Shown one piece after another: positions 1 through 64,000 of a DNA stretch of 64,000 bases (the stretch's first letter is position 1; each line of letters begins with the position of its first letter). The notes under the pieces were generated by a model. It was not told the DNA's origin, made no database searches, and was given only the letters and a program-made list of their open reading frames with translations. The DNA is taken from IMG/VR virus record IMGVR_UViG_3300043418_000072, positions 124,001 through 188,000 of that record. The stretch is one strand, 5' to 3'. The position numbers and the translations under genes were made by a program.

Positions 1-150
1 TTCGGCAAATGGTTCTTGATCGTGTGGCGCCCAGTAATTATTTGTTAGATAGTCCCACCCAAACACATTTGCATTGGCTGCAAATATTTTTGAAAATAAA
101 TGATTCCCGGACCCCTGGGGGCCGGTTATCACCAATAAGGTTTTTGACAT
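1..150 (-). CDS. P-loop/sulfotransferase-like protein, runs off window edge
   Basis: Hand translation MSKTLLVITGPQGSGNHLFSKIF...; ATG overlaps the stop of the 150..1109 gene. Confidence 0.6.
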   Translation of the reverse strand, partial: MSKTLLVITGPQGSGNHLFSKIFAANANVFGWDYLTNNYWAPHDQEPFAE

Positions 151-1109
151 CAGTCTAGTAAGTTAATTTGTTGACTTAACGGAATGAACACGCTGCGCAA
201 CTGCTCAATGTGTCGATTAAACCCCGAAGGAGTAAGTTCACGCTCGTCAATGAATATTAGATTGGTATCGTAATACTGCTTGATCTCTGCGCTACGCAAT
301 GCAGGGATGAAATTTTTAGCATACCAGTCCACAATCTCTTTAGGGGTGTTTGGCGGCAATGCAAGTGCCCATGCTGCAAATACGTTAATGTAGCTGCCGC
401 CCACTCGAATAGGTTCTGCTGCGGGCAAATTAGCAAGGCGCTTTTCACCAGTGATGCCAATTACTTTAACGTGCCCGCTTTGTACTAGTGGCAGCGCAAT
501 AGCAATGGGCATGATTCCAAACTCAATTCCTGCATCGCTAGCCACGGCTGTAACTGCCTGCAACGGGCCAGGGAACTGTGTAAACTTAACTTGAGTTTTG
601 TTTCCACCAGCTTTCATCATAAAGAACTCGTATGCCATTCTGTGAGCTCCTCCACCAATTGCAAAAGTAATTGGCTTGTCTGTTTCTTTAACTAACTTAG
701 CAAGTTCTGCAGGAGTAGTAATCTTGCTCTTGGGATTGGCAACGATCGCCAACGGACTCTTGCCCATACCAAATGCAGTTGTAAAACTGTTGTATTGGAA
801 CTGCTTAATGTCCTTTTGCCAAATGTCATTTGTTACGTAGGTACTCATGTAACTGGGGATAGCAATAGTGTGGCCATCAGGTTTGGCGTTATATAGCAAG
901 TTCATTGATACTACGCTGTCTGCGCCGGGCTTGAGGTCAATTACAAACACAGCAGGATTGGTTTTGTTAACCACTGCACTAATGGCGCGAAATCCAACTT
1001 CGTTGCCTGAGCCGGGTTGGTTACCAATTAAGACTGTAATGGGTTTAGTGGGTTCCCATGCAAACGCTAGCACAGGGATTAGTAGTAAGGTGATTAAAAA
1101 CTTTTTCAT
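150..1109 (-). CDS. Tripartite tricarboxylate transporter substrate-binding protein (Bug/TctC family)
   Basis: Signal peptide; WEPTKPITVLI, PGSGNE, KPGADS, PDGHT motifs. Confidence 0.85.
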   Translation of the reverse strand: MKKFLITLLLIPVLAFAWEPTKPITVLIGNQPGSGNEVGFRAISAVVNKTNPAVFVIDLKPGADSVVSMNLLYNAKPDGHTIAIPSYMSTYVTNDIWQKDIKQFQYNSFTTAFGMGKSPLAIVANPKSKITTPAELAKLVKETDKPITFAIGGGAHRMAYEFFMMKAGGNKTQVKFTQFPGPLQAVTAVASDAGIEFGIMPIAIALPLVQSGHVKVIGITGEKRLANLPAAEPIRVGGSYINVFAAWALALPPNTPKEIVDWYAKNFIPALRSAEIKQYYDTNLIFIDERELTPSGFNRHIEQLRSVFIPLSQQINLLD

Positions 1110-1792
1110 ATTGTTCTCCGATTTAAATTAGTTTTAGATAGCAACCGGACTGGGTGCAAGTTAATCCAGTTATCTATGTGAGTTTGTTGAGGTTCGTTAA
1201 TTGAAAGGTCAAAATTGTTAAGTAATGCAGTACCAGGATCGTTAACTAGGTCTTTTAAAGAAACTTTAACATCAGCTTGGTCCATTGCCTGCTGCACCCC
1301 TTTTGTATAAATCTCACCGTCGATTACTTCTGCATTTCGTATAGCAAGTTTTGTACGCCTAATAGCTTCAGTTGTAGTTACAATTTCGTCTTTATACCAT
1401 TTTTTATAATATGCAAATGCTTTCTTATACCATGCCAATCTAAGCTCAGTGCGTAAGTCAGTATAGAGAAAAACTTTCTTCCCTGGTAAAGATTCCCACT
1501 GTTCAATATGATTGCAAGTGAAATATATTTTGTGTTTCCCAAGGTCCATTGTTTGAGTAACAGAATTTATAGGCCACGATTCAGTATTCTTCCATTCCGT
1601 CCCAACGGTCCACTGATTCTTGTATACTACTTTTTTAAAAAATAAAAACCATGACCGGTAAGAGTTGAGGGTGATATTTTCATGATGGAAATGGCATGTA
1701 TAGTTGCCACTTAACAATAACAAGTGCAAGAATAAAAAGCCGCCACTGCCACCGTAGTAGAATATATTTAGATCGCTAGAGTCTTTGCTCAT
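1106..1792 (-). CDS. Sulfotransferase-like hypothetical protein
   Basis: N-terminal YYGGSGGFLF loop; coupled operon. Confidence 0.45.
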   Translation of the reverse strand: MSKDSSDLNIFYYGGSGGFLFLHLLLLSGNYTCHFHHENITLNSYRSWFLFFKKVVYKNQWTVGTEWKNTESWPINSVTQTMDLGKHKIYFTCNHIEQWESLPGKKVFLYTDLRTELRLAWYKKAFAYYKKWYKDEIVTTTEAIRRTKLAIRNAEVIDGEIYTKGVQQAMDQADVKVSLKDLVNDPGTALLNNFDLSINEPQQTHIDNWINLHPVRLLSKTNLNRRTI

Positions 1793-2364
1793 TTAATAAT
1801 TGTGACTAGTATATCACTATGCTGTTTAGTTAATCGCACGTCGTGACCAAAGTTATTTTTAATCCATGCATCAGTGAAGTGGTTCCAGGTTGCATCGTGT
1901 TGGTATGCAAACTCCAGTATCCTTTTGTTCTGTACGCTGATCTCATGTAACATAGTTGGACTGTCTTGGTACCAACTGTAGTCAGGGTACTCAATATCAA
2001 ACCCACCTGCTTCGTGCCACCATGTATAGCTAGGCATATCGGGGCGGTAGACTAGCATAATCCAATCGTCGGGAAATGCTGCTTTTACGTCATGCAGCTT
2101 ATATGCCCAGTTATGGCTCTTTACAATCTTGGTACCACCCTCTTTTGCCCATGCGCTGTCAATGTAGTCAGCATCCAATCGATCTTCCAGTTCCATGCCG
2201 GGCCCAAAGTATGCGCCACAGTGGCCTCCATATTTTGCATGAGTGAATACACGATCATTATTACGATCCCGAGTATTAAACTCTGGCAGTGTTTCTAGTA
2301 GTTGTGCAATGCCGCTCCAGCGGCTTCCGGGCACTCCGGTAAAAAATATTCGATTTGGTAGCAT
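1789..2364 (-). CDS. P-loop/sulfotransferase-like protein
   Basis: FFTGVPGSRWS, IVKSH, LVYR motifs; ATG just after TAAATA. Confidence 0.5.
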   Translation of the reverse strand: MLPNRIFFTGVPGSRWSGIAQLLETLPEFNTRDRNNDRVFTHAKYGGHCGAYFGPGMELEDRLDADYIDSAWAKEGGTKIVKSHNWAYKLHDVKAAFPDDWIMLVYRPDMPSYTWWHEAGGFDIEYPDYSWYQDSPTMLHEISVQNKRILEFAYQHDATWNHFTDAWIKNNFGHDVRLTKQHSDILVTIIK

Positions 2365-2366
2365 AG

Positions 2367-2376
2367 TATTTAAATA
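2367..2376. promoter_or_regulatory. Palindromic TATTTAAATA, candidate bidirectional late promoter
   Basis: TAAATA on both strands between divergent genes. Confidence 0.55.
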
Positions 2377-2396
2377 CACATTGTAGACAATTTTAT

Positions 2397-2936
2397 ATGA
2401 TTAATCAACCTTACCTCAATGACTATTTTGCCAATGTATGGGCAAAACGCGATCGCACTCTTGATCAATATACCTACACTGGATGGGCCTTAGTGGACAA
2501 AATTAAACCCGATGAACGAGTAATTGATGTTGGGTGCGGAATGAATCCGTTTAAAGGGCATATCCCTGATCTAGTGGGCATCGATCCTGCATTTGACCAA
2601 GCAGACGTTAAATGCACACTAGAAGAGTACCGCACCCCCGCACCGTTTGATGTTGCGTTTTGTTTGGGGTCAATTAACTTTGGCGATAGGAAAAACATCG
2701 AAGATCAAATTGCTATAGTGCTTGGGTTGCTTAAAAGCGAAGCCAGGATTTATTGGCGTTGCAATCCTGGGCGCAAAGATCACGGTAACACAGAATGTAA
2801 CGACATTGATTTTTATCCATGGAGTATTGAGGAGCATGTGCGTTTAAGCGAGCTATTTGGATGTAAGCTAGTAGAATGCAGATGGGACACGCAGAACCGC
2901 CTATACGCAGAGTGGAAAGTATCGCGCACAGCTTAA
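2397..2936 (+). CDS. Class I SAM-dependent methyltransferase
   Basis: VIDVGCG motif I, GIDP, FDVAFCLGSI. Confidence 0.8.
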   Translation: MINQPYLNDYFANVWAKRDRTLDQYTYTGWALVDKIKPDERVIDVGCGMNPFKGHIPDLVGIDPAFDQADVKCTLEEYRTPAPFDVAFCLGSINFGDRKNIEDQIAIVLGLLKSEARIYWRCNPGRKDHGNTECNDIDFYPWSIEEHVRLSELFGCKLVECRWDTQNRLYAEWKVSRTA

Positions 2937-3070
2937 TACTTATGCCGGTCAACCAAAGTTATAAACCCTGTTAATTGGTCCGAGTCAACCTCCGTAAATA
3001 TTTGCGTGGACAGACTGTTTTACTGATCCACAGTAAAATGGAAAAATTCACGCACCCCAAGGAGGCACAT

Positions 3071-3829
3071 TTGTCTAAACAGCGTAAAGGCCGAGCATCA
3101 AATGCTCAACCAGCAATCACCCAATCAAACAATCGCAACGATAACACCATTAACATCGATACATATCGTCCCCAAAAACAAAGACCAATTAACCTTTCCC
3201 CAAAGTCTTTAGCACAAGAAGACTATATTGATCTGTTAACAGATCCCCAAAAAATTATTCTATTCGCCACTGGCCCAGCAGGTACTGGTAAAACAATGCT
3301 AGCCGTATTAGCGGCACTAAAAGCATTTAGAGCTGGCGAATGTTCCAAGATCGTTATCACTCGACCAGCCGTCGGCGTTGATGATGAGCAGCACGGGTTC
3401 CTACCAGGCGACCTTAATGCAAAAATGGCACCATGGACTAGACCTATTTTAGATTACATCGAAGAATACTATAGACCAATTGAAGTCACAAAAATGCTAG
3501 AAGAAAAACAAATTGAGATCTCTCCACTAGCATATATGAGAGGACGTACCTTTAAAAATAGTTGGATTATTGCAGACGAAATGCAAAACGCCACACCATC
3601 GCAGATGAAGATGCTGCTAACACGCCTCGGTGAAGGTTCCAAGATTGTAGTTACAGGTGACACACGCCAAGCAGACCGTAAAGAAGCAGACAACGGCTTA
3701 CTAGACTTTAAACGTCTAGTTGATGATTACCGTAATTGCAAATACGTCAGCGGAGTGGAATTCACAGGCAAGGATATTATGCGACATCCTGCTGTTCTCG
3801 AGATATTGAAGATCTACAAGGAGGTATGA
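3071..3829 (+). CDS. phoH: PhoH-family ATPase
   Basis: GPAGTGKT, ITRP, GFLPG, MRGRT, DEMQN, GDTRQ; TTG start after GGAGG. Confidence 0.95.
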   Translation: MSKQRKGRASNAQPAITQSNNRNDNTINIDTYRPQKQRPINLSPKSLAQEDYIDLLTDPQKIILFATGPAGTGKTMLAVLAALKAFRAGECSKIVITRPAVGVDDEQHGFLPGDLNAKMAPWTRPILDYIEEYYRPIEVTKMLEEKQIEISPLAYMRGRTFKNSWIIADEMQNATPSQMKMLLTRLGEGSKIVVTGDTRQADRKEADNGLLDFKRLVDDYRNCKYVSGVEFTGKDIMRHPAVLEILKIYKEV

Positions 3830-3858
3830 GTATAGTTACTTACTAACCTTATCCGCTT

Positions 3859-3904
3859 ATATGCGCTAACACTAAATCCAACTAGTGTTGGCGCATATTC
3901 TTTT
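3859..3904 (+). terminator. 16-bp hairpin between convergent genes
   Basis: ATATGCGCTAACACTA / TAGTGTTGGCGCATAT (one G-U) followed by TCTTTT. Confidence 0.6.
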
Positions 3905-4124
3905 AAGATATACGACCAATTGCCACGTAGATTAACTCATCCAGCTCTTGCTGGTAGTCTCGCCCGGTTCTACGCAGCTCGTAAATTTTAGTCACTAACT
4001 CCGACGGTGTACTACTGTCAACTTCAAAGCCCTTGCCTCGTTTTTCTAATTCTTCAATTAGATCGTAGGTGTCAAAGTCGGTTAAATCTACGTCAACTTC
4101 TACATAAGTTTCAACTGTTGCCAT
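3903..4124 (-). CDS. Hypothetical protein
   Basis: ORF in coupled operon. Confidence 0.7.
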   Translation of the reverse strand: MATVETYVEVDVDLTDFDTYDLIEELEKRGKGFEVDSSTPSELVTKIYELRRTGRDYQQELDELIYVAIGRIS

Positions 4125-4593
4125 TGTGTTCTTTCGTTAAGTTGCATACCATTTGAAAGTGCTCGTATGCTTGTCGCACACTTTCATGCTGCATTAGGTT
4201 CTCTGCTTCTCGGGTCATGACTTTAACTGCATCTTCGCAGGCTTCGCGGGCACTAGGCCATTCTAGTGTCTTTGCACTATCCCCAAACTCAGCAACTAGA
4301 TTATCCCAGGCTGCTTTCTGACTAGGAGTTAGCGGTGTGTTGCTTTGTTTTTGTTTCTGCATACGCAAGTCTGTGGCAGCAACAATGGCGCTACTGATAG
4401 CATCTTCTGCTAGCCGCCCTGCTGCAATCATTGCAGCATAGTTGGGATCAATATTGTATCTGCGACTAACCCCGCCGGGATAGCAAATAGTGAGATGTGA
4501 GCCTTTGGGTAATGCGTCCATTAGATCGCTATCGTACTCATGCACTGGCACATATCTGCGGCCAACTTTTTCGTAGAAGATCTTCTTAGTCAT
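4111..4593 (-). CDS. Hypothetical protein
   Basis: Start moved to MTKKIFYEK. Confidence 0.7.
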   Translation of the reverse strand: MTKKIFYEKVGRRYVPVHEYDSDLMDALPKGSHLTICYPGGVSRRYNIDPNYAAMIAAGRLAEDAISSAIVAATDLRMQKQKQSNTPLTPSQKAAWDNLVAEFGDSAKTLEWPSAREACEDAVKVMTREAENLMQHESVRQAYEHFQMVCNLTKEHNGNS

Positions 4594-4738
4594 TTTGTTG
4601 ATGCCTATATTCACGTTTAAACCAATACTTGTACTTGGCAAAATATTCCTGTGCAGTATATGGCAACACCTGGCCATAGCTTTCTAGCTCTGTTTGATGT
4701 TCGTACCATTTTTCCTGACACCATGCTCTAAAGTTCAT
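4586..4738 (-). CDS. Small hypothetical protein (50 aa, not in track)
   Basis: MNFRAWCQEKWYEH...; fills the gap. Confidence 0.6.
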   Translation of the reverse strand: MNFRAWCQEKWYEHQTELESYGQVLPYTAQEYFAKYKYWFKREYRHQQND

Positions 4739-4975
4739 TTACATTTCCTTTAGTAGTGCAACATGAGTGCGGGATAAACGTAAGATACTGTGATTAGCTT
4801 CTTCAAATCTAATTGGCAAATCTGTATGTACTAGGACTTGCTTATTTTCTTCGCGAACCACCATTGCAATGAAGGGAATTTTATTCCAGTGGCCAAAAAC
4901 TCTGTCGCCATAGTTGTACTTAGGCTTGGGCTTATCAGCATCACGTGCTGCAAAATATTCTGCGTAATTAGCCAT
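4739..4975 (-). CDS. Hypothetical protein
   Basis: TAATG-coupled ORF. Confidence 0.65.
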   Translation of the reverse strand: MANYAEYFAARDADKPKPKYNYGDRVFGHWNKIPFIAMVVREENKQVLVHTDLPIRFEEANHSILRLSRTHVALLKEM

Positions 4976-5232
4976 TATGCGCCACCTCTAAGAATGTACA
5001 TAGTAACGTCTTGGCTGTCAATAACACACATTTGCTCGCCGTACTTGTTATGCTCACCGCTGTACCATGAACGTTTTTCGACGTTGAGGATTTCAACCTT
5101 AACCATCTTAGGGTTAATCTTAACTACCTTGGCGATCTCCATGCCATTATGGTGCGCCACTGCAACGCAATCACCTAGTGCAATATCCCGACCTAGTTTA
5201 TCTTTGTGTACCGGAATTTCTTTAGCTGCCAT
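4975..5232 (-). CDS. Hypothetical protein (SH3/KOW-like)
   Basis: DKLGRDIALGDCVA pattern. Confidence 0.6.
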   Translation of the reverse strand: MAAKEIPVHKDKLGRDIALGDCVAVAHHNGMEIAKVVKINPKMVKVEILNVEKRSWYSGEHNKYGEQMCVIDSQDVTMYILRGGA

Positions 5233-5527
5233 GTGATGCTTTCAACATTTCAATTAGTTTTTCGGGTTTGACAATCTCGTGGACCATTTTGTGATCAGTC
5301 GGGATGCAACGGTATTCAATTACCTCCCACTCGCTCATGTCAGTGGCTCCATAATATTTGTTAATATGGCTTGTAATGTGGGCACGGAGTTTACCCAGGG
5401 TGTCCCAAGTCTTGCCACCTTTTTCGACCCAATAGCTGTTGTTGCCATCTGCGTTGGCATAAGTGCCGCCTTTGCTATAACGCTTGGTTACTCGGTGGCG
5501 TATTTTAAAAAATGTTTGTTCACTCAT
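5222..5527 (-). CDS. Hypothetical protein
   Basis: Start moved to MSEQTFFKIRH. Confidence 0.65.
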   Translation of the reverse strand: MSEQTFFKIRHRVTKRYSKGGTYANADGNNSYWVEKGGKTWDTLGKLRAHITSHINKYYGATDMSEWEVIEYRCIPTDHKMVHEIVKPEKLIEMLKASHGS

Positions 5528-5727
5528 CTGCGTTTCCTTTTGGCATCTGCTTTGCCAGTGAAATACCCAACTAACCAAAAACATATTGCAGTCCACAATA
5601 TCCAACCCACCATGTAACTTACTGGTACCATCATTGATCCACAACGTGATAATTAGAAAAGGGGTAAGTTTCTTGTAACCATTGTAACATATCTTCCTTA
5701 AAAGGTAAACGAATATTATCGTATTTG

Positions 5728-5934
5728 TTAGTTATGTACTTCATTGGGAATTCCAGCTTCGGTTGCACACTTGACACAAAGAGCCTTAGGACGAGGGCCG
5801 CCCATACCACTGATCACTTGATTGCATTGGCAACACGCGATCATCGCAGCGGTGTAGATGTAGCCCTTTTTGGGTTGTTGGATAGGTTGGTACTGGTCTT
5901 TGCCCACTCGATCGTAACCGATGATTTCACTCAT
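5728..5934 (-). CDS. Small Zn-finger-like protein
   Basis: CCQC...CVKC. Confidence 0.55.
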   Translation of the reverse strand: MSEIIGYDRVGKDQYQPIQQPKKGYIYTAAMIACCQCNQVISGMGGPRPKALCVKCATEAGIPNEVHN

Positions 5935-6224
5935 GATGCGTTACCTGCACTGTCGTAGATAGAGAAACGACCAGCCTCATCATTCCAATGACGAGTATCG
6001 TAATACTGTGCTGATACAGTATAGCCTAACAAGCCAAGATCCAAGCTCATGCCAGCGTGATCTTGTCTAATGTTCCAACGGAATGCAAAGCTCACAATGG
6101 TTGAATCACGATAGACTTCAAACTCCACAGCTTTATGCAGACGATCAATGACAGCACTGCGGTTGTAGATATTGTCCCAACGGTCACTGAATGGGTTGCG
6201 TAAATTAAAACTGAAACTAATCAT
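5931..6224 (-). CDS. Hypothetical protein
   Basis: ATGA-coupled to FGVEE junction. Confidence 0.7.
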   Translation of the reverse strand: MISFSFNLRNPFSDRWDNIYNRSAVIDRLHKAVEFEVYRDSTIVSFAFRWNIRQDHAGMSLDLGLLGYTVSAQYYDTRHWNDEAGRFSIYDSAGNAS

Positions 6225-6243
6225 TCTTCAACTCCGAAATGTT
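6221..6243 (-). repeat. FGVEE junction repeat TCATTCTTCAACTCC(GAAATGTT)
   Basis: 15-mer exact at 6221, 6499, 6768, 8299, 39800, 40120, 40692; variant at 40441. Confidence 0.95.
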
Positions 6244-6502
6244 CTTTCAATAATAATTGATAGTTATACATTACCTTGGCATACTCAGCCCCTCCTAGGT
6301 GAGAAAATCCACGATAGAGTTCAGCCTCTTCTTCTGCTTTAGCAAGACATTCCCTAACAATCAACTCTGCAAACTTTTTGTTATAAATTTCTCTACCCTC
6401 GGTAAAAGAATAAAGACGATTATGCACCCGTTCCAAGTGGGCAAGTTCATCATCAGCAAGTTGTTCTGCTACTCGTGCAAGTTCTAGAATTCGTTCGTTC
6501 AT
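6221..6502 (-). CDS. MNERI...HFGVEE family protein
   Basis: MNERILELA, FAELIVREC, KEHFGVEE. Confidence 0.8.
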   Translation of the reverse strand: MNERILELARVAEQLADDELAHLERVHNRLYSFTEGREIYNKKFAELIVRECLAKAEEEAELYRGFSHLGGAEYAKVMYNYQLLLKEHFGVEE

Positions 6503-6771
6503 TCTTCAACTCCGAAAGGTTTTTTATTTTCTGCTCTATTTTCTACAATCGAACTAAGTGTAAATCCTTCAAGACCCAGTGCTACTCTGATTGCACGATT
6601 TACTTTCCAAGTTTCTCGTTCAGTCAACCATATGCCCTTTCCTAAACTTGTGAAGTCGTGAGTTGTTCCGTGCCAAGTCCAGCAACCTCCACCGAGAGTC
6701 CAGTATTCGGTTCCTTTTTCTGGAGGGGTCTTTAATGGTGAAGGAACCTCTATTCCATTAATGTAGTTCAT
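6499..6771 (-). CDS. Hypothetical protein with FGVEE tail only
   Basis: Body unrelated to MNERI family. Confidence 0.7.
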   Translation of the reverse strand: MNYINGIEVPSPLKTPPEKGTEYWTLGGGCWTWHGTTHDFTSLGKGIWLTERETWKVNRAIRVALGLEGFTLSSIVENRAENKKPFGVEE

Positions 6772-6989
6772 TCTTCAACTCCGAAATGTTGTTTAATCTC
6801 GCAAATCATAGTATAACCAGGACCAGACTTTTTACCTTGTCCATAATAGTCCCCAACAATGTCAACACATTCCCTAACAATCAACTCGGCGAACATTTCC
6901 ATATGATGGTCAAGAAAATTTTTATCGTCCGCCTCGTCAAATGCCATACAATAAGCCTGTTCAGCAAGTTCTCGAATTCGTTCGTTCAT
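6768..6989 (-). CDS. MNERI...HFGVEE family protein
   Basis: MNERIRELAEQA, FAELIVREC. Confidence 0.8.
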   Translation of the reverse strand: MNERIRELAEQAYCMAFDEADDKNFLDHHMEMFAELIVRECVDIVGDYYGQGKKSGPGYTMICEIKQHFGVEE

Positions 6990-7150
6990 TAGTAACATTC
7001 CTCAACTGTGACAGTATGTCCGAGGTATTCCAACAATTTTTTGATACCTTCAGTTCCCATGTCTTCATCATTGTGGTCCCAGCTGAACCGTTTGCCATCT
7101 ACGTTTACTGTCCATCCATCACAGTATTGCTCAATCTCAATATCTTTCAT
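6989..7150 (-). CDS. Small hypothetical protein (53 aa, not in track)
   Basis: MKDIEIEQYCDGW...; coupled both ends. Confidence 0.65.
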   Translation of the reverse strand: MKDIEIEQYCDGWTVNVDGKRFSWDHNDEDMGTEGIKKLLEYLGHTVTVEECY

Positions 7151-7641
7151 GCTTGCAACTCCTTAAACCACGCTTCGCACTTTTCCCAAGTCGTGTAAAC
7201 ATGAGCGATACCGCCTGCTGCAATCCACTCACTGCAATTACTGTGTCGGTCATCAATTAAGATGTCAGTTGGGTGCTTGACATAACGATACTTGTCATGG
7301 CTAAAAGGGCCCAGGAACACAGGGATGCCGGGAAAGTGCTTGTCTGCCCACCATACTTTATCTTGTGCAGCAAAGGGCACACTGTAGTCATGTGGCAGAG
7401 CTGACAAGAATCGCAGTGTTCCGCCTGTTTCCTGCGTAAGTGCTTGGCAGTAAGCGACTAAGTCATGTGCGCCTGGCTTCAATGGCAAGTTCAAGTAAAA
7501 GCGTTCGTCCTCTTTAAGACGATCCCAATCCTTTTGCGGAATACGTTCACCAATAGTGTCGTCCCATGTCATACCAAGAATGTTTTGTGCGTGGACTTTC
7601 CAATCGCAAACCACATCGTCCATGTCTAAATAAATGTTCAT
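7147..7641 (-). CDS. HAD-family 5'(3')-deoxyribonucleotidase
   Basis: YLDMDDV, FLSALP, DKVWW, LIDD. Confidence 0.85.
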   Translation of the reverse strand: MNIYLDMDDVVCDWKVHAQNILGMTWDDTIGERIPQKDWDRLKEDERFYLNLPLKPGAHDLVAYCQALTQETGGTLRFLSALPHDYSVPFAAQDKVWWADKHFPGIPVFLGPFSHDKYRYVKHPTDILIDDRHSNCSEWIAAGGIAHVYTTWEKCEAWFKELQA

Positions 7642-7650
7642 TTGTTTTCC

Positions 7651-7929
7651 TTAAATTGTTTTCCACTTGTGCATTTCGCACACGCTATGCTCGTCTTCCA
7701 TGAAGGTGATCTTCTTCTCACCTATGTCGGCGCCCATCGCATAGCAACCCCACCCTGCGGTTTGTGTAATAGGACCTTTCATGCGGCCGCCACTCATAGT
7801 ATTCCAAGGATGTCGTGTAACTTCAAATTGATAGTCGCAGTTGCAGCAACACCGCCCTTTGGTATTACCATCTTCTGCTTTCCACCCTTTGTAACAGAGT
7901 TTCACTGGTAGCCCTTCTTTAACATCCAA
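7651..7929 (-). CDS. Cys-rich hypothetical protein
   Basis: CCCNC, GWGC, CEMH. Confidence 0.6.
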   Translation of the reverse strand: MDVKEGLPVKLCYKGWKAEDGNTKGRCCCNCDYQFEVTRHPWNTMSGGRMKGPITQTAGWGCYAMGADIGEKKITFMEDEHSVCEMHKWKTI

Positions 7930-8144
7930 ACCAACACTTGCTGTTGATCCAGTTTAGCAATATCCTTGCTGTGTTTGCTAACAGATTTCGCATTGGGATT
8001 ATCCACAATCTTCATACGCACCTGGCCGCTACCGTTTTCGTACTTAGTAGTACCCACAGCTTTGACCTTGTAGATATTGCTGTAGAAGACCACAAAGTCA
8101 TCTGCTTTAATTTCTTGGTCAATAACGTCAGTAATGGGATTCAT
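7902..8144 (-). CDS. Hypothetical protein
   Basis: Resembles 4975..5232 (D..D+V N-terminus, QQVLVWML tail). Confidence 0.6.
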   Translation of the reverse strand: MNPITDVIDQEIKADDFVVFYSNIYKVKAVGTTKYENGSGQVRMKIVDNPNAKSVSKHSKDIAKLDQQQVLVWMLKKGYQ

Positions 8145-8302
8145 AATAGCTCTGCTTCAATAGTGCTCTTGACTATAGAGAGCAAACTTTGAAAGGGCGC
8201 AATGAACTTGCTTTTACCATGCACAGCCGCATCTACTGTAGGGAACGGACCTGCTTCGATACCCTCTGAACTGACTAGATAATATACTTGATAGGTTTTC
8301 AT
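8141..8302 (-). CDS. Small hypothetical protein (53 aa, not in track)
   Basis: MKTYQVYYLV...; starts at FGVEE junction. Confidence 0.65.
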   Translation of the reverse strand: MKTYQVYYLVSSEGIEAGPFPTVDAAVHGKSKFIAPFQSLLSIVKSTIEAELL

Positions 8303-8526
8303 TCTTCAACTCCGAAATGTTCATTCAGCACCATTGCCCAGTCCAAGTCACTGCGTCCAATAAACTCGGGAGAGTTAAGATATTGACCACATTCCCAAAC
8401 AATCAATTTGGCGAACTTTCCACGGACGATGCTGTGATAGATATCATTGTATCGGTCGTTGACCGGCACTCGGCTATCAGCATAGGCAATAGCCTCAAGT
8501 TCAAGTTGTTTGATTCGTTCGTTCAT
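8299..8526 (-). CDS. MNERI...HFGVEE family protein
   Basis: MNERIKQLE, FAKLIVWEC, EHFGVEE. Confidence 0.8.
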   Translation of the reverse strand: MNERIKQLELEAIAYADSRVPVNDRYNDIYHSIVRGKFAKLIVWECGQYLNSPEFIGRSDLDWAMVLNEHFGVEE

Positions 8527-8729
8527 CAGTACTTCCTCAATTCTTTTATATCTAGCAAGTTGCAGTTGCCGCAATGCCTGGCTTGGTAGTCAACTGTCCA
8601 TACACCTTCTTTGCGGGCTTTTGGATCGTGGTACTTGGTCCAATTATGCCACCCAATGCGACACCAAAAACTTGTTGCCAGCAAAGGCTCGTCCTTTAGA
8701 GCCCGCATGGTGTTTTCTGCTTCATTCAC
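8526..8729 (-). CDS. Small Cys/His Zn-binding phage protein
   Basis: FWCRIGWHNW...HCGNC. Confidence 0.6.
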   Translation of the reverse strand: MNEAENTMRALKDEPLLATSFWCRIGWHNWTKYHDPKARKEGVWTVDYQARHCGNCNLLDIKELRKY

Positions 8730-9459
8730 AGTGTGATGTTCCTTGTAGCGCATCAGGTACAACCCAGTCCGTTGGCACATCAGTGACTTCAACCAAGCCA
8801 GCAGGTGCTCCACCAAGTTGGCGCCAAGCAAATGCACGGTCTTGATTTTCTTTCTGAATCCAGAGTTGTTTAGACTGTTCTTCCCACATCACAGGAAAGT
8901 CAGCAGCCCACAAGCTCAAGTCGTAGCTGAGACTTTTTCCGCCTCCGCCACCTGATCCAGTACAGATAGGAGAGTCTTCGAAGTAGTCACTGCCAAAGCC
9001 GGTCGAACTTGTTACGCTGTAAGTGATTCGGCCGCGCCAGCCCGCATAGCCCGTAGGCTTGCCTTTGTTATGTTCACTTCGGCGATCAAAGTTAGTAACA
9101 CCTCCACGCGGGCAAGAGTGACTGTTGCTAAGTTCGTTAACAAAGTGCAACCCAGACAGTTTCAACCCAATCAGCTGATCGTCTTTCTTGGGAAAATTGC
9201 TGCGTTTGCGCCAGCTATTGCGCTGGATCATGTTGTCACGGAAGAAGCTCCAATGATCAATGATAAACTGTTGCAGCTCATCAAATGATGCAACCTGTCC
9301 CATTGTGTCTAGGAACACTTCGCGGTCTGCTGCACGTTTTTCTAAGCGGCGCACTTGTGCTCGTGCAGCGCCAAGTTTGCGAAGGTGAGTAGTGTACTTG
9401 GCTTTGTCTTCAAACAACTTGCCATCTGCATCACTTTTCCAAACAAGAACTTGACTCAT
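8722..9459 (-). CDS. Hypothetical protein
   Basis: 245-aa ORF with GAGG RBS downstream of promoter. Confidence 0.8.
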   Translation of the reverse strand: MSQVLVWKSDADGKLFEDKAKYTTHLRKLGAARAQVRRLEKRAADREVFLDTMGQVASFDELQQFIIDHWSFFRDNMIQRNSWRKRSNFPKKDDQLIGLKLSGLHFVNELSNSHSCPRGGVTNFDRRSEHNKGKPTGYAGWRGRITYSVTSSTGFGSDYFEDSPICTGSGGGGGKSLSYDLSLWAADFPVMWEEQSKQLWIQKENQDRAFAWRQLGGAPAGLVEVTDVPTDWVVPDALQGTSHCE

Positions 9460-9488
9460 GTGCTACCTCACTTTGCTGCTATGTGTAT

Positions 9489-17751: not shown

Positions 17752-18954
17752 TTACCAGGTAGTCAATGCACTACGCTTCCAAGTATTGGTTGCAGTGCAT
17801 ACATAGATATAGCCGGTGTCGTATGCAATCTGCCCTTTTACGCCTGCGCTTGATGCAGTGGACGGAGCAGTGCCGGTAGCAACAATTAGGTTAGCAACTG
17901 AAGTAGTTACACCGACTGTAAATGTACCGCTGTTTAGAGTGTTACCATGGAAACGAGCAACTTCGGCATTAGCAAAGAAGCTACCAGATGCAATAACAAC
18001 GTCGTTATATGAACCAGCATTGCTGGTACCTAATACCAAGTTACCACCAAAGCTGCTGCTTTCTGGTTTGGTAATCAAGTAACCGTCGTTTTTCTTAGTG
18101 ATAGTATAGTTACTGTCGGAGAAGTTATTGCCAGTGAATCCCATGTCAACCCAACCACCGGCGTCGCTGCCTGCAGAGCTATATGCTGCAAAGTCTGCGC
18201 TACCAGTATTGGTGTTGTTGAACAATGCAACTTGTGCATAGTTAACACCTGCATCAACAGCAACAATAGTTGGGGTAATTAGTGTGCGAGTAGTTGCATC
18301 TGGACCAATATATAGGTTTTGTGAGCTAATAACAACGTTACCAGTAACAGTTAAGTTACCGTGTACTTTGTTGGCATCACGAGTCATGTCAATAACAAAG
18401 TAGCTGGCACCGTTATCGCTGCTGATAAACTCATACAAGTAATCGCCGGTAGCATCAAACGTAATAACGTTAGCAACATCGCCTGCAATTTCGCTTGGGA
18501 AACCTAGAGTAGCTTGCACTGGTAATGTTAGAGTGTATGCAGTACTAGTAACGCTAACCCAAAGGATTAATCGTCCCATAACACCAGTTGCTGGCCAGTT
18601 ATTGAAACCAACTGTTAAGCTACCACCAGTGGTAATACGTTGGTAGTTACCTTGGTTATAGTCTACAGTTTGGCTACCTAGCAAGGAACCGTTGTTGTAA
18701 AATGTTTCGCTAAATGCAGTTAACTGAGCATGGTTCAGGGTAGTACCACTTGCGCTCAAATCATTGCTTAGGGTTGTGTTGTTTAGTGCAGATTTTAGCA
18801 ATACTTTAGATTGCAGATCTTCTAATTCGCTTTTAACGAAAGCAAAGTTATTGCGAGTATTGGTAAAATTATCGCGAAAACCTTGACTGTCGTTATCTTG
18901 GCCGGCTACGGGATACGTACCGTCAATGTTAAATGGATTAACTTGGCTTGTCAT
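17752..18954 (-). CDS. Virion/tail-associated protein
   Basis: T/G/N/S-rich beta composition; C-terminal GQIAYDTGYIYVCTATNTWKR; ATAAATA at 18988-18994. Confidence 0.65.
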   Translation of the reverse strand: MTSQVNPFNIDGTYPVAGQDNDSQGFRDNFTNTRNNFAFVKSELEDLQSKVLLKSALNNTTLSNDLSASGTTLNHAQLTAFSETFYNNGSLLGSQTVDYNQGNYQRITTGGSLTVGFNNWPATGVMGRLILWVSVTSTAYTLTLPVQATLGFPSEIAGDVANVITFDATGDYLYEFISSDNGASYFVIDMTRDANKVHGNLTVTGNVVISSQNLYIGPDATTRTLITPTIVAVDAGVNYAQVALFNNTNTGSADFAAYSSAGSDAGGWVDMGFTGNNFSDSNYTITKKNDGYLITKPESSSFGGNLVLGTSNAGSYNDVVIASGSFFANAEVARFHGNTLNSGTFTVGVTTSVANLIVATGTAPSTASSAGVKGQIAYDTGYIYVCTATNTWKRSALTTW

Positions 18955-21389
18955 TATTTAAAAACTCCGTGTTGTGTGAACATAATATATTTATCGCCGG
19001 ATTCCGGTTCGGCGTAATTGTCTCTACTGCTATAGAATCTAGTATCGTTGCCATCGAAAATGGTACGTACTGCGCTAAATCCACTAAAATCAAACGTAGT
19101 TTCTGCACTTGGGATAAATGCGTTAGTGGCAGTGTTGTAGTTGCTGATCATACCAGCATCAATTTGATAACGATCTGCAATAAATTGGATGTTATTAAAT
19201 GTAATTTGGTTGTTGTTTAGGCGATACGCAATTAACTTAGATGCGCCGGGTACAGTGTATGCTAGCACCACTGATCTAGTTAATCCTAATACTCGCCCAT
19301 CTTCTTGCGGGCTAGTCATCCAGTCTGGTAATGCGCCTCGATTGCTATAACCAACCCCATTTGCCAATCTATAAGTCATATTGCTAAAACTATTAGGGTA
19401 GACTGTGTGGTATATGTTGTTGTAATAATGACTAATTGCTGGCTCTTGGCTAATTGCTGCGCCAGCATTAGTGTCTTCAATTTCGATGTATACAACTTCG
19501 TACTTGGTGTTAAACTTTGCATCAACTGCTCTAGCAGTTTTAATCTTACCAAAGTTAATTTTCTTATTGTAATGGTTATGCTGGATAGCATTAGCAAAAG
19601 TGCTTAGATCGCTTGCAGTTAGGCCTGGTACAAAAAGCATTTTAATGTCTTTAGCCTTGCCGAACCATGGATCCATTGGGCGATAAATTAGTTCGTCTGG
19701 GAAAATGTCGGTATTGCTAATGATACTATCAAACGTGCGGCGTTGGTCGATGCTTGGCAATGCCTTTAGATACACGTTTTCGTATGGAGCTCGGTTGTAG
19801 TTGTTAACTGCAATCGTAAACTCTTTAGTCGCTGATGCAGTTTGGTCAGCAGTTACGGCATTTACAGTAAACTTAAAGGTGCTGTCAAACGTAGTTTTAT
19901 TCTTATCAATTGAAGTGGTACTACTTAGACTAGTTGTTCGTGTAATTACTTCGACGCTGTGGATTAAATCCACGAATGTGATTTGTGTACCTTCAGTGAC
20001 ATAAATGGCCGGTTGAATCTCTACTGTATGCGCATCAATTAATTGAGTGACAGTACATCCGCTAGCAACGCCCGGACCTTCAACAGTCATGCCAACTACA
20101 ATAGCAGTGGCATCTTCGACTGATATCTTGCTACTGTGACCATCAATGCCAAAGTATTGGAAGGTTGCACGGCCGATGATCTCGCCGGTGTCCAGCATTT
20201 TTAGACCTTGCGGTAGTCGATCACTTGGTAAGTCTAACTTAGTGTACTTGATGTCTTTACCTAAGTTACTGATTGCAGAAATTTTAAACTCACTCGTAGT
20301 ACCATTGATGATACTACCTAGTGTACTTGGGCTTGCCCATGTGATGTAGTTGCTGGAATCTCTAACGGTGGTAATGTTAACCTGCACAGGAACGCTAACA
20401 TACGTAGGTTTGTCTCGTTTGTATGCAGTTACATTAAATGTATATGTCTTTTGTTCTTCAGTTTGAATTGGAATCGTGCCAGACACCCATCCGGTTACAC
20501 TACTAATTGTTAAACCGTTTGGTAATCCTGCGTTAGCTGACCAATACACCACGTCGTCTTCTGGATCAATGGCATCAAACTTAAAACTAAACTTGCTGCC
20601 CTCTTCTAGAACTGGGATATTTGATGGATCAGTAATAATAACCGGAACATACTTGTTATCAGCATCAACTGATAGTGAAGTGTTGTTGATAATGGTGATA
20701 TTGTTGTCAGCAGTATAATTACCCTTACTTACAATAGCAATAGTAACAGGTACAGTATCGTATGAGTACCCATCTGTTACTTGAATTTCAAAACTGTAAA
20801 CCTTGTCCTTGCTACCAGCACTAAAGTCGAACGGGAAAGAGTCATCTGCTTCGACGCCGTAACCTGCGGTACCGCTAGTGGTGTCAATTAGTCGTGCAAT
20901 GTGCCCTTCAAGTAAACCAGTCTGGCTTAGAGTAATTGGTTGCCCTGTTCTAATATCAATTGGCAGGGATCCGCTGATAACAGTCCACGTTAGCTTTGCG
21001 CCTGGATTATCTGTTACCGCTTGGAATTGGTAGGAAATAAGTTTGCCATCGTCAAACGCACCAAGGCTTAGACTACGTGGCTCGATGGTTAATACACTTT
21101 GGTTAGTGATTACCAAGCTAAATGTTCTATCAGCAATATTTCCGCTAGTGTTAGCAGCTCTAATAGAGAACACGTAGGTTGCAGAATTTCCGCTAACAGT
21201 TCCGGTAATAGTTGGTACACCCTTAACTACACCGTCAGCTGTGACATACATACCCGGAGGCATAGAGCCTGACAGGTGTATGTATGTTAATGGCCCAGTA
21301 TTGAGATCAGTTGCACTTAGCACGATCTCATTGAAATCGAGCTCTTTAAGAGTACCTAGTCGACCAGCTGGTGTGTTCCAAACAATCAT
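18954..21389 (-). CDS. Structural protein with Ig/cadherin-like repeats (baseplate/tail)
   Basis: Repeated LPxGL.L...G.I.G modules. Confidence 0.7.
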   Translation of the reverse strand: MIVWNTPAGRLGTLKELDFNEIVLSATDLNTGPLTYIHLSGSMPPGMYVTADGVVKGVPTITGTVSGNSATYVFSIRAANTSGNIADRTFSLVITNQSVLTIEPRSLSLGAFDDGKLISYQFQAVTDNPGAKLTWTVISGSLPIDIRTGQPITLSQTGLLEGHIARLIDTTSGTAGYGVEADDSFPFDFSAGSKDKVYSFEIQVTDGYSYDTVPVTIAIVSKGNYTADNNITIINNTSLSVDADNKYVPVIITDPSNIPVLEEGSKFSFKFDAIDPEDDVVYWSANAGLPNGLTISSVTGWVSGTIPIQTEEQKTYTFNVTAYKRDKPTYVSVPVQVNITTVRDSSNYITWASPSTLGSIINGTTSEFKISAISNLGKDIKYTKLDLPSDRLPQGLKMLDTGEIIGRATFQYFGIDGHSSKISVEDATAIVVGMTVEGPGVASGCTVTQLIDAHTVEIQPAIYVTEGTQITFVDLIHSVEVITRTTSLSSTTSIDKNKTTFDSTFKFTVNAVTADQTASATKEFTIAVNNYNRAPYENVYLKALPSIDQRRTFDSIISNTDIFPDELIYRPMDPWFGKAKDIKMLFVPGLTASDLSTFANAIQHNHYNKKINFGKIKTARAVDAKFNTKYEVVYIEIEDTNAGAAISQEPAISHYYNNIYHTVYPNSFSNMTYRLANGVGYSNRGALPDWMTSPQEDGRVLGLTRSVVLAYTVPGASKLIAYRLNNNQITFNNIQFIADRYQIDAGMISNYNTATNAFIPSAETTFDFSGFSAVRTIFDGNDTRFYSSRDNYAEPESGDKYIMFTQHGVFK

Positions 21390-23677
21390 TATAGTATTAC
21401 CGCTTCAATTTGGCCAATGCCATCATTTTCTTTATTGTTAAGTGCCTTAGCAAATACCGCAGGACCATATGTCTTATCGTTACCAACACTTACTGCACAT
21501 CCCGGTGTGGTACTTGTAACAAGCAAATCACCTTTGGCGACCTTGCCAATTACATTAACTGGAATACGTCCACGCAATGCAATAGCAACACCATCTAGTT
21601 CAGCATTCATCAAGTAAGCTGGATCGGTTGTAACTGCACCAGCAACTCTAGAGTCTGCAAATTCAGTGGCAACGGTAACTTCTTGTGTGCCACCAAATAC
21701 TAACACAGTACCTGGAGCATAGTCGCTGTCGCTTGTGTACTTTTCTGCCAAGTCGGCGTATTTGGCTTGACTTGACACACCGTAGATATTGTTAAACCAT
21801 GCAGTTGGGCTACCTAAGTTAACAGTGGCGTTACCAGTAGGAACAATCGCTGCACTTACGTTAATGCCAGCAAATGTAGGAGCTGCGCTAGTACGGATAT
21901 CTTGTGGGGTAGCCAAGGTTACTGTGCTACCGCTTACGGTTGCAGTAACACCGCTGGTGCCAGCAAATGTTAATGATCCGTTAGCTGCACCTGTACCGCT
22001 TGTGCCTGTGAGTGGCAAGTTAATAACTTGTGCAGCAATCGATGTTGCACGTCCTTTGCTGTCCACAGTGACCACAGGATAGTATGTAAGGTTACCATAT
22101 GTACCAGCGGTTACACCAGTTGCAGTTAAACTAACACCTACGCTAGGTCCACTTGGGATGTTAGCAGTGATATCTGCGGTGTTAGCAATCGCAGTTGATA
22201 CAAATGGCGCACCGTTAGCAAAGCCAATATTATTAGCATACAGTCCGTTTGTGTATACGTTACCGCTTACACCAATGCCCCCGGCTACAATTACTGCACC
22301 AGTTGTTAAGTTTGCACTTGCTGTGGTGTTGTTAATTTGTAAACGAGTAAATGTACCAGATCCTGGGCCCTGGTCGCCAATACTGATAAAGTTACCAATA
22401 CTAGATCCGTACACACCAATTGGCGTGTTGTTGATACTACCACCTACATACAAGTTACCAGCAATACCAACACCACCCTTGACAACAAGAGCACCGGTAG
22501 TAATACCAACGCTGTTAGTTGTTGCGCCAGCAACAATGTTACCGCTTGCGTTTATAATACCAGTAGATGTAATGGTAGTAAATGCCCCTGTGTTAACAGT
22601 GCCGGTTCCAATCGGAGCGTTAACACTACCTGCGTATACTGCACCACTAATACCGGCACCACCATTGACTACTAAGGCACCAGTGGTTGTACCGGTGCTT
22701 GCAACTTGGCTATTGGCAAAGATATTACCACGAGCTTCTACCACAGCATTGAATAGAGTGTATCCAGGTACAGTACCACCAGTAAATGATGCGGCTGATG
22801 TAGCAACTGCGGACCCGTTAATATAAATGGTGTCAGAACCACTAAAATACAAACTACCAAGAACTGAGCCAGATACAGATAAGTTGGCTACGTTGGCTTG
22901 GGTACCATATACGTTACCTAAGAAGTTGGTTGCAGCGATATTACCAGCAGCCGCAATGCCACCTCGGGTCACAATAGCGCCAGTGGTGGTGTTAGTAGTT
23001 GCGGTGGTGTTAGTAACAAACAAGCTACCCACTTTGACGTTACCGTAAGTTCCGCTGAAAGTGTTGCCCGCCGACTCAATACCGTCTGCGTAAAACTCTA
23101 ATGCCTGGCTATCATTGGCCCAAACAAGGGCAGCATGTTTATCCGAAGTCTTGTAGTAGTGAAACTTTAAGCCAATATCCTTGCCGTCATCGAACGTCAA
23201 TGGGTCAAGGCCGGTGGTGTGCAAGTTAATCAAGCTATCTTGTACGGCTAAGTCTGCAGAACTAACAGTTACAGAGTTACCAAGGACAGTCAAGTTGCCA
23301 CCAATTACCACGTTTCTAGTGACTTGGATATCGTTGGTGACGTTTAGACTGTCTTGTACATAGGTGTTGCCAGTGGAAGTGATTCTACTAGCAACAAATG
23401 CGTTATTAACTGTTAAATTGGCAATTTGTGCATTGCCTGCAATGTTTGCGGTACTGTAAACTTCTAAGGTGTCGGTTACTGTTGGGCCAAGACTTGTTAA
23501 TAACAAGTTAGCTTGAATGTAAGTGCCGCTGTAAACAACGCCAAAATTACCAGTACTGATTCTGGCATCAATGTTGCTGAAGTTACTATTTACAGTAGTA
23601 AATGCTGTGCGAATTGCATCGCCTGTTCCGTCGTTTGCAACGGCGCCTGTGTTTACGAATCTTACGTCTGAACTCAT
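21389..23677 (-). CDS. Tail fibre-like protein with gp9/gp10-type N-terminus and intramolecular-chaperone-like C-terminus
   Basis: VNTGAVANDGTGDAIR; GALVVxGGxGI repeats; YADLAEKY...GTVLVFGG. Confidence 0.75.
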   Translation of the reverse strand: MSSDVRFVNTGAVANDGTGDAIRTAFTTVNSNFSNIDARISTGNFGVVYSGTYIQANLLLTSLGPTVTDTLEVYSTANIAGNAQIANLTVNNAFVASRITSTGNTYVQDSLNVTNDIQVTRNVVIGGNLTVLGNSVTVSSADLAVQDSLINLHTTGLDPLTFDDGKDIGLKFHYYKTSDKHAALVWANDSQALEFYADGIESAGNTFSGTYGNVKVGSLFVTNTTATTNTTTGAIVTRGGIAAAGNIAATNFLGNVYGTQANVANLSVSGSVLGSLYFSGSDTIYINGSAVATSAASFTGGTVPGYTLFNAVVEARGNIFANSQVASTGTTTGALVVNGGAGISGAVYAGSVNAPIGTGTVNTGAFTTITSTGIINASGNIVAGATTNSVGITTGALVVKGGVGIAGNLYVGGSINNTPIGVYGSSIGNFISIGDQGPGSGTFTRLQINNTTASANLTTGAVIVAGGIGVSGNVYTNGLYANNIGFANGAPFVSTAIANTADITANIPSGPSVGVSLTATGVTAGTYGNLTYYPVVTVDSKGRATSIAAQVINLPLTGTSGTGAANGSLTFAGTSGVTATVSGSTVTLATPQDIRTSAAPTFAGINVSAAIVPTGNATVNLGSPTAWFNNIYGVSSQAKYADLAEKYTSDSDYAPGTVLVFGGTQEVTVATEFADSRVAGAVTTDPAYLMNAELDGVAIALRGRIPVNVIGKVAKGDLLVTSTTPGCAVSVGNDKTYGPAVFAKALNNKENDGIGQIEAVIL

Positions 23678-23742
23678 GTTGTGGTATCCATACTATATGA
23701 GTATTTACCAAAACATGTACAACCCCAATATCGGGCTATATG

Positions 23743-24282
23743 TTACATACGTCTATTAATAGCGTCCCAGTCCATAATTCGCCAAATGCTGTCCAGGTAT
23801 TTTGCTTTGTTTGTGCTGTAGTCGTTGGTGTAGGCATGTTCCCACATATCAACTAACAGTGCAATGTCTGTGCGTTTAGTGTGATTACGTATAGTTTTAA
23901 TTGCGCCGCTCTTGCTTAGATAAATCCAGCCAGAGCCTTGCATCTTTAATGCTTCTTCTTTGAAGTTCTTTTTAAAATCCACAAATGATGTGTGGTGACG
24001 ATTGATTAGATCTAAGATATGCCCTTTAGGTGCAATAGAACGCGGGGCTCTGAACTGACTAAAGAATATACCATGTAGATAGGCCCCTGCTTCGTTGAAG
24101 CTTTTGTCGCCCTCGCCTTTGTTGTATCGATCTACGTAACCCTTGTATAGTTTCCCGTAATGTGTGTCAATAGTGGCGCTGCTCATAACTGGTGAGAGTG
24201 CAGTGTGACTGTAGGGCAGTTTGATCTGCTCTAATTCGGTTGGCGATTCTAATAGAGTTAAGGTATTACGGATGGAGTGCAT
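23743..24282 (-). CDS. sod: Fe/Mn superoxide dismutase
   Basis: LPYSHTAL, TH, YLHG, GSGW, DMWEHAY; ATAAATA at 24287-24293. Confidence 0.9.
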   Translation of the reverse strand: MHSIRNTLTLLESPTELEQIKLPYSHTALSPVMSSATIDTHYGKLYKGYVDRYNKGEGDKSFNEAGAYLHGIFFSQFRAPRSIAPKGHILDLINRHHTSFVDFKKNFKEEALKMQGSGWIYLSKSGAIKTIRNHTKRTDIALLVDMWEHAYTNDYSTNKAKYLDSIWRIMDWDAINRRM

Positions 24283-24285
24283 TAC

Positions 24286-24507
24286 TTATTTATTGCGATA
24301 CACTACACGCCCACGATCCATGTCATATGGGCTCATTTCAATTTCTACGCTGTCGCCGAGCAAGATGCGAATATTGTTTTTGCGTAGTCTACCGCCAATG
24401 GTTGCGGTAATGGTATGCTTGTTTTCAAGCACAATTCTAAACATAGCGTTGGGTAGAACTTCTTCTACTTTACCGGCCATGCGAATAATGTCGTCTGATT
24501 TTGCCAT
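24286..24507 (-). CDS. infA: Translation initiation factor IF-1
   Basis: [32 protein letters not shown]. Confidence 0.95.
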
Positions 24508-24548
24508 GGTGTTTTCTGCGTTATCCTTTCGTTATGTACGCTGTTTAC

Positions 24549-24824
24549 TTATGCCAAAGGTTTGGCAGTTAGTTTAATAAACATGAACTTTTTCATATGT
24601 TTTTCGCTGCTAGTAATATAACCCACTGGATAAACTGCCCGGCGATCCTTGACTACTTTAACCCCACCCCCAGGCCCTTGGCGCCATATTACATCACTGC
24701 ATTGAACTGCGTCATGGTATGATCTAGTAGCATACTTGTGATCCGGAGAATTAAACCAGTAAACTCCACGCGGGCGTCCGGGCCTATCCCAATTGACTTC
24801 GCAGTAATATTGATAATTAACCAC
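24549..24824 (-). CDS. Hypothetical protein
   Basis: Start moved to GTG overlapping upstream stop. Confidence 0.55.
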   Translation of the reverse strand: MVNYQYYCEVNWDRPGRPRGVYWFNSPDHKYATRSYHDAVQCSDVIWRQGPGGGVKVVKDRRAVYPVGYITSSEKHMKKFMFIKLTAKPLA

Positions 24825-25212
24825 GGCGCATACGGCTGATTTCCACAGCTTCTTCGTCGCTAAACACTGGCACCGCGTTGCTCTTGTGCATAGTAGCAAT
24901 ACCTTTTACTTTTGTGCCTGTGTAGACTTTTGCTGGAGCCAGCGTAGCAACACCTGCGCCTGAGTTCAAACTTGGGATACGTGGTCCGGTGTCCCGCCCG
25001 CTTGGGGCACTTAGCTTGTAATTCAATGGCTCGGCCTTGAGCGCACGTTGGCGGCGCTTTTCTTCAAGCTCTGCACCTTGACGTTTGAGCAGATCTTTCC
25101 ATTCCTTATCCAGTTGCTCAAACTCGCGTTTGGCCTCTGCGCTTTTAAATTTCATCTTACCCCGCTTTTTGCCAGTCATGCTGAGGCTAGGGTGGTGTAG
25201 GTGCATACTCAT
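24817..25212 (-). CDS. Conserved phage hypothetical protein
   Basis: C-terminal GIATMHKSNAVPVF. Confidence 0.7.
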   Translation of the reverse strand: MSMHLHHPSLSMTGKKRGKMKFKSAEAKREFEQLDKEWKDLLKRQGAELEEKRRQRALKAEPLNYKLSAPSGRDTGPRIPSLNSGAGVATLAPAKVYTGTKVKGIATMHKSNAVPVFSDEEAVEISRMRRG

Positions 25213-25610
25213 TTGATACGTCCAACAATATTGTTAACAGATTTTGACTCAAGCAGTGCAGCCAGTGGTGCGGCCTGCCAGTCCGGGGCACTGATGCTGC
25301 TTTGTCCTTCGTCAATAATAAAGATATGTGACGGAAACCTTGCTTTAATTTGTGCAATAATTTCCTCATCAGTGTGCCCTTGTCCTAAAAAGGCATCAGT
25401 GTCGTAGTCGAACCAGTAAATCATGTCGCCGTGTTTTTCTGGCTTAACTACGTGTATGAGTTTAGTAAGTTTGTCTTTAAGCTCTTCTTTTTCTTCTTCG
25501 ATCGAGGCAGAGCCTCTGGATACTGCACGGATGCAAAGGCTAAACACCAGCATCCAGAACATAAATTGCAAAAAGAAAACCACAAATTCAACAATCAAAT
25601 CTAATGTCAT
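25209..25610 (-). CDS. Membrane-anchored hypothetical protein
   Basis: N-terminal TM. Confidence 0.7.
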   Translation of the reverse strand: MTLDLIVEFVVFFLQFMFWMLVFSLCIRAVSRGSASIEEEKEELKDKLTKLIHVVKPEKHGDMIYWFDYDTDAFLGQGHTDEEIIAQIKARFPSHIFIIDEGQSSISAPDWQAAPLAALLESKSVNNIVGRIK

Positions 25611-25628
25611 TTTAACTCCAGTGTAGCA

Positions 25629-25657
25629 ATTATACTAGATAAATCATTATGGGTCAA
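25629..25657 (-). promoter_or_regulatory. sigma70-type early promoter
   Basis: TTGACC-17-TATAAT. Confidence 0.85.
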
Positions 25658-26499
25658 GTCCAAAGGCTTTTACGTAGCTTGATTAGCCGAATCATCATAT
25701 CTTCGTCCTCTTGCTCCCACTCTTGCTCAAGTTGATCAATAGTAGCACGGATAGCATCGTACTCTTGTTGCTCAGTGGCAGTAAGTTTACCGCGTCTACC
25801 ATTGCCCAAGGACCCCCATAACCAGTTATCCCCGTACTTGGTATCCATACGCACGTTAAAATCATCCCACCCAGATACTTCGTATGCAGCATTGTCAGTA
25901 CGCACACTGCGAATTTCCTTCCACCAGGTGTATAAGATCATGGTTTCACGGGCGGCTTGTGCTTGACTGTCACAACGTTCGGTTATATCCTTGTTAGGGT
26001 TGTCGAGATCGATCTCCCAACGCAAGTGGTCAAGGCCTGCTTGTGGGCAACGCCACTCTCCCCAATACGCCATACGAAATTTCTTCCACCATGGAATACT
26101 GTATTTTGCTCGATCTTCTTTAGCGCCCCATGCAACTGCGTGACTGGCCTTATCGATTTCAACAAAGTCCACAAGTTCACTAAAAAGTCCGTGCAAAATT
26201 CTAGTTTCGTACTCGTACCACTTACCGGGCTGTAGTCTAGTCTTTAGATAATGAGTTTTTGTGATCCAGCGATTTCGAAAGTAATAACGAACGTCATTGA
26301 TGGGGTCAATAGTCCATTTAGCAGGATACTCGACCCAGTCCGGGAGTACTTCAGTGAAGAAATATGCTACAGGTCGTTGTGCTTTCAATTCGGCTTCCCA
26401 TTTTTCAAATCCTCCCCATGGCAGGGCATATGGCTTGTCAATGTTAAGTTTGTTACGCAACCAGCTAACTAGTGCGCTGCTACTATAATGTCTGCTCAT
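25654..26499 (-). CDS. Trp-rich hypothetical protein
   Basis: 281-aa ORF. Confidence 0.8.
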   Translation of the reverse strand: MSRHYSSSALVSWLRNKLNIDKPYALPWGGFEKWEAELKAQRPVAYFFTEVLPDWVEYPAKWTIDPINDVRYYFRNRWITKTHYLKTRLQPGKWYEYETRILHGLFSELVDFVEIDKASHAVAWGAKEDRAKYSIPWWKKFRMAYWGEWRCPQAGLDHLRWEIDLDNPNKDITERCDSQAQAARETMILYTWWKEIRSVRTDNAAYEVSGWDDFNVRMDTKYGDNWLWGSLGNGRRGKLTATEQQEYDAIRATIDQLEQEWEQEDEDMMIRLIKLRKSLWT

Positions 26500-26773
26500 G
26501 TTGTTTACTCAGTATATCAAAAAGTGTGCCAATTTTAAAAACTGCTATATTGTCGGCAGGCTCCTCTACATCGAGTGCAGAGTGGAATTCTATTAGTGTG
26601 CGCATTGCAATCTGCCCAAATGAAATGCCAAACAGTTCAACCCATCTAGTTTTCATTAAGGACTTTGTTCCGTCAAATGTTGCATAGTAGCAATCATCAA
26701 TGATGTCGATACTAACTTTAACCCCGAGAGGTTTTAGTTTAGCTTTGCATTTATCAACAAATTCAAAATCCAT
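26483..26773 (-). CDS. Hypothetical protein
   Basis: TAATG-coupled; ends in TAG. Confidence 0.65.
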   Translation of the reverse strand: MDFEFVDKCKAKLKPLGVKVSIDIIDDCYYATFDGTKSLMKTRWVELFGISFGQIAMRTLIEFHSALDVEEPADNIAVFKIGTLFDILSKQHEQTL

Positions 26774-27039
26774 TAGGACCACTTTAGTGTAAACATCATT
26801 GCATCTTGCTCTCGCTTGAATGCAAAGTAACTGCCGACATTACGCCACTCGCTACTTTTGAGATTCTCGTAGCACCAGCGCTCTTGTTTATCTGTGGTCT
26901 CGGCTTTGACGTGGTACGGCCAATACTTCTTGTTTAGTACTCTCATGCGATGTTCCTCATCAATTTGGGCCCAAAATGCTCTGCTTCGTGGGCCTTCAAA
27001 ACAGCTTGGGTACATGCTGCTGATATCATTATCGATCAC
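26773..27039 (-). CDS. W-cassette; N-terminal PolB motif A-like peptide
   Basis: Ends FKREQDAMMFTLKWS; GTGA-coupled. Confidence 0.8.
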   Translation of the reverse strand: MIDNDISSMYPSCFEGPRSRAFWAQIDEEHRMRVLNKKYWPYHVKAETTDKQERWCYENLKSSEWRNVGSYFAFKREQDAMMFTLKWS

Positions 27040-27251
27040 GCCCATTTTAGTAGAAATGCAGTTATCTCTGCCCGTGTTTTAAACTTAAACGTGTCAAAGC
27101 TCGTGCGGCGCCCGTAGCCAACCTGATCACACCATTTTTGAACGGGATCCATGTCCTCTTCACGCAGGAAAGATTCGTAGCCCCGCGGAGCAACGGGCAT
27201 CGTTGCACGAAGCTGCTTACCCTCGCGTAGCCATTTGATCTTCTTTTCCAT
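27036..27251 (-). CDS. W-cassette
   Basis: Ends AFLLKWA. Confidence 0.8.
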   Translation of the reverse strand: MEKKIKWLREGKQLRATMPVAPRGYESFLREEDMDPVQKWCDQVGYGRRTSFDTFKFKTRAEITAFLLKWA

Positions 27252-27256
27252 GCTGT

Positions 27257-27285
27257 ATTATAGCATAACACCCAATTTAGGTCAA
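27257..27285 (-). promoter_or_regulatory. sigma70-type promoter inside array
   Basis: TTGACC-17-TATAAT; -35 overlaps a TGA stop. Confidence 0.8.
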
Positions 27286-27494
27286 CTCCAACGTAAGCAG
27301 AATAAAGTTAATACTTTTTCATTGGGTACTACCACTGTCATTCCTTGCACTTGGGAATCGGTTTCTTTACACCAGTCTGCCAAGTCTTGGTAGTGTGCGC
27401 TCCAGTACATAATGTCTGACAGAACAATTAGGTGGCCACCATTAAACCATGCGTCCGTTTGCTCAGACTGTGTTGGTAGTACGTAGCGTGAAAT
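27282..27494 (-). CDS. W-cassette (not in track; start uncertain)
   Basis: ...LADWCKETD...TLFCLRWS; no ATG/GTG/TTG at expected start. Confidence 0.6.
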   Translation of the reverse strand: MSRYVLPTQSEQTDAWFNGGHLIVLSDIMYWSAHYQDLADWCKETDSQVQGMTVVVPNEKVLTLFCLRWS

Positions 27495-27495
27495 A

Positions 27496-27894
27496 TTAGC
27501 CCCACTTCAGCACGAATGCTGTCCTATCTTCGGCTCGTTTAAAGCAATAACGGTAGTTAATTTTATCCCATATAAATTCAGGATGCTCGTTGGAGCAGCG
27601 TGGTCCGAATGTTTCTTCACACCATGCATCAACTTGTTCGTAATGCGCCTGGGTTCCTTTGATGTTCCAGAATGCTCCTGCAGACAGGGGCAATCGTGCC
27701 CAATACCATTCCACGATGTTGTTTTCGGTTGCATGACTAGCGGCTTCATCCACGTAAGTCTCCCCGGTTTCGAGTTCGATTCCCATATCCATATGCTGCA
27801 CACCAATGATGTCAGTTGCGATCATTGTGGGCATGACCTTACGGATCATTGGGATCAAGATTTTCATTTGATCGTTGATATTCTTATCAGTCAT
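27496..27894 (-). CDS. W-cassette; N-terminal major-capsid Gol-like peptide
   Basis: DAWCEETFGP, ends AFVLKWG. Confidence 0.8.
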   Translation of the reverse strand: MTDKNINDQMKILIPMIRKVMPTMIATDIIGVQHMDMGIELETGETYVDEAASHATENNIVEWYWARLPLSAGAFWNIKGTQAHYEQVDAWCEETFGPRCSNEHPEFIWDKINYRYCFKRAEDRTAFVLKWG

Positions 27895-28078
27895 TTTGCG
27901 TCCATTTCAATTCATACATAATGTAAACATCTTCATTCATCCAGAGATTATCCAGTCCGTAATTGTAGACTGTACCCCACCGGTCGCCTTCGGGCCCAAA
28001 GTTTTGCTCAAGCCAATGCCATATAGTGGCCTTACGTGGATGCCCCCAATGTTCAATAGCTAGGCCGTATTGCTTCAT
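27887..28078 (-). CDS. W-cassette
   Basis: WLEQNFGP, MYELKW. Confidence 0.75.
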   Translation of the reverse strand: MKQYGLAIEHWGHPRKATIWHWLEQNFGPEGDRWGTVYNYGLDNLWMNEDVYIMYELKWTQND

Positions 28079-28365
28079 AGCCATTTCAACTTGATAAACG
28101 CCAGCAGGTCTTCACGCACAATGTAGATAGCACGGTGCCTGCCGCCGTATATTCTCCAGCGTTCTTTTCCGCCGTTTTCTTCAATCCAGTCACCAAACCA
28201 ATAGCTACAGTTTAACCGACTCCACACATGGCCGTCGTCTTCTTTAAACCCGTACTCGCAGCCTGGCTCAACATAATACAGTCTATCGCCGTGTACCATA
28301 TCATGTTTTGGGTCATGCTTGGACCGAATCCACTCTTGTGAATTAGATCTAGGTCTTTCCATCAT
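28075..28365 (-). CDS. W-cassette
   Basis: Ends FIKLKWL. Confidence 0.75.
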   Translation of the reverse strand: MMERPRSNSQEWIRSKHDPKHDMVHGDRLYYVEPGCEYGFKEDDGHVWSRLNCSYWFGDWIEENGGKERWRIYGGRHRAIYIVREDLLAFIKLKWL

Positions 28366-28574
28366 GCCCACCTCAGTGCAAACATTGCAGCATCTTGTTC
28401 TCGTGCAAAGTAGTATATACGATTTTCAGGGTTAACAAAATCCACTCCGTAATAATCGTAGTCCATATTTAAAATATTGTCCAGCAACCATATACGCAGG
28501 TCTCTAAACTGTCCAGTACTGCGCCATGGTACAGTGACTCGAATTGTACACCAATATTTCTCATGCCGACTCAT
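28362..28574 (-). CDS. W-cassette
   Basis: Ends EQDAAMFALRWA. Confidence 0.8.
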   Translation of the reverse strand: MSRHEKYWCTIRVTVPWRSTGQFRDLRIWLLDNILNMDYDYYGVDFVNPENRIYYFAREQDAAMFALRWA

Positions 28575-28591
28575 GACCACCTCAGTACAAA
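28571..28591 (-). repeat. LRWS junction repeat (minus strand TT[GC/TA]..[T/C]TGAGGTGGTCATGA)
   Basis: 12-mer TCATGACCACCT exact at 28571, 28807, 29324, 44853, 45737, 45964, 46212, 46433; many near copies. Confidence 0.95.
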
Positions 28592-28810
28592 CCATTCAGC
28601 GTCTTTTTTATCACGGAAATCAAACCATTCAATATCAAATGTACCGTCAATGGTTTCACTGCCCATGAACCCTGGGTGATCCTTGCCATAAGTCCAGCGT
28701 TTAAGATTGCCATTATGTACTTCCGGTGGCCCAAAGTTCTTGGTCATCCAATACCACATTTCAGACATTTCTAAAATCGTTCGCTGAGTATTCTTAGTAT
28801 AAACTTTCAT
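28571..28810 (-). CDS. W-cassette
   Basis: WMTKNFGP, ends WFVLRWS. Confidence 0.8.
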   Translation of the reverse strand: MKVYTKNTQRTILEMSEMWYWMTKNFGPPEVHNGNLKRWTYGKDHPGFMGSETIDGTFDIEWFDFRDKKDAEWFVLRWS

Positions 28811-29052
28811 GACCACCTTAATACAAACCAAGCAAACTTCTTTTCATCAATGACATTGTACCCAACTATCTTGTTATGGTACCCTGACAACAGTATCTCT
28901 ACACCGCACACAGTTTCTAGAAAATGCAAGTAAGCATCTTCTTTGATTTGGCCAGTGACGACCTTTGCTTCTGGCGGCAATATGATAGGCTTTTTAAGAA
29001 ATTCGTTATTAGCCTGTCTGACTACAATCTTTTTTACAAGGTCTAAATCCAT
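28807..29052 (-). CDS. W-cassette
   Basis: Ends WFVLRWS. Confidence 0.8.
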   Translation of the reverse strand: MDLDLVKKIVVRQANNEFLKKPIILPPEAKVVTGQIKEDAYLHFLETVCGVEILLSGYHNKIVGYNVIDEKKFAWFVLRWS

Positions 29053-29327
29053 TAACTCCACCTTAGTACAAACAACGCATACTCTTGCTCACATAAGAAC
29101 TTGAACGTATACCTGCCAGTGTATCTCCATTGGTCACCGGCAACGAGTTCTTCTTCACGCTCGGCACTTATAAGTTTGCACCCGCGTTCTCGCAACCATC
29201 TGTATGCTTTGACATATACACTATAGCTAGGCACAGTGTGATACAACCAGTTATTACAAGATGCACCCTCGCATCTATGCTCGTGGCGACAAATATCATC
29301 CCACTCTAACTTAACGGTATCTGTCAT
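29052..29327 (-). CDS. W-cassette
   Basis: Ends LFVLRWS. Confidence 0.8.
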   Translation of the reverse strand: MTDTVKLEWDDICRHEHRCEGASCNNWLYHTVPSYSVYVKAYRWLRERGCKLISAEREEELVAGDQWRYTGRYTFKFLCEQEYALFVLRWS

Positions 29328-29662
29328 GACCACCTCAACACAAACAGAGTTAAGTCTTCCTTACTTGTAAACCAGAACTCGCGTCCAAATATTTGATATT
29401 GCGCTGTAGTGTTCAGGTGTATCCATTTCACAACCTCTGCTATTTGGTGGTTGCCTGGTGTAGCAAACTTGTCGCTAGTAAACGGTGCCTTGACCCATCC
29501 TTCTAACATAAGTCTTTGCCTTTTGATAGTGTTGACAATTTCGTCATCGATCTCTTTTTGCAATGCTGCTCCAACCTCTTGCCATACTTCGTCGTCCTCT
29601 GGCTTCTCAATGGTCCATTTGACTTTGATGGCACGAGTCTTTGCTGCAATAGTTTGTTTCAT
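29324..29662 (-). CDS. W-cassette; N-terminal major-capsid-like segment
   Basis: IAAKTRAIKVKWTIE; ends LFVLRWS. Confidence 0.8.
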   Translation of the reverse strand: MKQTIAAKTRAIKVKWTIEKPEDDEVWQEVGAALQKEIDDEIVNTIKRQRLMLEGWVKAPFTSDKFATPGNHQIAEVVKWIHLNTTAQYQIFGREFWFTSKEDLTLFVLRWS

Positions 29663-30078
29663 GACCATTTTAGTAACAGCATTGAATACAGTTCTTCGTG
29701 TATATTGTAGTTGTTGAACGTGGGGTGACCAAATCGCAGTGCGCCTGTGTTGTAGTGACGGCACCACATATCGGGGTCTTGCTCTTGCACCCACCCGCTA
29801 ATAGTTGAAGGACGACAATGCACAGTGTACCATGTAGCACCAGCTAGAGCAAACGTATCTAACTTCTGGATTTGCTCCTTAATACCCATCTCGTAGTATC
29901 TGCTCTTTAGCATTTGGTAAGTCATTGTGGACTTGCCAGTTTGTCTACCTCCGGCAAAAATCATCATTTCATCAGGATGTATTCCACCTGAGATGTTTTG
30001 AAAAACAGATGAAGACCCGCGCGGCATTACTGCTTCCATTGTTTCAATATCCAGTACTACGGTGTTGCGTTTTGTCAT
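29659..30078 (-). CDS. W-cassette; N-terminal helicase Walker A-like segment
   Basis: IFAGGRQTGKST; ends MLLLKWS. Confidence 0.8.
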   Translation of the reverse strand: MTKRNTVVLDIETMEAVMPRGSSSVFQNISGGIHPDEMMIFAGGRQTGKSTMTYQMLKSRYYEMGIKEQIQKLDTFALAGATWYTVHCRPSTISGWVQEQDPDMWCRHYNTGALRFGHPTFNNYNIHEELYSMLLLKWS

Positions 30079-30278
30079 AGCCATCTCATTATAAAAAGCA
30101 TCTTATGTTCTTCCTTAGAGAACATAAACATACTGTCAAGATATTCCCAATTCTGCCCGTAGTGCTCACGTAGCCAGTTACTAATTTGATACCAAGTACC
30201 GCCGGGAGTATACCAATCTCCTGTACGCTTAAAGCGCACATGGTACGGATATAGTTCTCTTGTAGTTTTGGTTCTCAT
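30075..30278 (-). CDS. W-cassette
   Basis: WLREHYG, ends LFIMRWL. Confidence 0.8.
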   Translation of the reverse strand: MRTKTTRELYPYHVRFKRTGDWYTPGGTWYQISNWLREHYGQNWEYLDSMFMFSKEEHKMLFIMRWL

Positions 30279-30637
30279 TGGGCCCACATCAATGCTGCTA
30301 TTGTAGCATACTTTGTCTTTCCTACCCGAAACTTAATATCCAGAGTATCTATTTCATCTGTCCAAAATCCAAAAGTTCCCATTCTCCATTCCCAATCAAT
30401 GCCCTGACGCCCAACATGCTCTTCTAACCATGGGCGATAGTGATCGTTTGGATCAGCGGAGTCGACGATTACCTCTTCGCCATCAGGATCACAACCCAGA
30501 GAAATTGGGCCATTGGGCCAAATGACCCCAATGCTAGTGCCAGGCACAATGGTCCAGTAAAACCATTCTTTCCATTCTATAAACTTACCAAATTTTACCC
30601 AATCGCATAGCCTGTTCCAGAGATTCCGATCATCCAT
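30275..30637 (-). CDS. W-cassette with N-terminal extension
   Basis: WLEEHVG, ends AALMWAQ. Confidence 0.7.
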   Translation of the reverse strand: MDDRNLWNRLCDWVKFGKFIEWKEWFYWTIVPGTSIGVIWPNGPISLGCDPDGEEVIVDSADPNDHYRPWLEEHVGRQGIDWEWRMGTFGFWTDEIDTLDIKFRVGKTKYATIAALMWAQ

Positions 30638-30638
30638 A

Positions 30639-30869
30639 TTATTTCCATTTCAATGCAAAGAAGGTTGCATCTTTGCGATGTTTAAAGTAGAAAAATGTTG
30701 TGCCAAACGCACTAGCCATGCACCATGTGCCTAACCCTTCCCACTCAACTGGCTTGGACCAAACGTGGTTGCTATAACGAGGATTAGACCCAATATTGTG
30801 CTCGCACCATTCTTCCATTTCACCCTGTAAGTGATAACGATCTTTACCAAATTCAACAGTAGTTGTCAT
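30639..30869 (-). CDS. W-cassette
   Basis: WCEHNIG, ends FFALKWK. Confidence 0.8.
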   Translation of the reverse strand: MTTTVEFGKDRYHLQGEMEEWCEHNIGSNPRYSNHVWSKPVEWEGLGTWCMASAFGTTFFYFKHRKDATFFALKWK

Positions 30870-31099
30870 GACCATCTCAACATAAAAATTGTTCTATCCG
30901 ATTCATTAATAAAGCCCCAATGCTGTTCAGCCCTGTCGCTCCAGCTACCCTGTTTGTTTAACAGCACGGTGCGATATTCCTGTATCATCCAAAGGTAATA
31001 AGGAGTTTCGTAATGATTTACGTTCATCATGTAGTACTCACGTGATTTAGCGTAGTAGGGATCTCGTTCGCAGTAAAATTGGACTAGGTCTGTTTTCAT
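30866..31099 (-). CDS. W-cassette
   Basis: Ends IFMLRWS. Confidence 0.8.
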   Translation of the reverse strand: MKTDLVQFYCERDPYYAKSREYYMMNVNHYETPYYLWMIQEYRTVLLNKQGSWSDRAEQHWGFINESDRTIFMLRWS

Positions 31100-31356
31100 G
31101 ACCATCTCAGCAAAAACGCTACCCTATCTTCATCATTACGAAACCAAAACTTTGCATTGTTAGCATACCAACGAGCACCGGGTTCCCATACACCCATTTC
31201 TGCACTGGCACCAAAGGTTTCTACACACCATGCTAACATATTGCGCCAATTGGTATTTGTGTCATTTAAGCTACTAGGAATCCACCAATCAAAGTCTGGT
31301 CTAACCGTGTAGTAGCGAGCTCCGTGTATGCGCCCTTCTAACAATTCAAACTTCAT
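31096..31356 (-). CDS. W-cassette
   Basis: WCVETFG, ends AFLLRWS. Confidence 0.8.
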   Translation of the reverse strand: MKFELLEGRIHGARYYTVRPDFDWWIPSSLNDTNTNWRNMLAWCVETFGASAEMGVWEPGARWYANNAKFWFRNDEDRVAFLLRWS

Positions 31357-31576
31357 TGCTTGCTTTCAGTGCAAACCAAGTTATGATTTCGTTATTCAGG
31401 CAATCGTGTCGAATCCATACACCATCGGGCGCACTAAACCATTCGCGGTCCACAAGCGGCATCGTGATACGGTTGTCACTAATGTGCAGGCGGCACAGGT
31501 CAATTTCCTCACTGCCCCATATAAAGTCCTTGGGAACGTGTTTGAATTTAAAAAATCGGTGAGTCTCGCTATACAT
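31346..31576 (-). CDS. W-cassette, variant tail
   Basis: WFALKA. Confidence 0.7.
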   Translation of the reverse strand: MYSETHRFFKFKHVPKDFIWGSEEIDLCRLHISDNRITMPLVDREWFSAPDGVWIRHDCLNNEIITWFALKASNEV

Positions 31577-31833
31577 TACTTTGCCCACTTTAGTGCGAAT
31601 AGCACTGCTTCTTCATCACATTCAAACTCAATGAACTTTTCACGAAGATACCCGGGACTGTGGTAGTAAGGATGGCGTGTGTTTGCTTTAAGCCATTCAT
31701 TGACTATATAATCCTTGTAGCTGATTTGCCATTGTGCTGGGACACCATCAATGGTGTGTGCATAGACAACACGGTGCAACACGGGAAAATTAACACCTGG
31801 GAATAACGGATTAGTTTTATAAGTTACTGCCAT
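31576..31833 (-). CDS. W-cassette
   Basis: Ends IEFECDEEAVLFALKWAK. Confidence 0.8.
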   Translation of the reverse strand: MAVTYKTNPLFPGVNFPVLHRVVYAHTIDGVPAQWQISYKDYIVNEWLKANTRHPYYHSPGYLREKFIEFECDEEAVLFALKWAK

Positions 31834-32051
31834 AACAATCCAAACAGTGTTGCATCTTCATCCCGATAAAAACGAATCGCCCATCGTTCGTCGCCATATC
31901 TGCCGGGCCCTTTGTTAACAATAGCAACACGGACGATGCAGGAACGTTCTTGAGGAAAGTGTGCGTCAAGCCACTTTTGTAGAGTTTCCATAGAGAACGT
32001 GCGACTGCCATTCATTAAGGTTGGGTATGGAATTTCAAGCAACTGCTGCAC
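31824..32051 (-). CDS. W-cassette
   Basis: Ends DEDATLFGLLWQ. Confidence 0.8.
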   Translation of the reverse strand: MQQLLEIPYPTLMNGSRTFSMETLQKWLDAHFPQERSCIVRVAIVNKGPGRYGDERWAIRFYRDEDATLFGLLWQ

Positions 32052-32391
32052 CTTGCCTTAAATAGTACCAAGCCAAGCGACTTTCTAATAAGTCATAAAA
32101 TGCTCTAGCTTCGTGTTTGTGAAAAAACACAACTCCCCCAACCACATACATGTCTTCCCATCCGTATGTCATATCAGACCGTTGAAAATAATTTTTTTCG
32201 CTAATCCACAGTGTTTCTAGTTCGCCATTGTTTAGCGTAATGCCCAGGCCAACTTCACGGCATCCAATGTCTCGGAACAGAAGATCAACTAACTTGTCTC
32301 GCTGTCTAGCATTATGTGCAAAGTTATTCTCAGCCCATGTCACTAACCAAGTGTTGTTAGGAAGATCTGTGAGTTTAAAAGGATTAGACAT
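32035..32391 (-). CDS. Hypothetical protein within array
   Basis: No clear W tail. Confidence 0.7.
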   Translation of the reverse strand: MSNPFKLTDLPNNTWLVTWAENNFAHNARQRDKLVDLLFRDIGCREVGLGITLNNGELETLWISEKNYFQRSDMTYGWEDMYVVGGVVFFHKHEARAFYDLLESRLAWYYLRQGAAVA

Positions 32392-32392
32392 G

Positions 32393-32674
32393 CTATGCCC
32401 ATTTCAAACTAAACATTAACAGATCGCTTTCGCGGCGGAATACAAAGATCAAATCTGAGATATCTTCAAGATTGTCATCGTTGTCGTAGTACTCTTCTTC
32501 CTCTTCGTCGCTGCCTGGAACTAGTACTTCTTCATAGCAGTACCAATCTTCGGCGCCCAGCCATGTATTGTTTGCATGTCGCTTGCTACCAGGGCCAACG
32601 TTAGCGTTGAGCCATGCTTCGATTTGATCTAATTGATCGTGATGCTTGTGTGCTAGTTTAAGTTTATAACTCAT
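32393..32674 (-). CDS. W-cassette with acidic insert
   Basis: WLNANVGP, ends MFSLKWA-TAG. Confidence 0.8.
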   Translation of the reverse strand: MSYKLKLAHKHHDQLDQIEAWLNANVGPGSKRHANNTWLGAEDWYCYEEVLVPGSDEEEEEYYDNDDNLEDISDLIFVFRRESDLLMFSLKWA

Positions 32675-32940
32675 GTGAATTTCATTACTAAAAATGTATA
32701 GGCTTTTGTAGCTTCTTCTAAGTTACGGTATTTCCAGTGTGTGCCAGCTTGCCCGCTGCGGCAGCGAGTTGGGTCAATCACATCGCGAACTTGCTCGGGG
32801 AAACTTTTCTCCCCTGCAGGTCGTTCTCGGTCCATCCAGTAATCATATGTCATCTCGACACGATAATGCACCTTGTCGCTTTTGCGATGGCGCCATTTGA
32901 TTAATCGGAAATTCTCGCCGCGGTGGATAATATTGTCCAT
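32671..32940 (-). CDS. W-cassette, variant tail
   Basis: EEATKAYTFLVMKF. Confidence 0.6.
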   Translation of the reverse strand: MDNIIHRGENFRLIKWRHRKSDKVHYRVEMTYDYWMDRERPAGEKSFPEQVRDVIDPTRCRSGQAGTHWKYRNLEEATKAYTFLVMKFT

Positions 32941-32941
32941 A

Positions 32942-33418
32942 TCATTCAGTTCCCAAAATATTCCACATACCCAATTGCTCTTTGAGATGTCTATTCTCTG
33001 CTTGTACCTTGTCAATTACTTCGTGAGCTTTTTCAGCTTCTCTAACTGCGTAAAGGTGATTGGATTTTGCAGAGTCAATTGCCCGCTGCGCATCTACTAG
33101 AAGTTCTGTAACGGTGCGTCGACTTAACTTATCAAGTTCTTCACGAGCATCCGCTAAATCCATTTCGGCTACCGCACGGTCATCTTCTGCGTAGGCAACC
33201 ATCTTTTGCAAGTGGGTGATGTAATCTCCGGGGTAGTAGTCTTGGTGATCGTCTGTAAAGACCCATGTGTTAGGATCCATGCCTGCTTCGACTAAATCAC
33301 CAACAAGCCCACCGTTAGGTGCAGACAGCATGTTGATTAATCGTTTGACCAATGGATCAGTGCTAGTCAAATCCAAGTAGCGTAGCAGCTCTACGTCAGA
33401 TAGATGATTTAGATTCAT
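32942..33418 (-). CDS. Coiled-coil hypothetical protein
   Basis: Heptad-like C-terminal half. Confidence 0.7.
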   Translation of the reverse strand: MNLNHLSDVELLRYLDLTSTDPLVKRLINMLSAPNGGLVGDLVEAGMDPNTWVFTDDHQDYYPGDYITHLQKMVAYAEDDRAVAEMDLADAREELDKLSRRTVTELLVDAQRAIDSAKSNHLYAVREAEKAHEVIDKVQAENRHLKEQLGMWNILGTE

Positions 33419-33725
33419 GTTTTAAAATCTCGAATAGTGTTGCATATTCAACCCAGGGTTCCATGTGAAAGCCTTTGCCCCACACTGCCCAGAATCGTTG
33501 TTTGTAAACAGTGCGTAACCAAATGCGATTACCACCTATTGTTTTAACTGGCCAAAGTGCAAACGTCTTGCGCCATGGGTAGCAGTCAGGCCCGTTGTAA
33601 ATTCGTTCAGTTATGTCCAACTCCACAGTCTCCGATCCTATTAGCAATGGCGCAATGCCTGTTGGGTTCTTGTCCCACTTAAGGCGATGTTCTCCGATTC
33701 GGCCATTTTTAAGACGAACTTTCAT
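33396..33725 (-). CDS. Hypothetical protein
   Basis: WRKTFALWPVKT. Confidence 0.65.
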   Translation of the reverse strand: MKVRLKNGRIGEHRLKWDKNPTGIAPLLIGSETVELDITERIYNGPDCYPWRKTFALWPVKTIGGNRIWLRTVYKQRFWAVWGKGFHMEPWVEYATLFEILKHESKSSI

Positions 33726-34006
33726 TAATACGAATGTGTTACCGACTCAGTATAGATTTGTTGTAGTAGATGGATTCTACCTGCGTACCGTAATTGTAAC
33801 ATACATTCACCTTTATCGTCAAATGTGGTTAGTTTTATAACCCCGGGCGAGCTGCGGTAGTGATAGACCTGCCCGCTGGTTTCAATACGCTGATGCTCAC
33901 CTTGCTGGGCGTCTAGTTGTATGCCATTGTTTTTGCAGTAGTCTACATCAGACTGGTCGGGGATAACATTGTGATCCAACACCCAAATTCTTACTATAGT
34001 TAACAT
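33725..34006 (-). CDS. W-cassette-like variant
   Basis: MLQLRY; similar to 48754..49047. Confidence 0.6.
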   Translation of the reverse strand: MLTIVRIWVLDHNVIPDQSDVDYCKNNGIQLDAQQGEHQRIETSGQVYHYRSSPGVIKLTTFDDKGECMLQLRYAGRIHLLQQIYTESVTHSY

Positions 34007-34263
34007 ACACTATCCGCAAAACTCAGAGCAAACATAATAGCAGCTTGTTCCCATTCAAATTGAAATGTAGTGTATTCACTATCCCAAGTTTTTGTGCCTC
34101 CACGCCAATCAATGTAGTAGCGTTTGAAATAGCCCTTATCGCCTGTTGGATAGTCGTCGCACCACTTCATCATAGCATTGACTTCAGGCGAGTTCTTTTT
34201 AATACGCACCTTATATCTAAAGTCGGGGTACTGATTCCCGCCACCGCCGTAAAATAATTCCAT
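34000..34263 (-). CDS. W-cassette
   Basis: KWCDDY, FEWEQAAIMFALSF. Confidence 0.75.
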   Translation of the reverse strand: MELFYGGGGNQYPDFRYKVRIKKNSPEVNAMMKWCDDYPTGDKGYFKRYYIDWRGGTKTWDSEYTTFQFEWEQAAIMFALSFADSVC

Positions 34264-34481
34264 TAGCTCCACCTCAACACAAACATTGTAGCATCTTCTT
34301 CCCTGCGAAATTTAATCCATCCACCATGGCTATCCCAAGTGCCATTACCTAATGCTAGTCCCGGGTGACCGAATGTGGTCCAGCACCATCCGTATATTTC
34401 GCTCATCTCTGGACCTTGTGGACTGTAGTACATTTCCCACTCGTAGTATCGGTCCGGGCGATGTTTGAATTTAATATTCAT
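34263..34481 (-). CDS. W-cassette
   Basis: WCWTTFG, ends EEDATMFVLRWS. Confidence 0.8.
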   Translation of the reverse strand: MNIKFKHRPDRYYEWEMYYSPQGPEMSEIYGWCWTTFGHPGLALGNGTWDSHGGWIKFRREEDATMFVLRWS

Positions 34482-34897
34482 TACACACTCCAGTATAGAC
34501 TAAACATTACAGCATCTTGCTCATTGTTAAATGCAAAAAATAGAATGTTGTGGCTTAGACCCATGCACCCTTGCGTCCATTCGCCATCCCAACTCTTGTC
34601 AACTGGGAGGATATCTTCTCTCCATTTACCGGTGGCATTTGCTGCGCACCACGTGGTCATGTTATCAACTACGGTGATCCATCCTTGGCCATGCCGCCGT
34701 TCCAGTGGCACTGTGTCGTCAAACGGGACGAGGTAAGGGTAGCCACGATACACGTCCTTACGAATACTACCACCACGTGCGCAAAAATCAGGATCATTTA
34801 TGAGATCAAACTGGCGCTGAGTCCATCCCTTCTTCTTAAGGTAACGGGCATGTCGCCATGCTTGAAACCTACCTACCGTAGCGTGTAGTAACTTCAT
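34481..34897 (-). CDS. W-cassette with N-terminal extension
   Basis: Ends EQDAVMFSLYWSV. Confidence 0.75.
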   Translation of the reverse strand: MKLLHATVGRFQAWRHARYLKKKGWTQRQFDLINDPDFCARGGSIRKDVYRGYPYLVPFDDTVPLERRHGQGWITVVDNMTTWCAANATGKWREDILPVDKSWDGEWTQGCMGLSHNILFFAFNNEQDAVMFSLYWSV

Positions 34898-35084
34898 CTA
34901 GTGTTTTCTTTGCTATTTTTCCTGACGGATGATCTGGGTGCATACGTGCGATATCATCTAGTGCAGTCCACATCAACTCGTGTTCGTGTTGTTGCTGGTA
35001 TACCTTATCCCGCAAGCGACTGGCATCCATAATGCTTAGGACACCAGCAATTAACTTGGGAAGGATACGAGCAAGGAATTCCAA
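34869..35084 (-). CDS. Hypothetical protein
   Basis: Start uncertain; ends in TAG. Confidence 0.55.
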   Translation of the reverse strand: MEFLARILPKLIAGVLSIMDASRLRDKVYQQQHEHELMWTALDDIARMHPDHPSGKIAKKTLDEVTTRYGR

Positions 35085-35312
35085 TTATAAGTACTTCAAT
35101 CTAAACATTGTTTCTGCTGCGTCATTGAAGAAGTCTAAGTAGACAGTAGTGATGTAACCTGTTTGTTCTCGGTAAACCTGATGATGGCGGTCGGTGAATC
35201 CTAACTCACGCTTCATTACAGATCGCAAGAGCCAAACACTAGGCTTGTCTGCGTACTCAATTTTAATCTGAGCTCGGATCTTGCGCCACTCAGTATCGGT
35301 TAGTGTGATCAT
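35085..35312 (-). CDS. W-cassette
   Basis: Ends TMFRLKYL. Confidence 0.75.
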   Translation of the reverse strand: MITLTDTEWRKIRAQIKIEYADKPSVWLLRSVMKRELGFTDRHHQVYREQTGYITTVYLDFFNDAAETMFRLKYL

Positions 35313-35541
35313 ACTTTAACTTGAAAAAGGTTGCATCCTCATCTTTAAGTTTAGCAGTTACTCTGTAACGAAGAGAGTATGAGTGGTAATCGTTGCACTT
35401 GCTCCATTGCGGGGTTTCAATTGCATTAGCCATAACCCATTTCCCTGCATCACTTTGCTGCCATTCCCATAGAGGCCATGCGGCATAAAGGTCCGGGTCA
35501 TCAACATCCCCCACTGAAAATTCATGAACAGCTAGAGTCAC
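35290..35541 (-). CDS. W-cassette
   Basis: DEDATFFKLKY. Confidence 0.75.
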   Translation of the reverse strand: MTLAVHEFSVGDVDDPDLYAAWPLWEWQQSDAGKWVMANAIETPQWSKCNDYHSYSLRYRVTAKLKDEDATFFKLKYDHTNRY

Positions 35542-35720
35542 CGCCATTTTAATGCAAATAGTGTAGCATCAGAGGGACTAGAGAAATCAAACCTATACGT
35601 GGGATTGTTACCCAGCATACTGTTTAAGTCTATTGTCCATCCCTTAATACCAAATTGTTGTCTGCACCAGCCGCCCGCCTCAAGCGCCTTATCGGCACCA
35701 TTAATTGTGATAGAGTTCAT
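35538..35720 (-). CDS. W-cassette (first of array 1)
   Basis: WCRQQFG, ends LFALKWR. Confidence 0.8.
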   Translation of the reverse strand: MNSITINGADKALEAGGWCRQQFGIKGWTIDLNSMLGNNPTYRFDFSSPSDATLFALKWR

Positions 35721-35726
35721 AGTACT

Positions 35727-35755
35727 ATTATACACTAAATGCCTTTATGCGTCAA
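35727..35755 (-). promoter_or_regulatory. sigma70-type promoter heading W-array 1
   Basis: TTGACG-17-TATAAT. Confidence 0.8.
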
Positions 35756-36129
35756 AGTGATGTATTCTTGAGAGTATCCCAAGTTTTCATCTTTTCCTTG
35801 ATCTCTAATTCCAACTTGCGGTATTCGTCACCTAACCGTTTTAGTTCTGCCCATTCGGTTTCGAGTGAGACATCGGGTTTCAGCATGGCCAACCTTGATT
35901 CAAGGGCCTCTAGCGTATCCTTGAGACTCTTGCCGTTCATAACAATGTCTGCCTGTTCTCCGTTTAGCGTAATAGTCGCTTGCTGCGTAACTGTCATTGG
36001 ATTAGCGGCAGTGGTCCATGTGGTATTAGAGTATCCATTTGATCCACTAACTGAAAATGGATTAGCGACAGTAGTTGCGCCAGCAAATAAGTTGCCGGTA
36101 TGCTTGTGATTATTTAAAATGTATGCCAA
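35752..36129 (-). CDS. Hypothetical protein
   Basis: TTG start after GAGG; C-terminal coiled coil. Confidence 0.7.
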   Translation of the reverse strand: MAYILNNHKHTGNLFAGATTVANPFSVSGSNGYSNTTWTTAANPMTVTQQATITLNGEQADIVMNGKSLKDTLEALESRLAMLKPDVSLETEWAELKRLGDEYRKLELEIKEKMKTWDTLKNTSL

Positions 36130-36141
36130 AATTTACCTCGT

Positions 36142-36187
36142 AAAAAAGCCTATACCGCAGTATAGGCTTTGTGTTAACTAAAGTCAA
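36142..36187 (-). terminator. Intrinsic terminator overlapping a sigma70 promoter
   Basis: AAAGCCTATAC/GTATAGGCTTT stem plus U-run; TTGACT-17-TATACT at 36159-36187. Confidence 0.75.
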
Positions 36188-36191
36188 CAGG

Positions 36192-37034
36192 TTAGATATC
36201 AAATCCAAATGTTGGATCAAAGTCCTCTGCTTGCTGCTCATAGTTCTTGTAACCACGTGGGTTGCAAATAACACGAGTGTCACCAACCATGTAATCAAAC
36301 TGATGGTGTGTATGACCGTGTGTCCAAACTTTAATCTCAGGGTTGTCTAATATAAACTCACTGAGATCGCTGCTGTACGCACCATTCATAATGACATCGT
36401 CTGCGTAACGCGGATGAGTGCTCAACTTGCTCGGGCTGTGATGTGTACATACAACCACTGGCTTGTTACGGCCACTCATGCGGTTCTCACTCAGCTGCTG
36501 AGTAAAGTATTGTTTGGTCTTAATGTGCTCAGTTACAGTCTTTTCGGGCTGCAAGCGATGGTAAGCACCATTAGTCTCGTTCAGCATAGTTACCTGACGA
36601 TAGTCATTCATCATGCTCTTCATGTGGTACAAGGTAAGCTGATCATGGTTGTTCATGTCAGTCCACAGCGTTCCGCCTATAAACAACACACCGTCAATTT
36701 CGTACGTTTCTTTTTCAAGCAGATGCACGTTAGACGGCAACTGGCTCTTGATGTGATCATAGGTCTTATGGAACTGATAACCATAGTGCTCATGGTTGCC
36801 CATTACGTAAATGACTTCGCGGTACTTAGCGCACTCTTCCTCTAGGAAGCGACTGCACCGATCGGGGCGCTGGTCTTTACGCTCGTGCTCTAGCAATACC
36901 ATTGCTGGGTTGTAATCTTCTTTCTTGAAACGCTTGGCTTCGCAAACGTCGCCGCTGAGAATAAGTACATCGCCGCCGGGCAACGTCAAGTCTGCAAAAT
37001 CCAAGTGTAAATCACTCATTACGCTAACACGCAT
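36192..37034 (-). CDS. Calcineurin-like metallophosphoesterase
   Basis: SDLH, SGD, GNHE, HHSP, HGHTH. Confidence 0.9.
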   Translation of the reverse strand: MRVSVMSDLHLDFADLTLPGGDVLILSGDVCEAKRFKKEDYNPAMVLLEHERKDQRPDRCSRFLEEECAKYREVIYVMGNHEHYGYQFHKTYDHIKSQLPSNVHLLEKETYEIDGVLFIGGTLWTDMNNHDQLTLYHMKSMMNDYRQVTMLNETNGAYHRLQPEKTVTEHIKTKQYFTQQLSENRMSGRNKPVVVCTHHSPSKLSTHPRYADDVIMNGAYSSDLSEFILDNPEIKVWTHGHTHHQFDYMVGDTRVICNPRGYKNYEQQAEDFDPTFGFDI

Positions 37035-37057
37035 GATAGTTCCTTTAGTAATGTGCT

Positions 37058-37086
37058 ATTGTAGCACTATTCCAATTTCTTGTCAA
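37058..37086 (-). promoter_or_regulatory. sigma70-type promoter
   Basis: TTGACA-17-TACAAT. Confidence 0.8.
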
Positions 37087-37087
37087 G

Positions 37088-37112
37088 AGAAAAGGCCCTT
37101 GCGAGCCTTTTT
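37088..37112 (-). terminator. Intrinsic terminator
   Basis: AAAGGCTC-GCAA-GGGCCTTT, GNRA loop. Confidence 0.75.
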
Positions 37113-37126
37113 GGAGCAGTCTAGAA

Positions 37127-37414
37127 TTAGACCAAACCTTGTGCCATTGCTTTGTAAGCGATAGCAACCATTTTGCGGCTAGCTTCGCCGTAACGGTATT
37201 CAGTGACCTGAACGCCATTGCCTGCTTTACGGCTCTTGCCGTAAATGGCATAACCACGTTGACGGATTGCACTGATGGTAGCAGTTGGGTTAGCAATGCT
37301 GAAACGCTTGGCAATTTGTGCCTCGCTCAAAACTTCCTTGTCTAAGACCAATGCTTTGAACAATTTGCCTTGCTTAGTAGTTAAATCGAAACGCTTTAAG
37401 TTGATAGTTGTCAT
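37127..37414 (-). CDS. Winged-helix/HTH DNA-binding protein
   Basis: LSEAQIAKRF..NPTATISAIRQRGY. Confidence 0.65.
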   Translation of the reverse strand: MTTINLKRFDLTTKQGKLFKALVLDKEVLSEAQIAKRFSIANPTATISAIRQRGYAIYGKSRKAGNGVQVTEYRYGEASRKMVAIAYKAMAQGLV

Positions 37415-37504
37415 AATGTAATTTCCTTTAGTATTTGTTGTGTCTTGCACAACTGATTGTAGTATAGCAAAGTGCTATCTATAAGAACAAGAGTTATGGT
37501 AATC

Positions 37505-38068
37505 TTACTCGTTCTTGCTATCCAATGCAGCCCATCCTAGGCGGTGTAGGTCTTCTCGGATCTCGTCGGTAACACGACTTTCGGACACGTAGGCTTGTGA
37601 TTGCTTGTGATAGGCCAACTGCTCTTCTGTGTAATCTGCTAGTTCTTCGGGCGTTGCATCTCCGTTGCGAATACCGCTGCAATACCAATCAATGTAGTCG
37701 CCTTTTTCCTGCATATCGGCAACAATACCGCCGGCATAACGCCAAGAACAGCCCCAGGTCTTGCCTGTTAAGATAGGCCAAGTGTCTAGCTTCTGGAAGT
37801 CATTGTTGCACATGGCAGCATAGAGATTCTGTGCATACACATCATCGCTACGCACCTTTTCAAGGATCCAATCTGTTGTACGAAGATCGTACTCCATGTT
37901 GTCCTTTTGCCATTCGGGGTCTTGAGTTCTCAGGTCAGCTTTATGGTTCCACTCTTCGTAATGTTCAATCATTTGCAGGGCATCTTCGTCCGTTGGATCA
38001 ACCAACAGTTTGTCACGATAACTTTGAGCCTGAAAAGTATTACGCTCGGGACTTTTGCTAATAGTCAT
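37505..38068 (-). CDS. Conserved hypothetical protein
   Basis: YAQNLYAAMCNN, SWRYAGGIVAD, DYIDWYCSG. Confidence 0.75.
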   Translation of the reverse strand: MTISKSPERNTFQAQSYRDKLLVDPTDEDALQMIEHYEEWNHKADLRTQDPEWQKDNMEYDLRTTDWILEKVRSDDVYAQNLYAAMCNNDFQKLDTWPILTGKTWGCSWRYAGGIVADMQEKGDYIDWYCSGIRNGDATPEELADYTEEQLAYHKQSQAYVSESRVTDEIREDLHRLGWAALDSKNE

Positions 38069-38274
38069 TGCTTAGTTAGAAAGATAGTGCCATCATCACG
38101 AACATCCCACACCAGAGTATCGCCGATTGCCCATCCTTGTGCAGCAAGTAGTTCATCAGGAATGGGCATAACCAGGTCGTCCCCGTCTTCTTGTAAAGTA
38201 ACCACCCAAGAGTTCTTGCCAGTCTGTTCCCATTCTGGAGTTAGATCGCTTGGGTCAATCTTGCTTGTGGTCAT
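38065..38274 (-). CDS. AbrB/MazE-like protein
   Basis: DLVMPIPDELL..GW.IGDTL. Confidence 0.65.
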   Translation of the reverse strand: MTTSKIDPSDLTPEWEQTGKNSWVVTLQEDGDDLVMPIPDELLAAQGWAIGDTLVWDVRDDGTIFLTKQ

Positions 38275-38275
38275 A

Positions 38276-38503
38276 TCAGTCTTTGCTTACTGGCAAGCAG
38301 GTGCGGGCAGGAACTACACTAGTGTAGGTATCACCGATCTTTTCGTATAGCTTGCCTTCGATGCAGTACCAAACAGGCCCAGGGCGACTGTCTGCGTACT
38401 CCTTTGCAGCAGAGCCAATGGCCCAACCAATTATGGAACCACATCCCATTGAGACCACAATAAATGCGATCACATATAAAAAGCCTGCTACTGCGTCTTT
38501 CAT
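38276..38503 (-). CDS. Membrane protein
   Basis: N-terminal TM. Confidence 0.65.
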   Translation of the reverse strand: MKDAVAGFLYVIAFIVVSMGCGSIIGWAIGSAAKEYADSRPGPVWYCIEGKLYEKIGDTYTSVVPARTCLPVSKD

Positions 38504-38802
38504 GCAATCACCCGAATATGAGTAACGTTTTCAGTTCTAAAACTGCGCCATTCGCTTTTGTCTAAACACCAGGCACTAAGAGTCTTGTGGTTTAGCAATC
38601 GTGTTTCGTGTAGCTTAGTTGCATCACGAGCAGGCAATGCCTCTGCCTTTAGGGTACAAGGCATTGTTCGCACACTTCCATCTACTTTAGTGAAAGTGAC
38701 TTCGCATTGGTGTTCCCACAAGAGCTTTTGAATCTCTTTGTAACGGGTACCCAGCGCAAACTCATCGTCACCTAATGGGCCGAAAGTGTATTCTAGACTC
38801 AC
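38500..38802 (-). CDS. Sm/SH3-like (WYL_2-like) protein
   Basis: VTFTKVDGSVRTMPCTL, WRSFR. Confidence 0.7.
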   Translation of the reverse strand: MSLEYTFGPLGDDEFALGTRYKEIQKLLWEHQCEVTFTKVDGSVRTMPCTLKAEALPARDATKLHETRLLNHKTLSAWCLDKSEWRSFRTENVTHIRVIA

Positions 38803-38966
38803 TTAGAGTCCTTACGTGCGCCCTTTTGGCGAGCGTCAGCTTCAGCAATCTTTGTGAAGCTGCGGAGAAATGCTCCACGAACTTGCTTGTCTACAATAGT
38901 AGACGATGCCATCTTAACCAAGCTGGAGAGTTTCACAGCTTTAGAATCGTAACCTCTGCATGTCAT
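38799..38966 (-). CDS. Small basic protein (55 aa, not in track)
   Basis: MTCRGYDSKAVKLS...; AAGGA RBS. Confidence 0.6.
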   Translation of the reverse strand: MTCRGYDSKAVKLSSLVKMASSTIVDKQVRGAFLRSFTKIAEADARQKGARKDSK

Positions 38967-39016
38967 AATGTTTTCCTTTAAAAATGTATTATATAGGGAT
39001 GTTGAATTGTTGTCTA

Positions 39017-39370
39017 TTAAATGTTTGTGTCTCTTAACCGTTTCATAATCTCTTCACGCTCTAAAAGAAACGCTTTGAAAGCAATGGTTACCAATGTAAA
39101 CATGTAGTATGAAAGCACGGTCCAGAACCAAATCTTCACAGCAAGCACCGATGATGCAGTTTCGCCAGTGTAGACTAGCGAGCCTAATCCAACAGGTATG
39201 CACCCGGTTGCTAAAATCGCAGCGGTCATAAACGTGGTAAACCCTGGTTCTTTTATCAACGACTTGGCATATTCTATGTGGCGGCCTACGAAGTACATAC
39301 CAATTTTAGATAACGCCCAAAAGATAAACTCTTTCAGGATGCGGAGAGCATGTCCGATTTCTCGTATCAT
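39017..39370 (-). CDS. Membrane protein
   Basis: Hydrophobic segments. Confidence 0.65.
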   Translation of the reverse strand: MIREIGHALRILKEFIFWALSKIGMYFVGRHIEYAKSLIKEPGFTTFMTAAILATGCIPVGLGSLVYTGETASSVLAVKIWFWTVLSYYMFTLVTIAFKAFLLEREEIMKRLRDTNI

Positions 39371-39675
39371 TTCCACAGCTTTAGCATGTTAACAAATTCG
39401 GGCCACTCGTTTGGTTGGCGTGGTTTAAGCACAATGGCAACTTCTTGTCCATTTAGTCGACTCTCGGTTACTACCAAATGATCTTCTACAGTTTTCAGCA
39501 TAGCAAACTCCGCAGGAGTTACTGCACATGTTACTTTCTTGAAGCTATTACCGAGCCAGTCCAAGTAGTTGCCATCTTCGCAAAACTTCAAGTGACACAT
39601 AAGACCAGCATGTGCTGCGGAATTCATTGCCATGCCTGCAGGCAAGTCGTCTTTGATACAAATATACATTTTCAT
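39367..39675 (-). CDS. Peptidyl-tRNA hydrolase type 2-like protein
   Basis: KMYICIKDDL..G.....AHA, W....FKKV. Confidence 0.7.
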   Translation of the reverse strand: MKMYICIKDDLPAGMAMNSAAHAGLMCHLKFCEDGNYLDWLGNSFKKVTCAVTPAEFAMLKTVEDHLVVTESRLNGQEVAIVLKPRQPNEWPEFVNMLKLWK

Positions 39676-39803
39676 TCTTTATCTCCTTTAACACAAGAAA
39701 TTTTGTCCGGGCTATACATCAACACAAAGTTACCAATATTAAATGATCCTAAAATTGATAGGCATAACACAAATCCGCCAATTGCTGCAAGGAAGGTTTT
39801 CAT
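39672..39803 (-). CDS. Small membrane protein (43 aa, not in track)
   Basis: Starts at FGVEE junction. Confidence 0.6.
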   Translation of the reverse strand: MKTFLAAIGGFVLCLSILGSFNIGNFVLMYSPDKISCVKGDKE

Positions 39804-40123
39804 TCTTCAACTCCAAACTTTTTACTCAATCGTTCAAATTCGGCTTTTTCAGCTTCTTCACGTTTGCGGTCATACTCAGCTTGTTCAGCTAGGCGCTTGT
39901 TAAATTCTTCATCGTTTTCTTCACGCACTATATACAACTCATAACGAGGTGATGGGTCGTTATCGTAATCGTAATAGAAGTTTCGATTATAGTCAAGCCG
40001 TGCATCCGGTCCATGTTCTCGGATCATTGCCTGCACACGCTCCAACACTGTTGCTAGTGTACCTTCAAACTCCCATGTGGAGACATCGTCCACCATGTCG
40101 TTAATTTTTCTACGTTGGGTCAT
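39800..40123 (-). CDS. Hypothetical protein with FGVEE tail only
   Basis: Ends KKFGVEE. Confidence 0.75.
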   Translation of the reverse strand: MTQRRKINDMVDDVSTWEFEGTLATVLERVQAMIREHGPDARLDYNRNFYYDYDNDPSPRYELYIVREENDEEFNKRLAEQAEYDRKREEAEKAEFERLSKKFGVEE

Positions 40124-40147
40124 TCTTCAACTCCGAAGGCTTTATTG

Positions 40148-40444
40148 CTACACAAATGCGATGCCCGATGACATAACGGCATAAACATCACAGGCGTTAT
40201 CAGTAAAAATGCCTCTTACTAGGTAACTTTCTTTTTCTGTTCCTACCATCAGTTTTGGCTCAAATGTATCACGATCCAATACCGTGCATTCAACATTTTC
40301 CGCAATAACTCTGTAATAGTTAGATGCTTTAGTAACTACCTGTTCTGTTACGGGTTTGCCATAATTATCAAAGGTAATTTCTTCGTAATGGTTGTAGATA
40401 TCATCTAATACACCCTGTGGGATTTCTTCACGATTTATAATCAT
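40148..40444 (-). CDS. Hypothetical protein
   Basis: Ends in TAG; followed by orphan FGVEE repeat. Confidence 0.7.
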   Translation of the reverse strand: MIINREEIPQGVLDDIYNHYEEITFDNYGKPVTEQVVTKASNYYRVIAENVECTVLDRDTFEPKLMVGTEKESYLVRGIFTDNACDVYAVMSSGIAFV

Positions 40445-40695
40445 TATTCAACTCCAAAATGTTCTTTTATATCGTTCGCACACAACATCGCACCATCAGT
40501 CACTGAACCTAAAATTCCCTTATAAGCACGGTCGTAGCACAACTTAGCACATTCCCGAACAATCAACTCGGCGAACTTTTCTAATCCGGGATTATCTGGA
40601 TCTTCTTGCCACATAGGCAATTCTTTACCCAAAGAATTCCATAATCTTTGTTTCAATCCTGCCTGTTCAGCAAGTTGTTTAATTCGTTCGTTCAT
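40444..40695 (-). CDS. MNERI...HFGVE family protein
   Basis: MNERIKQLAEQAG, FAELIVREC. Confidence 0.8.
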   Translation of the reverse strand: MNERIKQLAEQAGLKQRLWNSLGKELPMWQEDPDNPGLEKFAELIVRECAKLCYDRAYKGILGSVTDGAMLCANDIKEHFGVE

Positions 40696-40952
40696 TCTTC
40701 AACTCCGAAATGTTCTTTAATCCTGTCTTTGATAACTTCAGAAACATTGCCATTGATACCATCTTCACGAGTATACCAAACCTGCTCCAAACATTCTTTC
40801 ACCAGCAGTCGGGCGAATTGTTCCACATCCATGTCGCCACCGTGAACAAACTTGTGTCCTGTGTAGACACTATCACCGTTAGCTTGTTCAACATAGCCAC
40901 CCTGCCAGATACCACCTGATTGGATGGCAAGTTCGTTTATACGCTTGTTCAT
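40692..40952 (-). CDS. MNERI...HFGVEE family protein
   Basis: MNKRINELA, FARLLVKEC. Confidence 0.8.
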   Translation of the reverse strand: MNKRINELAIQSGGIWQGGYVEQANGDSVYTGHKFVHGGDMDVEQFARLLVKECLEQVWYTREDGINGNVSEVIKDRIKEHFGVEE

Positions 40953-41191
40953 ACGTGCTTTACATAAGTTAGGTCGGGATCAATGGTCCAATGCGGAACT
41001 GCATCTTCTCTTCGCAGTCTGCCTTCGGTGTGCATTTTGATAACTAGATACACTTTGCGGTCAGCGTTCCACGTATCATAATCAACAATGGTTCCAAGTT
41101 GGGCATCAGTGCCCTGTTTAACAACCACATTGTCATTGAGTTTGTACTGCGCCATTACCAGGCGATTGCGGTGGAAAATTTCAGGCGTCAT
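40949..41191 (-). CDS. Hypothetical protein
   Basis: Coupled ORF. Confidence 0.65.
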   Translation of the reverse strand: MTPEIFHRNRLVMAQYKLNDNVVVKQGTDAQLGTIVDYDTWNADRKVYLVIKMHTEGRLRREDAVPHWTIDPDLTYVKHV

Positions 41192-41455
41192 TTAGTAATC
41201 TCAAAAGTTTTTGCAGCATACTCGTAACGAGCAGCACATTGACGCCACGCATCAGCAAACAACCAATCGGCAAGAGTTTGAATCATTTGTATTCCTTGGC
41301 TAGTGCGTCGAATGTTTCTTGCTTACGGTCATTGAGATAACACTGTGCTATAAACAACATCTGATAAGCGTGGTCTTCACTACTAGGTAGAACAAAACTG
41401 CGGCCTTCGTACAGTTCTTGTAGCTTTAACTCAAGCTCGTAATCAGTATACGGTA

Positions 41456-42772
41456 TCACAGTTTCTCACCTTTAGCAAAGCCGCGCCATGTTTTAAAACG
41501 TGGGAATCGCAAGCTGTAGACATCAGTACTGTCTTGATTCAGCGTGGCAGCATCTGCACGAACTTCGCCTACATCGCCTACGACAGATTCTGGCGTATTA
41601 CGAGCAGTCCAAATGTCTGCACGATCCTTATCACTCCAGCCGCCGCCAACACTTACGCGGATGAACTTTCCGTCGTCTGTGCCTTCAAACAACACTGCAC
41701 CCATCTTGCCCACGTTCTTGCCAGTACCTTCTTCGATGGCAACCGCAGTCAATGACACTTCAATGAAAGGCTTGATTTTGAGCCAGCTCACTGTGCGCTT
41801 GCACTCGTAAACTGCATTGGGTTCTTTAAGCATAATGCCTTCGTAACCTGCTGCAATAGCTTGTGCATTGATCTCTTTGAAACGTGCATAGCCTTCTGGG
41901 GTATCGAGATCCACATCTTCTTGACCCACAACAGTGACGTTGGGCATGTGATCTTCGCAAGGAGTAAACCAAGCCAACAGATCCACGCTGCGTTCTGCTT
42001 GTGTACGTGAACCCACGCCTGCTTGAAACTCGTCGAGTGGGATGATGTCAAACAAGTTAAGTACCGCATCATCTGCGTTGACGTTGGTCTTGCGCTTGGC
42101 CTGCTTCATCAAGTCTTGGAAGCTGGCGCTCATGATCTCGCCGTCTAGTACCATTGGCTCTCGAAAGAACTTGGCGTGCTTGGCAATTTGTTGTTTAACA
42201 ACTTCGAAGTTGACCAGCTCTTTGCCGTTACGGCTGTATTGATCAACTTGACCTGTTGGGTAAACAATGGTAAGCACACGCATACCGTCCAGCTTGACTT
42301 CGATTGTTTTGTGGCCTTTGATTTTGCTTTCGTGCTTGGCACCATCGTGTGCAAGCTGGCATTCAAACACTGGCACATGGTATTTGGGATCAGCAACTTT
42401 GTTAACAATGCTGTCGCTAGCACCGCAGCGCATGTCCTTGATCAAGATGCGACGATACCAGTTGTTCCACTCGTCTTCTGTTGCTTGCATACGCAAGAAG
42501 TTGATAGCAGTTTGAGCAGCGCCACCTGTGAGTTCACGTTCTGCAAGTTTGCGGGCAATGTCCCAAAATGCGTCAGAGCTGATACCAGGACCGTCGCCAG
42601 TTTTGACGTCAACTTTCTTAACACCAAATGTCACCATTGCATCGTATGCAGCACGAAAACCCCGAAACACTTCTGTGTTACTGGCTTTGCTCTCACGGGC
42701 AATAACTGCTTCCTTGAACAGGCGGCTGTTGTCACTTTCGAGTTCTGCGATTACGTCCCATGGCTTGATCAT
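41456..42772 (-). CDS. lig: ATP-dependent DNA ligase
   Basis: KLDG motif I, LDGE, EGIMLK, WLKIK, SLRFPRF. Confidence 0.95.
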   Translation of the reverse strand: MIKPWDVIAELESDNSRLFKEAVIARESKASNTEVFRGFRAAYDAMVTFGVKKVDVKTGDGPGISSDAFWDIARKLAERELTGGAAQTAINFLRMQATEDEWNNWYRRILIKDMRCGASDSIVNKVADPKYHVPVFECQLAHDGAKHESKIKGHKTIEVKLDGMRVLTIVYPTGQVDQYSRNGKELVNFEVVKQQIAKHAKFFREPMVLDGEIMSASFQDLMKQAKRKTNVNADDAVLNLFDIIPLDEFQAGVGSRTQAERSVDLLAWFTPCEDHMPNVTVVGQEDVDLDTPEGYARFKEINAQAIAAGYEGIMLKEPNAVYECKRTVSWLKIKPFIEVSLTAVAIEEGTGKNVGKMGAVLFEGTDDGKFIRVSVGGGWSDKDRADIWTARNTPESVVGDVGEVRADAATLNQDSTDVYSLRFPRFKTWRGFAKGEKL

Positions 42773-42802
42773 TTGTGTTCCTTTGTTTCGTTCTATGTGT
42801 AT

Positions 42803-42831
42803 ATTATAGCACCAAAATCATTATGGTGCAA
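42803..42831 (-). promoter_or_regulatory. sigma70-type early promoter
   Basis: TTGCAC-17-TATAAT; flanks near-identical to 9489. Confidence 0.8.
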
Positions 42832-42836
42832 CCATT

Positions 42837-43103
42837 TTACATGTTTTCTTCTGGGCAACCGGCCCACAAATCCTTGAGATATTCTTCGCGCTTTACTGCT
42901 GCTGCACGGAAAGCGTTGGCAGTTACTTGGCTAACATCAACTTCAATATACTGGTTGTGCCACATCTGCTCTGCAAAGTCTGCCAAATCGGCAGCAATTT
43001 TTTCATCAGTCCAAGCTGCTTTTTCACGTGCCTCGCTGGGCCAAGACGCATCTTCCATGATGTTCTTCAAAATGGTTTTTGGTTGATTCATTTTGCGTGT
43101 CAT
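42837..43103 (-). CDS. Hypothetical protein
   Basis: Own promoter and RBS. Confidence 0.7.
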   Translation of the reverse strand: MTRKMNQPKTILKNIMEDASWPSEAREKAAWTDEKIAADLADFAEQMWHNQYIEVDVSQVTANAFRAAAVKREEYLKDLWAGCPEENM

Positions 43104-43133
43104 TTCGGGTCCTGTTTTGCTTGCTATGTGTAT

Positions 43134-43162
43134 ATTATACAAACAAAATCATTTATTGTCAA
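43134..43162 (-). promoter_or_regulatory. sigma70-type early promoter
   Basis: TTGACA-17-TATAAT. Confidence 0.9.
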
Positions 43163-43174
43163 GTTTTGGGCAAA

Positions 43175-43579
43175 TTAGTTTTTGTAGAGAACCGCAACTT
43201 TGGGGTAAGTACAACCTTCGCAACTTTGAAACAACACCCGGTCGTTGCCAATTTCATACTCTACATAGGTGTAGTGGCGATCCACATAGCTCTTACCAGA
43301 CTTTTCACGCGAACCTTCAGCAACGAATCCAACTAATGTACCAGTAACCTGTGTATTTTTGTAGTACTTTGTACTCTGGTCTGTCCACTCATAACTAACC
43401 ATGTAAGCAATTCCTACTGGAATCAACAAGATTAAAAGTACATTAAACAATTTGTATTCTTCTTCACCAGTGATATTAGAGTAAGCTGCCATCAAAAATA
43501 CAACTAACATGAATACACAAACGATAACGAAACCTTTGTGGTCAGTTACAATTGGTGCTAGTGGTTGCATTGTGTACAT
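43175..43579 (-). CDS. Membrane protein
   Basis: Two TM segments. Confidence 0.75.
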   Translation of the reverse strand: MYTMQPLAPIVTDHKGFVIVCVFMLVVFLMAAYSNITGEEEYKLFNVLLILLIPVGIAYMVSYEWTDQSTKYYKNTQVTGTLVGFVAEGSREKSGKSYVDRHYTYVEYEIGNDRVLFQSCEGCTYPKVAVLYKN

Positions 43580-43607
43580 GATAGTCCTGTTTGCTTGCTA
43601 TGTGTAT

Positions 43608-43636
43608 ATTATACAACCAAAACCATTATTGGACAA
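43608..43636 (-). promoter_or_regulatory. sigma70-type early promoter
   Basis: TTGTCC-17-TATAAT; shared leader. Confidence 0.75.
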
Positions 43637-43659
43637 CCAAAATTAGTACTACAAAAGTA

Positions 43660-43989
43660 TTAGTTTTGTAATGCCGCCCACATGTGTTTCTTTTCTAGGC
43701 GCTCAATGAATAGTGTGCGCACACGGTCTTGATCATTTAGCCAGTCTTGTACTACTGCTGGATTGCCCCAACACATGTTAGGTGCCACATTAGACATCCA
43801 TTTAGCAATCGGGACTAGGTGATCCTTGTTAACCGAGTCACAACGGCATGCTGCCGCAGTAAAATTGTTTTCCAATACTGCCTTTAAAAACCCGCCTGGC
43901 ATGTATCCGCGGATAATATAATCCTCAAACGCATCTTGCGTGTGACTTGGTACATTGTAGTGTTCCCACTCTAGCCATCGTTTTGTCAT
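43660..43989 (-). CDS. Conserved phage hypothetical protein
   Basis: YIIRGYMPGGFLKAVLENN. Confidence 0.75.
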   Translation of the reverse strand: MTKRWLEWEHYNVPSHTQDAFEDYIIRGYMPGGFLKAVLENNFTAAACRCDSVNKDHLVPIAKWMSNVAPNMCWGNPAVVQDWLNDQDRVRTLFIERLEKKHMWAALQN

Positions 43990-43990
43990 T

Positions 43991-44170
43991 CTAACTCCAT
44001 TTTAAAACAAACATCATTTCATCCTCGGGCGTGTCAAACTCAACCATAAAGTACAAGTAATCGTCTTTACGGTAGCTGTCATGAAAATGCCCATTGGGAA
44101 TATCACTGAGCCCGCTTTCAATCATGCGTTGCTGAATGTTGACCCAGTCAATCATACGGTACGTTAACAT
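43991..44170 (-). CDS. W-cassette (59 aa, not in track)
   Basis: ...VEFDTPEDEMMFVLKWS-TAG. Confidence 0.75.
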   Translation of the reverse strand: MLTYRMIDWVNIQQRMIESGLSDIPNGHFHDSYRKDDYLYFMVEFDTPEDEMMFVLKWS

Positions 44171-44171
44171 G

Positions 44172-44462
44172 TCATGCCCACTTTAGTAAGAACCAAGCAT
44201 ACTTTTGCTCGTCGAGCACTGTGGTGATAACCCTCTGTCCACTATTGTGATAGCGATACTCAAACCCATGCACATGTTTACACCATTCCCCAAAACCAAA
44301 GTCTGTGACTGTATCTTTAATCTCAGGCCACTGGCTCCATGCGTTTTGAATTGCAGTTAGTGCTTGATCCTTTGGTGCCATTATTTCCTTACAGAGGTTT
44401 GTGCCGTAGACGCTGTTTAGTTGCATCTTGCGATGCAATTTTGCCCATTCTTCTTTAGTCAT
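44172..44462 (-). CDS. W-cassette; N-terminal PolB motif B-like peptide
   Basis: RKMQLNSVYG; ends WFLLKWA. Confidence 0.8.
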   Translation of the reverse strand: MTKEEWAKLHRKMQLNSVYGTNLCKEIMAPKDQALTAIQNAWSQWPEIKDTVTDFGFGEWCKHVHGFEYRYHNSGQRVITTVLDEQKYAWFLLKWA

Positions 44463-44665
44463 GCAAACCTCAATGCAAACATGGTAGCATATTTTTCATC
44501 AGAAAAATACCAGTCAGACCATTCACCTTCACCGGTTTCCCACACATAAAACCACTCACCTCCATACTCGCCAATATTTTTTTCGCACCACTTAACTCTA
44601 GCCTCAGTGCGTTCATGGTGCCATCCATAGAGTCTGACTTCGGTCATTGGTTCACTTAATGTCAT
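44459..44665 (-). CDS. W-cassette
   Basis: WCEKNIG, ends MFALRFA. Confidence 0.8.
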   Translation of the reverse strand: MTLSEPMTEVRLYGWHHERTEARVKWCEKNIGEYGGEWFYVWETGEGEWSDWYFSDEKYATMFALRFA

Positions 44666-44856
44666 AGCCACCTCAATGCAAACAGTGTAGCATCTTCTTC
44701 TTTATGAAACCAAAATGTTCGGATAGTGTCCCATGCCCGACGCTTGCCATTAGGTTCCGGTGGTCCAAAGTTATCCAAGCACCACTTCCACGCGACCTGT
44801 GTACCACTTTCCCCGTATACATCACGAAGTTTCTTGCTGATTTTAATTTCAATCAT
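44662..44856 (-). CDS. W-cassette
   Basis: WCLDNFGP, ends LFALRWL. Confidence 0.8.
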   Translation of the reverse strand: MIEIKISKKLRDVYGESGTQVAWKWCLDNFGPPEPNGKRRAWDTIRTFWFHKEEDATLFALRWL

Positions 44857-45101
44857 GACCACCTCAACATAAACCAAGAGTACAATTCTTCGTCTTCAAA
44901 CTCGATCCAGTGCAGAACACTACTTTCAAATAAGTTGCCCACCTCTTCCATGTAGTACACTGCACGGTACTCAACCAGTGCTGCATTAACATAAGCGTCG
45001 GTTACTGCCTGTGGTCCCACTTGTTCTTGCAGGTGTGCAACAAATTTGTTCCACACAGGGATAGGTGCATAGTCTTTAACAAGATCCAATCGTATCATCA
45101 A
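44853..45101 (-). CDS. W-cassette
   Basis: Ends WFMLRWS. Confidence 0.8.
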   Translation of the reverse strand: MMIRLDLVKDYAPIPVWNKFVAHLQEQVGPQAVTDAYVNAALVEYRAVYYMEEVGNLFESSVLHWIEFEDEELYSWFMLRWS

Positions 45102-45265
45102 AACCTCAGCGCAAACTCTGTGGCTTTTAACGGGTCACGAAAACGAAAGTCCCAGCCACAGCCATCAGAACTGCACACCCAATCATTATAGTCGAGATTG
45201 GCATGGCACCATTCTGCCCCGCTGGTGTAATCATCAATTGTTACTATTGCCCATTTCGCCATCAT
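45098..45265 (-). CDS. W-cassette
   Basis: Ends EFALRF. Confidence 0.75.
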   Translation of the reverse strand: MMAKWAIVTIDDYTSGAEWCHANLDYNDWVCSSDGCGWDFRFRDPLKATEFALRF

Positions 45266-45543
45266 AAGTGCCTTAATGTAAACATAATTAGATTTTCTTC
45301 TTCGAAGAAGTCTGCATAACGCTTGCTGTATTCTGTATAAATGCGGCCACCACATGACCAAACATAATGATCAAACGCTTGACCAGCACCATAACGTAAG
45401 TTAAGTCGATCAAAGTGGTCAATCCAATGTCCCGAGGTCTTATACCCATTGTTTGCAGCCCACTTCTGGAAGATAGTGTTTAGCTGGTCGGATTCAATAC
45501 GTGCCTTTTTCATAAGGGAGTCTCTTGTATATTGCTTTTTCAT
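45262..45543 (-). CDS. W-cassette
   Basis: Ends MFTLRHL. Confidence 0.75.
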   Translation of the reverse strand: MKKQYTRDSLMKKARIESDQLNTIFQKWAANNGYKTSGHWIDHFDRLNLRYGAGQAFDHYVWSCGGRIYTEYSKRYADFFEEENLIMFTLRHL

Positions 45544-45740
45544 TTATGGATCAATGCAAACATTATAGCATCTTTTTCATTTTCGAAGTAAACGCCATGT
45601 CCTCCCATGCTAAAATGTCCGATTCCATCAAACTCTTCGCACCAAAGCAATGCCTCTATCCAACCAATGGTTTTTTGGTTTTCAGATAATGGAATGTATG
45701 TGTAGTCGCAATCCATTAGCATAGTTAGCTCTTGCTTCAT
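45540..45740 (-). CDS. W-cassette
   Basis: FENEKDAIMFAL. Confidence 0.75.
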   Translation of the reverse strand: MKQELTMLMDCDYTYIPLSENQKTIGWIEALLWCEEFDGIGHFSMGGHGVYFENEKDAIMFALIHK

Positions 45741-45967
45741 GACCACCTCAACATAAACATTGTCATGTGTTGTTCGTCAGGAAACGATACCCACAACTCG
45801 GGTTTGCGACCAACTGGTCCAACCTTAACAACATTGTAGTCTTGCTTGAGCCAATCCCAAATAGTTATGTGATGCCCGTCGTTGTTGTGTATGTCACGAC
45901 CAATGTTGTCCCAGTAGTAATTGGCAATCTTCTGAAAGTATGGGCGAATGTCTTTGCGTAGTTTCAT
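45737..45967 (-). CDS. W-cassette
   Basis: Ends MFMLRWS; close to 46433. Confidence 0.8.
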   Translation of the reverse strand: MKLRKDIRPYFQKIANYYWDNIGRDIHNNDGHHITIWDWLKQDYNVVKVGPVGRKPELWVSFPDEQHMTMFMLRWS

Positions 45968-46215
45968 GACCACCTCAACACAAACATGGTATAGTCGTGC
46001 TCGTCTTTGAAGGTCACTACAAATCTATACCCACTGTCTTTACCTTCAATACAAGCACCGACTTGAGCAATTTCTTCTTCAAGGATATGGTCCACCAATG
46101 CCGGAGGTGCGGACTTTTTAGTAATACGGCGTGCCCATACATCTGCATACCAACGCTCGAAGTAATTCCTGGGTTGTTTACAGTTGATGTTTTGGTAATA
46201 CTCTTTTACAATCAT
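45964..46215 (-). CDS. W-cassette
   Basis: Ends MFVLRWS. Confidence 0.8.
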   Translation of the reverse strand: MIVKEYYQNINCKQPRNYFERWYADVWARRITKKSAPPALVDHILEEEIAQVGACIEGKDSGYRFVVTFKDEHDYTMFVLRWS

Positions 46216-46436
46216 GACCACCTCAACACAAAGTAAGTTAAATCTTGTTCAGTGCTAAACACAATGCACTTGGTTTCGTTATTCCAGTGTGCATTGTAGT
46301 CTCTGAGAAACTCTTCTCCCGAGAGGGGAGCACGGCGGGTCTTCATCATCTCAGGTTCTATCACTGCTCTATAGAAGTTTTTGTATGCCATTGGGCTTTG
46401 GTCGTAATCGTCGGATATGTAAAGAGTTGTACTCAT
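46212..46436 (-). CDS. W-cassette
   Basis: Ends YFVLRWS. Confidence 0.8.
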   Translation of the reverse strand: MSTTLYISDDYDQSPMAYKNFYRAVIEPEMMKTRRAPLSGEEFLRDYNAHWNNETKCIVFSTEQDLTYFVLRWS

Positions 46437-46645
46437 GACCACCTCAGTATAAACCAATTGAGTGTTTTCTCATCGGGAAATGACACCACTATCTGCTGGC
46501 TGGCTGCACTGCCAAAAGTGTGGCTAATACCGTACTCACGGCCAAGCCAATCCCAGACACTAATATTAGACTTGTATAGATCATCCCAATAGTGGTTAGC
46601 AACCTTCTTGAAGTAGGGATAGATGTCTGCATAGATTTTAGTCAT
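46433..46645 (-). CDS. W-cassette
   Basis: Ends WFILRWS. Confidence 0.8.
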   Translation of the reverse strand: MTKIYADIYPYFKKVANHYWDDLYKSNISVWDWLGREYGISHTFGSAASQQIVVSFPDEKTLNWFILRWS

Positions 46646-46926
46646 GCCCACCTCAACAAGAATACTGCACGATCACGCTCGTACTTGAAGAAGATTGTTT
46701 CAAATCTCCAGATCCAGTCACGCCCAAAATGTTCTTCACACCACAGCATAACTTCTTCAAACGGTGCGGCACCATTAAACTGCCAGCAGGAGAAACAGTG
46801 ACACACAATATTAACGGCATCTGCGTCATTGGTGTACAGGCAAGGAGTCTCTGCAACAAACTCACGCAGGCGCAGGCGAAGAGTGCCGTAGATTGAATCA
46901 ATTTGCAGTGTGTCTTTTACTATCAT
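46642..46926 (-). CDS. W-cassette
   Basis: WCEEHFG, ends VFLLRWA. Confidence 0.8.
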   Translation of the reverse strand: MIVKDTLQIDSIYGTLRLRLREFVAETPCLYTNDADAVNIVCHCFSCWQFNGAAPFEEVMLWCEEHFGRDWIWRFETIFFKYERDRAVFLLRWA

Positions 46927-47144
46927 GAAAATCTCAACATAAACAACAAATAGTCGTGCTCATTCTCAAAGTAGAACTTGGTAGTCTCTGGATCTTTATC
47001 AATGGCGTTCCATTCGGATAGTGCCTGCGTGATAGAGTCGGCCTCATTGAAATCGTACCCTTGTGTTTCGGCATAGTCGCGAAAGTTTTCCCACCAATGC
47101 TTGCGTCCAGTGCCAGTTTCAGAGTCGATGTCTAGCTCAATCAT
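46923..47144 (-). CDS. W-cassette
   Basis: Ends LFMLRFS. Confidence 0.8.
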   Translation of the reverse strand: MIELDIDSETGTGRKHWWENFRDYAETQGYDFNEADSITQALSEWNAIDKDPETTKFYFENEHDYLLFMLRFS

Positions 47145-47371
47145 GACATTCTCAGTAAAAACATTACATAATCTCGTTCGTTGTTGAACACTAGAAAATT
47201 CTCTCTAGTACGCCAACTCCACTCACGCTCGGCATTAAACTCTTGTTTGACAAAGTCGAAAAACTGCATTTGAATTTTTCCAGTAGCAGTCATGTGCTTT
47301 ACAATTTTAACATTGTAATCATTTTCTGTCACAGCCACTCGATATTGCTTACGCCAGAACCGCCAGTTCAT
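47141..47371 (-). CDS. W-cassette
   Basis: Ends MFLLRMS. Confidence 0.8.
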   Translation of the reverse strand: MNWRFWRKQYRVAVTENDYNVKIVKHMTATGKIQMQFFDFVKQEFNAEREWSWRTRENFLVFNNERDYVMFLLRMS

Positions 47372-47577
47372 GAGTACTTGATCCTAAAAAATATGTATAA
47401 CTGCTCGTCGTGAAACTTGACATTATAAGTGTACTTGGCTTTGCTTTTGGCAACAGTTGCCTTCCACTTAGTTAGTTCTGTACGAATGTGTTCTTGCCCA
47501 CCAGCTGCATCAACAAAGTTGCAGAAGTAGGCATCACCGTTGCGGCCACCATAGTAATGATACTGACGTTTAATCAT
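47368..47577 (-). CDS. W-cassette
   Basis: Ends FFRIKYS. Confidence 0.75.
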   Translation of the reverse strand: MIKRQYHYYGGRNGDAYFCNFVDAAGGQEHIRTELTKWKATVAKSKAKYTYNVKFHDEQLYIFFRIKYS

Positions 47578-47930
47578 GCGCCTTTGATCTCCGTGACGTG
47601 CTTGCAGCTACCGCGGAATTTGAATCCACTGCATGTGCATGAATACATCAAGCCATCTTTACGAACAATGTACTCATCGCCCTTGCTGCCCTTAACAATC
47701 CACTGTGGGACCGTTGGTGCAACTTCTGCAGGGATCACATAGTTAAAGGTGTTGGTAACTGGCTTGAAGCTGCGACCGCGAGTGTCGATACGAATTGGGC
47801 GTTTGAATTCTTTTGCAGTGCTGTTACCCGGGGCAACATAGGCAAACATACGAGTCTTGTCATCTGACAGCAAGTAGATGCCGTTTGAAATCTTGTCTTT
47901 GTAGTCAGTAGTTTCTTGAAAGAATTTCAT
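47574..47930 (-). CDS. SWIM zinc-finger protein
   Basis: YSCTCSGFKFRGSCKH (CxCxnCxH). Confidence 0.8.
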   Translation of the reverse strand: MKFFQETTDYKDKISNGIYLLSDDKTRMFAYVAPGNSTAKEFKRPIRIDTRGRSFKPVTNTFNYVIPAEVAPTVPQWIVKGSKGDEYIVRKDGLMYSCTCSGFKFRGSCKHVTEIKGA

Positions 47931-47958
47931 GGTTGACCCTTTTGTTTGCGATATATGT

Positions 47959-47987
47959 ATTATACATGAACGCTCATTATGGGTCAA
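47959..47987 (-). promoter_or_regulatory. sigma70-type promoter heading W-array 2
   Basis: TTGACC-17-TATAAT. Confidence 0.85.
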
Positions 47988-48003
47988 CCAAAAAAAGTAG
48001 TAC

Positions 48004-48180
48004 TCAAGTATTAGTAAACTTTAGCGCAAAAAACGTGCTCATAGGACCATCTTCGATAGTAACTACATATCCCGGCCATTCCCGTTTAAACGGCCAGTGC
48101 TTTACTTTGGACTCTTTGAGAGCTTGCCTGACTGAGTTTATATCTTTATACGGAACTTTTAGTTCAATCGTCTTCTTCAT
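48004..48180 (-). CDS. W-cassette-like protein
   Basis: TFFALKF. Confidence 0.65.
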   Translation of the reverse strand: MKKTIELKVPYKDINSVRQALKESKVKHWPFKREWPGYVVTIEDGPMSTFFALKFTNT

Positions 48181-48739
48181 CGTCAAATCCTTCATTGCCG
48201 CGCATCTCGATATGAATGTATTGGTTATCATAATCCTTATGGTATGCTTCGTTTGCATTTAGCACACGATACTGGTTGGGATACTTGAGTGCTAACATTA
48301 GCATATCATCTCTATTTGTGATCTCGGTAATGATGTACTCAGTGCCACATGCACCGTCTACGTGTTTGATCATGCCATGTTTAAACTCATTGTCGATAAT
48401 AGCAGTGGTTAAATTACTGTGCATAGGCACAATGATGCGATCAAATGGCAAGTGCGGTGTAGGTAAGTTACGATCTAGTATTCCTAATTTGGATAACGTT
48501 GCACAGTTATCTTGGTCAATGGTTAGCTTACATCGCTTGAACTTGATGCTGCCTTTGGTACTGGGATTATCGGGTGTTTCCTTGGTGCTCCAAGGGATTT
48601 CTGCTGTTACGTGATGCACGTAAAAAGTGACTCCGTGTGATTTAATGACCCACATGGGAATGGTCGGATCTGTAAGATGTCCCTTATTGAAGTGGAACAC
48701 TAATTCCTTACATTGGTAGTTGATCTAGGCTTGTGACAT
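48164..48739 (-). CDS. Hypothetical protein with in-frame TAG at codon 5 (candidate read-through gene)
   Basis: AAAGGAG-6nt-ATG TCA CAA GCC TAG ATC AAC..., in frame with the 178-aa track ORF. Confidence 0.65.
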
Positions 48740-48753
48740 GAGTTTCTCCTTTG

Positions 48754-49047
48754 TTATGTCGTTGTAATATTATATATGCCTTTAAGGCCGTCTGTCAATT
48801 CATTTAGACGATCTCGATAGCGAAGTTGTAGATATGTGTACTGCGCTGGGGTAACATTTCTAAACACCACACGATCAAGGTGATGAACAACTCGTTGTTC
48901 GGTTGCCATATCGCGCCACCCACTGTCAAACATACTGGACTCGGGTTTGAGACCATGTGTGTTAACTAGGTCAAAGTCCATATCGGTTTCGTTAAGAAAC
49001 TCTACATCATCTGAATTAAGGGCGTTGCGTAATAAGTAATCAGTCAT
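48754..49047 (-). CDS. W-cassette-like variant
   Basis: YLQLRY; similar to 33725. Confidence 0.6.
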   Translation of the reverse strand: MTDYLLRNALNSDDVEFLNETDMDFDLVNTHGLKPESSMFDSGWRDMATEQRVVHHLDRVVFRNVTPAQYTYLQLRYRDRLNELTDGLKGIYNITTT

Positions 49048-49966
49048 TGAACTCTTCGTACTCGCGTTTTTCAGCGTCAAGTACTTTCTTCATTGCATCA
49101 ATCAGCAGCAAGTAACCTTCAGGTTCTTGTTGTTGGCTACCAGCACCCGATTGTGGGCTCCAGAACTTGCGGGTCTCTAACATAAATCCATCGATCCACA
49201 CGGCTTTGAGGTACTCAGTTAACATCCCTCTAAGACCTTCGCGATCGTTGGCTTCGACATAGTCACAAACCATAAGACTGGGGCGAACCAAACTGCTGTA
49301 ACGATACTCGTCATGTGCTAGCCACTGTGCCGCAGTATTTAATTGAGCTCTTTCTTTGCCTTCGTTGAGAATACGTAGGCCACGCAATGGATCAAATCGG
49401 AATAGATCTTTCTTGCACGATTCAAACAAGTGATCCACACATGCAGCAACGTCTTTAACTACATCAGCAAAGGTGATGTTGATGTAAGCGTCATCCCATC
49501 CACTGGTGCCGTTGTTGGCACCCACATAGCGTTCAACAACACGGTTCTCGATCACGTGATCAAAAACGTCCTTGTGGATCATTACAAATCCCACGTGCTG
49601 GCGCTGGCGCTCGTAGCGACCTTTGATGAACAAGCGACTCTCGTGTACTGCTTCAAAGAACACATCTGCATCAAAGCCTTCGCGTTTGACCGGAATGTCG
49701 TGAAATGTATTCTCTCCCTGTGGCAACTCAACCAGTTCTTCTTTGATAGCATTTATAACCAAGTCAACCCCGAGACCTGTGCAGTCCTCTGCGCCACCGT
49801 AGTCGTTATACTTGGCATAGAACGGCATCATTACTGGTGCGTAAAATGGGGTAGTGTAACAAAGACTGTCCACACCGTTGTTTTTAACAAGTGCAAACAC
49901 AACCACGTCTTGATTGGCGCGAATGTGTAGCTGAGACAGTCCACAAGTTTGATTCCAACATCCCAT
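49040..49966 (-). CDS. Hypothetical protein
   Basis: MGCWNQTC start, YNDYG; AAGGA RBS. Confidence 0.8.
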   Translation of the reverse strand: MGCWNQTCGLSQLHIRANQDVVVFALVKNNGVDSLCYTTPFYAPVMMPFYAKYNDYGGAEDCTGLGVDLVINAIKEELVELPQGENTFHDIPVKREGFDADVFFEAVHESRLFIKGRYERQRQHVGFVMIHKDVFDHVIENRVVERYVGANNGTSGWDDAYINITFADVVKDVAACVDHLFESCKKDLFRFDPLRGLRILNEGKERAQLNTAAQWLAHDEYRYSSLVRPSLMVCDYVEANDREGLRGMLTEYLKAVWIDGFMLETRKFWSPQSGAGSQQQEPEGYLLLIDAMKKVLDAEKREYEEFND

Positions 49967-49980
49967 TTGAGTTCCTTAAT

Positions 49981-50265
49981 TTACTCGTTGTCCAAAATAG
50001 CGAAGATTTCTTCTTCCTTGATTACCAGCAGAGTTTCGCCCTTAACTGTTACAGTAATTGTGGCAGATGGATTGTACATCACGCGATCACCGACTTGCAC
50101 TGTAAGTGGGATGGGTGCGCCATCTTTAACGGGCTTGCCTGTGCCTACTGCTACAACTTCGGCTTCGTAAACCGGAGTTACTGAAGTAGTTAGCATAATG
50201 CCACCTGCGGATTTTGTTTCGGGTTCAAGTTTCTTGATTAGAACTCTGTCGTGCATTACTTGCAT
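49981..50265 (-). CDS. groES: Co-chaperonin GroES
   Basis: HDRVLIK, SAGGI, VVAVGTG, VQVGDRV, EEEIFAI. Confidence 0.95.
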   Translation of the reverse strand: MQVMHDRVLIKKLEPETKSAGGIMLTTSVTPVYEAEVVAVGTGKPVKDGAPIPLTVQVGDRVMYNPSATITVTVKGETLLVIKEEEIFAILDNE

Positions 50266-50280
50266 GTTATTTCCTTATTA

Positions 50281-50394
50281 ACCATAGTTAAGTACACTGC
50301 CGGAGTAGCAAGAACCAACTTGCCCACTTTGTTCCGTCCTGGATAGATTACTCTACTGGTTCCCAGGCAAACCGCTAATGTACTTAACTATGGT
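50281..50394 (-). ncRNA. Structured tRNA 3' trailer closed by a perfect 16-bp inverted repeat
   Basis: ACCATAGTTAAGTACA (50281-50296) / TGTACTTAACTATGGT (50379-50394); internal GNRA hairpin. Confidence 0.6.
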
Positions 50395-50465
50395 GCGCTA
50401 GGCGGGAATCGAACCCGCGATTCAGAGGTTTAGAAACTCCTGCTATACCATTTAGCTACTAGCGC
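50391..50465 (-). tRNA. tRNA with CUA anticodon (amber suppressor), CCA encoded
   Basis: 75-nt cloverleaf GCGCTAG...TT-CTA-AA...TTCGATT...CTAGCGC-A-CCA. Confidence 0.9.
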
Positions 50466-50473
50466 ATTTTGTA

Positions 50474-50502
50474 ATTATAACAAGAGCACTGATGTTAGTC
50501 AA
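50474..50502 (-). promoter_or_regulatory. sigma70-type promoter for the tRNA
   Basis: TTGACT-17-TATAAT. Confidence 0.85.
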
Positions 50503-50517
50503 TGCCCTTGTTGTTCA

Positions 50518-51921
50518 TTATTTCATGCTGTTAGCACGAACTTGTTCGAAAGTGATTTCGTTAAACAATGCACCGTTCTGGAAAACAGTTTGCAATGCTT
50601 CAGTCCAACCACCAATGCCTTTGTCGCTCCAACCAGTAGGGGCTTGCACACTTGTTGAAAACTCGCCACCACTGTTGGTCCACAACTTAACACGGCCTTT
50701 GAGTGATGCTTTGCCACTGTCAGTGATGGGGTCTTTGTAAACATCAACCCATTCACCGTTGACACATGCACTGGAACATTTCATAGCCCACTTCTGTGTA
50801 TCACGATCAATAGCTTGCAGCAAAGCACCACCCATACCAAATGCAAAGTTATCTGCTGACCAACCTTGGAAATCAACCATAGTGCGCAAGATGCTTTGGA
50901 TGCTAACAGTGTTGATACCATCGCCCCAGATCATGCGTACATTGTTGAGTACCTTGTAGCCCTTGTCATTGGTAGTGTATCCAAAGCCTTCTGCAAGAAT
51001 TGCAATCATCTTTGGCATGACTTCAACAGGATCACCTGAGTCAGGACGGATAACAACTGTGGCACCTGAATCAATCACTTGCTGTTTCAAGTCACCAGTA
51101 CTCCACATTTTACATGCTTCGTAGATGTTGTAGCTGTCACTAACAACTGCAACAATACCGCCTGGCTTACCAAACTGTGTGACCATGTTGCTGTAGGCGT
51201 TCAGTTCACCTGCACGACCCCAACTAGTGATAGTACTGTGCTCGGCAGCTGGAATTGAAAAACCTGCGATGCCAGCATTGTAATATTCGCGAGCGTACAG
51301 TACACCAGTAATAGTGTCGGTACCCATGAAGTTGACCAAGTGGGCCGCACCCCCAATACCAGCACTCTCCATTGAAGATACACCACGAGCACCAAAATCG
51401 TGCAGTTTAAAACCGATAGTAGTAGGATCACCAGATTTCTCCAAGTATTCTTGCAAGATGTTTTTAATGTACTTGCTTTGTGTTGAGACTGTAGTTGGGT
51501 ACCAGACTGCACGAAGCAATGGAGTTTCCAACCATGTGGTTAAACCGTGGCACTTGGGGTCAGTGTTTTCGATTGTGACCAGTGCGTTTCCAACTGGGAC
51601 AACAGTGCCTTCTGGTACGGCTTTAATGACCACGGGCAAGTAGCCGTTGTGTGCTTCGACGATGTAGTCCCACATGGTGCGGTCGAATGGTTCGCCGTGT
51701 GCTGTGAGGATTTCTTCTGCGATGTCAACGTCGGCTTTTGTAATTGGGTCAAGTAAATACTCCTTGAAGAAAATTTGCAGTCCAACAACTTGTGTGAATG
51801 TGAATTTGCCGCCGCGGGCTGCAATGTAGCTGAATACATTAGTAGTGCCAGCTGGGTATTGAGGCGCCATACTAACTTTGTAGCTGTCAGTATTGAGAAT
51901 GATGTTTTTAGAGAGTTTCAT
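50518..51921 (-). CDS. nadV: Nicotinamide phosphoribosyltransferase
   Basis: TDSYK, LHDFGARG, AAEHS, VSDSY, IRPDSG. Confidence 0.95.
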   Translation of the reverse strand: MKLSKNIILNTDSYKVSMAPQYPAGTTNVFSYIAARGGKFTFTQVVGLQIFFKEYLLDPITKADVDIAEEILTAHGEPFDRTMWDYIVEAHNGYLPVVIKAVPEGTVVPVGNALVTIENTDPKCHGLTTWLETPLLRAVWYPTTVSTQSKYIKNILQEYLEKSGDPTTIGFKLHDFGARGVSSMESAGIGGAAHLVNFMGTDTITGVLYAREYYNAGIAGFSIPAAEHSTITSWGRAGELNAYSNMVTQFGKPGGIVAVVSDSYNIYEACKMWSTGDLKQQVIDSGATVVIRPDSGDPVEVMPKMIAILAEGFGYTTNDKGYKVLNNVRMIWGDGINTVSIQSILRTMVDFQGWSADNFAFGMGGALLQAIDRDTQKWAMKCSSACVNGEWVDVYKDPITDSGKASLKGRVKLWTNSGGEFSTSVQAPTGWSDKGIGGWTEALQTVFQNGALFNEITFEQVRANSMK

Positions 51922-52003
51922 AATAAAGTTCCTTTATTTAAATTGCCTTAGGTCTATCCTTAGGACTTGCTTACAGTATAACAGTGAACCATTTCATTGT
52001 CAA
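51922..52003 (-). promoter_or_regulatory. nadV promoter and two-hairpin leader
   Basis: TTGACA-17-TATACT; G-ATAGA-C hairpin; SD-sequestering hairpin. Confidence 0.7.
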
Positions 52004-52204
52004 CTATTCTGTTCCGCCAATTTTCTTGGCACGTTGGATACGTTCGTAATCTTCGCGGCATTCCTTTGAGCAAAAAATGCCTTCAGTTGGCTCATCACAA
52101 GACAAGCAGAACCCATTTGATTCTGGAACCGTTTGGCGATTGCGGAGGTTGTTTTGCAACCAAATGTCTGATGCGTTTGCTGCGTCTTCTAACATATCAC
52201 TCAT
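52004..52204 (-). CDS. C4 Zn-finger protein (TraR/DksA-like or Zn-ribbon)
   Basis: MSD..EDA, CLSC...FCSKEC. Confidence 0.65.
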   Translation of the reverse strand: MSDMLEDAANASDIWLQNNLRNRQTVPESNGFCLSCDEPTEGIFCSKECREDYERIQRAKKIGGTE

Positions 52205-52461
52205 TTTTGTACCTTAATTTCTTGGATTTCCGTTGTTGCTTTAAGCGAAGTCAGATACGACATTGGGTATGTACGCTTCCTGCCATTGACGCTGATTTGA
52301 TATCCTGGTTCGACTTTGGTTCCATAAAAGAATCCACCTTTATGGAATGCCATTGGTCGAAGTTCGCCGGTGACTTTAACAGAGTACAGTTTCTCTTCTG
52401 CCACGTTCCAGAAGTAACCTGGGAAGCGTGTTGCTACAAAATCTACAGGTAGTGTAACCAT
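52201..52461 (-). CDS. Hypothetical protein
   Basis: Coupled ORF. Confidence 0.7.
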   Translation of the reverse strand: MVTLPVDFVATRFPGYFWNVAEEKLYSVKVTGELRPMAFHKGGFFYGTKVEPGYQISVNGRKRTYPMSYLTSLKATTEIQEIKVQK

Positions 52462-52679
52462 TATAACTCCACTCTTTCAAAGTAAATCTTGGCAAAGCCC
52501 ATGGGGCTTGTTGCACGGCGTTCAATTTGTAGATACAAACGTGTCGGAGTATCCTCTAACACATGGTGCACCACAATCTGATCCATGGTATCGTTAAACA
52601 CTTGAGTCCTAACTTGTTCAGCTAAGAACAGTTGTTGACTACGCCGGGGTTGATAGTTGCTCTTGTGCATCTTAAACAC
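52461..52679 (-). CDS. Hypothetical protein
   Basis: Coupled ORF. Confidence 0.6.
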   Translation of the reverse strand: MFKMHKSNYQPRRSQQLFLAEQVRTQVFNDTMDQIVVHHVLEDTPTRLYLQIERRATSPMGFAKIYFERVEL

Positions 52680-53691
52680 CTACCGCCCATTGGACCATAT
52701 CGTAGTGGTCTTCAAAACACTCGTCGCTACGCACTTCTGCAATAGGAACCCAACGTGCTTTCTCTGCATCGTCACTGCCTTTTACTTTAGGCAATGCACC
52801 ATCAGGCAATTCAATCTTGTAGCAATGAGTAATGATACGACCACGTGGTGAACGATCAACAGCATCAAACACACGGTTGCCCGTAATGCTACCACGCAAC
52901 ACTGGCTCAGGTACTTTGATACCAGTTTCTTCACGGAGTTCGCGAATAGCTGCATCAAGTACGGTCTTGTCGGTGCTGGCGTTAACGTAACCACCAGGCA
53001 GTGCCCACAAGCCACGACCTGGCTCAGCACGGCGTTTGATCATAAGCACATGGCCTGAGCAAATTACTGCGGCATCTGCTGTGCTAAAGATTGGAGGGTA
53101 CTTCAAGCTGGCATATTGCTTGTTGTGTTCAATCAAGAATTCACGCTCACGGATAATCTGTGCAAATTCCTCAGTCTTACGAAAATTCATCAAGAAGTCA
53201 TAAGTTGATTGAGGTACAACATTCTTAATAAAGTTGCTGTTGAAGGTCCAGTTAAAGAACAGGTCACGAATGTTCACTGCACTAAGTGGTTCAATTTCCT
53301 CTACATCAACATAGCCCCATTGGGGGAACATGTCCAAGTAGAAACTTGATTCGTCTTTCTTGTGACCAATGATGGCAGTTTTAGTACCCAGGATTCGATA
53401 CTTGCTGACAATACCTTGCACACGAACTGCCCACGCTTGGTCGTTGTACATTGTATCAATGTTTTCTTCAATGTGAATACTCATTGCAAGACCACTTGTT
53501 GCAGCCTTAATCATTTGAGCACGTTCGGCACTGGTGAAGGGGTTTTTGTAAGTGCGGGGTTGAGCAGCTGAGCCTGTGATAATTACCAGATTGTCGGTCA
53601 ATGCTGTGGCTCGCTTGATAATCTCTAAGTGAGCATTGTGGAAGGGTTGAAAACGTCCGATGAGGACTAGTGTTCCGTATTCTTTAGACAT
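52672..53691 (-). CDS. nadM: Bifunctional NMN adenylyltransferase / Nudix ADPR pyrophosphatase
   Basis: GRFQPFHNAH, KNPF, Nudix box PGG...RELREETG. Confidence 0.95.
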   Translation of the reverse strand: MSKEYGTLVLIGRFQPFHNAHLEIIKRATALTDNLVIITGSAAQPRTYKNPFTSAERAQMIKAATSGLAMSIHIEENIDTMYNDQAWAVRVQGIVSKYRILGTKTAIIGHKKDESSFYLDMFPQWGYVDVEEIEPLSAVNIRDLFFNWTFNSNFIKNVVPQSTYDFLMNFRKTEEFAQIIREREFLIEHNKQYASLKYPPIFSTADAAVICSGHVLMIKRRAEPGRGLWALPGGYVNASTDKTVLDAAIRELREETGIKVPEPVLRGSITGNRVFDAVDRSPRGRIITHCYKIELPDGALPKVKGSDDAEKARWVPIAEVRSDECFEDHYDMVQWAVGV

Positions 53692-53692
53692 A

Positions 53693-54160
53693 TTAACCTC
53701 GCAATGCTTTGATGTCGGCTTCGGTTAAGCCCAGGGATTTTGCTCGAGCAATGGCTGCTTCTTTGGCTGTTTTTGCTTGCTGTTCAGCCTCAAGCTGTTG
53801 TTCAACTCGCAAGTCTTCCTGAGTGGGCTCAATGACACGAACTGGACCATACCATCCCCGACCGGCGTTGAACAATACTTCTTCTGTCACACGGCTATCA
53901 GTGCCCATGACATAGTTCTTCTTGGCTCGTCGCAATGCGGTGGACTTCTTCTCGCAAAGGTATTGAACATACTCACGTCCGCGACCTTCGGTCAAATCTG
54001 TGTTGGTCCATACTGCATAGACAGTCTGTTGTTTGGGGGTTTCTACATTGAGCTTTTCAGTCAATGCTTTTACGATAGCTTCGACTGCTGGGCGATTTGC
54101 AAGGGGCAATGCCTCACATACTGCGGCAATCATCTCGGGTGATGTGAAATCTACTGGCAT
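53693..54160 (-). CDS. Hypothetical protein
   Basis: TNTDLTEGRG; first gene of nadM unit. Confidence 0.75.
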   Translation of the reverse strand: MPVDFTSPEMIAAVCEALPLANRPAVEAIVKALTEKLNVETPKQQTVYAVWTNTDLTEGRGREYVQYLCEKKSTALRRAKKNYVMGTDSRVTEEVLFNAGRGWYGPVRVIEPTQEDLRVEQQLEAEQQAKTAKEAAIARAKSLGLTEADIKALRG

Positions 54161-54255
54161 ACAAAAATCCTTTGTATAATGTTGAGTACAGAAAGTCTAT
54201 CTCTCTGTATTTTTATTTATGTGTTTATTATAACACCTGATTCTTTATTTGTCAA
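54159..54255 (-). promoter_or_regulatory. nadM-unit promoter and two-hairpin leader
   Basis: TTGACA-17-TATAAT; G-ATAGA-C hairpin; SD-sequestering hairpin. Confidence 0.7.
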
Positions 54256-54443
54256 ACTTTTCTGTAGTCTGCGCGATAGTAGCAGTCAGGATCACCGGGG
54301 TCTTTGTTGTATGCTGCAACAAAATCCTTGGCTTCTTGTTCGTTATCAAACAACTTTTCTCCCATTGGGCGCTGACCATAACCACGCTCATATTCAGTCA
54401 TTGTGACTTTGTACAAGGGACCATTTAGTTTAACTTCTGCCAT
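54252..54443 (-). CDS. Small hypothetical protein
   Basis: EYERGYGQR; GGAG RBS. Confidence 0.7.
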   Translation of the reverse strand: MAEVKLNGPLYKVTMTEYERGYGQRPMGEKLFDNEQEAKDFVAAYNKDPGDPDCYYRADYRKV

Positions 54444-54517
54444 TTTCTGCTCCTTTGGGTTAACTACTTTCTACAGTTTTAGTATAACACTAGAGTCATT
54501 AAAATGCAACCAAAAGA

Positions 54518-54537
54518 AAACCCGCCGAAGCGGGTTT
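54518..54537 (-). terminator. UUCG-loop terminator, identical copy at 59447-59466
   Basis: AAACCCGC-TTCG-GCGGGTTT. Confidence 0.85.
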
Positions 54538-54618
54538 CTAATTAACTCTATAAATCTACGATTTTCCATTAACTTTTCCTATGTCGACAATAGGCCTAAG
54601 GCAAACGGCATATTTGAG

Positions 54619-55587
54619 TTATTGTTTGCTTTTGATTAGTGATTGATGTGCAACCAACTGCTCTCTGAGTTGTGCAAATTGCGGATGCACTAGAATGTCC
54701 AATGCAGATTCAATGCTACGTAACGCGGTGTTGAATAATGCAGGCGCTAGATTGTAAATGGCTAGATATTTTGGACTGTTGGCAGTATGTGCAACAAAAG
54801 TACAGCGGGGATTGTTTTCAACTATCTCAACAAAGTACTTGGCCAACGAGTGTATGTCAACGATTGAGATATTTGTGAGAGTGATATGAAATTTTATTTG
54901 AACTGGCAAATCCACAAACTTAGTAATGTTATCTTGTACTATGGACCAGACTGTGCCCGTACGTTGCAGTTCTGCTGTTCGTCCTACTCCATCAATGCTG
55001 AGATTTAATGTTGTATTAAATTTCAGCAGCTTCTCAACAAATATTTGATTGTACACGCTTGCATTGGTGTAGACTCGCAAGTTAATGTCTGTTCTGTCTT
55101 TAGCTATCAAGTGATCTAGCAACTGATAGTAGTGCTTAATTATCATTGGCTCGCCACCAGTTAATGTAAGGAACTTTAGATTCTCTGACATGGTAAGTAT
55201 CTCGGCCCAGTCAGAATCTGAAACGGTATTAACTGAGCCATTGATGAGAGAGCTGTTTTCGCTATTGCACATCTTGCACTGAAAATTACAAAGATTGCTT
55301 GCTCTCAGCTCCATATAATCGAGTTGGTCAACGGTAGTTTCACCATATAGTGCAAGTAGGTGCTGTCTTATACTTTGCAGCCCTGCGTCTTCTAGTGACT
55401 TGCATCCTCCGCAAGTTTCGTCAAACTCGTTATTTAAAAACTTGGTTTTTAAATCTTTAAGGTAATCACTATTTCTAAACTCTACTGGACTCATGCTAAA
55501 CTTCTTAGAACTAATGCAGCACACAGCCGATTGATCGACATGGTAGAACAAAGATCGCCACGGTGCAGGACAAAAGAATTTTTTCAT
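54619..55587 (-). CDS. Radical SAM protein with N-terminal SPASM/twitch-like Cys cluster
   Basis: CNFQCKMC, TGGEPM, YTN, SIDG. Confidence 0.9.
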   Translation of the reverse strand: MKKFFCPAPWRSLFYHVDQSAVCCISSKKFSMSPVEFRNSDYLKDLKTKFLNNEFDETCGGCKSLEDAGLQSIRQHLLALYGETTVDQLDYMELRASNLCNFQCKMCNSENSSLINGSVNTVSDSDWAEILTMSENLKFLTLTGGEPMIIKHYYQLLDHLIAKDRTDINLRVYTNASVYNQIFVEKLLKFNTTLNLSIDGVGRTAELQRTGTVWSIVQDNITKFVDLPVQIKFHITLTNISIVDIHSLAKYFVEIVENNPRCTFVAHTANSPKYLAIYNLAPALFNTALRSIESALDILVHPQFAQLREQLVAHQSLIKSKQ

Positions 55588-55605
55588 AGAATAGAGTGTG
55601 TAATT

Positions 55606-55631
55606 AGAAAATAGGGGCCGAAGCCCCTATT
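55606..55631 (-). terminator. Terminator after tmRNA
   Basis: AATAGGGGC-TTCG-GCCCCTATT-TTCT. Confidence 0.85.
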
Positions 55632-55632
55632 A

Positions 55633-55953
55633 CTATTTCCTGTTGCAAGGCATAGCTGCCCCGGAAGCCTTTATCAGGCAACCATTAGAAACTGTGAGTC
55701 GTTTGCATTTACTTTTTTTGCTTCTACGGCCGGGAAACCCCAACCCTACGGCTTCTGCTTTGCCGAGCTGTCCACTTGTTTACTTGTTGCCCTGTCGAAA
55801 CCATGGCAGGCCCATCAAAAACATACTAAGCACTTTACACCGATATCGTTTCTTAAGTTCGCCCACGATGTATCGAATAGTACGCTTTTGGTGGACCTGG
55901 CGGGAGTCGAACCCGCGTCCAGAACACTTTTCTCTTTGCTTCATACAGCAATA
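55633..55953 (-). ncRNA. ssrA: Circularly permuted two-piece tmRNA; tag ANDSQFLMVA
   Basis: Acceptor piece ends ...GGGTTCGACTCCCGCCAGGTCCACCA (55889) before coding piece GGGCCTG... (55813); G3-U70; tag 55674-55706; ends approximate. Confidence 0.9.
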
Positions 55954-55980
55954 ACTTATATTATAGCACAAGACTATAAT

Positions 55981-56367
55981 TTAACGACCTGTAGTTGTCC
56001 AATCCAGCACAACTTCATCGGTGGTAGCATCTCGTAATTGGTAACGGCGTTCAATTCCTGATGCTTGCTGAAAAGAAGCAACAGTAGTGGACTCGCCATC
56101 GACATGTGCTTGAGCTTGATTTTCTAACGCCAGTTCGTCGAAACATTTGTTAAACTGCTCAACTGATTCAAACATCATAGTTACTGTAGTGACTACAGAT
56201 CCATCAGGCATGTCAGCTCGTGTAGTGACATTTAACTCAGATCCGGGTGCGCTATACTTTGCAATTATTGCATCACGTGCATCATACACATGCTTGAATT
56301 CCGGGCGGTGTAGTGGTCTAACTGCCCCAGCTGGTGTAGTAATTTCTTTAATATACTTGATCATCAA
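55981..56367 (-). CDS. Hypothetical protein
   Basis: TAAATA at 56384-56389, GGAG RBS. Confidence 0.75.
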   Translation of the reverse strand: MMIKYIKEITTPAGAVRPLHRPEFKHVYDARDAIIAKYSAPGSELNVTTRADMPDGSVVTTVTMMFESVEQFNKCFDELALENQAQAHVDGESTTVASFQQASGIERRYQLRDATTDEVVLDWTTTGR

Positions 56368-56395
56368 ATTCTCCTATATGCTATATTTAGCCAAG

Positions 56396-56427
56396 AGAAA
56401 GGGCGAAGCCAAGTTCGCCCTGTTTTT
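56396..56427. terminator. Intrinsic terminator-like hairpin
   Basis: AGGGCGAA/TTCGCCCT stem. Confidence 0.7.
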
Positions 56428-56440
56428 GCACACTCGCTGA

Positions 56441-56779
56441 TTAAGCTGCGTCTGCTTCAGTTTTAGCTGCGGCCTTGGCCTTGAGCTTTTCCATGCTTGG
56501 CTTTTCTGCTTTGGTCTTTGTGACCTTAACAGTTGCCACGGCGTTGTACTTTGCATCAGCATTGTCAATTGCCTCTTTGTATGCAGCGTTAGCATACAAG
56601 TCTGTTGTCTTAAGGAAAGTAACCAATTCAGGCTTGGTCATCTCATTGGGCAAATCCATTAGCTGGATATCCGTATCTGTCTTTGCCAGAATCTTAACAC
56701 GGGTCATGTCAGTTGCGAAACGCACCTTGTAACCAGATTTGCACTTAGAAACACCACCAACTTTGAACAATTTAGTCAT
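56441..56779 (-). CDS. Hypothetical protein, K/A-rich tail
   Basis: YKVRFATD; promoter TTGACT-17-TATAAT at 56847-56875. Confidence 0.75.
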   Translation of the reverse strand: MTKLFKVGGVSKCKSGYKVRFATDMTRVKILAKTDTDIQLMDLPNEMTKPELVTFLKTTDLYANAAYKEAIDNADAKYNAVATVKVTKTKAEKPSMEKLKAKAAAKTEADAA

Positions 56780-56902
56780 TTGTAAACTCCATTTACGTTA
56801 ATTGAAAAACACACTCTCAATGTAGCCTCATTGCTACAGTATTTAAATTATAGTTGATTTCGAATTATGAGTCAACCACAATTTAAATTCTTTTTGCCCA
56901 TT

Positions 56903-57031
56903 TTACTGAGCCAATTCCTTGCTGTGGGTCTTGACAGAGTCAATGCTCTTGTCCAGAATCCTTGCAACACCGCTGAAGCCAACTGTGGCCACAACCAAAC
57001 CAAGAACAAACCCAATTGCTAAATTACGCAT
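56903..57031 (-). CDS. Small membrane protein (42 aa, not in track)
   Basis: MRNLAIGFVLGLVV... Confidence 0.6.
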   Translation of the reverse strand: MRNLAIGFVLGLVVATVGFSGVARILDKSIDSVKTHSKELAQ

Positions 57032-57033
57032 GA

Positions 57034-57249
57034 TTACTCCTCTACAACTTCACGAATGTCGGACCACGCAGACCATTGCATGTTGCGATGACCTCGGGCG
57101 ATAAAGTCTTGCGACAAGGCATTTGCCTGCGCATAAACTGTCTTGTCTTCCATTTGTCGGTATTGCAGCACACGTTCGTAGACGGTAACAATTTTTGTAC
57201 CGCTGAGTTTGCTACCAATTGGGCGTTTAAGCCAGCGCATTTCCATCAT
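57034..57249 (-). CDS. Hypothetical protein
   Basis: MEMRWL...VLQYR...WSDI. Confidence 0.65.
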   Translation of the reverse strand: MMEMRWLKRPIGSKLSGTKIVTVYERVLQYRQMEDKTVYAQANALSQDFIARGHRNMQWSAWSDIREVVEE

Positions 57250-57368
57250 ACCATGAATCCCCAAACAATAATGTTCATACCAATAAACACACCAAGCAAG
57301 AACACACTTACCTTTTCAAGCATTATGCTGCCTCCAACATGTTAGCTGGGAACAAGATAAATAAATAC

Positions 57369-57977
57369 ATGTTTAACTCCAGTAAATACACAAAAATTTA
57401 TTATAACATAATCAAACGAGCTTTTTCAAGATCGATAATTGGTTATACCGAAAAACACCACATCATCCCACGAAGCATTGGTGGCAACAACAAACGATCT
57501 AACATTGTAGCCCTGACTGCAAAAGAACATCGTCTTTGTCATTTGCTGTTGACTAAAATGGTTATTGATCCAGCGCATAGAAGTTCTATGTATCGTGCAG
57601 CTTGGTTCATGAGTAACCGAGTTTTGTTAGGTGTAAGCAAAGGATCATGCTATCAACAATTAAAGGAAGAGTTTGACAAACTTAACCGATCTCGTGTAGT
57701 TACTAACGAAACAAAACAAAAAATACGAGACAAGCGAGCACTACAAACAAACATATCTAACCAATACCTTTCAGGTAAATTAACTGAGTCGCCTCGCAAA
57801 GGAATACCAAATAAAAAGACTTCAGACGCACTTGCTGGACGAGTTATAACTTGGGGAGAAAAACTGTCTGAAACTGCTCTTACCCGTACTAAATGTTCGT
57901 GCATAAAATGCAAAAAAGTAGTTACAGTTGGATACAATGGAGACCGTCACTTTCTTACTTGTTTACTCAACCGCTGA
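57369..57977 (+). mobile_element. Free-standing HNH homing endonuclease with NUMOD3-like tail
   Basis: EKHHIIPRSIGG.N..SN...LT.KEH..CH; ATAAATA at 57357-57367; opposite strand to neighbours. Confidence 0.85.
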
Positions 57978-58241
57978 AAGCATGTTAGCTGGAACGTTCC
58001 AGTTCAGCGTACCGTTTTCCAGAACAGTCACGTTCTTGATCTTAACTTTCTTAACCACACCGTAATGCACCGCACGGGTTTTAGGATGTGTAAACTTAAC
58101 CTTGGTACCAATGACCAAGCTGCCTGTATTCTTGTGAATCATTTGAGCACGTACAAAACGGATCGCATCACTGATGTTATTCAGTTCGTCGTTAGTGTAG
58201 TTGCTAGCGATAATTGCACGGGCGATTTCAACAGCTTGCAT
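57963..58241 (-). CDS. Hypothetical protein (SH3-like)
   Basis: GTKVKF, WNVPANML; promoter TTGACT-17-TATAAT at 58272-58300. Confidence 0.75.
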   Translation of the reverse strand: MQAVEIARAIIASNYTNDELNNISDAIRFVRAQMIHKNTGSLVIGTKVKFTHPKTRAVHYGVVKKVKIKNVTVLENGTLNWNVPANMLSAVE

Positions 58242-58306
58242 TTCAGTTCCTTTGTTTCTTACTATGTGTATATTATACAACCAAAACCATTTCGAGTCAA
58301 CCGAAA

Positions 58307-58633
58307 TTAGCGTGGCACGTGATATTGAAAGCCTTGGGCAGACACTTTCTTAAAGATGCCTTCCTTTGACCAGTCTTCTTCGAGCAATCGCAGTGTTTTG
58401 CGATCTGCAATTAAGGCACCATCTTGCACTTTAACGCTGGCACTCTTCTTACCATACGATGGCTCATAAACAGTACCGTGGAGCACCATCTCAAGTGCGA
58501 GCTTGATGCGGTCCAAACGGATTTGCTGGGCTGTGGTGTACAGGGTTTTGTTTGCATGGTTGCGCATACGGCGATCTTGCAATGCGAAAAACTTGTTATT
58601 TGATTCTTTAGTTTCAAGTGACATCGTTAACAT
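58307..58633 (-). CDS. Hypothetical protein
   Basis: Promoter TTGACC-17-TATAAT at 58664-58692. Confidence 0.75.
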   Translation of the reverse strand: MLTMSLETKESNNKFFALQDRRMRNHANKTLYTTAQQIRLDRIKLALEMVLHGTVYEPSYGKKSASVKVQDGALIADRKTLRLLEEDWSKEGIFKKVSAQGFQYHVPR

Positions 58634-58696
58634 GCTAACTCCTGTTTTGTTTGCTATGTAGCTATTATACCCGAAAATTCATTTCGGGTCAACCAT

Positions 58697-59122
58697 TTAT
58701 TCTGCGCCGAAGTTTGCACTCAAGTACGCACGGCACTGAGCTTCGGTACGCTTGGTTACTACAACACGCCCGCCCCAGAATCCCACATAGAGATCACGGT
58801 GATCCAGGAACTTGATTTCACCGTCTGCACCAGTGTGCTTTTGACGGGTAGCAGCTTTTTGTACTACTTTTGTAGCAGTTTTCTTAGCAGGAGTTTTAGC
58901 TGGCACTTTTGCTGCGGGCTTGGTTTCTGCTGTCTTTTTAGCAGGAGCCTTTTCTACTACTTTCTTAGTAGCTGGTTCTGCTTTAGGTGCAGTTGCATAC
59001 CCGTGCTTGACATCGTAGTTAGCAATTTGACGCTCAGTCATGCCCCAAGTATCAAGCAAACGCTTGACTTCGGTACCAGAGAGTTGATGCCAGTTAATGC
59101 ACGAATCGGTCCAGTTTTTCAT
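58697..59122 (-). CDS. Protein with histone H1-like PAKK repeats
   Basis: KAPAKKTAETKPAAKVPAKTPAKKT; promoter at 59153-59181. Confidence 0.7.
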   Translation of the reverse strand: MKNWTDSCINWHQLSGTEVKRLLDTWGMTERQIANYDVKHGYATAPKAEPATKKVVEKAPAKKTAETKPAAKVPAKTPAKKTATKVVQKAATRQKHTGADGEIKFLDHRDLYVGFWGGRVVVTKRTEAQCRAYLSANFGAE

Positions 59123-59177
59123 TGCTAACTCCTTTTTACTTACTATGCCATTATTATAGCAAGAAATCCATTTCGGG

Positions 59178-59408
59178 TCAACCAAAAGCCTTAATTAGGC
59201 CAACTAGGCACACAATGATGCCCACTGCGTTAACAACCATCTGTGGCCGATTTGCAACACGTAGGCACCAGATTAAGTAGCAAGTACTACCACTGAGTCC
59301 TGCTACAATGTTCCATGGATAGATGTTCATTGACATCAAAGTGTACATGGCCATAAAGCAGAGTGTGCCAGTCCACTGCAAGATATCGTTGACGTTTAAT
59401 TTTTTCAT
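59178..59408 (-). CDS. Small membrane protein
   Basis: Three hydrophobic segments; promoter at 59415-59443. Confidence 0.7.
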   Translation of the reverse strand: MKKLNVNDILQWTGTLCFMAMYTLMSMNIYPWNIVAGLSGSTCYLIWCLRVANRPQMVVNAVGIIVCLVGLIKAFG

Positions 59409-59486
59409 ATAGACATTATACGCCCGAAATCGTTTTTGGTCAAGAGAAACCCGCCGAAGCGGGTTTGTGATCTCTGTACATTGAGT

Positions 59487-61934
59487 TTAGGCAGCTACTG
59501 CTCTAACACTATATTCAGCTGGGTCATAAGCAGCATATCGCGTTCTAAACATCTCTTGCGCTTCGGCCCATGCACTTTGTTGATCTGTACTAGATAACTC
59601 CACTGCACTTTGTCCAGTGCTGCGTTTGTAGATTTCAAATCGCTGCGTCTGTGCTTGACTTTGTTGTCTAGCATTGTGTGCTGCGGTTGGCACAACCTCA
59701 ACTTCTTGTCCTATCATGTTGGGATGGTGCATACCTAGGAACCCTGCGGCACGTTGATTGGCCTCACCTTGTGTAGCAGCTTGCACTCTGCCCATTACTG
59801 CGCCTTGACCATTTAAAATAGTCCACTCTTGCATGTTTGCTGCCTGGTGAGCATTGTGCGATTGTTGTGCAACTTGTGCATTACTAGGTTGCTCGATTGC
59901 TTGCAAGGTGAAATCATCACTGTGCAGTCCTCTGCTGGTTAAGTAATCGTGCTGTATACCAATGGCATTGTCTTGTCCGTCTGCATGGAATTGGTGGACA
60001 ACTTGACTAGTGCGGTTGTTTACTGTCTCCCAATTTGGCCTTTGTGCTGATGCTTGTTGTGCAGCACCCTGCTGAGTTCTTACTCGATAATTTGATATAT
60101 CGCCTAGTGTTGAACTGTATAGATTATAGTATGTAACCGCTTCAGTTTCTGCGCCGTTACGGTTAGTCTGCTCTAATCGTCGGTAAACTACACCGTTTGA
60201 TGTGTTGTAAAGTTCCCATGGCCCCGGTCCGGTTGGAGTCAACGGGTTCGCGGTACGTTCGGTAGGAACGTAGTCTGCTGGGATTTCTAAAACATCAAAT
60301 CTTTCCGGCTTTAGACCATGGCTGGTCATCCATGCTTCGCCGTCCTCTTTTGATTTAAATCTACGTACTGGGCTGTCTTTGTCTGTGGTTAATGCTGCAA
60401 ATCTATTAGGAACTTTTGCCCACAGACCCCAGTTGCCTTCATTGCGTTGTGACTTCTTGCCTGCATTGCTTTGTTGCAGTTTAGACAATGCTGCACGCCT
60501 AAAGTCTTTAACAACTTGTTCGGGTGCGCCGCCAACACCACTTACATAGTCACTAAAGTCTTTAACCATAGCGCCATACTCGTCCATAGTTGGCTCTAAG
60601 AGTTTATACAACTTCTTTTGATATTCTTGTTTGTACTTGTCTTCGTGTACTGCTGCATCCAGTGCAACCACAAAGCGTAACAGTGTAGGTTCAATTTTGT
60701 CTTCAAATTCGTTTAACCAATCGCCACCTGGGCTACGGAATTCTACATATCCGTCTTTGGTGTTAATACTAGTAAACTTGTTAGTGACACCACTGTGAAT
60801 CAACTTGCTAGCCGCAGTGGTCATGTGATTCTTCATCTTCTCTAGCAGCTCCTTGGCACTCAGTGGATTCTGCTTGATGGCATTTTTAACAAGTCCCATC
60901 GCACTCTTGCAATAGGTATTGCTTTGACGTTCAAATTGCTTTAATACATACTCATCGCCAAGCAAGATTGCCAACTTGACGTAGTCTAGATTTTCAAGAC
61001 CTTTCCATCCGTCAACTGAAACGTTAATGTGCAAGCCTGTGCCATAATCGCTGCCTGTGTAGCAGCCTCTACGCTTGGCCCAGCGTTTAACTTTCTGCAA
61101 ATCACTTAGCAATTCTGCAATAGGCAATGGTGGGCTAACAAATTCCAAACCGCCGTCGTCGCTGTCATCACCTTCTAAGCTGCCATCTGGTTCAACAACG
61201 TAGGTGCCTTCTTCTCGACGTGCGCCGTGATAATCTGTACTGTGATTAACTGGGCGACCAATGGCGTTACCGAAATCGTCAGCAACATTCTCTACGTCCA
61301 TATTATCACTGTCACCTTGATATTCTGTCCAGTAAGGCCAGTTAATATCAAAGTTGCGGGAAATGTTGGTCATGTGGTCATAATCAACAGCATTCAACCA
61401 ATCGCCGCTATCCCAATCGTCTTCGTGGTCAGAAACAAATTCATTGTAGGCTTCTGTATAAGCACGGTCTTGTGATTCCCATTCGCGATCTATATAATTG
61501 GAAAACGCTTCATTCTCGTCTTCATCTTCTTCACCGGTTAACCATTCGTCGTCACTGACATTCTCTCTAACCCAATGGGCAAAGAATTCGTGACCATCGC
61601 TGTCCCATTCTTCGTCAACTTTCGTTTGGCGCCACTCGTAGAATTCTTGCTCTAATTCTTCTACTAGATTGTCAACGTCACGTCGACTATTGTGGTCACC
61701 ATCGTGGAAAAAATCACGAATATCGCTAATGCTACGTGTGCGCGGGTCGTGTTCGTAATCGGGTTCTGACTCAAAATCTTCTTGACCATCGACTTTGACG
61801 TTGGGAACAATCATTTCAAATTCCATACCAGCCTTGGCATTGATCTGACTTGCGAGTTTACGCAAGCTGCCCGGGCTCATATTGACTTCGAATAATGTTT
61901 GTTCTGTTAATGTTTTGATTTGTTTATAGCGCAT
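59487..61934 (-). CDS. Putative amidoligase (COOH-NH2 ligase type 2) with acidic insert and C-terminal repeats
   Basis: GMEFE, DGSL, GLEFVSPP, GLHINVS, YVEFRSPGG; TATAAATA at 61953-61960. Confidence 0.8.
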   Translation of the reverse strand: MRYKQIKTLTEQTLFEVNMSPGSLRKLASQINAKAGMEFEMIVPNVKVDGQEDFESEPDYEHDPRTRSISDIRDFFHDGDHNSRRDVDNLVEELEQEFYEWRQTKVDEEWDSDGHEFFAHWVRENVSDDEWLTGEEDEDENEAFSNYIDREWESQDRAYTEAYNEFVSDHEDDWDSGDWLNAVDYDHMTNISRNFDINWPYWTEYQGDSDNMDVENVADDFGNAIGRPVNHSTDYHGARREEGTYVVEPDGSLEGDDSDDGGLEFVSPPLPIAELLSDLQKVKRWAKRRGCYTGSDYGTGLHINVSVDGWKGLENLDYVKLAILLGDEYVLKQFERQSNTYCKSAMGLVKNAIKQNPLSAKELLEKMKNHMTTAASKLIHSGVTNKFTSINTKDGYVEFRSPGGDWLNEFEDKIEPTLLRFVVALDAAVHEDKYKQEYQKKLYKLLEPTMDEYGAMVKDFSDYVSGVGGAPEQVVKDFRRAALSKLQQSNAGKKSQRNEGNWGLWAKVPNRFAALTTDKDSPVRRFKSKEDGEAWMTSHGLKPERFDVLEIPADYVPTERTANPLTPTGPGPWELYNTSNGVVYRRLEQTNRNGAETEAVTYYNLYSSTLGDISNYRVRTQQGAAQQASAQRPNWETVNNRTSQVVHQFHADGQDNAIGIQHDYLTSRGLHSDDFTLQAIEQPSNAQVAQQSHNAHQAANMQEWTILNGQGAVMGRVQAATQGEANQRAAGFLGMHHPNMIGQEVEVVPTAAHNARQQSQAQTQRFEIYKRSTGQSAVELSSTDQQSAWAEAQEMFRTRYAAYDPAEYSVRAVAA

Positions 61935-61967
61935 AAAAATACCTGTATTAGGTATTTATACGCACTA

Positions 61968-62885
61968 TTAATCTTGGTACGGAACTAATGCTCGTATGCT
62001 TTGCAAGCCCTTGGCTCTAGCGGCTGTGACCCTATGGTTGCCGTCTAGTAGCCATCCGTTGCTGTCTGCAACTACGGGCTTCTTTAAAATATCACGTGTT
62101 GTGACATTGTTGATGTGGTCCCAGTCTAAGTCGATTACTCTGCGGTAAGGATCGTCTTGATCGTAGAACTCCGGAGTCTGCAACTCACTTAGTGGAACTT
62201 CTTTAAGCACCCATACCTTGTGTCGCAGAATTGGCTTTTCTAAATGATATTCATTATGTATGCCTTTAACATACTTGAGCACCTGTTGATTGGTGTAAAG
62301 TTTGTTTTCTACGCTTAGGTCAACATCTTCGTCTTCTACTTCGCTAGCAGGAATCAAGCCTTCTAGTGCATAGTGCAGTTTCTTTAAGGCCCGTTCACAC
62401 TCGCCATCTTTGTACAAGATACCAATTCCGCCATTTGCTTCCCATAGCTTGATATTGCTATCCCAATCGTCGATCAAGATATTAGGAGTGCCATCTGCTT
62501 GTCTAGCAAACTTTTCCTTTTGGTGATCAAAGATAATGCTTTCGGGAGGGATTCTGGATAGTTTGCGATCAATCCAGTCGGCCTTTTCTCTGCTGCTTTG
62601 CTCTACATCGCTCATTAGCGGAGCAGATAAGATACTGTATTCGCCTGCTAGTTTTAGCACACCGTGTAGCAGTTTACCTGCTTGTGGTAATGCTGGCAAT
62701 TCAGCGAAGAATCCAGGTTCTTGTGCGACTTGATCAATGCAGTCTTTTTCTTTACGTGCTCTACGCCAATGCGTTGCACCTTCGCGTTTTGCGATCTCGC
62801 CAAACATGTCCGCGAGAACACCGTCGAGGTCAACGTATACCACCGGAGTGGACTCATAACTATTTTCTAATTCAAAACTTTTCAT
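61968..62885 (-). CDS. HAD 5'-nucleotidase fused to ParB-like domain
   Basis: [16 protein letters not shown]; C-terminal LLDGNHRV. Confidence 0.8.
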
Positions 62886-62976
62886 ATCAGTATTTACGTG
62901 GGTTTATATAAATATTAGTGTAGTTCGCGGACATCCCCTTCCCAACTACTCTAATGCTACAAGGAGCAATCAGCAC

Positions 62977-63570
62977 ATGTATTTACACTATTACGTCTAT
63001 GCCTATCTAAGAAAAGATAGCACACCTTACTACATTGGCAAGGGAAAAGGTAACCGTGCATTTCAGAATCATATTTCTCACAGGCCACCAGCTGATAGAA
63101 CTAGGATAGTGTTTATTGAGAAAAATTTATCCAATGTAGGAGCCCTTGCAATCGAACGTAAGATGATACTCTGGTATGGCCGTAAGGATAATGGAACTGG
63201 TATCTTGCGTAACAAAACAGATGGGGGAGATGGATTAACTAATTACAATCCGTCAGCGGCAGTGAGGCAAAAATGTTCACAACCCGGTGAGTTAAATGGA
63301 ATGTATGGTAAATCACATTCTGATGATGTACGAAAAGCGTCGAGTATGCGAAGATCCCGCACTAATAGCTTGCGGCGGTGGTATAATAATGGCGTAGAGA
63401 CTGCTTTCTTATTAGAATGTCCCACTGGATGGCGCGAAGGCAGAATAAATCAAAAGCCCACTACTGCTGGTAACAAATGGTACAATAACGGTATTATTGC
63501 AGTTAGTAGAAAAGAGAAACCACCCGGGGACGAGTGGATTTGTGGTATGCTTGACCGTAATAATTTATAA
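62977..63570 (+). mobile_element. Free-standing GIY-YIG homing endonuclease with NUMOD-like tail
   Basis: YYVYAYLR...[19 protein letters not shown], two WYNNG; TATAAATA at 62907-62914. Confidence 0.85.
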
Positions 63571-64000
63571 CGCTAGCGCTCGACGAAAACTTTGAATTGT
63601 GTGGTTAAGAGTTGTGTTAACTGCGTTCTGTTGGCGCAGGGCAATTTCGTGTCCGATACTAAAGATGTTAGTAGGAGGCATAGTAACACGGGCATCGCTT
63701 TCGATTCCGTCCCTACTAATAGCAAGTCCGTGCTTGGTAACAAGGTGCTTAATGGGTGCATTATAGCTCAAACAGTGCATGTAAAGGTCTCTAAAACCTC
63801 TGTTTTGTGCCCATGTCATGGCATAATCCATCATACCACTGGCAATGCCCTTGCTGCGATATGCTTCTGCTACCATTACACCAAACTCTACTTCGTGGTC
63901 GCTCATACGTGCAATATGCACGGTGCCCACAATTTCTTGATCAATATCTTCTGCTACCACAATATTGTGCAAGAGTGCATCTGCAATCATTCCATCCATT
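63565..64000 (-). CDS. GNAT acetyltransferase, 5' end beyond window
   Basis: [20 protein letters not shown]. Confidence 0.8.

Follow-up and report, generated by a model that had tools for sequence, protein, structure and literature searches.

A small gene of an uncultured freshwater jumbo phage encodes a major capsid protein fragment joined to an uncharacterised 'W' domain, a possible capsid mimic of untested function

The window analysed here (the whole stretch of 64,000 nucleotides, positions 124,001 to 188,000 of the 354,098-bp IMG/VR virus record IMGVR_UViG_3300043418_000072, hereafter G000) belongs to a gp23-type jumbo phage from fresh water, whose DNA is found in freshwater metagenomes. 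Megablast of the locus against GenBank phages found nothing and there is no close cultured relative, the nearest terminase (TerL) being that of the Pseudomonas phage PA5oct group (53% identity), while major capsid proteins (MCPs) of the lineage are about 70% identical to that of Vibrio phage 2.275.O. The window contains about 40 minus-strand ORFs of 60-140 aa, arranged in two tandem arrays, all of which end in a shared motif (roughly W...FG...W...F.F..E.DA..F.L(R/K)W(S/A)), referred to as the W domain. The features considered in this work are the following:

29327..29668, minus strand: CDS of a 114-aa MCP-fragment/W-domain protein (stop codon 29324-29326)
29659..29668, minus strand: ATGGTCATGA junction, in which the start codon (ATG 29666-29668; a second ATG at 29660-29662) overlaps the stop (TGA 29659-29661) of the upstream W gene
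29606..29659, minus strand: residues 4-21, equivalent to the MCP P-domain beta-strand that follows the insertion domain (T4 gp23 K256-E273)
29504..29593, minus strand: residues 26-55, equivalent to the MCP spine alpha-helix (T4 gp23 about 286-310, shared core EID.EI), preceded by a connecting loop or short helix about 6 residues shorter than in MCPs
29327..29500, minus strand: residues 57-114, the W domain (predicted strand, helix, beta-hairpin, helix; ends ...F.LRWS)
27499..27894, minus strand: sister gene for a 132-aa W-domain protein, whose residues about 10-37 (27784-27867) are the MCP N-arm/'Gol' segment
26773..35735, minus strand: first tandem array of W-domain paralogues, which contains both MCP-fragment genes
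43991..47577, minus strand: second tandem array of W-domain paralogues
27257..27285, minus strand: sigma-70-like promoter (TTGACC, 17-nt spacer, TATAAT, with an upstream TG) in an intergenic gap of the array
35727..35755, minus strand: sigma-70-like promoter (TTGACG, 17-nt spacer, TATAAT) at the head of the first array

A preliminary description, made from the sequence alone, had pointed to 29525-29653 as a second major-capsid-like fragment fused to a W domain, with 7 of 15 identities to T4 gp23 in its first block and an internal deletion before the second. This observation is confirmed: the peptides lie on the minus strand and correspond to residues 6-48 of the 114-aa ORF. A mechanical ORF list gives a longer, 156-aa form with a GTG start, which is not supported by the orthologues and family members, as they start at the ATG of the ATGGTCATGA junction overlapping the ...KWS stop of the upstream gene; the same ...RWS/KWS stop with an MVM start recurs through the array. 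The T4 string given in the preliminary description agrees with the gp23 chains in the PDB, which read kqvieaksrqlkaaysie...eimleinrevvdwi, and its first block does share 7 of 15 residues with the window peptide. The internal deletion is also real, as BLAST reports a gap of about 6 residues against the MCPs, while many family members keep that stretch (e.g. P0192 and P0131, two of the relatives retrieved in the profile search described below; P0192 has IEEAQDLLAVH against T4 IELAQDLRAVHG).

For the single sequence the evidence of homology to the capsid protein is weak but consistent. Pfam Gp23 (PF07068) matches residues 2-48 to profile positions 138-194 with an E-value of 0.004 and a score of 17.0 bits, below the gathering cut-off of 24.4 bits, and the PHROG major head protein family is reported with an E-value of 0.019; however, the orthologue from a 320,767-bp relative (G001) reaches 25.5 bits, above the cut-off, and several homologues carry a precomputed PF07068 hit. 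All 21 weak tblastn hits in 50,697 phage records fall on MCP genes. Orthologues of 67-86% identity exist, and an exhaustive profile search of 1.84 billion proteins returned 89 clusters at 50% identity, all of 62-138 aa and most of them full-length relatives of 100-123 aa, with LQ.EID.EI and R.L.A.WT conserved; two hits are truncated MCP ORFs caught only through the N-terminal piece. The ESM Atlas contains a cluster of 113 members. A fourth weak PF07068 hit, at G000 55554-55673, lies in an alternative frame of a longer ORF and was judged to be due to chance.

The absence of a profile match to Gp23 had been named in advance as the result that would overturn the assignment, and the family-level comparisons show decisively that the match exists. 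The phage's own MCP could not be compared directly, because the record ends inside gene 23 and holds only its last 74 aa; we used the MCPs of close IMG/VR relatives and of G001, whose C-terminal 74 aa are identical. Comparison of the 57-sequence family alignment with an alignment of the lineage MCPs (hhalign) gave a probability of 98% and an E-value of 2.7e-13 over 69 columns, with family columns 4-72 aligned to MCP 153-226 in template-profile numbering, i.e. residues 157-230 of the MCP of one lineage member (L008). In a search of all PDB sequences the four best hits of the family profile were T4 gp23 (residues 254-310, E-value 6e-5), followed by three hits to the gp24 vertex protein (E-value 0.025), with nothing else significant. 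In whole phage genomes the same profile finds the family member (E-value 6e-35 for the 100% identical copy in G002, a near-identical record of 240,493 bp, and 1e-38 for the G001 orthologue), W paralogues (many of them through positions 43-114), and the true MCP gene (1.3e-11 in G001 and 9.8e-11 in Vibrio phage 2.275.O). Against an HMM of the lineage MCP the window protein scores 16.8 bits, while the best of 2000 shuffles of its N-terminal 56 residues scores 7.5. A chance resemblance between a charged amphipathic helix and gp23, for which only the below-threshold Pfam and PHROG hits of this single copy speak, is refuted by these results. The window protein matches its own family end to end and shows all the elements by which we define it: the N-terminal R.L.A.WT strand motif, the LQ.EID.EI helix, a G-W hinge and a C-terminal W domain ending in F.L(R/K)W.

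The lineage MCP aligns to T4 gp23 with an E-value of 1e-41, and the fragment (residues about 3-55) maps to lineage MCP about 157-215, or T4 gp23 254-310. Residues 4-21 correspond to the P-domain beta-strand following the insertion domain (T4 256-273) and residues about 26-55 to the spine helix; the register of the latter differs by one helical turn between BLAST and hhalign because of the repeated EI..EI pattern. By the BLAST alignment the shortened loop matches T4 279-284, which includes His282 and Met284. The fragment shares AKTR and the tryptophan of 'WT' with the lineage MCP, where T4 has AKSR and 'YS'; its source is therefore the MCP of this phage lineage rather than that of T4, which refines the preliminary description, and at 35-39% identity to the MCP the capture is old.

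The remaining part of the protein, residues 57-114, is homologous to the W domain of the Gol-like sister family (hhalign probability 97.3%, E-value 1.6e-11), which is all that the two families share, and to that of the other array members. The W domain matches no Pfam, PHROG, NCBIfam or PADLOC model, a profile of it retrieves only viral 'hypothetical proteins', and its ESM Atlas neighbours are all unnamed viral clusters. AF2 modelling with the 7-sequence alignment was of no use (pLDDT 44), but with 57 sequences the mean pLDDT reached 77: residues 1-25, which include the strand-equivalent, are predicted as a low-confidence coil (pLDDT 54-65 for the strand-equivalent), residues 26-55 as a long helix (pLDDT 81-88), and the W domain as a compact unit of strand, helix, beta-hairpin and helix (pLDDT 71-91). 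Foldseek found no significant match in the PDB (all hits at E-value 0.1 or above), while BFVD and the ESM Atlas returned only uncharacterised viral proteins.

The sister 132-aa protein (27499-27894) scores 27.6 bits with Pfam Gp23, above the cut-off, and its residues 11-35 are 52% identical and 92% similar to lineage MCP 59-83, which equals T4 93-117. Its family is large (at least 150 clusters at 90% identity, most carrying a precomputed PF07068 hit), has a nearly invariant GVQPM, and aligns to MCP 56-100 (about T4 90-135) with a probability of 98.4% and an E-value of 4e-15. We tested whether the KYKFSRAKWY motif of this family is the MCP return strand, but hhalign did not recover it. We also tested whether all W proteins carry fragments of essential phage proteins: of about 40 W paralogues in the window only these two score positively against the MCP HMM (27.3 and 17.7 bits; all others at or below -1.0), while most paralogues have N-terminal extensions with no detectable source. 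The 141-aa neighbour has a Walker-A-like stretch of uncertain source, with similarity to the phage's DnaB-like helicase (E-value 0.045), an exact RQTGKST 7-mer shared with its TerL, and weak hits to many P-loop families. The interpretation offered in the preliminary description is supported by these data in each of its three claims, namely that a capsid-like fragment is present, that it is fused to the W domain, and that it derives from a capsid region different from the Gol-like one, which, together with the conservation of both fusions in related genomes, argues against a single accident.

Both fusions sit in the same order in G001, in G002 and in a more distant 363,946-bp ENA scaffold. Against the G001 orthologue, dN/dS (Nei-Gojobori method, this one pair only) is 0.20 overall, 0.33 for the fragment and 0.08 for the W domain. 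Across the wider family the most conserved N-terminal positions are those also conserved in MCPs. A co-variation test of the fragment against its own MCP was not informative, because the MCP segment is nearly invariant in the clade; the distant pair on the ENA scaffold was not included. The family is absent from the three cultured gp23-type jumbo phages searched (2.275.O, PA5oct and Atu_ph07), where the profiles hit only the MCP gene.

These observations bear on two alternative explanations. The first is a non-functional recombination scar, in which illegitimate recombination in a hyperplastic region fused a piece of gene 23 to a W gene and the piece is simply decaying. The array is indeed recombinogenic, as a minor DNA joint runs from 29344 to 31138 between the 3' ends of two W genes and loose ends sit at gene boundaries, and the loop is shortened in this copy; however, the 89 clusters, most of them full-length and keeping the fragment in frame with the same conserved core, the dN/dS of 0.33, the synteny across diverged genomes and the RNA evidence below effectively exclude it. 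The second is exaptation unrelated to capsid biology, in which the captured helix would serve only as a generic amphipathic helix, coiled coil or linker, for example for oligomerisation, with the function residing in the W domain as in the other roughly 38 paralogues with unrelated N-termini. It is in line with the higher dN/dS of the fragment, the indel-rich loop, and the existence of family members that start only at the helix and lack the strand (profile positions 30-121). On the other hand, the residues conserved across the family are the very ones conserved in MCPs (R.L.A.WT and EID.EI), over 69 aligned columns, and generic reuse of a helix would not predict a second, independent and even better conserved MCP piece on a sister W protein. 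We consider this explanation possible but less likely than the favoured one given below.

A freshwater metatranscriptome run holds an identical 1165-nt contig over 28672-29836. RNA word depth along 26500-32400 ranges from 0 (30046-31227) to 27, while the depth in the DNA run is flat at about 60-95; an RNA library can contain DNA, and the evidence is at the contig level, but this pattern argues for transcripts rather than DNA carry-over, though it does not prove it. A minor genome variant may lack the gene. A consensus scan between 26400 and 38200 found three sigma-70-like sites matching 11 of 12 positions, all on the coding strand, two of them at gaps bordering array genes (27285-27257 and 35755-35727). 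At the first, RNA depth rises about eight-fold, from about 3 above the site to 20-27 below it, while DNA depth stays flat, and an RNA contig ends at 27238 with adaptor sequence; the second was not tested further. The total count of promoter-like sites is, however, no higher than in shuffled sequence (20 found, 24.6 expected). The T4 late motif TATAAATA is absent from the arrays, with only 2 sites elsewhere in the window. We infer early or middle expression driven by the host polymerase.

The analysis establishes that the ORF encodes a two-module small protein, of which the first module descends from the gp23-type MCP and the second is the W domain shared by about 40 neighbouring paralogues, that the gene is conserved, under purifying selection and present in a metatranscriptome, and that a sister W protein carries the MCP segment from the other side of the insertion domain; the reading of the array from host-type promoters, the probable production of these proteins before the late capsid protein, and everything concerning function are inferred. 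The simplest class of mechanism is mimicry, in which an MCP element exposed only in unassembled MCP would be displayed on a small stable scaffold and occupy a partner that normally recognises that element; the strand-equivalent, unstructured on its own in the model, would be free to pair with such a partner. We tentatively favour, as the most plausible partner, a host immune sensor of newly made capsid protein, which the mimic would bind without activating, as a competitive antagonist or decoy, and the Gol-carrying sister would do the same for a Lit/EF-Tu-type sensor. [quoted passage not shown] The comparison with known sensor epitopes, proposed in the preliminary description, was made by alignment to T4 gp23 and residue assignments in PMC9546572, without structural superposition, and leaves undecided whether the fragment is equivalent to the CapRel epitope, the CapRel contact being itself an AlphaFold prediction made for a different MCP family. 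The main objection is that a faithful mimic of a trigger would be expected to activate a sensor rather than block it, and non-productive binding is unsupported. Moreover, no binding or functional data exist, the host is unknown, the fragment does not track the nearly invariant MCP segment closely (35-39% identity, with a variable or deleted loop), and, as only 2 of about 40 W paralogues carry a recognisable MCP piece, the W family as a whole is not a 'decoy library'.

Alternatively, the protein could modulate capsid assembly or folding, with the MCP-derived strand and helix binding the MCP itself (by strand pairing or helix swapping) or an MCP handler such as a chaperonin, co-chaperonin, scaffold/core protein or portal, so as to delay or tune head assembly or to poison the capsid of a co-infecting gp23-type phage. 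The fragment is the part of gp23 where gp31-bypass mutations map (G292, V306 and V307 in the spine helix), and the shortened loop corresponds to the P-domain region with His282 and Met284, which in T4, together with Met98 of the N-arm, face the portal whiskers (PMC9546572). The two MCP pieces lie immediately before and after the insertion domain, whose linkers are the equivalent of the HK97 E-loop (PMC9546572). In the HK97 fold the two E-loop strands pair, so each mimic could pair with the complementary strand of MCP, or the two W proteins could pair with each other, an inference that we did not test; no complexes were modelled. Proteins that redirect capsid assembly by binding MCP occur in phage satellites. 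However, a dominant-negative mimic of the phage's own, nearly invariant MCP segment would harm its own assembly unless tightly timed, the gene looks early rather than late, the three cultured gp23-type jumbo phages searched assemble capsids without it, and the minor genome variant may lack it. We consider this role possible but less likely than the favoured one.

A bolder reading, which is doubtful but compatible with the data, is that an uncultured clade of freshwater jumbo phages has turned pieces of its own MCP into dedicated small early proteins, with the spine-helix piece on one W-domain protein and the Gol/N-arm piece on another, which act singly, or as a pair that rebuilds a mini P-domain surface, to blind host immune systems sensing newly made capsid protein. 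This would be the first 'self-trigger mimic' anti-defence, and the W domain would be a general display scaffold of a large counter-defence arsenal. Capsid proteins have emerged as common triggers of bacterial immunity (Lit/Gol, CapRel, Thoeris, CBASS), and phages cannot easily mutate these conserved surfaces; a conserved family of small phage proteins that are literal copies of such surfaces would point to a different escape route, mimicry of the phage's own trigger, and would give a sequence-based way to locate sensor epitopes on capsid proteins, by asking which pieces phages choose to copy. If the role is instead in assembly or phage-phage competition, it would be a new class of capsid-directed regulator. 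In either case, sub-domain fragments of a structural protein can be exapted and kept under selection, and an abundant uncharacterised domain marks a large, fast-shuffling gene arsenal in jumbo phages.

The family has no name in any library searched, and literature searches found no account of capsid-fragment proteins. The arrays resemble the paralogous small early-gene arrays (hyperplastic regions) of T4-like and jumbo phages in being dense, same-strand arrays of overlapping 60-140-aa ORFs that vary between relatives and have host-type promoters; they differ in that about 40 copies share one C-terminal domain with a fixed stop/start junction and two of them carry capsid-protein pieces, of which we found no description in the searched literature. 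With respect to T4 gp23 and PF07068 (HK97 fold), the protein is a fragment homologue and not a capsid protein: it falls below the score cut-off, only about 57 of 376 profile positions are present, it has no A domain, insertion domain, N-arm or rest of the P domain and so cannot form a capsid, and it is fused to an unrelated domain and sits in an early-type array, not in the head-gene cluster. The Gol peptide of gp23, with the Lit protease and EF-Tu (e14 exclusion system), is the precedent for a short gp23 segment as a self-sufficient ligand recognised by a host system, and the sister W protein carries exactly that segment. The fragment studied here is a different region (T4 254-310, not 93-122), so it is not the Gol peptide; no Lit homologue or host is known for this phage, binding to EF-Tu domains II/III and cleavage by Lit were not assayed, and in T4 Gol is part of the capsid protein, not a separate small protein. 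In the sensing of the SECphi27 MCP by CapRelSJ46 the MCP family is different, the contact is an AlphaFold prediction supported by escape mutants, and binding activates CapRel rather than blocking it; nothing shows that the present protein binds a CapRel-like sensor. The closest functional analogue of the favoured reading is DSAD1, a phage protein that counteracts DSR2, a defence that recognises the phage tail tube protein (PMC11087589). DSAD1 reportedly acts by competing with the tail tube trigger for its site; whether the present protein occupies a sensor's trigger-binding site was not measured, and PADLOC and NCBIfam gave no match. To our knowledge DSAD1 is not a sequence-derived copy of the trigger, whereas here the candidate competitor is literally a fragment of the trigger, so that, if the favoured reading holds, this would be trigger-competitive anti-defence in which the competitor is a copy of the trigger, while independently of mechanism the finding is a conserved exaptation of sub-domain pieces of a structural protein.

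The W-domain genes are arranged on the minus strand in two stretches of the window, and the neighbouring features considered here are the following:
26773-35735, minus strand, tandem W-domain paralogues
43991-47577, minus strand, tandem W-domain paralogues
29662-30084, minus strand, the gene just upstream of the one studied here, encoding a 141-aa W protein
27252-27495, a 244-bp gap that holds the strong sigma-70-like promoter
29770-29806, site of a second allele in the RNA run
34263-34481, a W-only protein
The two stretches together comprise about 40 paralogues that share the C-terminal W domain, and many of them are joined by the same overlapping stop/start, in which a ...(R/K)WS-stop overlaps an MVM start (ATGGTCATGA). 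The domain has no family in Pfam, PHROG, NCBIfam or PADLOC and no fold match, and it is found only in uncultured viral sequences.

The N-terminal part of the 141-aa W protein contains a Walker-A-like stretch (GG..P.E..I.AGGRQTGKST), which is retained in the orthologues from the related loci L086 and L096. It resembles the DnaB-like helicase of the same phage (positions 246086-247531 of the whole virus record, G000; E-value 0.045) and shares an exact RQTGKST 7-mer with the Walker A of the phage's own TerL, but it also exhibits weak hits to many P-loop families and to an RNR large-subunit PHROG. Whether it is a third captured fragment is unresolved. In addition, a 74-aa cluster (56% viral) was found in the ESM Atlas near the W-only protein (34263-34481) in feature space, and 41% of its members carry a Pfam hit to RF3_C (release factor 3 C-terminal). 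It is possible that this is another small protein built from a fragment of a larger one, or the association may be due to chance.

Outside the window, a weak PF07068 hit (E-value 0.028) to a C-terminal motif of the MCP (..YYAPYIP..) was identified at G000 55554-55673 (L004 1123-1638). It lies in a 171-aa ORF in an alternative frame of a 362-aa ORF, and we judged it to be a chance match. The G000 record itself ends inside the major capsid gene, of which it holds only the last 74 codons (353875-354096), although CheckV rates it as 100% complete; the assembly is therefore not quite whole, or it is cut within gene 23.

In the DNA run that probably sourced the assembly, a minor contig (depth 8 against about 66, with only 21 nucleotides on one side) joins position 29344 to 31138, i.e. 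the 3' ends of two W genes, and skips 1793 bp that include the gene studied here. Other contigs diverge exactly at W-gene boundaries, with loose ends at 29324, 29052-29072 and 28592-28594. This suggests, albeit on weak evidence, cassette-like recombination between W-domain repeats and the existence of strain variants that lack this gene. The RNA run carries a second allele at 29770-29806, with seven substitutions on one contig at about half the depth; this allele is absent from the DNA run, so a related strain is present in the transcriptome sample. The relative G001 differs in another way, as its array contains an inserted 402-aa ORF with an SGGADS (PP-loop-like) motif (L086 12152-13360) at the point where the window has only the 244-bp gap with the promoter.

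In the distant relative, the Gol-carrying and the P-loop-carrying W proteins (L096 3434-3847 and 4749-5129) share a nearly invariant KYKFSRAKWY segment located just before the W domain. This motif loosely resembles the MCP return strand (KLSARWT), but the relationship was not supported by the hhalign comparison. The two proteins are close paralogues that differ mainly in the N-terminal module, as if modules were swapped onto one scaffold.

What the first reader, a model, noticed from the sequence alone, without database searches (positions are those of the whole stretch)
29908..30060. Helicase Walker A fragment, possibly with an ExoI-like DIET motif, fused to a W domain
Seen: FQNISGGIHPDEMMIFAGGRQTGKSTM, preceded by VVLDIET. 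Known: DnaB/gp41-type helicases have GG...G[DE]L.I.A....GK[ST], and DEDD exonucleases start with D-I-E-T. No Walker B follows. The DIET match is weak.
Basis: partly seen in the sequence, partly recalled or inferred. Interest (0 to 1): 0.65.

Follow-up and report, generated by a model that had tools for sequence, protein, structure and literature searches.

The report
Orphan helicase-type P-loop on small phage protein
A 141-residue jumbo-phage protein carries only the first ATP-binding motif of a replicative helicase, joined to a small phage-specific domain; it cannot be a helicase, but it belongs to a large, conserved and undescribed family of mini P-loop proteins.

Summary
Window 29659..30084 (minus strand) encodes a 141-aa protein (P0001) with VVLDIET and GGIHPDEMMIFAGGRQTGKST at the stated coordinates. 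The gene is under purifying selection (dN/dS 0.17-0.30).

P0001 belongs to a subfamily of at least 272 metagenomic phage protein clusters, 97-141 aa long. In 120 representatives the P-loop is nearly invariant (K51 in 117/118, G50 in 116/118).

The N-terminal module best matches the H1/Walker A region of DnaB/gp41-type helicases:
- The phage's own gp41 is the only clear hit in its proteome (E 8.6e-6; next is TerL at 0.21).
- PHROG DnaB-like helicase is hit by 34 of 64 members, all weakly.

Only about 45 residues of the roughly 255-residue ATPase domain are present, so this is not a helicase. 'DIET' is not an exonuclease motif. It is the subfamily's version of the helicase 'LD..GG' segment, here split by a 17-aa insertion.

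The C-terminal half is a divergent member of the 'W' family, which has 45 paralogs in this window. Two sister genes carry true fragments of the major capsid protein gp23.

Function is unknown. My best guess is a non-motor, phosphate- or nucleotide-binding accessory protein. A decoy or mimic role is not excluded.

The parts
29659..30084 (-). CDS of P0001 (141 aa; stop at 29659-29661). The start ATG overlaps the upstream gene's stop (ATGGCTATGA). An alternative start is Met3, as called in some orthologs.
   Evidence: Orthologs. dN/dS.
30040..30060 (-). Residues 9-15, VVLDIET. This is the subfamily's 'hDIE(T/A/S)' element, which aligns with the helicase 'LD' segment upstream of H1. It is not an ExoI motif.
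   Evidence: D12, I13, E14 and T15 are invariant in the five close orthologs. 18 of 120 subfamily members have hDhE just before GG. No exonuclease family is hit.
29989..30039 (-). Residues 16-32, MEAVMPRGSSSVFQNIS. This insertion is specific to the P0001 lineage and is absent from all other subfamily members. It weakly resembles the NrdA motif 'MP.ETS.QISNATNGIEP'.
   Evidence: Alignments. NrdA resemblance: phrog_84 E 7e-4. The Smith-Waterman (local alignment) score against the phage's own NrdA is at null level.
29926..29988 (-). Residues 33-53, GGIHPDEMMIFAGGRQTGKST. This is the H1-type strand plus P-loop module. The Walker A octet G45-S52 (GGRQTGKS) lies at 29929..29952.
29881..29925 (-). 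Residues 54-68, the helix after the P-loop (MTYQMLKSRYYEMGI). It is 9 residues longer than in the short-form homologs.
   Evidence: alignment A6. The low-confidence AF2 model predicts a helix at 56-66.
29662..29880 (-). Residues 69-141, a W-like C-terminal domain: hairpin 'QKLDTFALAGATWYTVHCRP', helix 'WVQEQDPDMWCRH', and the family's signature C-terminal helix 'HEELYSMLLLKWS'.
   Evidence: blastp to array member 27887..28084 gives E 0.002. hhalign to the W family aligns only the last 13 columns, probability 28%. Leave-one-out HMM scores 6.4 bits. W85 and W98 are invariant in 120 homologs.
29324..29668 (-). Downstream, translationally coupled sister gene (114 aa from MVMKQ...). Its N-terminus is a gp23 fragment (strand plus spine helix; T4 gp23 residues 256-301), followed by a W domain.
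   Evidence: Pfam Gp23 E 0.004 and 7e-4. The G001 ortholog scores 25.5 bits, above the cut-off. Alignments to G001 gp23 (score 90) and to T4 gp23.
27496..27894 (-). Sister gene (132 aa). Its N-terminus 'KILIPMIRKVMPTMIATDIIGVQHM' copies the Gol region of gp23 (T4 residues 98-119), followed by a W domain.
   Evidence: Pfam Gp23 27.6 bits against a cut-off of 24.4. Also. 15/25 identity to the gp23 of relative G001.
26773..35735 (-). First block of the tandem array of W-family small genes, about 28 members including P0001.
43991..48258 (-). Second block of the W-family array, about 17 members.

Best explanation
P0001 is a genuine, selected small accessory protein of a roughly 354-kb jumbo phage that is distantly related to T4. 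It has two parts:
- An N-terminal module of about 45-65 aa that reproduces only the first motif block of a DnaB/gp41-type replicative helicase: 'LD/DIE..GG..GE-hhh-AGRQTGKS', meaning strand, P-loop and the start of a helix.
- A small C-terminal domain that is a divergent member of the phage's hugely expanded 'W' family.

It has no Walker B, arginine finger, DNA-binding loops or N-terminal helicase domain. It therefore cannot hydrolyse ATP as a ring motor or unwind DNA.

The P-loop residues G, K, S/T and the preceding R and T are almost invariant across more than 100 homolog clusters. For that reason the most likely working part is the P-loop itself. I infer that the protein binds a phosphate-bearing ligand (a nucleotide, or a nucleic-acid backbone) without motor activity, and acts as a regulator or sequestering factor in host takeover or replication.

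Shown: the anatomy, the conservation, the helicase-type resemblance and the family context.
Inferred: origin by capture of a helicase gene fragment onto a W scaffold (by analogy with the sister genes that carry gp23 fragments), and ligand binding.

The confidence of 0.55 is for the whole statement. The anatomy and the 'not a helicase' part are about 0.9. Helicase-type origin is about 0.65. Ligand binding as the mechanism is about 0.4.
For: - Real gene: ORF; orthologs at 72-90% identity; conserved synteny; dN/dS 0.17-0.30.
- Large subfamily: 12 metagenome loci at 36-44% identity and 272 clusters at E<=1e-3.
- P-loop conservation in 120 representatives: G34 116/117, G38 107, E/Q39 114, R47 107/118, G50 116/118, K51 117/118, S/T52 117/118.
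- Helicase-type match:
  - Subfamily N-terminal profile against the phage's own large ORFs gives gp41 163-190 at E 8.6e-6, with the next hit at 0.21. A narrower profile gives E 3.5e-4.
  - 11/20 identity of P0001 33-52 to gp41 169-188.
  - phrog_19 is hit by 34/64 members at the Walker A positions, by 4/5 close orthologs and by 5/7 distant ones.
  - The only P-loop hits in the PDB are DnaB-like phage helicases, residues 174-205.
  - ESM Atlas feature neighbours are all RecA-fold fragments; this is a lead only.
- Not a helicase: DnaB_C covers only profile positions 10-44 of 255, scoring 11.5 bits against a cut-off of 27. The phage has an intact gp41.
- Fragment capture has precedent in the same array: two sister genes carry gp23 fragments, as do W proteins of unrelated metagenomic phages.
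Against: - No ligand-binding or structural evidence.
- Every single-sequence family match is below curated thresholds.
- The Walker A octet has Arg at position 3 and is identical over 7 residues (RQTGKST) to the phage's large terminase, not to gp41. TerL PHROGs are hit by 8+3 of 64 members. The donor is therefore not settled.
- Profiles of the close orthologs also match FlaH/KaiC and ABC nucleotide-binding domains at a similar weak level.
- One ortholog (P0005) has Glu in place of the Walker lysine.
- There is no DNA-level trace of a recent copy from gp41 or terL (32/60 and 17/21 nt identity).
Confidence: 0.55

Rival explanations
1. Motif-mimic or decoy. The W scaffold displays a copy of a highly conserved helicase segment, as sister genes display gp23 segments. 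The copy would compete for, or pre-empt, a factor that recognises the real protein. That factor could be a host pattern-recognition immune sensor, or a partner of the helicase such as a loader or primase. The P-loop would be conserved for likeness, not for ligand binding.
For: - Sister genes carry the gp23 Gol region and the gp23 spine-helix region.
- Gol-like N-termini recur in unrelated W proteins (P0088, P0134).
- The Gol region binds EF-Tu and is the most conserved part of gp23 (PMC3014915).
- Bacterial Avs sensors recognise the major capsid protein (with EF-Tu), DNA polymerase, and the RecA-type ATPase domain of helicases and RecA (bioRxiv 10.64898/2026.01.04.697583).
- The array lies behind sigma-70-like promoters, which hints at early expression. 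The promoter count is not above shuffles.
Against: - Reported sensors recognise folded domains by shape. A 45-aa piece from the buried core of a RecA fold is a poor mimic.
- The most conserved residues are exactly the phosphate-binding ones, which fits ligand binding better.
- A catalogue of 268 anti-defence proteins, searched for 'decoy' and 'mimic', showed DNA mimics and no decoy built from a phage's own protein.
- There is no binding evidence of any kind.
Confidence: 0.15
2. The module derives from, or mimics, the large terminase (gp17-type) Walker A rather than a helicase.
For: - The 7-mer RQTGKST is identical to the phage's TerL residues 82-88.
- Arg at Walker A position 3 is typical of large terminases (my own knowledge of T4 gp17 'SRQLGKT' and 'GGRGSGKS' terminases; not tested here).
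- 43 of 120 members have 'YQxxL' upstream, like the TerL 'YQ' adenine-binding motif. Own TerL has 'FEYQKRLIEN'.
- phrog_2 is hit by 8 members and phrog_5989 by 3 of 64 (best E 5.5e-4).
Against: - In the own-proteome profile search TerL scores E 0.21 against 8.6e-6 for gp41.
- The conserved 'LhDK..GGFKxGEL' segment aligns with gp41 'LDRLLYGGFSRGEL', not with TerL.
- DnaB-type PHROGs are hit by 34+14 members, against 11 for TerL.
Confidence: 0.1
3. Chance or convergent P-loop. The N-terminal segment is an independently evolved anion-binding loop, or a plain strand-turn, and has no historical link to any ATPase.
For: - All family matches are sub-threshold and short.
- Several ATPase superfamilies match about equally at the single-sequence level.
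- Bare P-loop patterns occur by chance in this genome.
Against: - The match extends about 28 residues beyond the octet.
- It is specific to one protein of the phage's roughly 12 P-loop proteins.
- The same family and the same profile positions recur over 34 divergent members.
Confidence: 0.1
4. A decaying remnant of a second helicase gene (pseudogene fragment), accidentally in frame with a W gene.
For: Only one motif of the helicase is present.
Against: - Purifying selection acts on both halves.
- The architecture is conserved in at least 272 clusters.
- The P-loop is nearly invariant.
- No helicase-like sequence flanks the gene.
Confidence: 0.02
5. A DEDD-type exonuclease ExoI motif (DIET) marks a nuclease function.
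For: D12-I-E14-T15 are invariant in the close orthologs.
Against: - No exonuclease family is hit.
- There is no ExoII or ExoIII motif, and no room for the fold.
- The element is absent from 56 short-form homologs. In the others it abuts GGFKxGEL as part of the helicase-like block.
Confidence: 0.01

Closest known systems
DnaB/gp41-type replicative helicases (Pfam DnaB_C PF03796; phrog_19; T4-type gp41 structures 8dtp, 8due, 8g0z)
   Same: It shares the H1 block: 'LD..GG(F)..GEL-hhh-AG....GKS', with a hydrophobic strand running into the P-loop and a helix after it. The phage's own gp41 is the best match.
   Different: Only about 45 of roughly 255 residues of the ATPase domain are present. There is no H1a, H2 (Walker B), H3 or H4, no arginine finger, and no N-terminal domain. 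Arg sits at Walker A position 3, whereas gp41 has Ser there. The protein is 100-141 aa against 481 aa.
Large terminase (gp17-type) Walker A
   Same: The RQTGKST heptad is identical to the phage's TerL. Many subfamily members have an upstream YQxxL.
   Different: There is no terminase fold and no nuclease domain. The profile match to TerL is much weaker than to gp41.
Engineered minimal beta-(P-loop)-alpha polypeptides (laboratory 'P-loop prototypes'; from my own knowledge, not checked here)
   Same: A strand, Walker A loop and helix without the rest of an NTPase domain. Such constructs are reported to bind nucleotides and nucleic acids.
   Different: P0001 and its relatives are natural, conserved phage proteins with the module grafted onto an unrelated small domain. 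No binding was measured here.
The array's 'W' family of small phage proteins (not in Pfam or PHROGs)
   Same: Same tandem array, the same overlapping ATGA junctions, and the same C-terminal helix 'hE..Y..hLLKWS'. Sister members also have N-terminal modules copied from a core protein (gp23).
   Different: The rest of P0001's C-terminal half is divergent. Leave-one-out HMM gives 6.4 bits and hhalign aligns only 13 columns. Its hairpin region looks more like GW/SH3b modules in a PDB profile search (E 0.002).
T4 Gol peptide of gp23 (the Gol/Lit/EF-Tu exclusion system)
   Same: This concerns the sister gene 27496..27894, not P0001. Its N-terminus aligns to T4 gp23 residues 98-119. I place these inside the Gol region from my own recollection of its coordinates (about 93-122), which I did not verify; the paper I read says only that Gol is a 29-residue stretch in the first quarter of gp23.
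   Different: Here the peptide is a separate small gene fused to a W domain. Nothing is known about EF-Tu binding.

Membership tests
DnaB/gp41-type replicative helicase | Complete RecA-like ATPase domain (DnaB_C, about 255 positions) scoring above the curated threshold | tested here: not met
   DnaB_C scores 11.5 bits against a cut-off of 27 and covers only profile positions 10-44. A genome-wide family search finds only the true gp41.
DnaB/gp41-type replicative helicase | H1 / Walker A block with the preceding 'LD..GG..GEL' strand | tested here: met
   Own gp41 163-190 against the subfamily profile gives E 8.6e-6. phrog_19 Walker A positions are hit by 34/64 members.
DnaB/gp41-type replicative helicase | Walker B (H2), H3, H4 with arginine finger, DNA-binding loops, and the N-terminal primase-interacting domain | tested here: not met
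   After the P-loop only about 88 residues remain, and they form the W-like domain. No profile match extends beyond the Walker A region.
P-loop NTPase (general) | Walker A, GxxxxGK[ST], conserved among homologs | tested here: met
   GGRQTGKS. G50 in 116/118, K51 in 117/118, S/T52 in 117/118.
P-loop NTPase (general) | Walker B: a hydrophobic strand ending in Asp/Glu, positioned next to the P-loop strand | tested here: inconclusive
   A conserved 'I..LD' follows (D76 in 93/120). By comparison with other W proteins it belongs to the C-terminal domain's hairpin. No usable structure is available.
P-loop NTPase (general) | Nucleotide binding or hydrolysis | not testable with these tools
   Needs biochemistry.
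DEDD 3'-5' exonuclease | ExoI (DxE) together with ExoII and ExoIII motifs in a fold of about 150 aa | tested here: not met
   Only D12-x-E14 is present. No exonuclease family is hit. The element is part of the helicase-like block.
'W' small-protein family of this phage clade | C-terminal helix motif F.F..E.D...F.L[KR]W[SA] at the very C-terminus | tested here: met
   HEELYSMLLLKWS. hhalign E 6e-4 over 13 columns. Motif listing.
'W' small-protein family of this phage clade | Whole-domain similarity (beta-beta-alpha-beta-beta-alpha, about 75 aa) to the family profile | tested here: inconclusive
   A leave-one-out HMM gives 6.4 bits for P0001 and up to 13.4 bits for short-form homologs. hhalign probability is 28%. 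blastp to one array member gives E 0.002.
'W' small-protein family of this phage clade | Position inside the tandem array with overlapping start/stop junctions | tested here: met
   24 of 42 junctions are ATGA overlaps, including both junctions of P0001.
Large terminase ATPase | Terminase N-terminal ATPase domain (Walker A, Walker B, C-motif) plus nuclease domain | tested here: not met
   Only the RQTGKST heptad is shared. TerL E is 0.21 in the own-proteome profile search.
Class I ribonucleotide reductase large subunit | Barrel domain. A fragment would need a match above chance to the phage's own NrdA. | tested here: not met
   Pfam E 0.16 and phrog_84 E 7e-4. The Smith-Waterman score against the phage's own NrdA is 47, at the null level of 46.5 +/- 4.1. 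The matching residues lie in an insertion that all other subfamily members lack.

The most novel reading that the evidence does not exclude
In this phage clade the W scaffold may be a display platform. Its members would carry, at the N-terminus, copies of the most conserved motifs of the phage's own essential proteins: the gp23 Gol region, the gp23 spine helix, and the helicase H1 block. These would serve as trigger-mimic decoys that blunt host pattern-recognition immunity or other factors that read those motifs. P0001 would be the helicase/RecA-fold decoy.
Probability: 0.12. Interest if true: 0.9.

Novelty: new variant of a known kind. Interest (0 to 1): 0.6.

Why it matters
If the P-loop is functional, this is a natural and widespread family (at least 272 clusters) of roughly 100-aa proteins. 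They carry a Walker A motif without any of the usual NTPase machinery. That bears on how little protein is needed for phosphate or nucleotide binding, and on how phages recycle pieces of their core genes.

Together with the sister genes that carry gp23 fragments, it points to recurrent grafting of conserved core-protein motifs onto one small scaffold. That scaffold family has expanded to more than 40 copies per genome and more than 3,100 cluster representatives. Neither the W family nor the P-loop subfamily is in Pfam or PHROGs, and I found no description of either in my limited literature searches.

For annotation, the practical message is that this ORF must not be called a helicase.

Tried and rejected
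- **Known-phage searches.** megablast of the region and tblastn of P0001 and of the gp23-fragment protein against 50,697 phage records gave no match. tblastn of residues 1-68 at E<=10 returned only insignificant hits to RNR, DnaB, UvsX/RecA and unrelated proteins.
- **AF2 of P0001 with 5 orthologs.** pLDDT 43, unusable, so no fold search was made with it.
- **Recent DNA copy from gp41 or terL.** Rejected: 32/60 and 17/21 nt identity, with synonymous sites differing.
- **NrdA-fragment reading.** A collinear 21/61 alignment to a Listeria phage NrdA exists. It is not significant in the database (E 6). It is at null level against the phage's own NrdA. It lies in a lineage-specific insertion.
- **gp23 as the source of P0001's N-terminus.** Null-level scores.
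- **'The W domain itself derives from gp23'.** Rejected: the W HMM does not hit T4 gp23.
- **gp43 motif A look-alike in 26773..27045** (GVIDNDISSMYPS against own gp43 GAIDINSLYPS). Not significant.
- **Fold searches with the W-domain model** (pLDDT 82). No PDB match by Foldseek (best E 0.5). VIA-align best Z is 5.2 (DCoH, ACT and BMC-like sandwiches), which is uninformative. BFVD and the Atlas return only uncharacterised phage proteins.
- **Complex prediction of E. coli EF-Tu with the Gol-fragment protein.** No verdict; this is evidence neither for nor against binding.
- **The genome search on locus L006.** The same contig was reached through L013.
- **Circularly permuted mini-ATPase** ('VVLDIE' as a Walker B ahead of the Walker A, suggested by an alignment to the phage's MoxR-like AAA+ protein). 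Dropped, because the short-form homologs lack that segment.
Full report
**What is at the coordinates.**

The finding's span, 29908..30060, lies on the minus strand inside an ORF at window 29659..30084. The ORF translates to a 141-aa protein, P0001. VVLDIET is residues 9-15, and FQNISGGIHPDEMMIFAGGRQTGKSTM is residues 28-54.

The window is bases 124001-188000 of a 354,098-bp IMG/VR virus record. The phage's large terminase is 53% identical to that of the Pseudomonas jumbo phage PA5oct and 50% to that of Sinorhizobium phage Phosso. The genome also encodes a gp41-type helicase, UvsX, NrdA, a family-B DNA polymerase and gp23. It is therefore a distant T4-superfamily jumbo phage.

**Is it a real gene?**

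Yes.
- Four full-length orthologs at 72-90% identity exist in metagenomes.
- A 320-kb relative (G001) has the same gene in the same order.
- Nei-Gojobori dN/dS against two orthologs is 0.17-0.30 overall and 0.24-0.35 for residues 3-66.
- The start overlaps the upstream stop (ATGGCTATGA), and the stop overlaps the next start (TGGTCATGA). 24 of 42 genes in the array use such ATGA overlaps.

**The gene's surroundings.**

P0001 sits in a minus-strand tandem array of about 45 small genes, in two blocks (26.8-35.7 kb and 44.0-48.3 kb). Almost all of them end in F.F..E.D...F.L[KR]W[SA].

A typical member folds confidently (AF2 pLDDT 82, pTM 0.73) as beta-beta-alpha-beta-beta-alpha. It has no informative solved relative: the best Foldseek E is 0.5 and the best VIA-align Z is 5.2. 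It matches only uncharacterised phage proteins in BFVD and the ESM Atlas.

Scanning all 45 members turned up no Pfam or PHROG family for the W domain itself. Relatives carry 41-43 copies. An exhaustive profile search finds 3,104 cluster representatives at E<=1e-3.

**Sister genes carry capsid-protein fragments.**

Of the 45 members, only three hit known families, and they are the three with long N-terminal extensions.
- **Window 27496..27894.** It matches Pfam Gp23 above the curated cut-off (27.6 against 24.4 bits, profile positions 5-32). It aligns to T4 gp23 residues 98-119. It has 15/25 identities to the gp23 of relative G001. By my recollection the Gol peptide spans about residues 93-122 of T4 gp23; I did not verify those coordinates. 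The review I read says only that Gol is a 29-residue stretch in the first quarter of gp23, that it binds EF-Tu, and that it is the most conserved part of gp23 (PMC3014915).
- **Window 29324..29668.** This gene is immediately downstream of P0001. It matches Gp23 profile positions 124-193 (E 7e-4 to 0.004). The G001 ortholog scores 25.5 bits, above the cut-off. It aligns to T4 gp23 residues 256-301.
- **P0001** is the third.

Gol-like N-termini also occur on W proteins from unrelated metagenomic phages (P0088 and P0134: Gp23 E 3e-4 and 9e-4). Grafting of core-protein motifs onto this scaffold is therefore a recurrent and real phenomenon.

**What the N-terminal module of P0001 is.**

Single-sequence scans gave only weak and conflicting hits. 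They included AAA_14, VapE, DnaB_C (11.5 bits against a cut-off of 27), the RNR barrel, and the UvsX, DnaB and RNR PHROGs. A profile of the five orthologs hit FlaH/KaiC-like proteins (E 0.011) and ABC nucleotide-binding domains.

The picture cleared when more distant homologs were found:
- 12 metagenome loci at 36-44% identity.
- Then 272 clusters with a profile search.

These proteins are 97-141 aa long and share a nearly invariant block:

| Position | Conservation |
|---|---|
| G34 | 116/117 |
| [WF]35, [KR]36 | conserved classes |
| G38 | 107 |
| [EQ]39 | 114 |
| next four positions (40-43) | mainly hydrophobic |
| A/S45, G46 | conserved classes |
| R47 | 107/118 |
| T49 | 94 |
| G50 | 116/118 |
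| K51 | 117/118 |
| S/T52 | 117/118 |

Upstream of the block there are three variants:
- none (56 of 120 members);
- 'YQxxLhDK..' (43 members);
- 'hYDIE(T/A/S)..' directly before GGFKxGEL (18 members), for example MNAIYDIETDGGFKHGEL.

P0001 belongs to the third group. It has a lineage-specific 17-aa insertion (MEAVMPRGSSSVFQNIS) between DIET and GG.

Three results link this block to DnaB/gp41-type helicases:
- A profile of the module, searched against the phage's own 273 large ORFs, hits the gp41-type helicase at 163-190 (LDRLLYGGFSRGELNIFAGGSGSGKSLV) with E 8.6e-6. The next hit is TerL at 0.21, and the phage's other P-loop proteins are not hit (narrower profile).
- Among 64 members scanned against PHROGs, the DnaB-like helicase family is hit by 34, always at its Walker A positions. 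A primase/helicase family is hit by 14, and terminase families by 8 and 3.
- In the PDB, the only P-loop proteins found are DnaB-like phage helicases, at residues 174-205 (E 0.35).

I conclude that the module is a helicase-type H1 block. 'DIET' is its 'LD' segment, not an exonuclease motif.

One caveat remains. The octet GGRQTGKS has Arg at position 3 and shares RQTGKST with the phage's terminase. A terminase contribution cannot be excluded.

**What it is not.**

- **A helicase.** Only about 45 of roughly 255 domain positions exist. What follows is a short helix and the C-terminal small domain. The phage has an intact gp41.
- **A recent DNA copy** of gp41 or terL.
- **A DEDD exonuclease.**
- **An NrdA fragment.** That resemblance lies in the lineage-specific insertion and is at null level against the phage's own NrdA.

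**The C-terminal half.**

It shares the W family's terminal helix (HEELYSMLLLKWS), its array position and its junction style. It also matches one array member by blastp (E 0.002).

However, a leave-one-out W profile gives it only 6.4 bits, and hhalign aligns only the last 13 columns (probability 28%). I therefore treat it as a divergent W-like domain.

A PDB profile search of the subfamily puts its 'IRILDQA.VDGETWYTV..VSGWV' region nearest to the GW (SH3b-like) modules of internalin B (E 0.002). I did not follow this up.

**How it most likely works.**

Shown: a conserved mini-protein with an orphan helicase-type Walker A block on a small domain.

Inferred: the best-conserved residues are precisely the phosphate-binding ones (G, K, S/T, plus R and T). 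The simplest mechanism is therefore binding of a phosphate-bearing ligand without motor activity. The protein would act as a small nucleotide- or nucleic-acid-binding regulator or sponge.

The single K51E ortholog (P0005; one contig) is an outlier among 118 sequences.

The main rival is mimicry or decoy. It is suggested by the gp23-fragment sisters and by recent work showing that bacterial Avs sensors read the capsid protein (with EF-Tu), DNA polymerase and RecA-type ATPase domains. That paper describes recognition of folded domains, which a 45-aa core fragment would not mimic well. A catalogue of 268 anti-defence proteins, searched for 'decoy' and 'mimic', showed no decoy built from a phage's own protein.

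**Limits.**

- There is no usable structure of P0001.
- There is no expression data. Promoter-like sites upstream (35755 to 35727 and 27285 to 27257, each 11/12 matches) are no more numerous than in shuffles.
- All homologs are unnamed metagenomic proteins.
- The reads tools were not used.

**Verdict.**

The helicase Walker A reading is right as a resemblance and probable origin, but wrong if taken as 'a helicase'. The ExoI reading is wrong.

The object is a member of an undescribed, widespread family of mini P-loop phage proteins. It is embedded in a remarkable array whose members also carry capsid-protein fragments.

Noticed in passing
window 26773..35735 and 43991..48258 (minus strand): Two blocks hold about 45 tandem small genes of one family, ending F.L[KR]W[SA]. 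24 of 42 gene junctions are ATGA start/stop overlaps, and 13 share the sequence [AG]TGGTCATGA. Relatives carry 41-43 copies, and 3,104 cluster representatives exist in metagenomes. The family is absent from Pfam and PHROGs. AF2 gives a beta-beta-alpha-beta-beta-alpha fold with no informative PDB relative.
   Followed up: partly
window 27496..27894 (minus): A 132-aa W-family protein whose N-terminus copies a conserved gp23 segment (T4 residues 98-119). It scores above Pfam's Gp23 cut-off. That this segment is the EF-Tu-binding Gol region rests on my recollection of the Gol coordinates. A predicted complex with E. coli EF-Tu gave no verdict.
   Followed up: partly
window 29324..29668 (minus): A 114-aa W-family protein, translationally coupled to P0001. 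Its N-terminus copies the gp23 strand plus spine-helix region (T4 residues 256-301): 'KQTIAAKTRAIKVKWTIE'.
   Followed up: partly
proteins P0088, P0134, P0073, P0054 (metagenomic W-family members): Unrelated W proteins also start with gp23-like segments. P0088 and P0134 hit Pfam Gp23 (E 3e-4 and 9e-4). P0073 ('VIENTRKSLES') and P0054 resemble the gp23 N-terminal region and spine helix by eye only. Other long members (P0031, P0032, P0034, P0086, P0167) are tandem double W domains.
   Followed up: partly
window 26773..27045 (minus): This W-family protein begins MGVIDNDISSMYPS, which looks like motif A of the phage's own family-B DNA polymerase (GAIDINSLYPS). It is not significant in Pfam or in a shuffle-controlled Smith-Waterman test.
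   Followed up: yes
G000:C1:353941-354096 (outside the window; end of the record): The record's own gp23 gene is cut by the end of the linear record. Only profile positions 304-354 are present, although the record is rated 100% complete. The relative G001 has the full 391-aa gp23.
   Followed up: partly
window 24286..24507 and 23743..24282 (minus): By synteny with the annotated relative (L006), these encode an IF-1/eIF-1A-like protein (PF01176, 73 aa) and an Fe/Mn superoxide dismutase C-terminal domain protein (PF02777). Both are unusual phage cargo. The window's own copies were not scanned.
   Followed up: no
L001:393-812 (protein P0005): This one ortholog has Glu instead of the Walker A lysine (GGRQTGEST). 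It is known from a single 1.8-kb contig, against 117 of 118 homologs with Lys. It could be a sequencing variant or a degenerate copy.
   Followed up: partly
window 29662..29880 (minus) and subfamily alignment A7: In a PDB profile search, the subfamily's 'IRILDQA.VDGETWYTV..VSGWV' region is closest to the GW (SH3b-like) cell-wall-binding modules of Listeria internalin B (E 0.002) and Lmo1076 (E 0.015).
   Followed up: no
window 35727..35755 and 27257..27285 (minus): Two near-consensus sigma-70-like promoters (11 of 12 matches, one with an extended TG) lie upstream of parts of the array. This hints at early transcription, but the total number of sites in the region does not exceed shuffles.
   Followed up: no

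What the first reader, a model, noticed from the sequence alone, without database searches (positions are those of the whole stretch)
43991..49047. W-array 2: 16 more cassettes, enriched for a different subfamily
Seen: an uninterrupted run 43991-47577 behind a promoter and a SWIM finger gene. Many members have an F/W-x-N-F...L-x-x-Y/W-N-A pattern (44853, 46212, 46923, 47368) instead of WC.E.FG. 45737 and 46433 are close paralogues (DI.PYF.K.AN.YWD, WDWL, VSFPDE). Identical junction 21-mers are shared with array 1, 16 kb away. Inferred: local duplication plus exchange between arrays.
Basis: partly seen in the sequence, partly recalled or inferred. Interest (0 to 1): 0.65.

Follow-up and report, generated by a model that had tools for sequence, protein, structure and literature searches.

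The report
Coupled small-gene cassette array in phage
A 354-kb freshwater phage carries an operon of 16 back-to-back small genes from a large, unnamed phage protein family, and the conserved last codons of each gene also supply the ribosome-binding site and start codon of the next gene.

Summary
Window 43991-47577 (- strand) holds 16 contiguous genes of 55-96 aa. They sit behind a sigma-70-like promoter (47987-47959) and a SWIM-like gene. All end in ..F.F..E.D...F-x-L-R-W-S.

They belong to a family with 39 copies in this phage, all on one strand, and about 3,700 protein clusters in metagenomes. Pfam, PHROGs, NCBIfam and PADLOC have no model for it. AlphaFold gives a small beta-alpha(-alpha)-beta-beta-alpha domain with no PDB relative.

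The "identical junction 21-mers" are a dual-coding element. TTG AGG TGG TCA TGA encodes L-R-W-S-stop and also provides the Shine-Dalgarno sequence and the overlapping ATG for the next cassette. They are not gene-conversion tracts.

The paralogues are old: at most 39% identical, a star-like tree, no clustering by array. Each is under purifying selection (dN/dS 0.05-0.44).

Recent local duplication is not supported. Cassette flux is supported: a close relative differs by whole-cassette insertions, deletions and replacements, and every breakpoint lies in the conserved tails. One of these is a copy of an array-1 cassette placed in array 2. More distant relatives mix the two arrays.

The function is inferred only: early host-takeover or anti-defence binding proteins.

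The parts
47959..47987 (-). Sigma-70-like promoter TTGACC-17-TATAAT, of the phage's repeated early-promoter class
   Evidence: 11 of 12 positions; sequence; the same class is repeated at 43162-43134 and 43636-43608
47574..47930 (-). First gene of the operon, 118 aa, SWIM-like zinc finger (CxC..CxH)
   Evidence: PF04434 E 0.015, below the cut-off; 98% identical in relative L001, dN/dS 0.02
47368..47577 (-). Cassette 1, 69 aa, xNF subfamily, tail FFRIKYS
   Evidence: AF2 model pLDDT 86; dN/dS 0.05
47141..47371 (-). Cassette 2, 76 aa
   Evidence: dN/dS 0.08
46923..47144 (-). Cassette 3, 73 aa, xNF subfamily
   Evidence: dN/dS 0.09
46642..46926 (-). Cassette 4, 94 aa, WC type
   Evidence: 85% identical orthologue in distant relative L022
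46433..46645 (-). Cassette 5, 70 aa, paralogue of 45737 (39% identity); absent from relative L001
46212..46436 (-). Cassette 6, 74 aa, xNF subfamily (moderate support)
   Evidence: dN/dS 0.44, the highest in the array
45964..46215 (-). Cassette 7, 83 aa, variant of the xNF subfamily
45737..45967 (-). Cassette 8, 76 aa, DI.PYF..WDWL type; widely conserved orthologues
45540..45740 (-). Cassette 9, 66 aa, WC type, tail FALIHK
45262..45543 (-). Cassette 10, 93 aa, tail FTLRHL
   Evidence: 96% identical in L001
45098..45265 (-). Cassette 11, 55 aa, WC type; replaced by other sequence in a co-occurring strain
44853..45098 (-). Cassette 12, 81 aa, xNF-like subfamily (moderate support)
44662..44856 (-). 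Cassette 13, 64 aa, WC type; the protein that was modelled
   Evidence: AF2 pLDDT 81, beta-alpha-beta-beta-alpha
44459..44665 (-). Cassette 14, 68 aa, WC type; replaced by a non-orthologous cassette in L001
44172..44462 (-). Cassette 15, 96 aa, WC type
43991..44170 (-). Cassette 16, 59 aa, last family member
45964..45984 (-). Junction 21-mer TTTGTGTTGAGGTGGTCATGA, which encodes FVLRWS-stop and holds the SD and overlapping ATG. Identical copies lie at 46212-46232 and, in array 1, at 29324-29344
43660..43989 (-). 109-aa gene that ends the operon; not a family member; missing in a co-occurring strain and in L001
48004..48180 (-). 58-aa gene upstream of the promoter; possible remote family member (..YVVTIEDGPMSTFFALKFTNT); unproven
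   Evidence: hhalign aligns the tail in register but with probability 4.8%

Best explanation
Array 2 is one early operon: a promoter recognised by host RNA polymerase, a SWIM-like gene, 16 family cassettes and one unrelated gene. All are translationally coupled.

Each cassette encodes a small single-domain protein. The N-terminal half is variable. The core is conserved and built from aromatic residues (helix ..W[C]..., strand F.F, helix E.D...F.LRW), and it ends exactly at the C-terminus.

The last five codons do two jobs. They encode L-R-W-S-stop, and their DNA (GAGGTGG..ATGA) is the Shine-Dalgarno sequence and start codon of the next cassette. Any cassette placed at a junction is therefore expressed.

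The 16 paralogues are ancient, and each is kept by purifying selection. Array composition changes through homologous recombination between the conserved tails. This adds, removes or swaps whole cassettes and, over longer times, moves them between arrays.

Shown: gene family, coupling, dual coding, selection and cassette flux.

Inferred: early timing, and the function. The most likely function is a diversified set of early host-takeover or counter-defence binding proteins that share one scaffold and differ in surface and N-terminal part.
For: - Family and copy number: 39 matches in the genome, all on the - strand, within window 26776-47577 plus one just outside the window.
- Coupling: ATGA overlaps.
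- Dual coding within this genome: 17 of 22 Arg tails use AGG, against 4.6% of Arg codons genome-wide.
- Dual coding in 75 other viral contigs: AGG in 181 of 266 coupled tails against 21 of 90 uncoupled tails, Fisher p 1.6e-13. L-R-W is kept with other codons when the tail is uncoupled, so the protein is also constrained.
- Selection: dN/dS 0.05-0.44 for 13 orthologous cassettes.
- Fold: two AF2 models, pLDDT 81 and 86, with the same topology.
- Spread: 3,675 clusters at E<=1e-3, with the domain at the C-terminal end in nearly all of the 150 listed. There are 1-26 same-strand copies per 20 kb in 80 viral loci.
- Cassette flux: collinear DNA blocks against L001 break only in the tails. There is an inter-array paralogue at 64% identity. 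Orthologue order is shuffled in L012, L022 and L045. Strain contigs diverge at cassette borders 46642, 44853 and 46433.
- Diverse surfaces: pI ranges from 4.2 to 9.8.
- Transcription: a metatranscriptome library holds identical multi-cassette contigs.
Against: - There is no functional evidence of any kind. No family, structure or defence-database match exists.
- The RNA-library contigs do not prove transcription, because DNA can be present in such libraries.
- Early timing rests only on promoter consensus matches. The scan found 22 promoter-like sites where shuffles gave 14.5.
- BLAST tends to extend alignments into paralogous tails, which biases breakpoints toward them.
- No cultured phage carries the family, so no experimental anchor exists.
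Confidence: 0.6

Rival explanations
1. One reading: the array grows by recent local tandem duplication, and gene conversion between the two arrays homogenises the junctions.
For: Identical 21-mers are shared by arrays 16 kb apart. The xNF subfamily is confined to array 2. 45737 and 46433 are each other's best match.
Against: The best pair is only 39% identical. Cassette bodies share no exact match longer than 12 nt, and the arrays share no 24-mer. The tree is star-like with no clustering by array. Only 7 of 16 array-2 members have their best hit within array 2. Each subfamily member has its own orthologue in distant phages, so the duplications are old. The junction identity is explained by the coding plus SD constraint.
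Confidence: 0.1
2. The junction repeat is a site for a dedicated recombinase, as attC is for an integron, and the conserved protein tail is a by-product.
For: Cassette indels fall exactly at junctions. The array is unidirectional and driven from one promoter.
Against: The genome has no tyrosine integrase. L-R-W is kept with different codons when no gene follows, and upstream residues (F.F..E.D...F) are conserved at the protein level with synonymous variation. The junction has no inverted-repeat structure. Serine recombinases and homing endonucleases were not searched for.
Confidence: 0.07
3. The cassettes are nucleic-acid-binding regulators related to KH or RRM domains.
For: The subfamily model has the beta-alpha-alpha-beta-beta-alpha order of a type I KH domain. 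The top weak Foldseek rows are KH domains, at E 0.2-1 and TM 0.40-0.47. KH and RRM chains appear at Z 4.4-5.0.
Against: No match is significant. The inter-helix loop has no conserved GXXG (alignment A4). pI ranges from 4.2 to 9.8. The conserved residues are core aromatics, not a basic surface.
Confidence: 0.1
4. The invariant C-terminal L-R-W-S-COOH is a shared targeting or degradation signal, for example for packaging into the capsid or for handing to a protease. The variable parts are the cargo.
For: The domain ends at the C-terminus in nearly all of the top 150 clusters. Some members carry fragments of the major capsid protein.
Against: In both models the tail is part of the last helix of the folded domain. 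There is no proteomic or structural evidence. The SD function already explains part of the conservation.
Confidence: 0.08

Closest known systems
PeSL-mediated modular shuffling in hyperplastic regions of T4-type phages (Arbiol et al. 2010, PMC2839356; PMC4122927)
   Same: In both, clusters of small non-essential early genes in a T4-type genome differ between close relatives by insertion, deletion and replacement of modules, through recombination between short conserved motifs. This phage also has repeated early-promoter cassettes at the array ends. The replacement of genes 43660 and 43175 has its ends in those promoter repeats.
   Different: Inside the array the recombining motif is not a promoter-terminator unit. 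It is a coding tail plus SD plus overlapping start. The shuffled modules are homologous members of one protein family. No stem-loop terminators lie at the junctions.
Integron gene-cassette arrays (from general knowledge)
   Same: A unidirectional array of promoterless cassettes read from one upstream promoter, with cassette-level gain and loss at conserved junctions.
   Different: There is no integrase and no attC hairpin. The cassettes are paralogues. The junction lies inside the coding sequence. Exchange appears to use ordinary homologous recombination.
T4 early-gene clusters of small host-takeover ORFs with translational coupling (from general knowledge)
   Same: Sigma-70-type early promoters, many ORFs under 100 aa, overlapping stop and start codons, and no known homologues.
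   Different: Here 16 adjacent genes (39 in the genome) belong to one family, and the coupling signal is built into the conserved protein tail.
Type I KH domain fold
   Same: The beta-alpha-alpha-beta-beta-alpha order of the xNF-subfamily model.
   Different: There is no GXXG loop, and Foldseek gives E above 0.2 with TM below 0.5. This is a resemblance of topology only.

Membership tests
Any Pfam, PHROGs, NCBIfam or PADLOC family (for the cassettes) | Profile HMM match at or above the family threshold | tested here: not met
   No hit for window cassettes or for 10 metagenomic relatives. The only significant hits are Gp23 fragments in the N-terminal parts of some members.
SWIM zinc finger (PF04434), for gene 47574-47930 | CxCxnCxH signature and an HMM score at or above 19.6 bits | tested here: inconclusive
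   The signature is present (CTCSGFKFRGSCKH). The HMM scores 15.3 bits, E 0.015, below the cut-off.
Type I KH domain | beta-alpha-alpha-beta-beta-alpha fold with a GXXG loop between helices 1 and 2 | tested here: not met
   The topology matches in model m5a238aa964c0. The loop is not conserved as GXXG in A4. Best Foldseek E is 0.22.
PeSL regulatory cassettes | A strong sigma-70-like promoter plus a stem-loop terminator flanking the shuffled ORFs | tested here: not met
   The 16 internal junctions are stop/start overlaps with no promoter-terminator unit. Repeated promoters exist only at the array ends.
Integron | Tyrosine integrase plus attC recombination sites | tested here: not met
   PF00589 is absent from the 354-kb genome, while the controls are positive. 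The junction lies within coding sequence.
The new LRW-tail family itself (working definition) | C-terminal ..[FWY].F..E.D...F.L[RK]W[SA]-COOH, matched by the profile of A2 | tested here: met
   All 16 cassettes match. 47368 is the weakest with the C-terminal seed HMM (E 0.045), but scores 37.8 bits with the full profile.

The most novel reading that the evidence does not exclude
The array is a recombinase-free, plug-and-play cassette system. Because the conserved coding tail carries the SD and start codon for whatever follows, any family cassette recombined into any junction is expressed at once. Phages could then trade a large arsenal of scaffolded counter-defence or host-takeover binders. 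That arsenal would include members that display fragments of the major capsid protein, as decoys or competitors for capsid-sensing immunity or for rival phages.
Probability: 0.2. Interest if true: 0.8.

Novelty: new variant of a known kind. Interest (0 to 1): 0.6.

Why it matters
The family takes up about 2.6% of a jumbo phage genome and has thousands of clusters in freshwater viromes, yet it has no name, no database model and no solved structure.

The junction is a clear natural case of one short DNA segment serving three purposes: a conserved protein terminus, a ribosome-binding site, and a recombination homology. That would explain how phage accessory-gene arrays can be reshuffled without losing expression.

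If the proteins prove to be host-takeover or anti-defence binders, the family would be a large untapped source of small inhibitors. It would also be a model for how phages diversify such arsenals.

Tried and rejected
- Megablast of the region, and tblastn of two members, against 50,697 cultured-phage records. Result: nothing, apart from one E 0.07 hit in Sinorhizobium phage Phosso.
- Foldseek against the PDB and VIA-align wide search for both models. Result: only generic alpha/beta sandwiches, best Z 5.0.
- BFVD and ESM Atlas. Result: only uncharacterised proteins of uncultured phages.
- PADLOC. Result: nothing.
- Bacterial genome collection.
- hhalign of the family profile against flanking genes 48004, 48754 and 43660. 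Result: not significant.
- SWIM as a constant partner of the arrays. Rejected, because it appears in only 6 of 82 loci.
- Literature searches for a described family or array. Result: none beyond the PeSL papers.
- A joint in DNA run X1 that skips 45985-46212. It has only 24 nt on its shorter side and lies on the repeated junction 21-mer, so I treat it as an assembly ambiguity and not a deletion variant.
- No complex prediction was run, because no specific binding pair is claimed.
Full report
**Context.** The window is bases 124001-188000 of a 354,098-bp virus record that CheckV rates as complete. The phage has a T4-type major capsid gene, which is cut by the contig end. It also has an ATP-dependent ligase at most 35% identical to those of cultured phages and a GroES-like gene. 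DNA runs that hold the stretch come from freshwater metagenomes. A permuted tmRNA of the betaproteobacterial type in the window hints at the host.

**The observation.** On the - strand, 43991-47577 holds 16 contiguous genes of 55-96 aa. Fourteen starts overlap the preceding stop as ATGA, one as TGATG, and one follows a 1-nt spacer. All 16 end in a shared motif..[FWY].F..E.D...F.L[RK]W[SA]-stop. An HMM built from the tails and iterated over all ORFs of the genome finds about 38 members. A six-frame search with the profile of alignment A2 finds 39. All are on the - strand between window 26776 and 47577, except one just past the window end.

Upstream lie a SWIM-like gene (47574-47930) and a TTGACC-17-TATAAT promoter at 47987-47959. 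The SWIM gene shows the CxC..CxH signature but scores below the Pfam cut-off. The three genes further upstream, out to 49047, could not be shown to belong to the family.

**Real genes.** A close relative, L001, comes from a 320,767-bp contig of another sample. Its flanking genes are 89-99% identical to the window's, and it carries the same array. For 13 orthologous cassettes dN/dS is 0.05-0.44, while dS is 0.34-1.7. The cassettes are therefore protein-coding and under purifying selection. A metatranscriptome library holds contigs identical to 44360-47694, several of them spanning more than one cassette. This fits transcription but does not prove it, because such libraries can contain DNA.

**The protein family.** Pfam, PHROGs, NCBIfam and PADLOC give no match for the window cassettes, and the first three also give none for the domain in ten metagenomic relatives. 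An exhaustive profile search of 1.84 billion representative proteins finds 3,675 clusters at E<=1e-3. The best 150 are 56-233 aa long, and the match ends at or within a few residues of the C-terminus in nearly all of them.

In IMG/VR at least 314 stretches encode a relative. In 80 fetched loci there are 1-26 copies per 20 kb, always on one strand. Cultured phages and bacterial genomes gave nothing.

AlphaFold2 predicts two related structures:
- 44662-44856: beta-alpha-beta-beta-alpha, pLDDT 81.
- 47368-47577: beta-alpha-alpha-beta-beta-alpha, pLDDT 86.

Neither model has a significant PDB match. The best Foldseek E is 0.22 and the best VIA Z is 5.0, and the rows are generic alpha/beta sandwiches. 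BFVD and the ESM Atlas return only uncharacterised proteins of uncultured phages. The conserved residues are mostly aromatic or hydrophobic, and pI ranges from 4.2 to 9.8. This suggests a common scaffold with diversified surfaces.

**The subfamily claim.** 47368, 45964 and 46923 join one another through iterated search that includes their orthologues in six or more other phages. WC-type controls align over the 17-18-residue tail only, although the score difference is modest. No array-1 gene joined this subfamily. The enrichment is therefore real. The members are only about 20-27% identical, though, and each has its own orthologue in distant phages, so the split is ancient.

**The junction.** The only 21-mer shared by the two arrays is TTTGTGTTGAGGTGGTCATGA, at 29324, 45964 and 46212. 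The longest run shared between arrays is 23 nt. It reads F-V-L-R-W-S-stop and contains GAGGTGG, a Shine-Dalgarno sequence, placed before the ATG that overlaps the stop.

AGG makes up 4.6% of Arg codons in the long ORFs of this genome. It fills 17 of the 22 Arg positions in the tails.

The same holds in 484 family genes from 75 other contigs. Of these, 68% are coupled to the next gene. AGG is used in 181 of 266 coupled tails and in 21 of 90 uncoupled tails (p 1.6e-13). L-R-W persists with AGA, CGA and AAA codons where no gene follows. The tail is therefore constrained as protein and also as a translation signal. That double constraint is enough to explain the identical 21-mers.

**Duplication and exchange.** Within this genome there is no sign of recent events:
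- The closest pair, 45737 and 46433, is 39% identical, and 30866 in array 1 is 32% identical to 45737.
- Cassette bodies share no exact match longer than 12 nt.
- The tree has no well-supported branch. The array label needs 12 changes, as many as shuffled labels do.

Between genomes, however, cassettes clearly come and go. Against L001 the DNA aligns in collinear blocks that end in the conserved tails. Between the blocks, L001 has four extra cassettes, lacks one, and has one replaced. At the array's end, the unrelated genes 43660 and 43175 are replaced in L001 by a family cassette. One extra L001 cassette in array 2 is 64% identical to that phage's own array-1 gene, the orthologue of window 29052.

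In L022 and L012, orthologues of window array-1 and array-2 genes are interleaved. Contigs of co-occurring strains diverge at cassette borders 46642, 44853 and 46433. One strain replaces cassette 45098 and another lacks gene 43660. One caveat applies: alignment extension into paralogous tails biases apparent breakpoints toward the tails.

**Interpretation.** The best-supported picture is an early, translationally coupled operon of ancient paralogues. Its dual-coding junctions also act as homology for cassette exchange. This is a variant of the modular shuffling described for T4-type hyperplastic regions (PMC2839356), with the recombining motif inside the coding sequence. The genome has no integrase. 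The function is inferred only. By analogy with early small phage proteins, these are probably binders of host or defence components.

Noticed in passing
window 27496-27894 (-), array 1; also proteins P0072 and P0191: This family member carries an N-terminal fragment of the T4-type major capsid protein (PF07068 positions 5-32, 27.6 bits, above the cut-off). The same fusion occurs in unrelated metagenomic proteins. From memory, this segment corresponds to the T4 gp23 region that holds the Gol peptide. It could be a decoy or an assembly competitor.
   Followed up: partly
window 29324-29794 and 29659-30078 (-), array 1: A second, sub-threshold capsid-protein fragment (PF07068 positions 124-194, 19.5 bits) and a P-loop piece (GGRQTGKS; AAA_14 E 0.0027) lie in the N-terminal parts of two other family members.
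   Followed up: partly
window 50391-50465 (-): A tRNA with a CUA anticodon, that is, an amber suppressor. ARAGORN calls it tRNA-Pyl, and Rfam tRNA scores 66.7 bits. TAG is still used as a stop at 43991.
   Followed up: no
window 55608-55998 (-): A phage-encoded permuted tmRNA of the betaproteobacterial type (RF01850 110 bits, RF04321 111 bits, tag ANDSQFLMVA). This is a hint that the host is a freshwater betaproteobacterium.
   Followed up: partly
window 9479, 42793, 43116, 43590, 58254 (- strand), and 47959-47987: Repeated promoter cassettes of about 45 nt, TTGAC.-..ATAATG.TTTTGGT..TATAATATACACATAG. They resemble the promoter half of PeSLs. The gene replacement at 43175-43989 relative to L001 ends in them.
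   Followed up: partly
window 6221, 6768, 8299, 39800, 40692 (- strand): A repeated motif of about 23-33 nt, AACATTTCGGAGTTGAAGAATGA, sits over the ribosome-binding site and start codon of five genes. It may be a shared translational or late-transcription signal.
   Followed up: no
G000 353941-354096, outside the window: The contig ends inside the major capsid gene, and the N-terminal two thirds of that gene are absent from the record, although the genome is rated complete.
   Followed up: no
window 43175-43579 (-): A 134-aa protein that appears to have two hydrophobic helices. It has its own promoter and lies between the array and the ligase. It is absent from L001 and from all other fetched loci.
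   Followed up: no

Follow-up and report, generated by a model that had tools for sequence, protein, structure and literature searches.

The question raised by this locus is why a small phage ORF should begin with a peptide resembling motif B of family B DNA polymerases (PolB), and whether this likeness has anything to do with the polymerase itself. The window analyzed here is a stretch of 64,000 nucleotides, bases 124001-188000 of the 354,098-bp IMG/VR virus record IMGVR_UViG_3300043418_000072. An initial annotation of its sequence reported a peptide at the N-terminus of a repeated cassette that matches the PolB pattern K-x3-N-S-x-Y-G with 6 of 10 identities to the RB69 enzyme, including all invariant positions, and proposed that together with a second cassette at 26773 both nucleotide-binding motifs of PolB appear on separate cassettes. 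The analysis below confirms that the peptide is present and conserved, whereas its interpretation as a polymerase motif is only partly supported. The peptide belongs to the predicted first helix of a 96-residue protein from a huge uncharacterized family, whose members carry short copies of conserved stretches of the capsid protein, probably the terminase, and possibly the DNA polymerase.

The polymerase-like peptide

The peptide LHRKMQLNSVYG forms residues 9-20 of the ORF, whose ATG overlaps the stop codon of the upstream ORF (Table 1), and the complete pattern is read as KMQLNSVYG at residues 12-20. Compared with the T4-type polymerase in the PDB (RKILINSLYG), 6 of 10 residues are identical, including K, N, S, Y, and G, and the remaining positions are conservative. 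The same number is identical to the phage's own polymerase (KKINLNSLYG). In the six-frame translation of the whole record K-x3-N-S-x-Y-G occurs twice, in the true polymerase and here, whereas random Markov-1 genomes of the same size give 0.125 occurrences on average. One unrelated hit to the pattern was observed in about 850,000 residues of non-family ORFs, in a membrane protein at L043:14517-14894 (here and below, L numbers denote collected viral loci, and P numbers denote relatives of the 96-residue protein). A chance origin of the peptide is therefore unlikely but not excluded. The companion claim also holds, as the second cassette does begin with DISSMYPS, matching motif A (DINSLYPS in the phage's own polymerase).

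The phage has an intact family B polymerase of 889 amino acids, encoded outside the window (101883-104552 of the record, minus strand), with motif A, motif B, and motif C (YGDTDS), which is the only full set of these motifs in the genome. Its nearest named relatives are the polymerases of Sinorhizobium phage Phosso (52%), Agrobacterium phage Atu_ph07 (48%), and the Rak2/GAP32 group (about 43%), and thus the genome is a T4-superfamily jumbo phage known only from metagenomes.

Table 1. Features of the window (window coordinates)
Feature	Coordinates	Strand	Description
ORF with the motif-B-like peptide	44172-44462	-	96 aa; family HMM E 1.5e-12; core at residues 57-95
Motif-B-like peptide	44403-44438	-	residues 9-20, at the end of the predicted N-terminal helix
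Linker TNLCKEI	44382-44402	-	residues 21-27; the same linker follows terminase-type modules in sister cassettes
Array 1	26773-35735	-	about 20 ORFs of the family, including the four module cassettes below
Array 2	43991-47577	-	about 17 head-to-tail ORFs of the family, most joined by the junction repeat
Junction repeat	28362-46655	-	13 sites
Motif-A cassette	26773-27045	-	DISSMYPS at 27004-27027
Capsid N-arm cassette	27496-27894	-	residues 10-37 (27784-27867) match the start of the Pfam Gp23 profile
Capsid spine cassette	29324-29662	-	Gp23 profile positions 124-194; the mechanically listed 156-aa ORF (29324-29794) starts too early, its first 44 residues overlapping the upstream cassette; likely start at the ATG at 29662, which overlaps the upstream stop
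Terminase-like cassette	29659-30084	-	N-terminal piece ending in GGRQTGKST
Paired small ORFs	40444-40695 and 40692-40952		adjacent; shared N-terminal start and C-terminal ending IKEHFGVE; a second, separate small paralogous pair
ATP-dependent DNA ligase	41456-42772		beside the paired small ORFs
NAD salvage genes	50518-51921 and 52672-53691		nicotinamide phosphoribosyltransferase (NAMPT) and a cytidylyltransferase-like plus Nudix fusion (NadR-like), next to the arrays
Large proteins of unknown role	18954-21389 and 59487-61934		811 aa with a He_PIG Ig-like domain, and 815 aa with an Amidoligase_2 domain

Relationship to the DNA polymerase gene

Alignment of both protein and DNA to the phage pol gene had been proposed in advance as a check of the motif, and it revealed no DNA or extended protein similarity to the gene. 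Around the motif 37 of 90 bases are identical. In the motif-A cassette, the one in which codons were compared with pol, the two Ser codons are AGC where pol has TCG. The protein similarity does not extend beyond about 10-13 residues. The best Smith-Waterman segment of the ORF against pol is not the motif but residues 41-64 against pol 605-627 (p about 0.06), which overlaps the family's own core helix and was rejected as chance. BLAST of the N-terminal parts of all 35 family members of this phage against its own proteome found nothing above shuffled controls, and phmmer of 777 family members against the 242 large proteins of the phage found nothing. These results reject long captured fragments of the phage's own genes, except for the capsid pieces, whose parent gene is cut off by the end of the record.

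Profile searches were equally negative. The ORF has no Pfam hit at E up to 1 and no meaningful hit in PHROGs, and a search of the whole genome with the PolB profile (PF00136) at E up to 10 finds the true gene but not the cassettes. The 96-residue chain holds neither motif A (D-x2-S-L-Y-P-S) nor motif C and has no exonuclease, palm, or thumb domain. Searches of the PDB with two profiles (A1 and A2) found no polymerase and no significant hit, and megablast of the array and tblastn of the ORF against 50,697 phage records found no match. The first 40 residues found only their own cluster among 1.84 billion representative sequences, and therefore the module is not the start of a split polymerase elsewhere. 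An intein or extein remnant was rejected, since there are no splice-junction residues and pol is intact. Thus, the ORF is neither a polymerase nor a piece of the pol gene. A weak PolB-profile match was found elsewhere in the record (339067-339225, E 0.008, profile positions 142-196), with one TGA and two TAG stops inside, which could be chance or a decayed polymerase fragment.

A large family of small viral proteins

A C-terminal pattern (F-x-F, an acidic turn, then D-A-x-x-F-x-L-R/K-W-S/A) marks 32 ORFs in the genome, and a profile HMM raises this number to 35. All are on the minus strand in the two tandem arrays, apart from one member just beyond the right edge of the window. The ORF with the motif-B-like peptide is one of them, in a translationally coupled array with 17 neighbors on the same strand. 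The junction TGAGGTGGTCATGA, in which the last codons TTG AGG TGG TCA TGA (L-R-W-S and stop) hold the Shine-Dalgarno sequence and the overlapping ATG of the next gene, occurs 13 times in the window against 0.34 expected. Part of the conserved protein C-terminus may be constrained by this translational coupling signal.

From 86 viral loci (1.48 Mb) we collected 858 members, 777 of them unique, with up to 39 per 20-kb locus. They share a C-terminal core of about 45 residues, which in the AlphaFold2 model is predicted to form a helix, two strands, and a helix (pLDDT about 90 in the deeper alignment) and ends in F-x-L-R/K-W. In the 96-residue protein the predicted elements are helix 3-16, a disordered stretch at 20-29, helix 57-65, strands 67-71 and 78-82, and helix 85-95. 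The N-terminus has low confidence, although its predicted helical state agrees with that of motif B in the polymerase fingers. Foldseek of the core against the PDB found nothing, a wider structural search (VIA wide) gave only common alpha/beta arrangements (best Z 5.3), and BFVD and the ESM Atlas returned only uncharacterized viral proteins. The latter include proteins of Agrobacterium phage Atu_ph07 and Pseudomonas phage PA5oct, matched by fold. All collected relatives are metagenomic, and the host is unknown.

Tandem, translationally coupled small ORFs of unknown function among nucleotide-metabolism genes are also a feature of the hyperplastic regions of T4-like and jumbo phages. The present family differs in its size (35 copies per genome), in its single shared core, and in the recurrent N-terminal pieces taken from hallmark proteins. 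It has no Pfam or functional PHROG assignment, and literature searches found no description of it.

N-terminal modules resembling hallmark phage proteins

Other members of the family carry true pieces of hallmark proteins, among them two different capsid pieces. The capsid N-arm cassette matches Pfam Gp23 above the curated cut-off (27.6 bits, residues 10-37 on profile positions 5-32), as do its counterparts L003:6585-6977 (34.3 bits), L006:1787-2185, and L020:9911-10231 (26.3 bits). In the PDB this stretch maps to residues 96-123 of T4 gp23, in the most conserved part of the protein. A second type, represented by the spine cassette and its relatives, matches a different part of the same profile. 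Of 87 long members from other loci, 17 match Pfam Gp23 (best E 1e-12) and 17 match the PHROG major head protein (best E 1e-13). The phage's own gp23 N-terminus was not compared, since the record ends inside the major capsid gene (353941-354096 of the record), where only Gp23 profile positions 304-354 are present and the N-terminal 300 positions are missing. The extra gp23-like copies in the arrays might contribute to such assembly breaks. A third type begins with a stretch that has the terminase Q-motif and Walker A at the right spacing (L045:3388-3795, L043:10593-10979, and the terminase-like cassette of the window). Pfam and PHROGs detect neither the terminase-like nor the PolB-like modules, and a Pfam Terminase_6N search of the genome finds only the true TerL. 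These two assignments rest on motif-level profile matches.

To test the short modules without bias, we compared each module profile with all 341 proteins of at least 100 residues in this phage. Each module ranks its supposed parent first and at the right site: the motif-A module at pol 389-400 (P 5.5e-5), the terminase-like module at TerL 62-90 (P 1.8e-4), and the motif-B module at pol 539-551 (P 1.6e-3). The second-best match of the motif-A profile is a 382-residue protein (285967-287115 of the record, NDVYSAYPWQ at residues 39-50, P 4e-4), which is probably chance. For motif B the margin is narrow, as the next best protein scores 2.6e-3, and after correction for 341 proteins the match is not significant (E about 0.5). 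Top rank and weak score together leave it undecided whether the likeness of this module to pol has statistical support. In the family as a whole, the motif-A pattern occurs 14.3 times per 1e5 residues against 0.47 outside it, and the motif-B pattern 5.7 against 0.47. Residue shuffles of the 777 members predict 0.02-0.03 hits, whereas 8 and 4 are observed.

About 8% of members carry a recognizable module. Among the 777 unique members there are 15 with the capsid N-arm, 28 with the capsid spine, 11 terminase-like, 8 motif-A-like, and 4 motif-B-like. In every case the number of loci equals the number of members, so that a locus never holds two modules of the same type. The modules sit on different core clusters. 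One core type is found with motif A (L028:12532-12882), motif B (L005:7268-7621), or the capsid piece (L018:3274-3657), and the core of the motif-A cassette is found with motif A, with the capsid piece, with both, or with neither. The tandem case is the 106-residue cassette L020:9911-10231, where a gp23 piece ending in GVQPM is followed directly by a motif-A-like DSDVNSMYP. Between different core clusters the modules are 50-58% identical, whereas the cores are 37-38% identical. In the window four module cassettes lie within 3.4 kb (26773-30084).

It could be argued that these pieces are neutral relics, captured in frame when arrays of small ORFs recombine illegitimately, and that only pieces with famous motifs are recognized, so that the pattern reflects what can be detected rather than a function. 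The high plasticity of the arrays, the presence or absence of modules among orthologs, the small fraction of members with a recognizable module, and the lack of a known partner or phenotype agree with this view. However, the modules are more conserved than the diverged cores that carry them, their boundaries are constant across 15 and 28 loci, no type is repeated within a locus, and codons drift synonymously while the residues invariant in the parent protein stay fixed, which are exactly the residues that neutral fragments in a new context should lose. We consider this explanation unlikely.

Conservation of the motif-B-like peptide and its terminase-type relatives

Conservation in orthologs was the other criterion set beforehand for the motif, and here the outcome is positive. 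Twelve relatives of the 96-residue protein were found in metagenomes, and nine carry the module. Across the three diverged versions (the P0001 group, P0010, and P0009) all four x positions vary (M/I, Q/L, L/K, V/I/K), while K, N, S, Y, and G never do. The chance that four changes avoid the five motif positions is about 1 in 126. Two relatives (P0011 and L093) lack the N-terminal extension, and two (P0007 and P0008) carry a different one. The same 27-residue N-terminus also sits on a clearly different core in L005:7268-7621. The motif-A-like peptide is conserved in about 21 of 40 relatives of its cassette as M-x-D-x-D-[IV]-[NST]-S-M-Y-P, and the rest lack the extension. Its codons vary synonymously (Asp GAT/GAC, Pro CCA/CCT/CCG, Ser AGC/AGT/TCA), and thus selection acts on the peptide and not on the DNA. 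For the same reason, and because Ser uses different codon families, DNA-level explanations (a copy of a homing-endonuclease target, a recombination arm, or a promoter inside the coding sequence) were rejected.

Motif B is nevertheless the weakest case among the modules, since sister cassettes connect this stretch to terminase-type N-termini. L032:8691-9098 has GRQSGKSMLNQIYN followed by the linker TNLCKEI, a Walker A continued by MLNQIYN (GKSMLNQIYN-TNLCKEI). It is identical to the stretch studied here at 12 of 17 positions, with the motif Lys on the Walker A Lys. L017 and L025 read KILKNRIYD-SNLCKEI at the same place. Three of the five motif residues (K, N, and Y) therefore pre-exist behind a terminase-type Walker A in relatives where S and G are not kept. 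Moreover, P0007 and P0008, orthologs with the same core, carry a terminase-type N-terminus, and P0009 begins like a terminase Q-motif helix. Accordingly, the N-terminal helix may derive from, or have replaced, a terminase-type module, with the PolB pattern completed by two substitutions and no relation to the polymerase. The marginal profile match and the chance hit in a membrane ORF are in agreement with this possibility, which we regard as a serious though still doubtful alternative. It is opposed by the fixation of all five invariant positions, by pol being the top hit of the whole proteome, and by the conserved motif-A-like module and true capsid pieces in the same family. Since tandem modules exist, a terminase piece followed by a decayed motif-B piece would fit the L017 and L025 data equally well. 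We put the odds that the peptide is a genuine polymerase-B module at roughly even.

Possible role of the modules

The analysis itself demonstrates that the peptide is the N-terminal part of an accessory protein that is one of at least 35 tandem paralogs in this phage, and that in this virus-only family the N-terminus is a swappable module, conserved as a peptide with free synonymous change, moving between cores, able to stand in tandem, and occurring at most once per type per locus. That the motif-B-like helix is one of the hallmark-motif modules rather than a coincidence, and that the modules act at the protein level as mimics of conserved epitopes read by some other factor on capsid protein, terminase, and polymerase, is our inference. 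In this view the modules do what the same stretches do, or are recognized for, in the parent proteins, and would be decoys or competitors. We assign this main reading a probability of about 0.4. The likeliest such factors are host abortive-infection sensors of the Lit/Gol, CapRel, or Avs kind, and the small core would serve as a stable display scaffold. The position in a small-ORF array suggests early synthesis, although the timing was not examined.

The supposed parents are the proteins that bacterial sensors read: Lit and CapRel recognize short capsid motifs, and Avs families sense terminase, polymerase, helicase, and capsid proteins (10.64898/2026.01.04.697583), with capsid protein read by several Avs families, terminase by Avs1-3, and polymerase by Avs19. 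The Gol peptide, which activates the Lit protease through EF-Tu, is described as a 29-residue region in the first quarter of gp23 that is the most conserved part of the protein and binds EF-Tu (PMC3014915). Gol lies at about residues 93-122 of gp23. The capsid N-arm cassette carries a free-standing copy of the most conserved gp23 stretch, but as the N-terminus of a separate small protein fused to an unrelated core. Binding to EF-Tu and effects on Lit-type proteases were not assayed, and a complex prediction of E. coli EF-Tu with residues 1-60 of this cassette gave no verdict and is not evidence either way. The proposed logic is that of phage anti-defense proteins that compete with the trigger of a sensor, such as DSAD1 against DSR2 (PMC11087589), or act as mimics, such as Ocr, in that a small phage protein occupies the site where an immune sensor reads a conserved phage component. 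These examples, however, are not built from a fragment of the trigger itself, no function has been tested and no sensor, partner, binding, or phenotype is known for the present family, and literature searches found no trigger-fragment decoys. In addition, motifs A and B and the Walker A are active-site elements in folded enzymes rather than surface epitopes, and it is not apparent what would read them as free peptides.

In its boldest form, which we consider unlikely but not excluded, the family would be a phage-encoded library of peptide decoys, each member displaying on a common miniature scaffold one of the few unmutatable epitopes of the virus: the capsid N-arm (Gol region), the capsid spine helix, the terminase Walker A, and polymerase motifs A and B. 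Each genome would keep one decoy of each type to blunt host sensors or rival elements, and the motif-B-like helix would be the polymerase-B member of the set. How phages escape such sensors without mutating essential motifs is largely open, and this abundant family provides concrete, clonable candidates for an escape route. If that is wrong, its members are still an unreported way in which phages recycle fragments of their core genes.

Alternatively, the modules could be dominant-negative or targeting pieces, which either poison the homologous machines of co-infecting rival phages or satellites, or dock the small protein onto the phage's own procapsid or packaging motor. The capsid pieces cover the N-arm and spine-helix region, which form subunit contacts in HK97-fold capsids, in some members the piece starts close to the mature gp23 N-terminus (the T4 sequence was not aligned for this comparison), and each type occurs once per genome. 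On the other hand, motifs A and B and the Walker A are intramolecular elements and not interfaces, and the phage's own proteins carry the same motifs and would be poisoned too. No virion proteomics is available, and this explanation appears improbable.

Independently of function, free-standing copies of the gp23 and gp43 signature peptides can confuse marker-gene surveys and annotation, as the precomputed Pfam hits on related contigs already mark several of these 120-130-residue proteins as Gp23.

Neighboring genes in related phages

The arrangement of NAD salvage genes next to the arrays is the same in related phages (L003 and L008). In L003 a 358-residue AAA ATPase (L003:1735-2811) with weak precomputed nSTAND3 and faint NACHT hits lies between the NAMPT gene and the array. 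Other related phages carry eIF-1a-like, Fe-superoxide dismutase, rubrerythrin, and WYL_2 genes close to the arrays (L006:5106-5889 and L007:16737-19967).

Follow-up and report, generated by a model that had tools for sequence, protein, structure and literature searches.

An in-frame amber codon at the start of a phage gene is conserved alongside a suppressor tRNA, suggesting an amber-gated gene

The window analysed here is a 64,000-nucleotide stretch of the IMG/VR virus record 3300043418_000072, and the gene of interest lies on its minus strand. The upstream gene stops at a TAA (48756-48754) and is followed by a Shine-Dalgarno (SD) sequence, AAGGAG (48751-48746), a 6-nt spacer and an ATG (48739-48737). 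The ATG is followed by three codons (TCA CAA GCC), an in-frame TAG (48727-48725), eight codons (ATC to TTA) and a GTG (48700-48698) that a standard gene caller takes as the start of a 178-aa open reading frame (ORF) ending at a TGA (48166-48164). All of these elements are in one frame. Read through the TAG, the full coding sequence (48164-48739) comprises the ATG, three codons, the TAG as codon 5, 186 sense codons and the TGA, and the predicted product is 191 aa with one residue inserted at the TAG. A 58-aa ORF downstream on the same strand (48004-48180) has an ATG (48180-48178) that overlaps the last 17 nt of the gene, and the equivalent gene with the same overlap is called in three of the homologous loci we collected (L001, L003 and L004; L numbers designate individual loci). 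We infer from this arrangement that the 58-aa ORF is a candidate for translational coupling to the gene upstream.

ARAGORN and Rfam (66.7 bits) both identified a tRNA with a CUA anticodon (50433-50431) at 50391-50465 on the minus strand, 1652 nt upstream of the ATG. It has an encoded CCA end, G1-C72, C2-G71 and G3-C70 pairs, and A73. A sigma-70-type promoter (50474-50502, minus strand; TTGACT, 17 nt, TG-TATAAT; 11 of 12 consensus matches) precedes the tRNA, with its -10 element ending 8 nt before the first base of the tRNA. A second promoter, which matches the sigma-70 consensus perfectly (48769-48798, minus strand; TTGACA, 18 nt, TATAAT; 12 of 12), lies inside the 3' end of the gene upstream of the ATG, with its -10 element ending about 30 nt before the ATG, and its TATAAT is also present in L001. 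Both promoters are consensus matches only.

The original prediction, that this TAG is an in-frame amber codon and the only internal one noticed, was confirmed. A scan of both strands of the window for an SD, an ATG, 1-8 codons and any of the three stop codons followed by at least 100 open codons returned this site and no other. On the minus strand, stops are TGA in 63 cases, TAA in 52 and TAG in 5, and no long ORF is interrupted by TAG; a possible second in-frame TAG at 56368-56370 was rejected because its upstream segment is covered by a better ORF in another frame. The same ATG TCA CAA GCC TAG ATC is present in independent assemblies from other samples (L001-L004, L008 and L090), which rules out a read error. 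A recently inactivated gene is likewise refuted, since the TAG is conserved in the relatives described below with an intact ORF under purifying selection downstream.

To determine whether the TAG has been maintained, we compared homologous loci from IMG/VR contigs, ENA/Logan/NCBI assemblies and MAGs, down to 46% identity, together with the cultured Rhizobium phage RHph_I1_18. These phages are T4-like and some are jumbo. Among 76 distinct homologous contexts, 69 have an SD, an ATG, 1-8 variable codons and a TAG just before the conserved I-E-Y-x-C-K-D-x-V-F-H-F start of the domain, and in the common register the TAG is invariant in 52 of 52 distinct sequences. An SD lies 6-14 nt from an ATG (6-11 nt in 64 cases) in 65 of 65 TAG-bearing contexts. 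In contrast, the leader (M-S-Q-A at 48739-48728 in the window) is conserved in neither sequence nor length, being 2-9 codons long including the ATG, with 12 different codons at the position before the TAG. Codons +1 to +12 after the TAG show synonymous change with conserved residues (Ile, Tyr, Cys, Lys, Asp, Val, Phe and His), and this stretch is therefore translated in this frame. The TAG is also old, as it is shared by clades more than one substitution per site apart on the protein tree.

These comparisons bear on where translation starts. One possibility is that this is an ordinary gene that starts at GTG 48700, with the upstream ATG and TAG being meaningless intergenic sequence. GTG is a legal start, here with AGGA only 4 nt upstream, and many database entries are called this way or from Met24. 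However, the homologous Val codon is GTG in 47 loci, GTC in 20, GTT in 13 and GTA in 4, so that it is a non-start codon in 37 of 84 loci (44%). Since, in addition, the eight codons upstream of it are conserved at the protein level and the 53-nt "intergenic" stretch contains the SD-ATG, we regard this possibility as very unlikely.

A second possibility is that the SD-ATG-TAG segment is a separate leader ORF of 2-9 codons, similar to the bar minigenes of lambda, and that ribosomes terminate at the TAG and reinitiate at once on the adjacent codon, which would make the tRNA irrelevant. In favor of this, the leader is short, unconserved and well initiated, and the codon after the TAG is almost always an Ile codon (ATT 46, ATC 15 and ATA 3 of 66), AUU probably being a rare bacterial start, as in infC. 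However, any stop codon would serve such a mechanism, yet TAG is used in 69 of 69 cases and TAA or TGA never, and reinitiation does not explain the near-universal same-strand linkage to a tRNA(CUA). RHph_I1_18 and L096 have AAC and AAG after the TAG, which are not start codons. Finally, TAG-less members read the same N-terminus straight from an ATG (L088, ATG AGT GCA ATT AAT TAT; also L029, L081, L097 and L098), and Ile is kept there (M-S-A-I-N-Y), so it belongs to the protein. Reinitiation is thus an unlikely explanation. The original prediction proposed asking which residue replaces the TAG in homologues, but the Q that appears there in database entries is only a code-15 translation of the same TAG. 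Genuine TAG-less homologues have Ala, Thr, Lys or nothing at that position, where the Thr, Lys and gap are our reading of the N-termini.

The most consistent neighbor of the gene is the tRNA. ARAGORN found a tRNA(CUA) on the same strand, 100-3500 nt upstream (once 605 nt downstream), in 62 loci, and a profile search found 12 more, 9 of which were checked for CTA anticodon loops. The remaining loci lack upstream sequence, except L022, which bears the TAG but shows no tRNA within 3.7 kb upstream, and the TAG-less L097. In RHph_I1_18 the tRNA starts 12 nt after the stop of the gene. Often the tRNA ends about 10 bases before the SD, behind a sigma-70-type promoter, and compact cassettes of promoter, tRNA, SD, ATG, leader and TAG are seen in L050, L031 and L016. 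Of 50 distinct tRNA(CUA) upstream regions, 66% have a promoter matching at least 10 of 12 positions in this place, against 0.6% of random positions. Clustering of neighboring genes found no other conserved partner, the next best being present in 27 of 85 loci.

The tRNA family looks functional, with compensatory changes in all four stems among 45 distinct members and an invariant acceptor end. Position 31-39 is a U-C mismatch in the window copy and mostly C-A or A-C across the family, which might make it a weak suppressor. The acceptor end (G1-C72, A73) does not appear to resemble E. coli tRNA-Gln, and similarity to co-resident phage tRNAs was uninformative as to isotype (best match tRNA-Met(CAT), at a low score). 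Although ARAGORN labels the tRNA "Pyl", it is a canonical cloverleaf with GG in the D-loop, a 5-nt variable loop and a GGTTCGATTCC T-arm, which is not the architecture expected of tRNA-Pyl, and no pylS or pylBCD domains appear among the 40 window ORFs scanned (31 of them at least 150 aa) or the conserved neighbors. Initiation at the amber codon by an initiator-like tRNA was also rejected: G1-C72 is paired in 45 of 45 members rather than carrying the C1xA72 mismatch expected of an initiator, pair 31-39 is mostly mismatched, and an SD-ATG lies upstream of the TAG.

The presence of a tRNA(CUA) raises the question of whether these genomes are recoded, or becoming so, with this gene merely the first of many to acquire an in-frame TAG. 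TAG is depleted as a stop, at 5 of 120 in the window and 8.8% across loci although it makes up 24% of off-frame stop triplets, which matches the pre-recoding state proposed previously (10.1101/2021.08.26.457843). However, coding density under code 11 is already 0.75-0.95 (median 0.89) in the window and its relatives. It rises only from 0.909 under code 11 to 0.927 under code 15 in the window, and the gain is at most about 0.06 in all but one of 57 loci. No other gene has an internal or N-terminal TAG within the 64-kb window, which is part of a genome of about 240-354 kb. Real TAG stops are mostly followed by T (41%), whereas the TAG at this site is always followed by A. A single TAG that is ancient and fixed at one site across deep clades is a stable end state and not a transition. 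The comparative evidence supports the inference in the original prediction that there is no genome-wide recoding here, and that the gene is made only when the phage suppressor is active, although readthrough itself is inferred, whereas its fallback, an early step of recoding, is not supported by the sequence examined and appears very unlikely.

We also looked for the function of the protein. Pfam, PHROGs and a PDB sequence profile gave nothing. AlphaFold models were confident (pLDDT 85.5 for the full length and 90.3 for the N-domain). The protein has two domains, a beta-rich N-domain with the F-H-F-N-K motif and an alpha/beta C-domain with an acidic tail. However, Foldseek found nothing in the PDB for either model (best E 0.03 and 0.7) and only uncharacterized phage proteins in BFVD. 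Two ESM Atlas searches gave only sub-threshold leads, including an "RF3 fragment" cluster at 0.61 and 0.43 that we treat as chance. An exhaustive profile search found 142 cluster representatives with no informative domain fusion (entries P0202, P0203 and P0253 look like chimeras or insertions). A megablast search of the region against GenBank phages found no match, and a scan of genome contigs returned only mis-binned MAG contigs, so that no host was identified. Full-text literature searches found no description of this cassette.

Taken together, the anatomy, its deep conservation, the linkage to the tRNA and the standard code elsewhere lead us to propose, with good but not complete confidence and without direct evidence of readthrough from proteomics or ribosome profiling, that this is a programmed amber-gated gene and that the tRNA(CUA) is its dedicated decoder. 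In the proposed mechanism, host RNA polymerase transcribes both parts from strong sigma-70-type promoters, and ribosomes start at the SD-ATG at 48739 and reach the UAG after four codons. If release factor 1 (RF1) wins, a tetrapeptide is released and the remaining 560 nt, and probably the overlapping downstream ORF, stay untranslated. If the processed and charged phage tRNA(CUA) wins, the UAG, in its UAG-A context, is read as an amino acid and the 191-aa protein is made. Output would thus depend on mRNA and suppressor tRNA together, a translational AND gate or delay, although the timing is inferred. When both come from one promoter, as in the compact cassette that we take to be ancestral, this is a coherent feed-forward loop, and such a loop gives a delay, a threshold and no leak. 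In the window, however, the tRNA and the gene are 1.65 kb apart with separate promoters, so co-transcription is not assured there. Also, at least four TAG-less lineages (L029, L081, L088 and L098) keep the tRNA, which may therefore have another or additional role.

The purpose of such a gate is conjecture. Because four of the five TAG-less full-length (two-domain) lineages still keep the tRNA next to the gene, our weak guess is that the protein acts in the translation or tRNA sphere. A more speculative reading, which we consider possible but unlikely, is that the cassette is a self-contained natural translational switch and the long-sought client of "orphan" amber suppressors in standard-code phages, and that, in addition, the F-H-F-N-K protein itself acts on UAG decoding (on RF1, the ribosome or the suppressor tRNA). 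The pair would then form a feedback loop that sets how much UAG readthrough the infected cell experiences, a viral analogue of prfB autoregulation built on a new protein fold.

Suppressor tRNAs are common in large phages that do not use an alternative code, and their targets have been an open question. The standard-code jumbo phage XacN1 carries a tRNA(CUA), and its authors read through 18 annotated TAG stops and stated that they could not find any target (PMC5852040). The design described here would escape such a search, because the piece before the TAG is only 2-9 codons long and is never annotated. XacN1 gave no match to this protein in a tblastn search of the phage collection. In public databases the gene is either truncated at an internal Val or Met or silently translated with code 15, and gene callers should look for SD-ATG-(1-8 codons)-TAG next to a tRNA(CUA). 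In stop-codon-recoded phages (crAss-like, Lak, Agate and others), a phage tRNA(CUA) decodes in-frame TAG within a standard-code host, TAG is depleted as a true stop, and suppression has been proposed to time late and lysis genes (10.1101/2021.08.26.457843). In those phages, however, tens to hundreds of TAGs are scattered through structural and lysis genes and coding density under code 11 is low, while here there is a single TAG at the extreme N-terminus of one gene family, physically coupled to the tRNA, a family which that paper does not describe. If readthrough occurs, it would show that stop-codon suppression can serve as a dedicated one-gene switch rather than a genome-wide code change.

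Among cellular systems, the bldA tRNA-Leu(UUA) of Streptomyces appears similar in that a dedicated tRNA controls translation of a very small set of genes carrying its otherwise avoided codon, but bldA probably reads a rare sense codon and acts in trans on scattered genes, whereas here the codon is a stop codon in competition with RF1 and the tRNA and target form one cassette in a virus. The in-frame UGA with +1 frameshift of prfB and the AUU start of infC also appear to use an early codon in the mRNA to read out the activity of a translation factor, and in those two cases the product is probably itself the factor being sensed. The architecture is the same as that of a synthetic "leak dampener" engineered in E. 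coli, in which one input drives both an amber suppressor tRNA and an mRNA with early amber codons so that output needs both (PMC7969014). The cassette described here appears to be a natural counterpart of that circuit, conserved across a phage lineage, and its compact promoter-tRNA-leader module might be useful as a part for genetic-code-expansion work.

On the minus strand, the upstream gene ends at TAA (48756-48754) and is followed by AAGGAG (48751-48746), six bases, an ATG (48739-48737), the codons TCA CAA GCC, and TAG (48727-48725). Eight sense codons then lead, in the same frame, to GTG 48700, which opens the 178-aa ORF ending at TGA 48166-48164. ARAGORN and Rfam both find a canonical tRNA with anticodon CTA at 50391-50465 on the same strand; although such tRNAs can be annotated as tRNA-Pyl, the canonical cloverleaf contradicts a pyrrolysine system. 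When both strands of the window were scanned for an SD, an ATG, 1-8 codons and any stop followed by at least 100 open codons, this site was returned and nothing else. Stop codons on the coding strand are TGA 63, TAA 52 and TAG 5, and the five TAG-terminated genes meet a second stop within 1-21 codons. One apparent second in-frame TAG, at 56368-56370, is explained by a better ORF in another frame. The original prediction, which described an in-frame amber codon at position 5 of a gene 1.7 kb from an amber suppressor tRNA and no other internal TAG, is therefore accurate in its description.

To determine whether the TAG is conserved, we examined relatives of the protein, which has 921 database relatives and no Pfam domain. 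Most relatives are 186-193 aa long and begin upstream of the Val encoded by the GTG. DNA for relatives was fetched from ENA, Logan and NCBI assemblies, from IMG/VR (80 loci), from GenBank phages and from GTDB genomes (6 MAG contigs). Two IMG/VR contigs of 240 and 354 kb are 100% identical to the query protein, so the source is a jumbo phage. In 70 + 6 distinct N-terminal contexts, 69 have the same design: an SD 6-14 nt (all but one 6-11) before an ATG, a leader of 2-9 codons (ATG included) with no conserved sequence, a TAG, and then the conserved start of the domain, I-[EN]-[YF]-x-C-[KR]-[DE]-x-V-F-H-F. In the 52 distinct sequences of the commonest register the TAG is invariant, while the preceding codon takes many forms. 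The following twelve codons show the signature of translated sequence, with ATT/ATC/ATA for Ile, TAT/TAC, TGT/TGC, AAA/AAG, GAC/GAT, four Val codons, TTT/TTC and CAC/CAT. This pattern contradicts a start at the GTG, as does the finding that the Val that a code-11 gene caller uses as the start is GTG in only 47 of 84 loci. Annotation of the family is inconsistent: some entries are translated with code 15, others are truncated to the Val (written as M), and many instead begin at Met24 (database proteins P0001, P0002, P0010 and others; P0004, P0005 and others; P0151, P0154 and others). The Q shown at the TAG position in the closest database proteins is merely a code-15 translation of the same TAG.

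Seven contexts lack the TAG. Five of these read the same N-terminus directly from an ATG (the homologous loci L029, L081, L088/L089, L097 and L098), and two (Atu_ph07 and Phosso) carry the domain behind a roughly 100-aa helical extension. On a protein tree, three of the TAG-less full-length forms (L029, L081 and L089) are scattered inside the TAG-bearing radiation, which implies several independent losses from a TAG-bearing ancestor, although the root is a midpoint and L081 sits on a long branch. TAG-less members have Ala, Thr, Lys or no residue at the site, so the identity of the inserted amino acid probably does not matter.

The gene is closely linked to the tRNA. ARAGORN finds a tRNA(CUA) on the same strand in 62 of the first 84 loci, usually 100-3500 nt upstream of the gene. 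A profile built from those tRNAs finds twelve more that ARAGORN missed (L013, L014, L017, L018, L020, L021, L036, L037, L038, L066, L074 and L075), and the nine we inspected have YUCUAAA loops, ACCA ends and atypical D-loops without the usual GG. Surveys that report suppressor tRNAs in only a fraction of phages may be undercounting for this reason. Three or four of the six MAG loci add further cases. The loci left without a tRNA have almost no upstream sequence, except L022 (3.7 kb upstream) and L097 (1.9 kb upstream, and TAG-less). In the cultured Rhizobium phage RHph_I1_18 (MN988519), a minimal version of the gene, unannotated in the GenBank record, lies between EVB91_024 and tRNA EVB91_023 (about 1484-1731 of locus L085, taken from this phage) and ends 12 nt before this tRNA, which is annotated "tRNA-Pyl(cta)". 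This version is M-S-E-F-M-TAG-N-E-S-C-R followed by the N-domain only. No protein-coding neighbor comes close to this degree of linkage, the best being present in 27 of 85 loci, and those neighbors (gp23, gp20, gp21, Cpn10, AhpC, CMD) identify the carriers as T4-like phages. An alternative possibility is that ribosomes terminate at the TAG and reinitiate at the Ile codon that follows. This would work with any stop codon and needs no tRNA, yet only TAG is used, two members have Asn or Lys after the TAG, and the tRNA is nearly always present.

The tRNA family has 45 distinct sequences and shows compensatory changes in all four stems. G1-C72, C2-G71, G3-C70, A73 and an encoded CCA are invariant in all or all but one of the 45. 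The paired G1-C72, together with the universal upstream SD-ATG, contradicts initiation at the amber codon. Position 31-39, the base pair closing the anticodon loop, is a C-A or A-C mismatch in 35 of 45 distinct tRNAs and Watson-Crick in only 2; in the window copy (50436 and 50428) it is U-C. A conserved weak 31-39 pair may tune suppressor efficiency. The tRNA(CUA) of the window also matches the tRNA(CUA) of cluster C mycobacteriophages at 84% over 50 nt (Mycobacterium phage Catera, NC_008207, 1478-1551 of locus L092, and 95 cluster C records), and both share the GCG...CGC-A acceptor end. In GenBank the mycobacteriophage tRNA is annotated variously as tRNA-Arg, tRNA-OTHER or tRNA-Pyl. It is followed by a tRNA-Met(CAT), as in several of the loci studied here (L023, L028, L032, L033 and L083), but no F-H-F-N-K gene is found in those phages.

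Two-thirds of the distinct tRNA genes have a sigma-70 promoter matching at least 10 of 12 positions with its -10 element ending 3-14 nt before the tRNA, against 0.6% for random positions. In compact cassettes (loci L050, L031 and L016) the order is promoter, tRNA, 7-25 nt, SD, ATG, x, TAG and ORF, and the two parts are then very probably one transcript. In the window, three genes have come between the two parts (Cpn10, a 308-aa ORF and a 108-aa ORF), and each part has its own promoter by consensus match: TTGACT-17-TG-TATAAT before the tRNA, and a perfect TTGACA-18-TATAAT whose -10 element ends about 30 nt before the ATG.

The rest of the genome, of which only the 64-kb window was scanned for other in-frame TAGs, appears to use the standard code, as judged from greedy ORF coverage, which for the window is 0.909 under code 11 and 0.927 under code 15, with a similar pattern in 57 loci. 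Across 1304 distinct ORFs of at least 80 aa, TAG makes up 8.8% of stops but 24% of off-frame stop triplets. True TAG stops in these phages are most often followed by T (41%), whereas the gate TAG is followed by A in every case. In E. coli a 3' A appears to favor amber suppression (Bossi; Miller and Albertini, 1983), and the difference fits selection for strong termination at real stops and weak termination at the gate.

Pfam scans of the larger ORFs of the window show an early or auxiliary region that holds PhoH, a clamp-loader ATPase, DNA ligase, NAMPT and NMNAT-Nudix, Fe/Mn superoxide dismutase, a radical-SAM protein and an amidoligase. A cluster of auxiliary genes around the cassette (50518-51921, 52672-53691, 23743-24282 and 49981-50265, minus strand; 5080-5657 in the related locus L001) includes NAMPT, an NMNAT-Nudix fusion (NAD+ salvage), Fe/Mn superoxide dismutase and Cpn10 (GroES), and relatives carry rubrerythrin and rubredoxin, AhpC and a CMD/AhpD-like protein. 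Together they suggest a redox or oxidative-stress theme. A 171-aa ORF (16507-17022, minus strand) matches only a piece of the DNA polymerase III alpha NTPase domain and may be a split or fragmented gene. The region also encodes a two-piece (permuted) tmRNA (55583-55998, minus strand) that matches the Rfam betaproteobacterial and permuted models (110 bits each), with the tag peptide ANDSQFLMVA, and an HNH endonuclease ORF (57339-57977, plus strand) lies on the opposite strand near it. The tmRNA hints at a betaproteobacterial host. A ribosome-rescue RNA in the same genome as an amber suppressor may not be a coincidence, since readthrough of true TAG stops needs cleaning up.

The simplest account of these observations is a dedicated decoder and client pair. 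In this account, translation starts at the ATG, RF1 and the charged phage tRNA(CUA) compete at codon 5, and only the tRNA lets the ribosome continue into the 186 remaining codons. An N-terminal position makes failure cheap, since only a peptide of 2-9 residues is released, and it also leaves the rest of the mRNA untranslated. In the window, we infer that this probably includes a 58-aa ORF (48004-48180, minus strand) that overlaps the end of the gene by 17 nt, an overlap that is also called in the related loci L001, L003 and L004; if this ORF is translationally coupled, the amber gate would control it too. With tRNA and mRNA driven by the same promoter, or the same promoter class, the circuit is a coherent feed-forward AND gate, which is the same design as a published synthetic "leak dampener" (PMC7969014).

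The protein has no recognizable relative of known function. Its two AlphaFold models are confident, yet they match nothing in the PDB, and in BFVD they match only uncharacterized phage proteins. The N-domain (residues 1-80) is the conserved core and carries many invariant polar residues: H11, N13, K14, H16, D19, K28, H38, T47-K-E-T50, N53 and T56-K-G-S59. It occurs alone, with the C-domain, or behind a helical extension. In two family members the N-domain is cut short and continued, into a zinc-finger/endonuclease-like sequence in P0203 (325 aa) and into an SNF2 helicase fragment in P0202 (251 aa); these may be homing-endonuclease insertions or assembly chimeras. At least four TAG-less lineages keep the tRNA beside the gene, which hints that protein and tRNA may be functional partners and not only gate and key.

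The gate itself is well supported by comparative evidence, although readthrough of the TAG is inferred and the purpose of the gate is unresolved. The literature that we could search does not describe this cassette, and one paper states that the targets of the CUA suppressors of a standard-code jumbo phage could not be found (PMC5852040). The nearest known phenomenon is stop-codon recoding in gut phages, where suppressor tRNAs are proposed to time late genes (10.1101/2021.08.26.457843); that involves many TAGs and a code-11 annotation that falls apart, and neither is true of the window. In its logic, the cassette appears to resemble bldA and TTA codons in Streptomyces, and the early sensor codons of prfB and infC.
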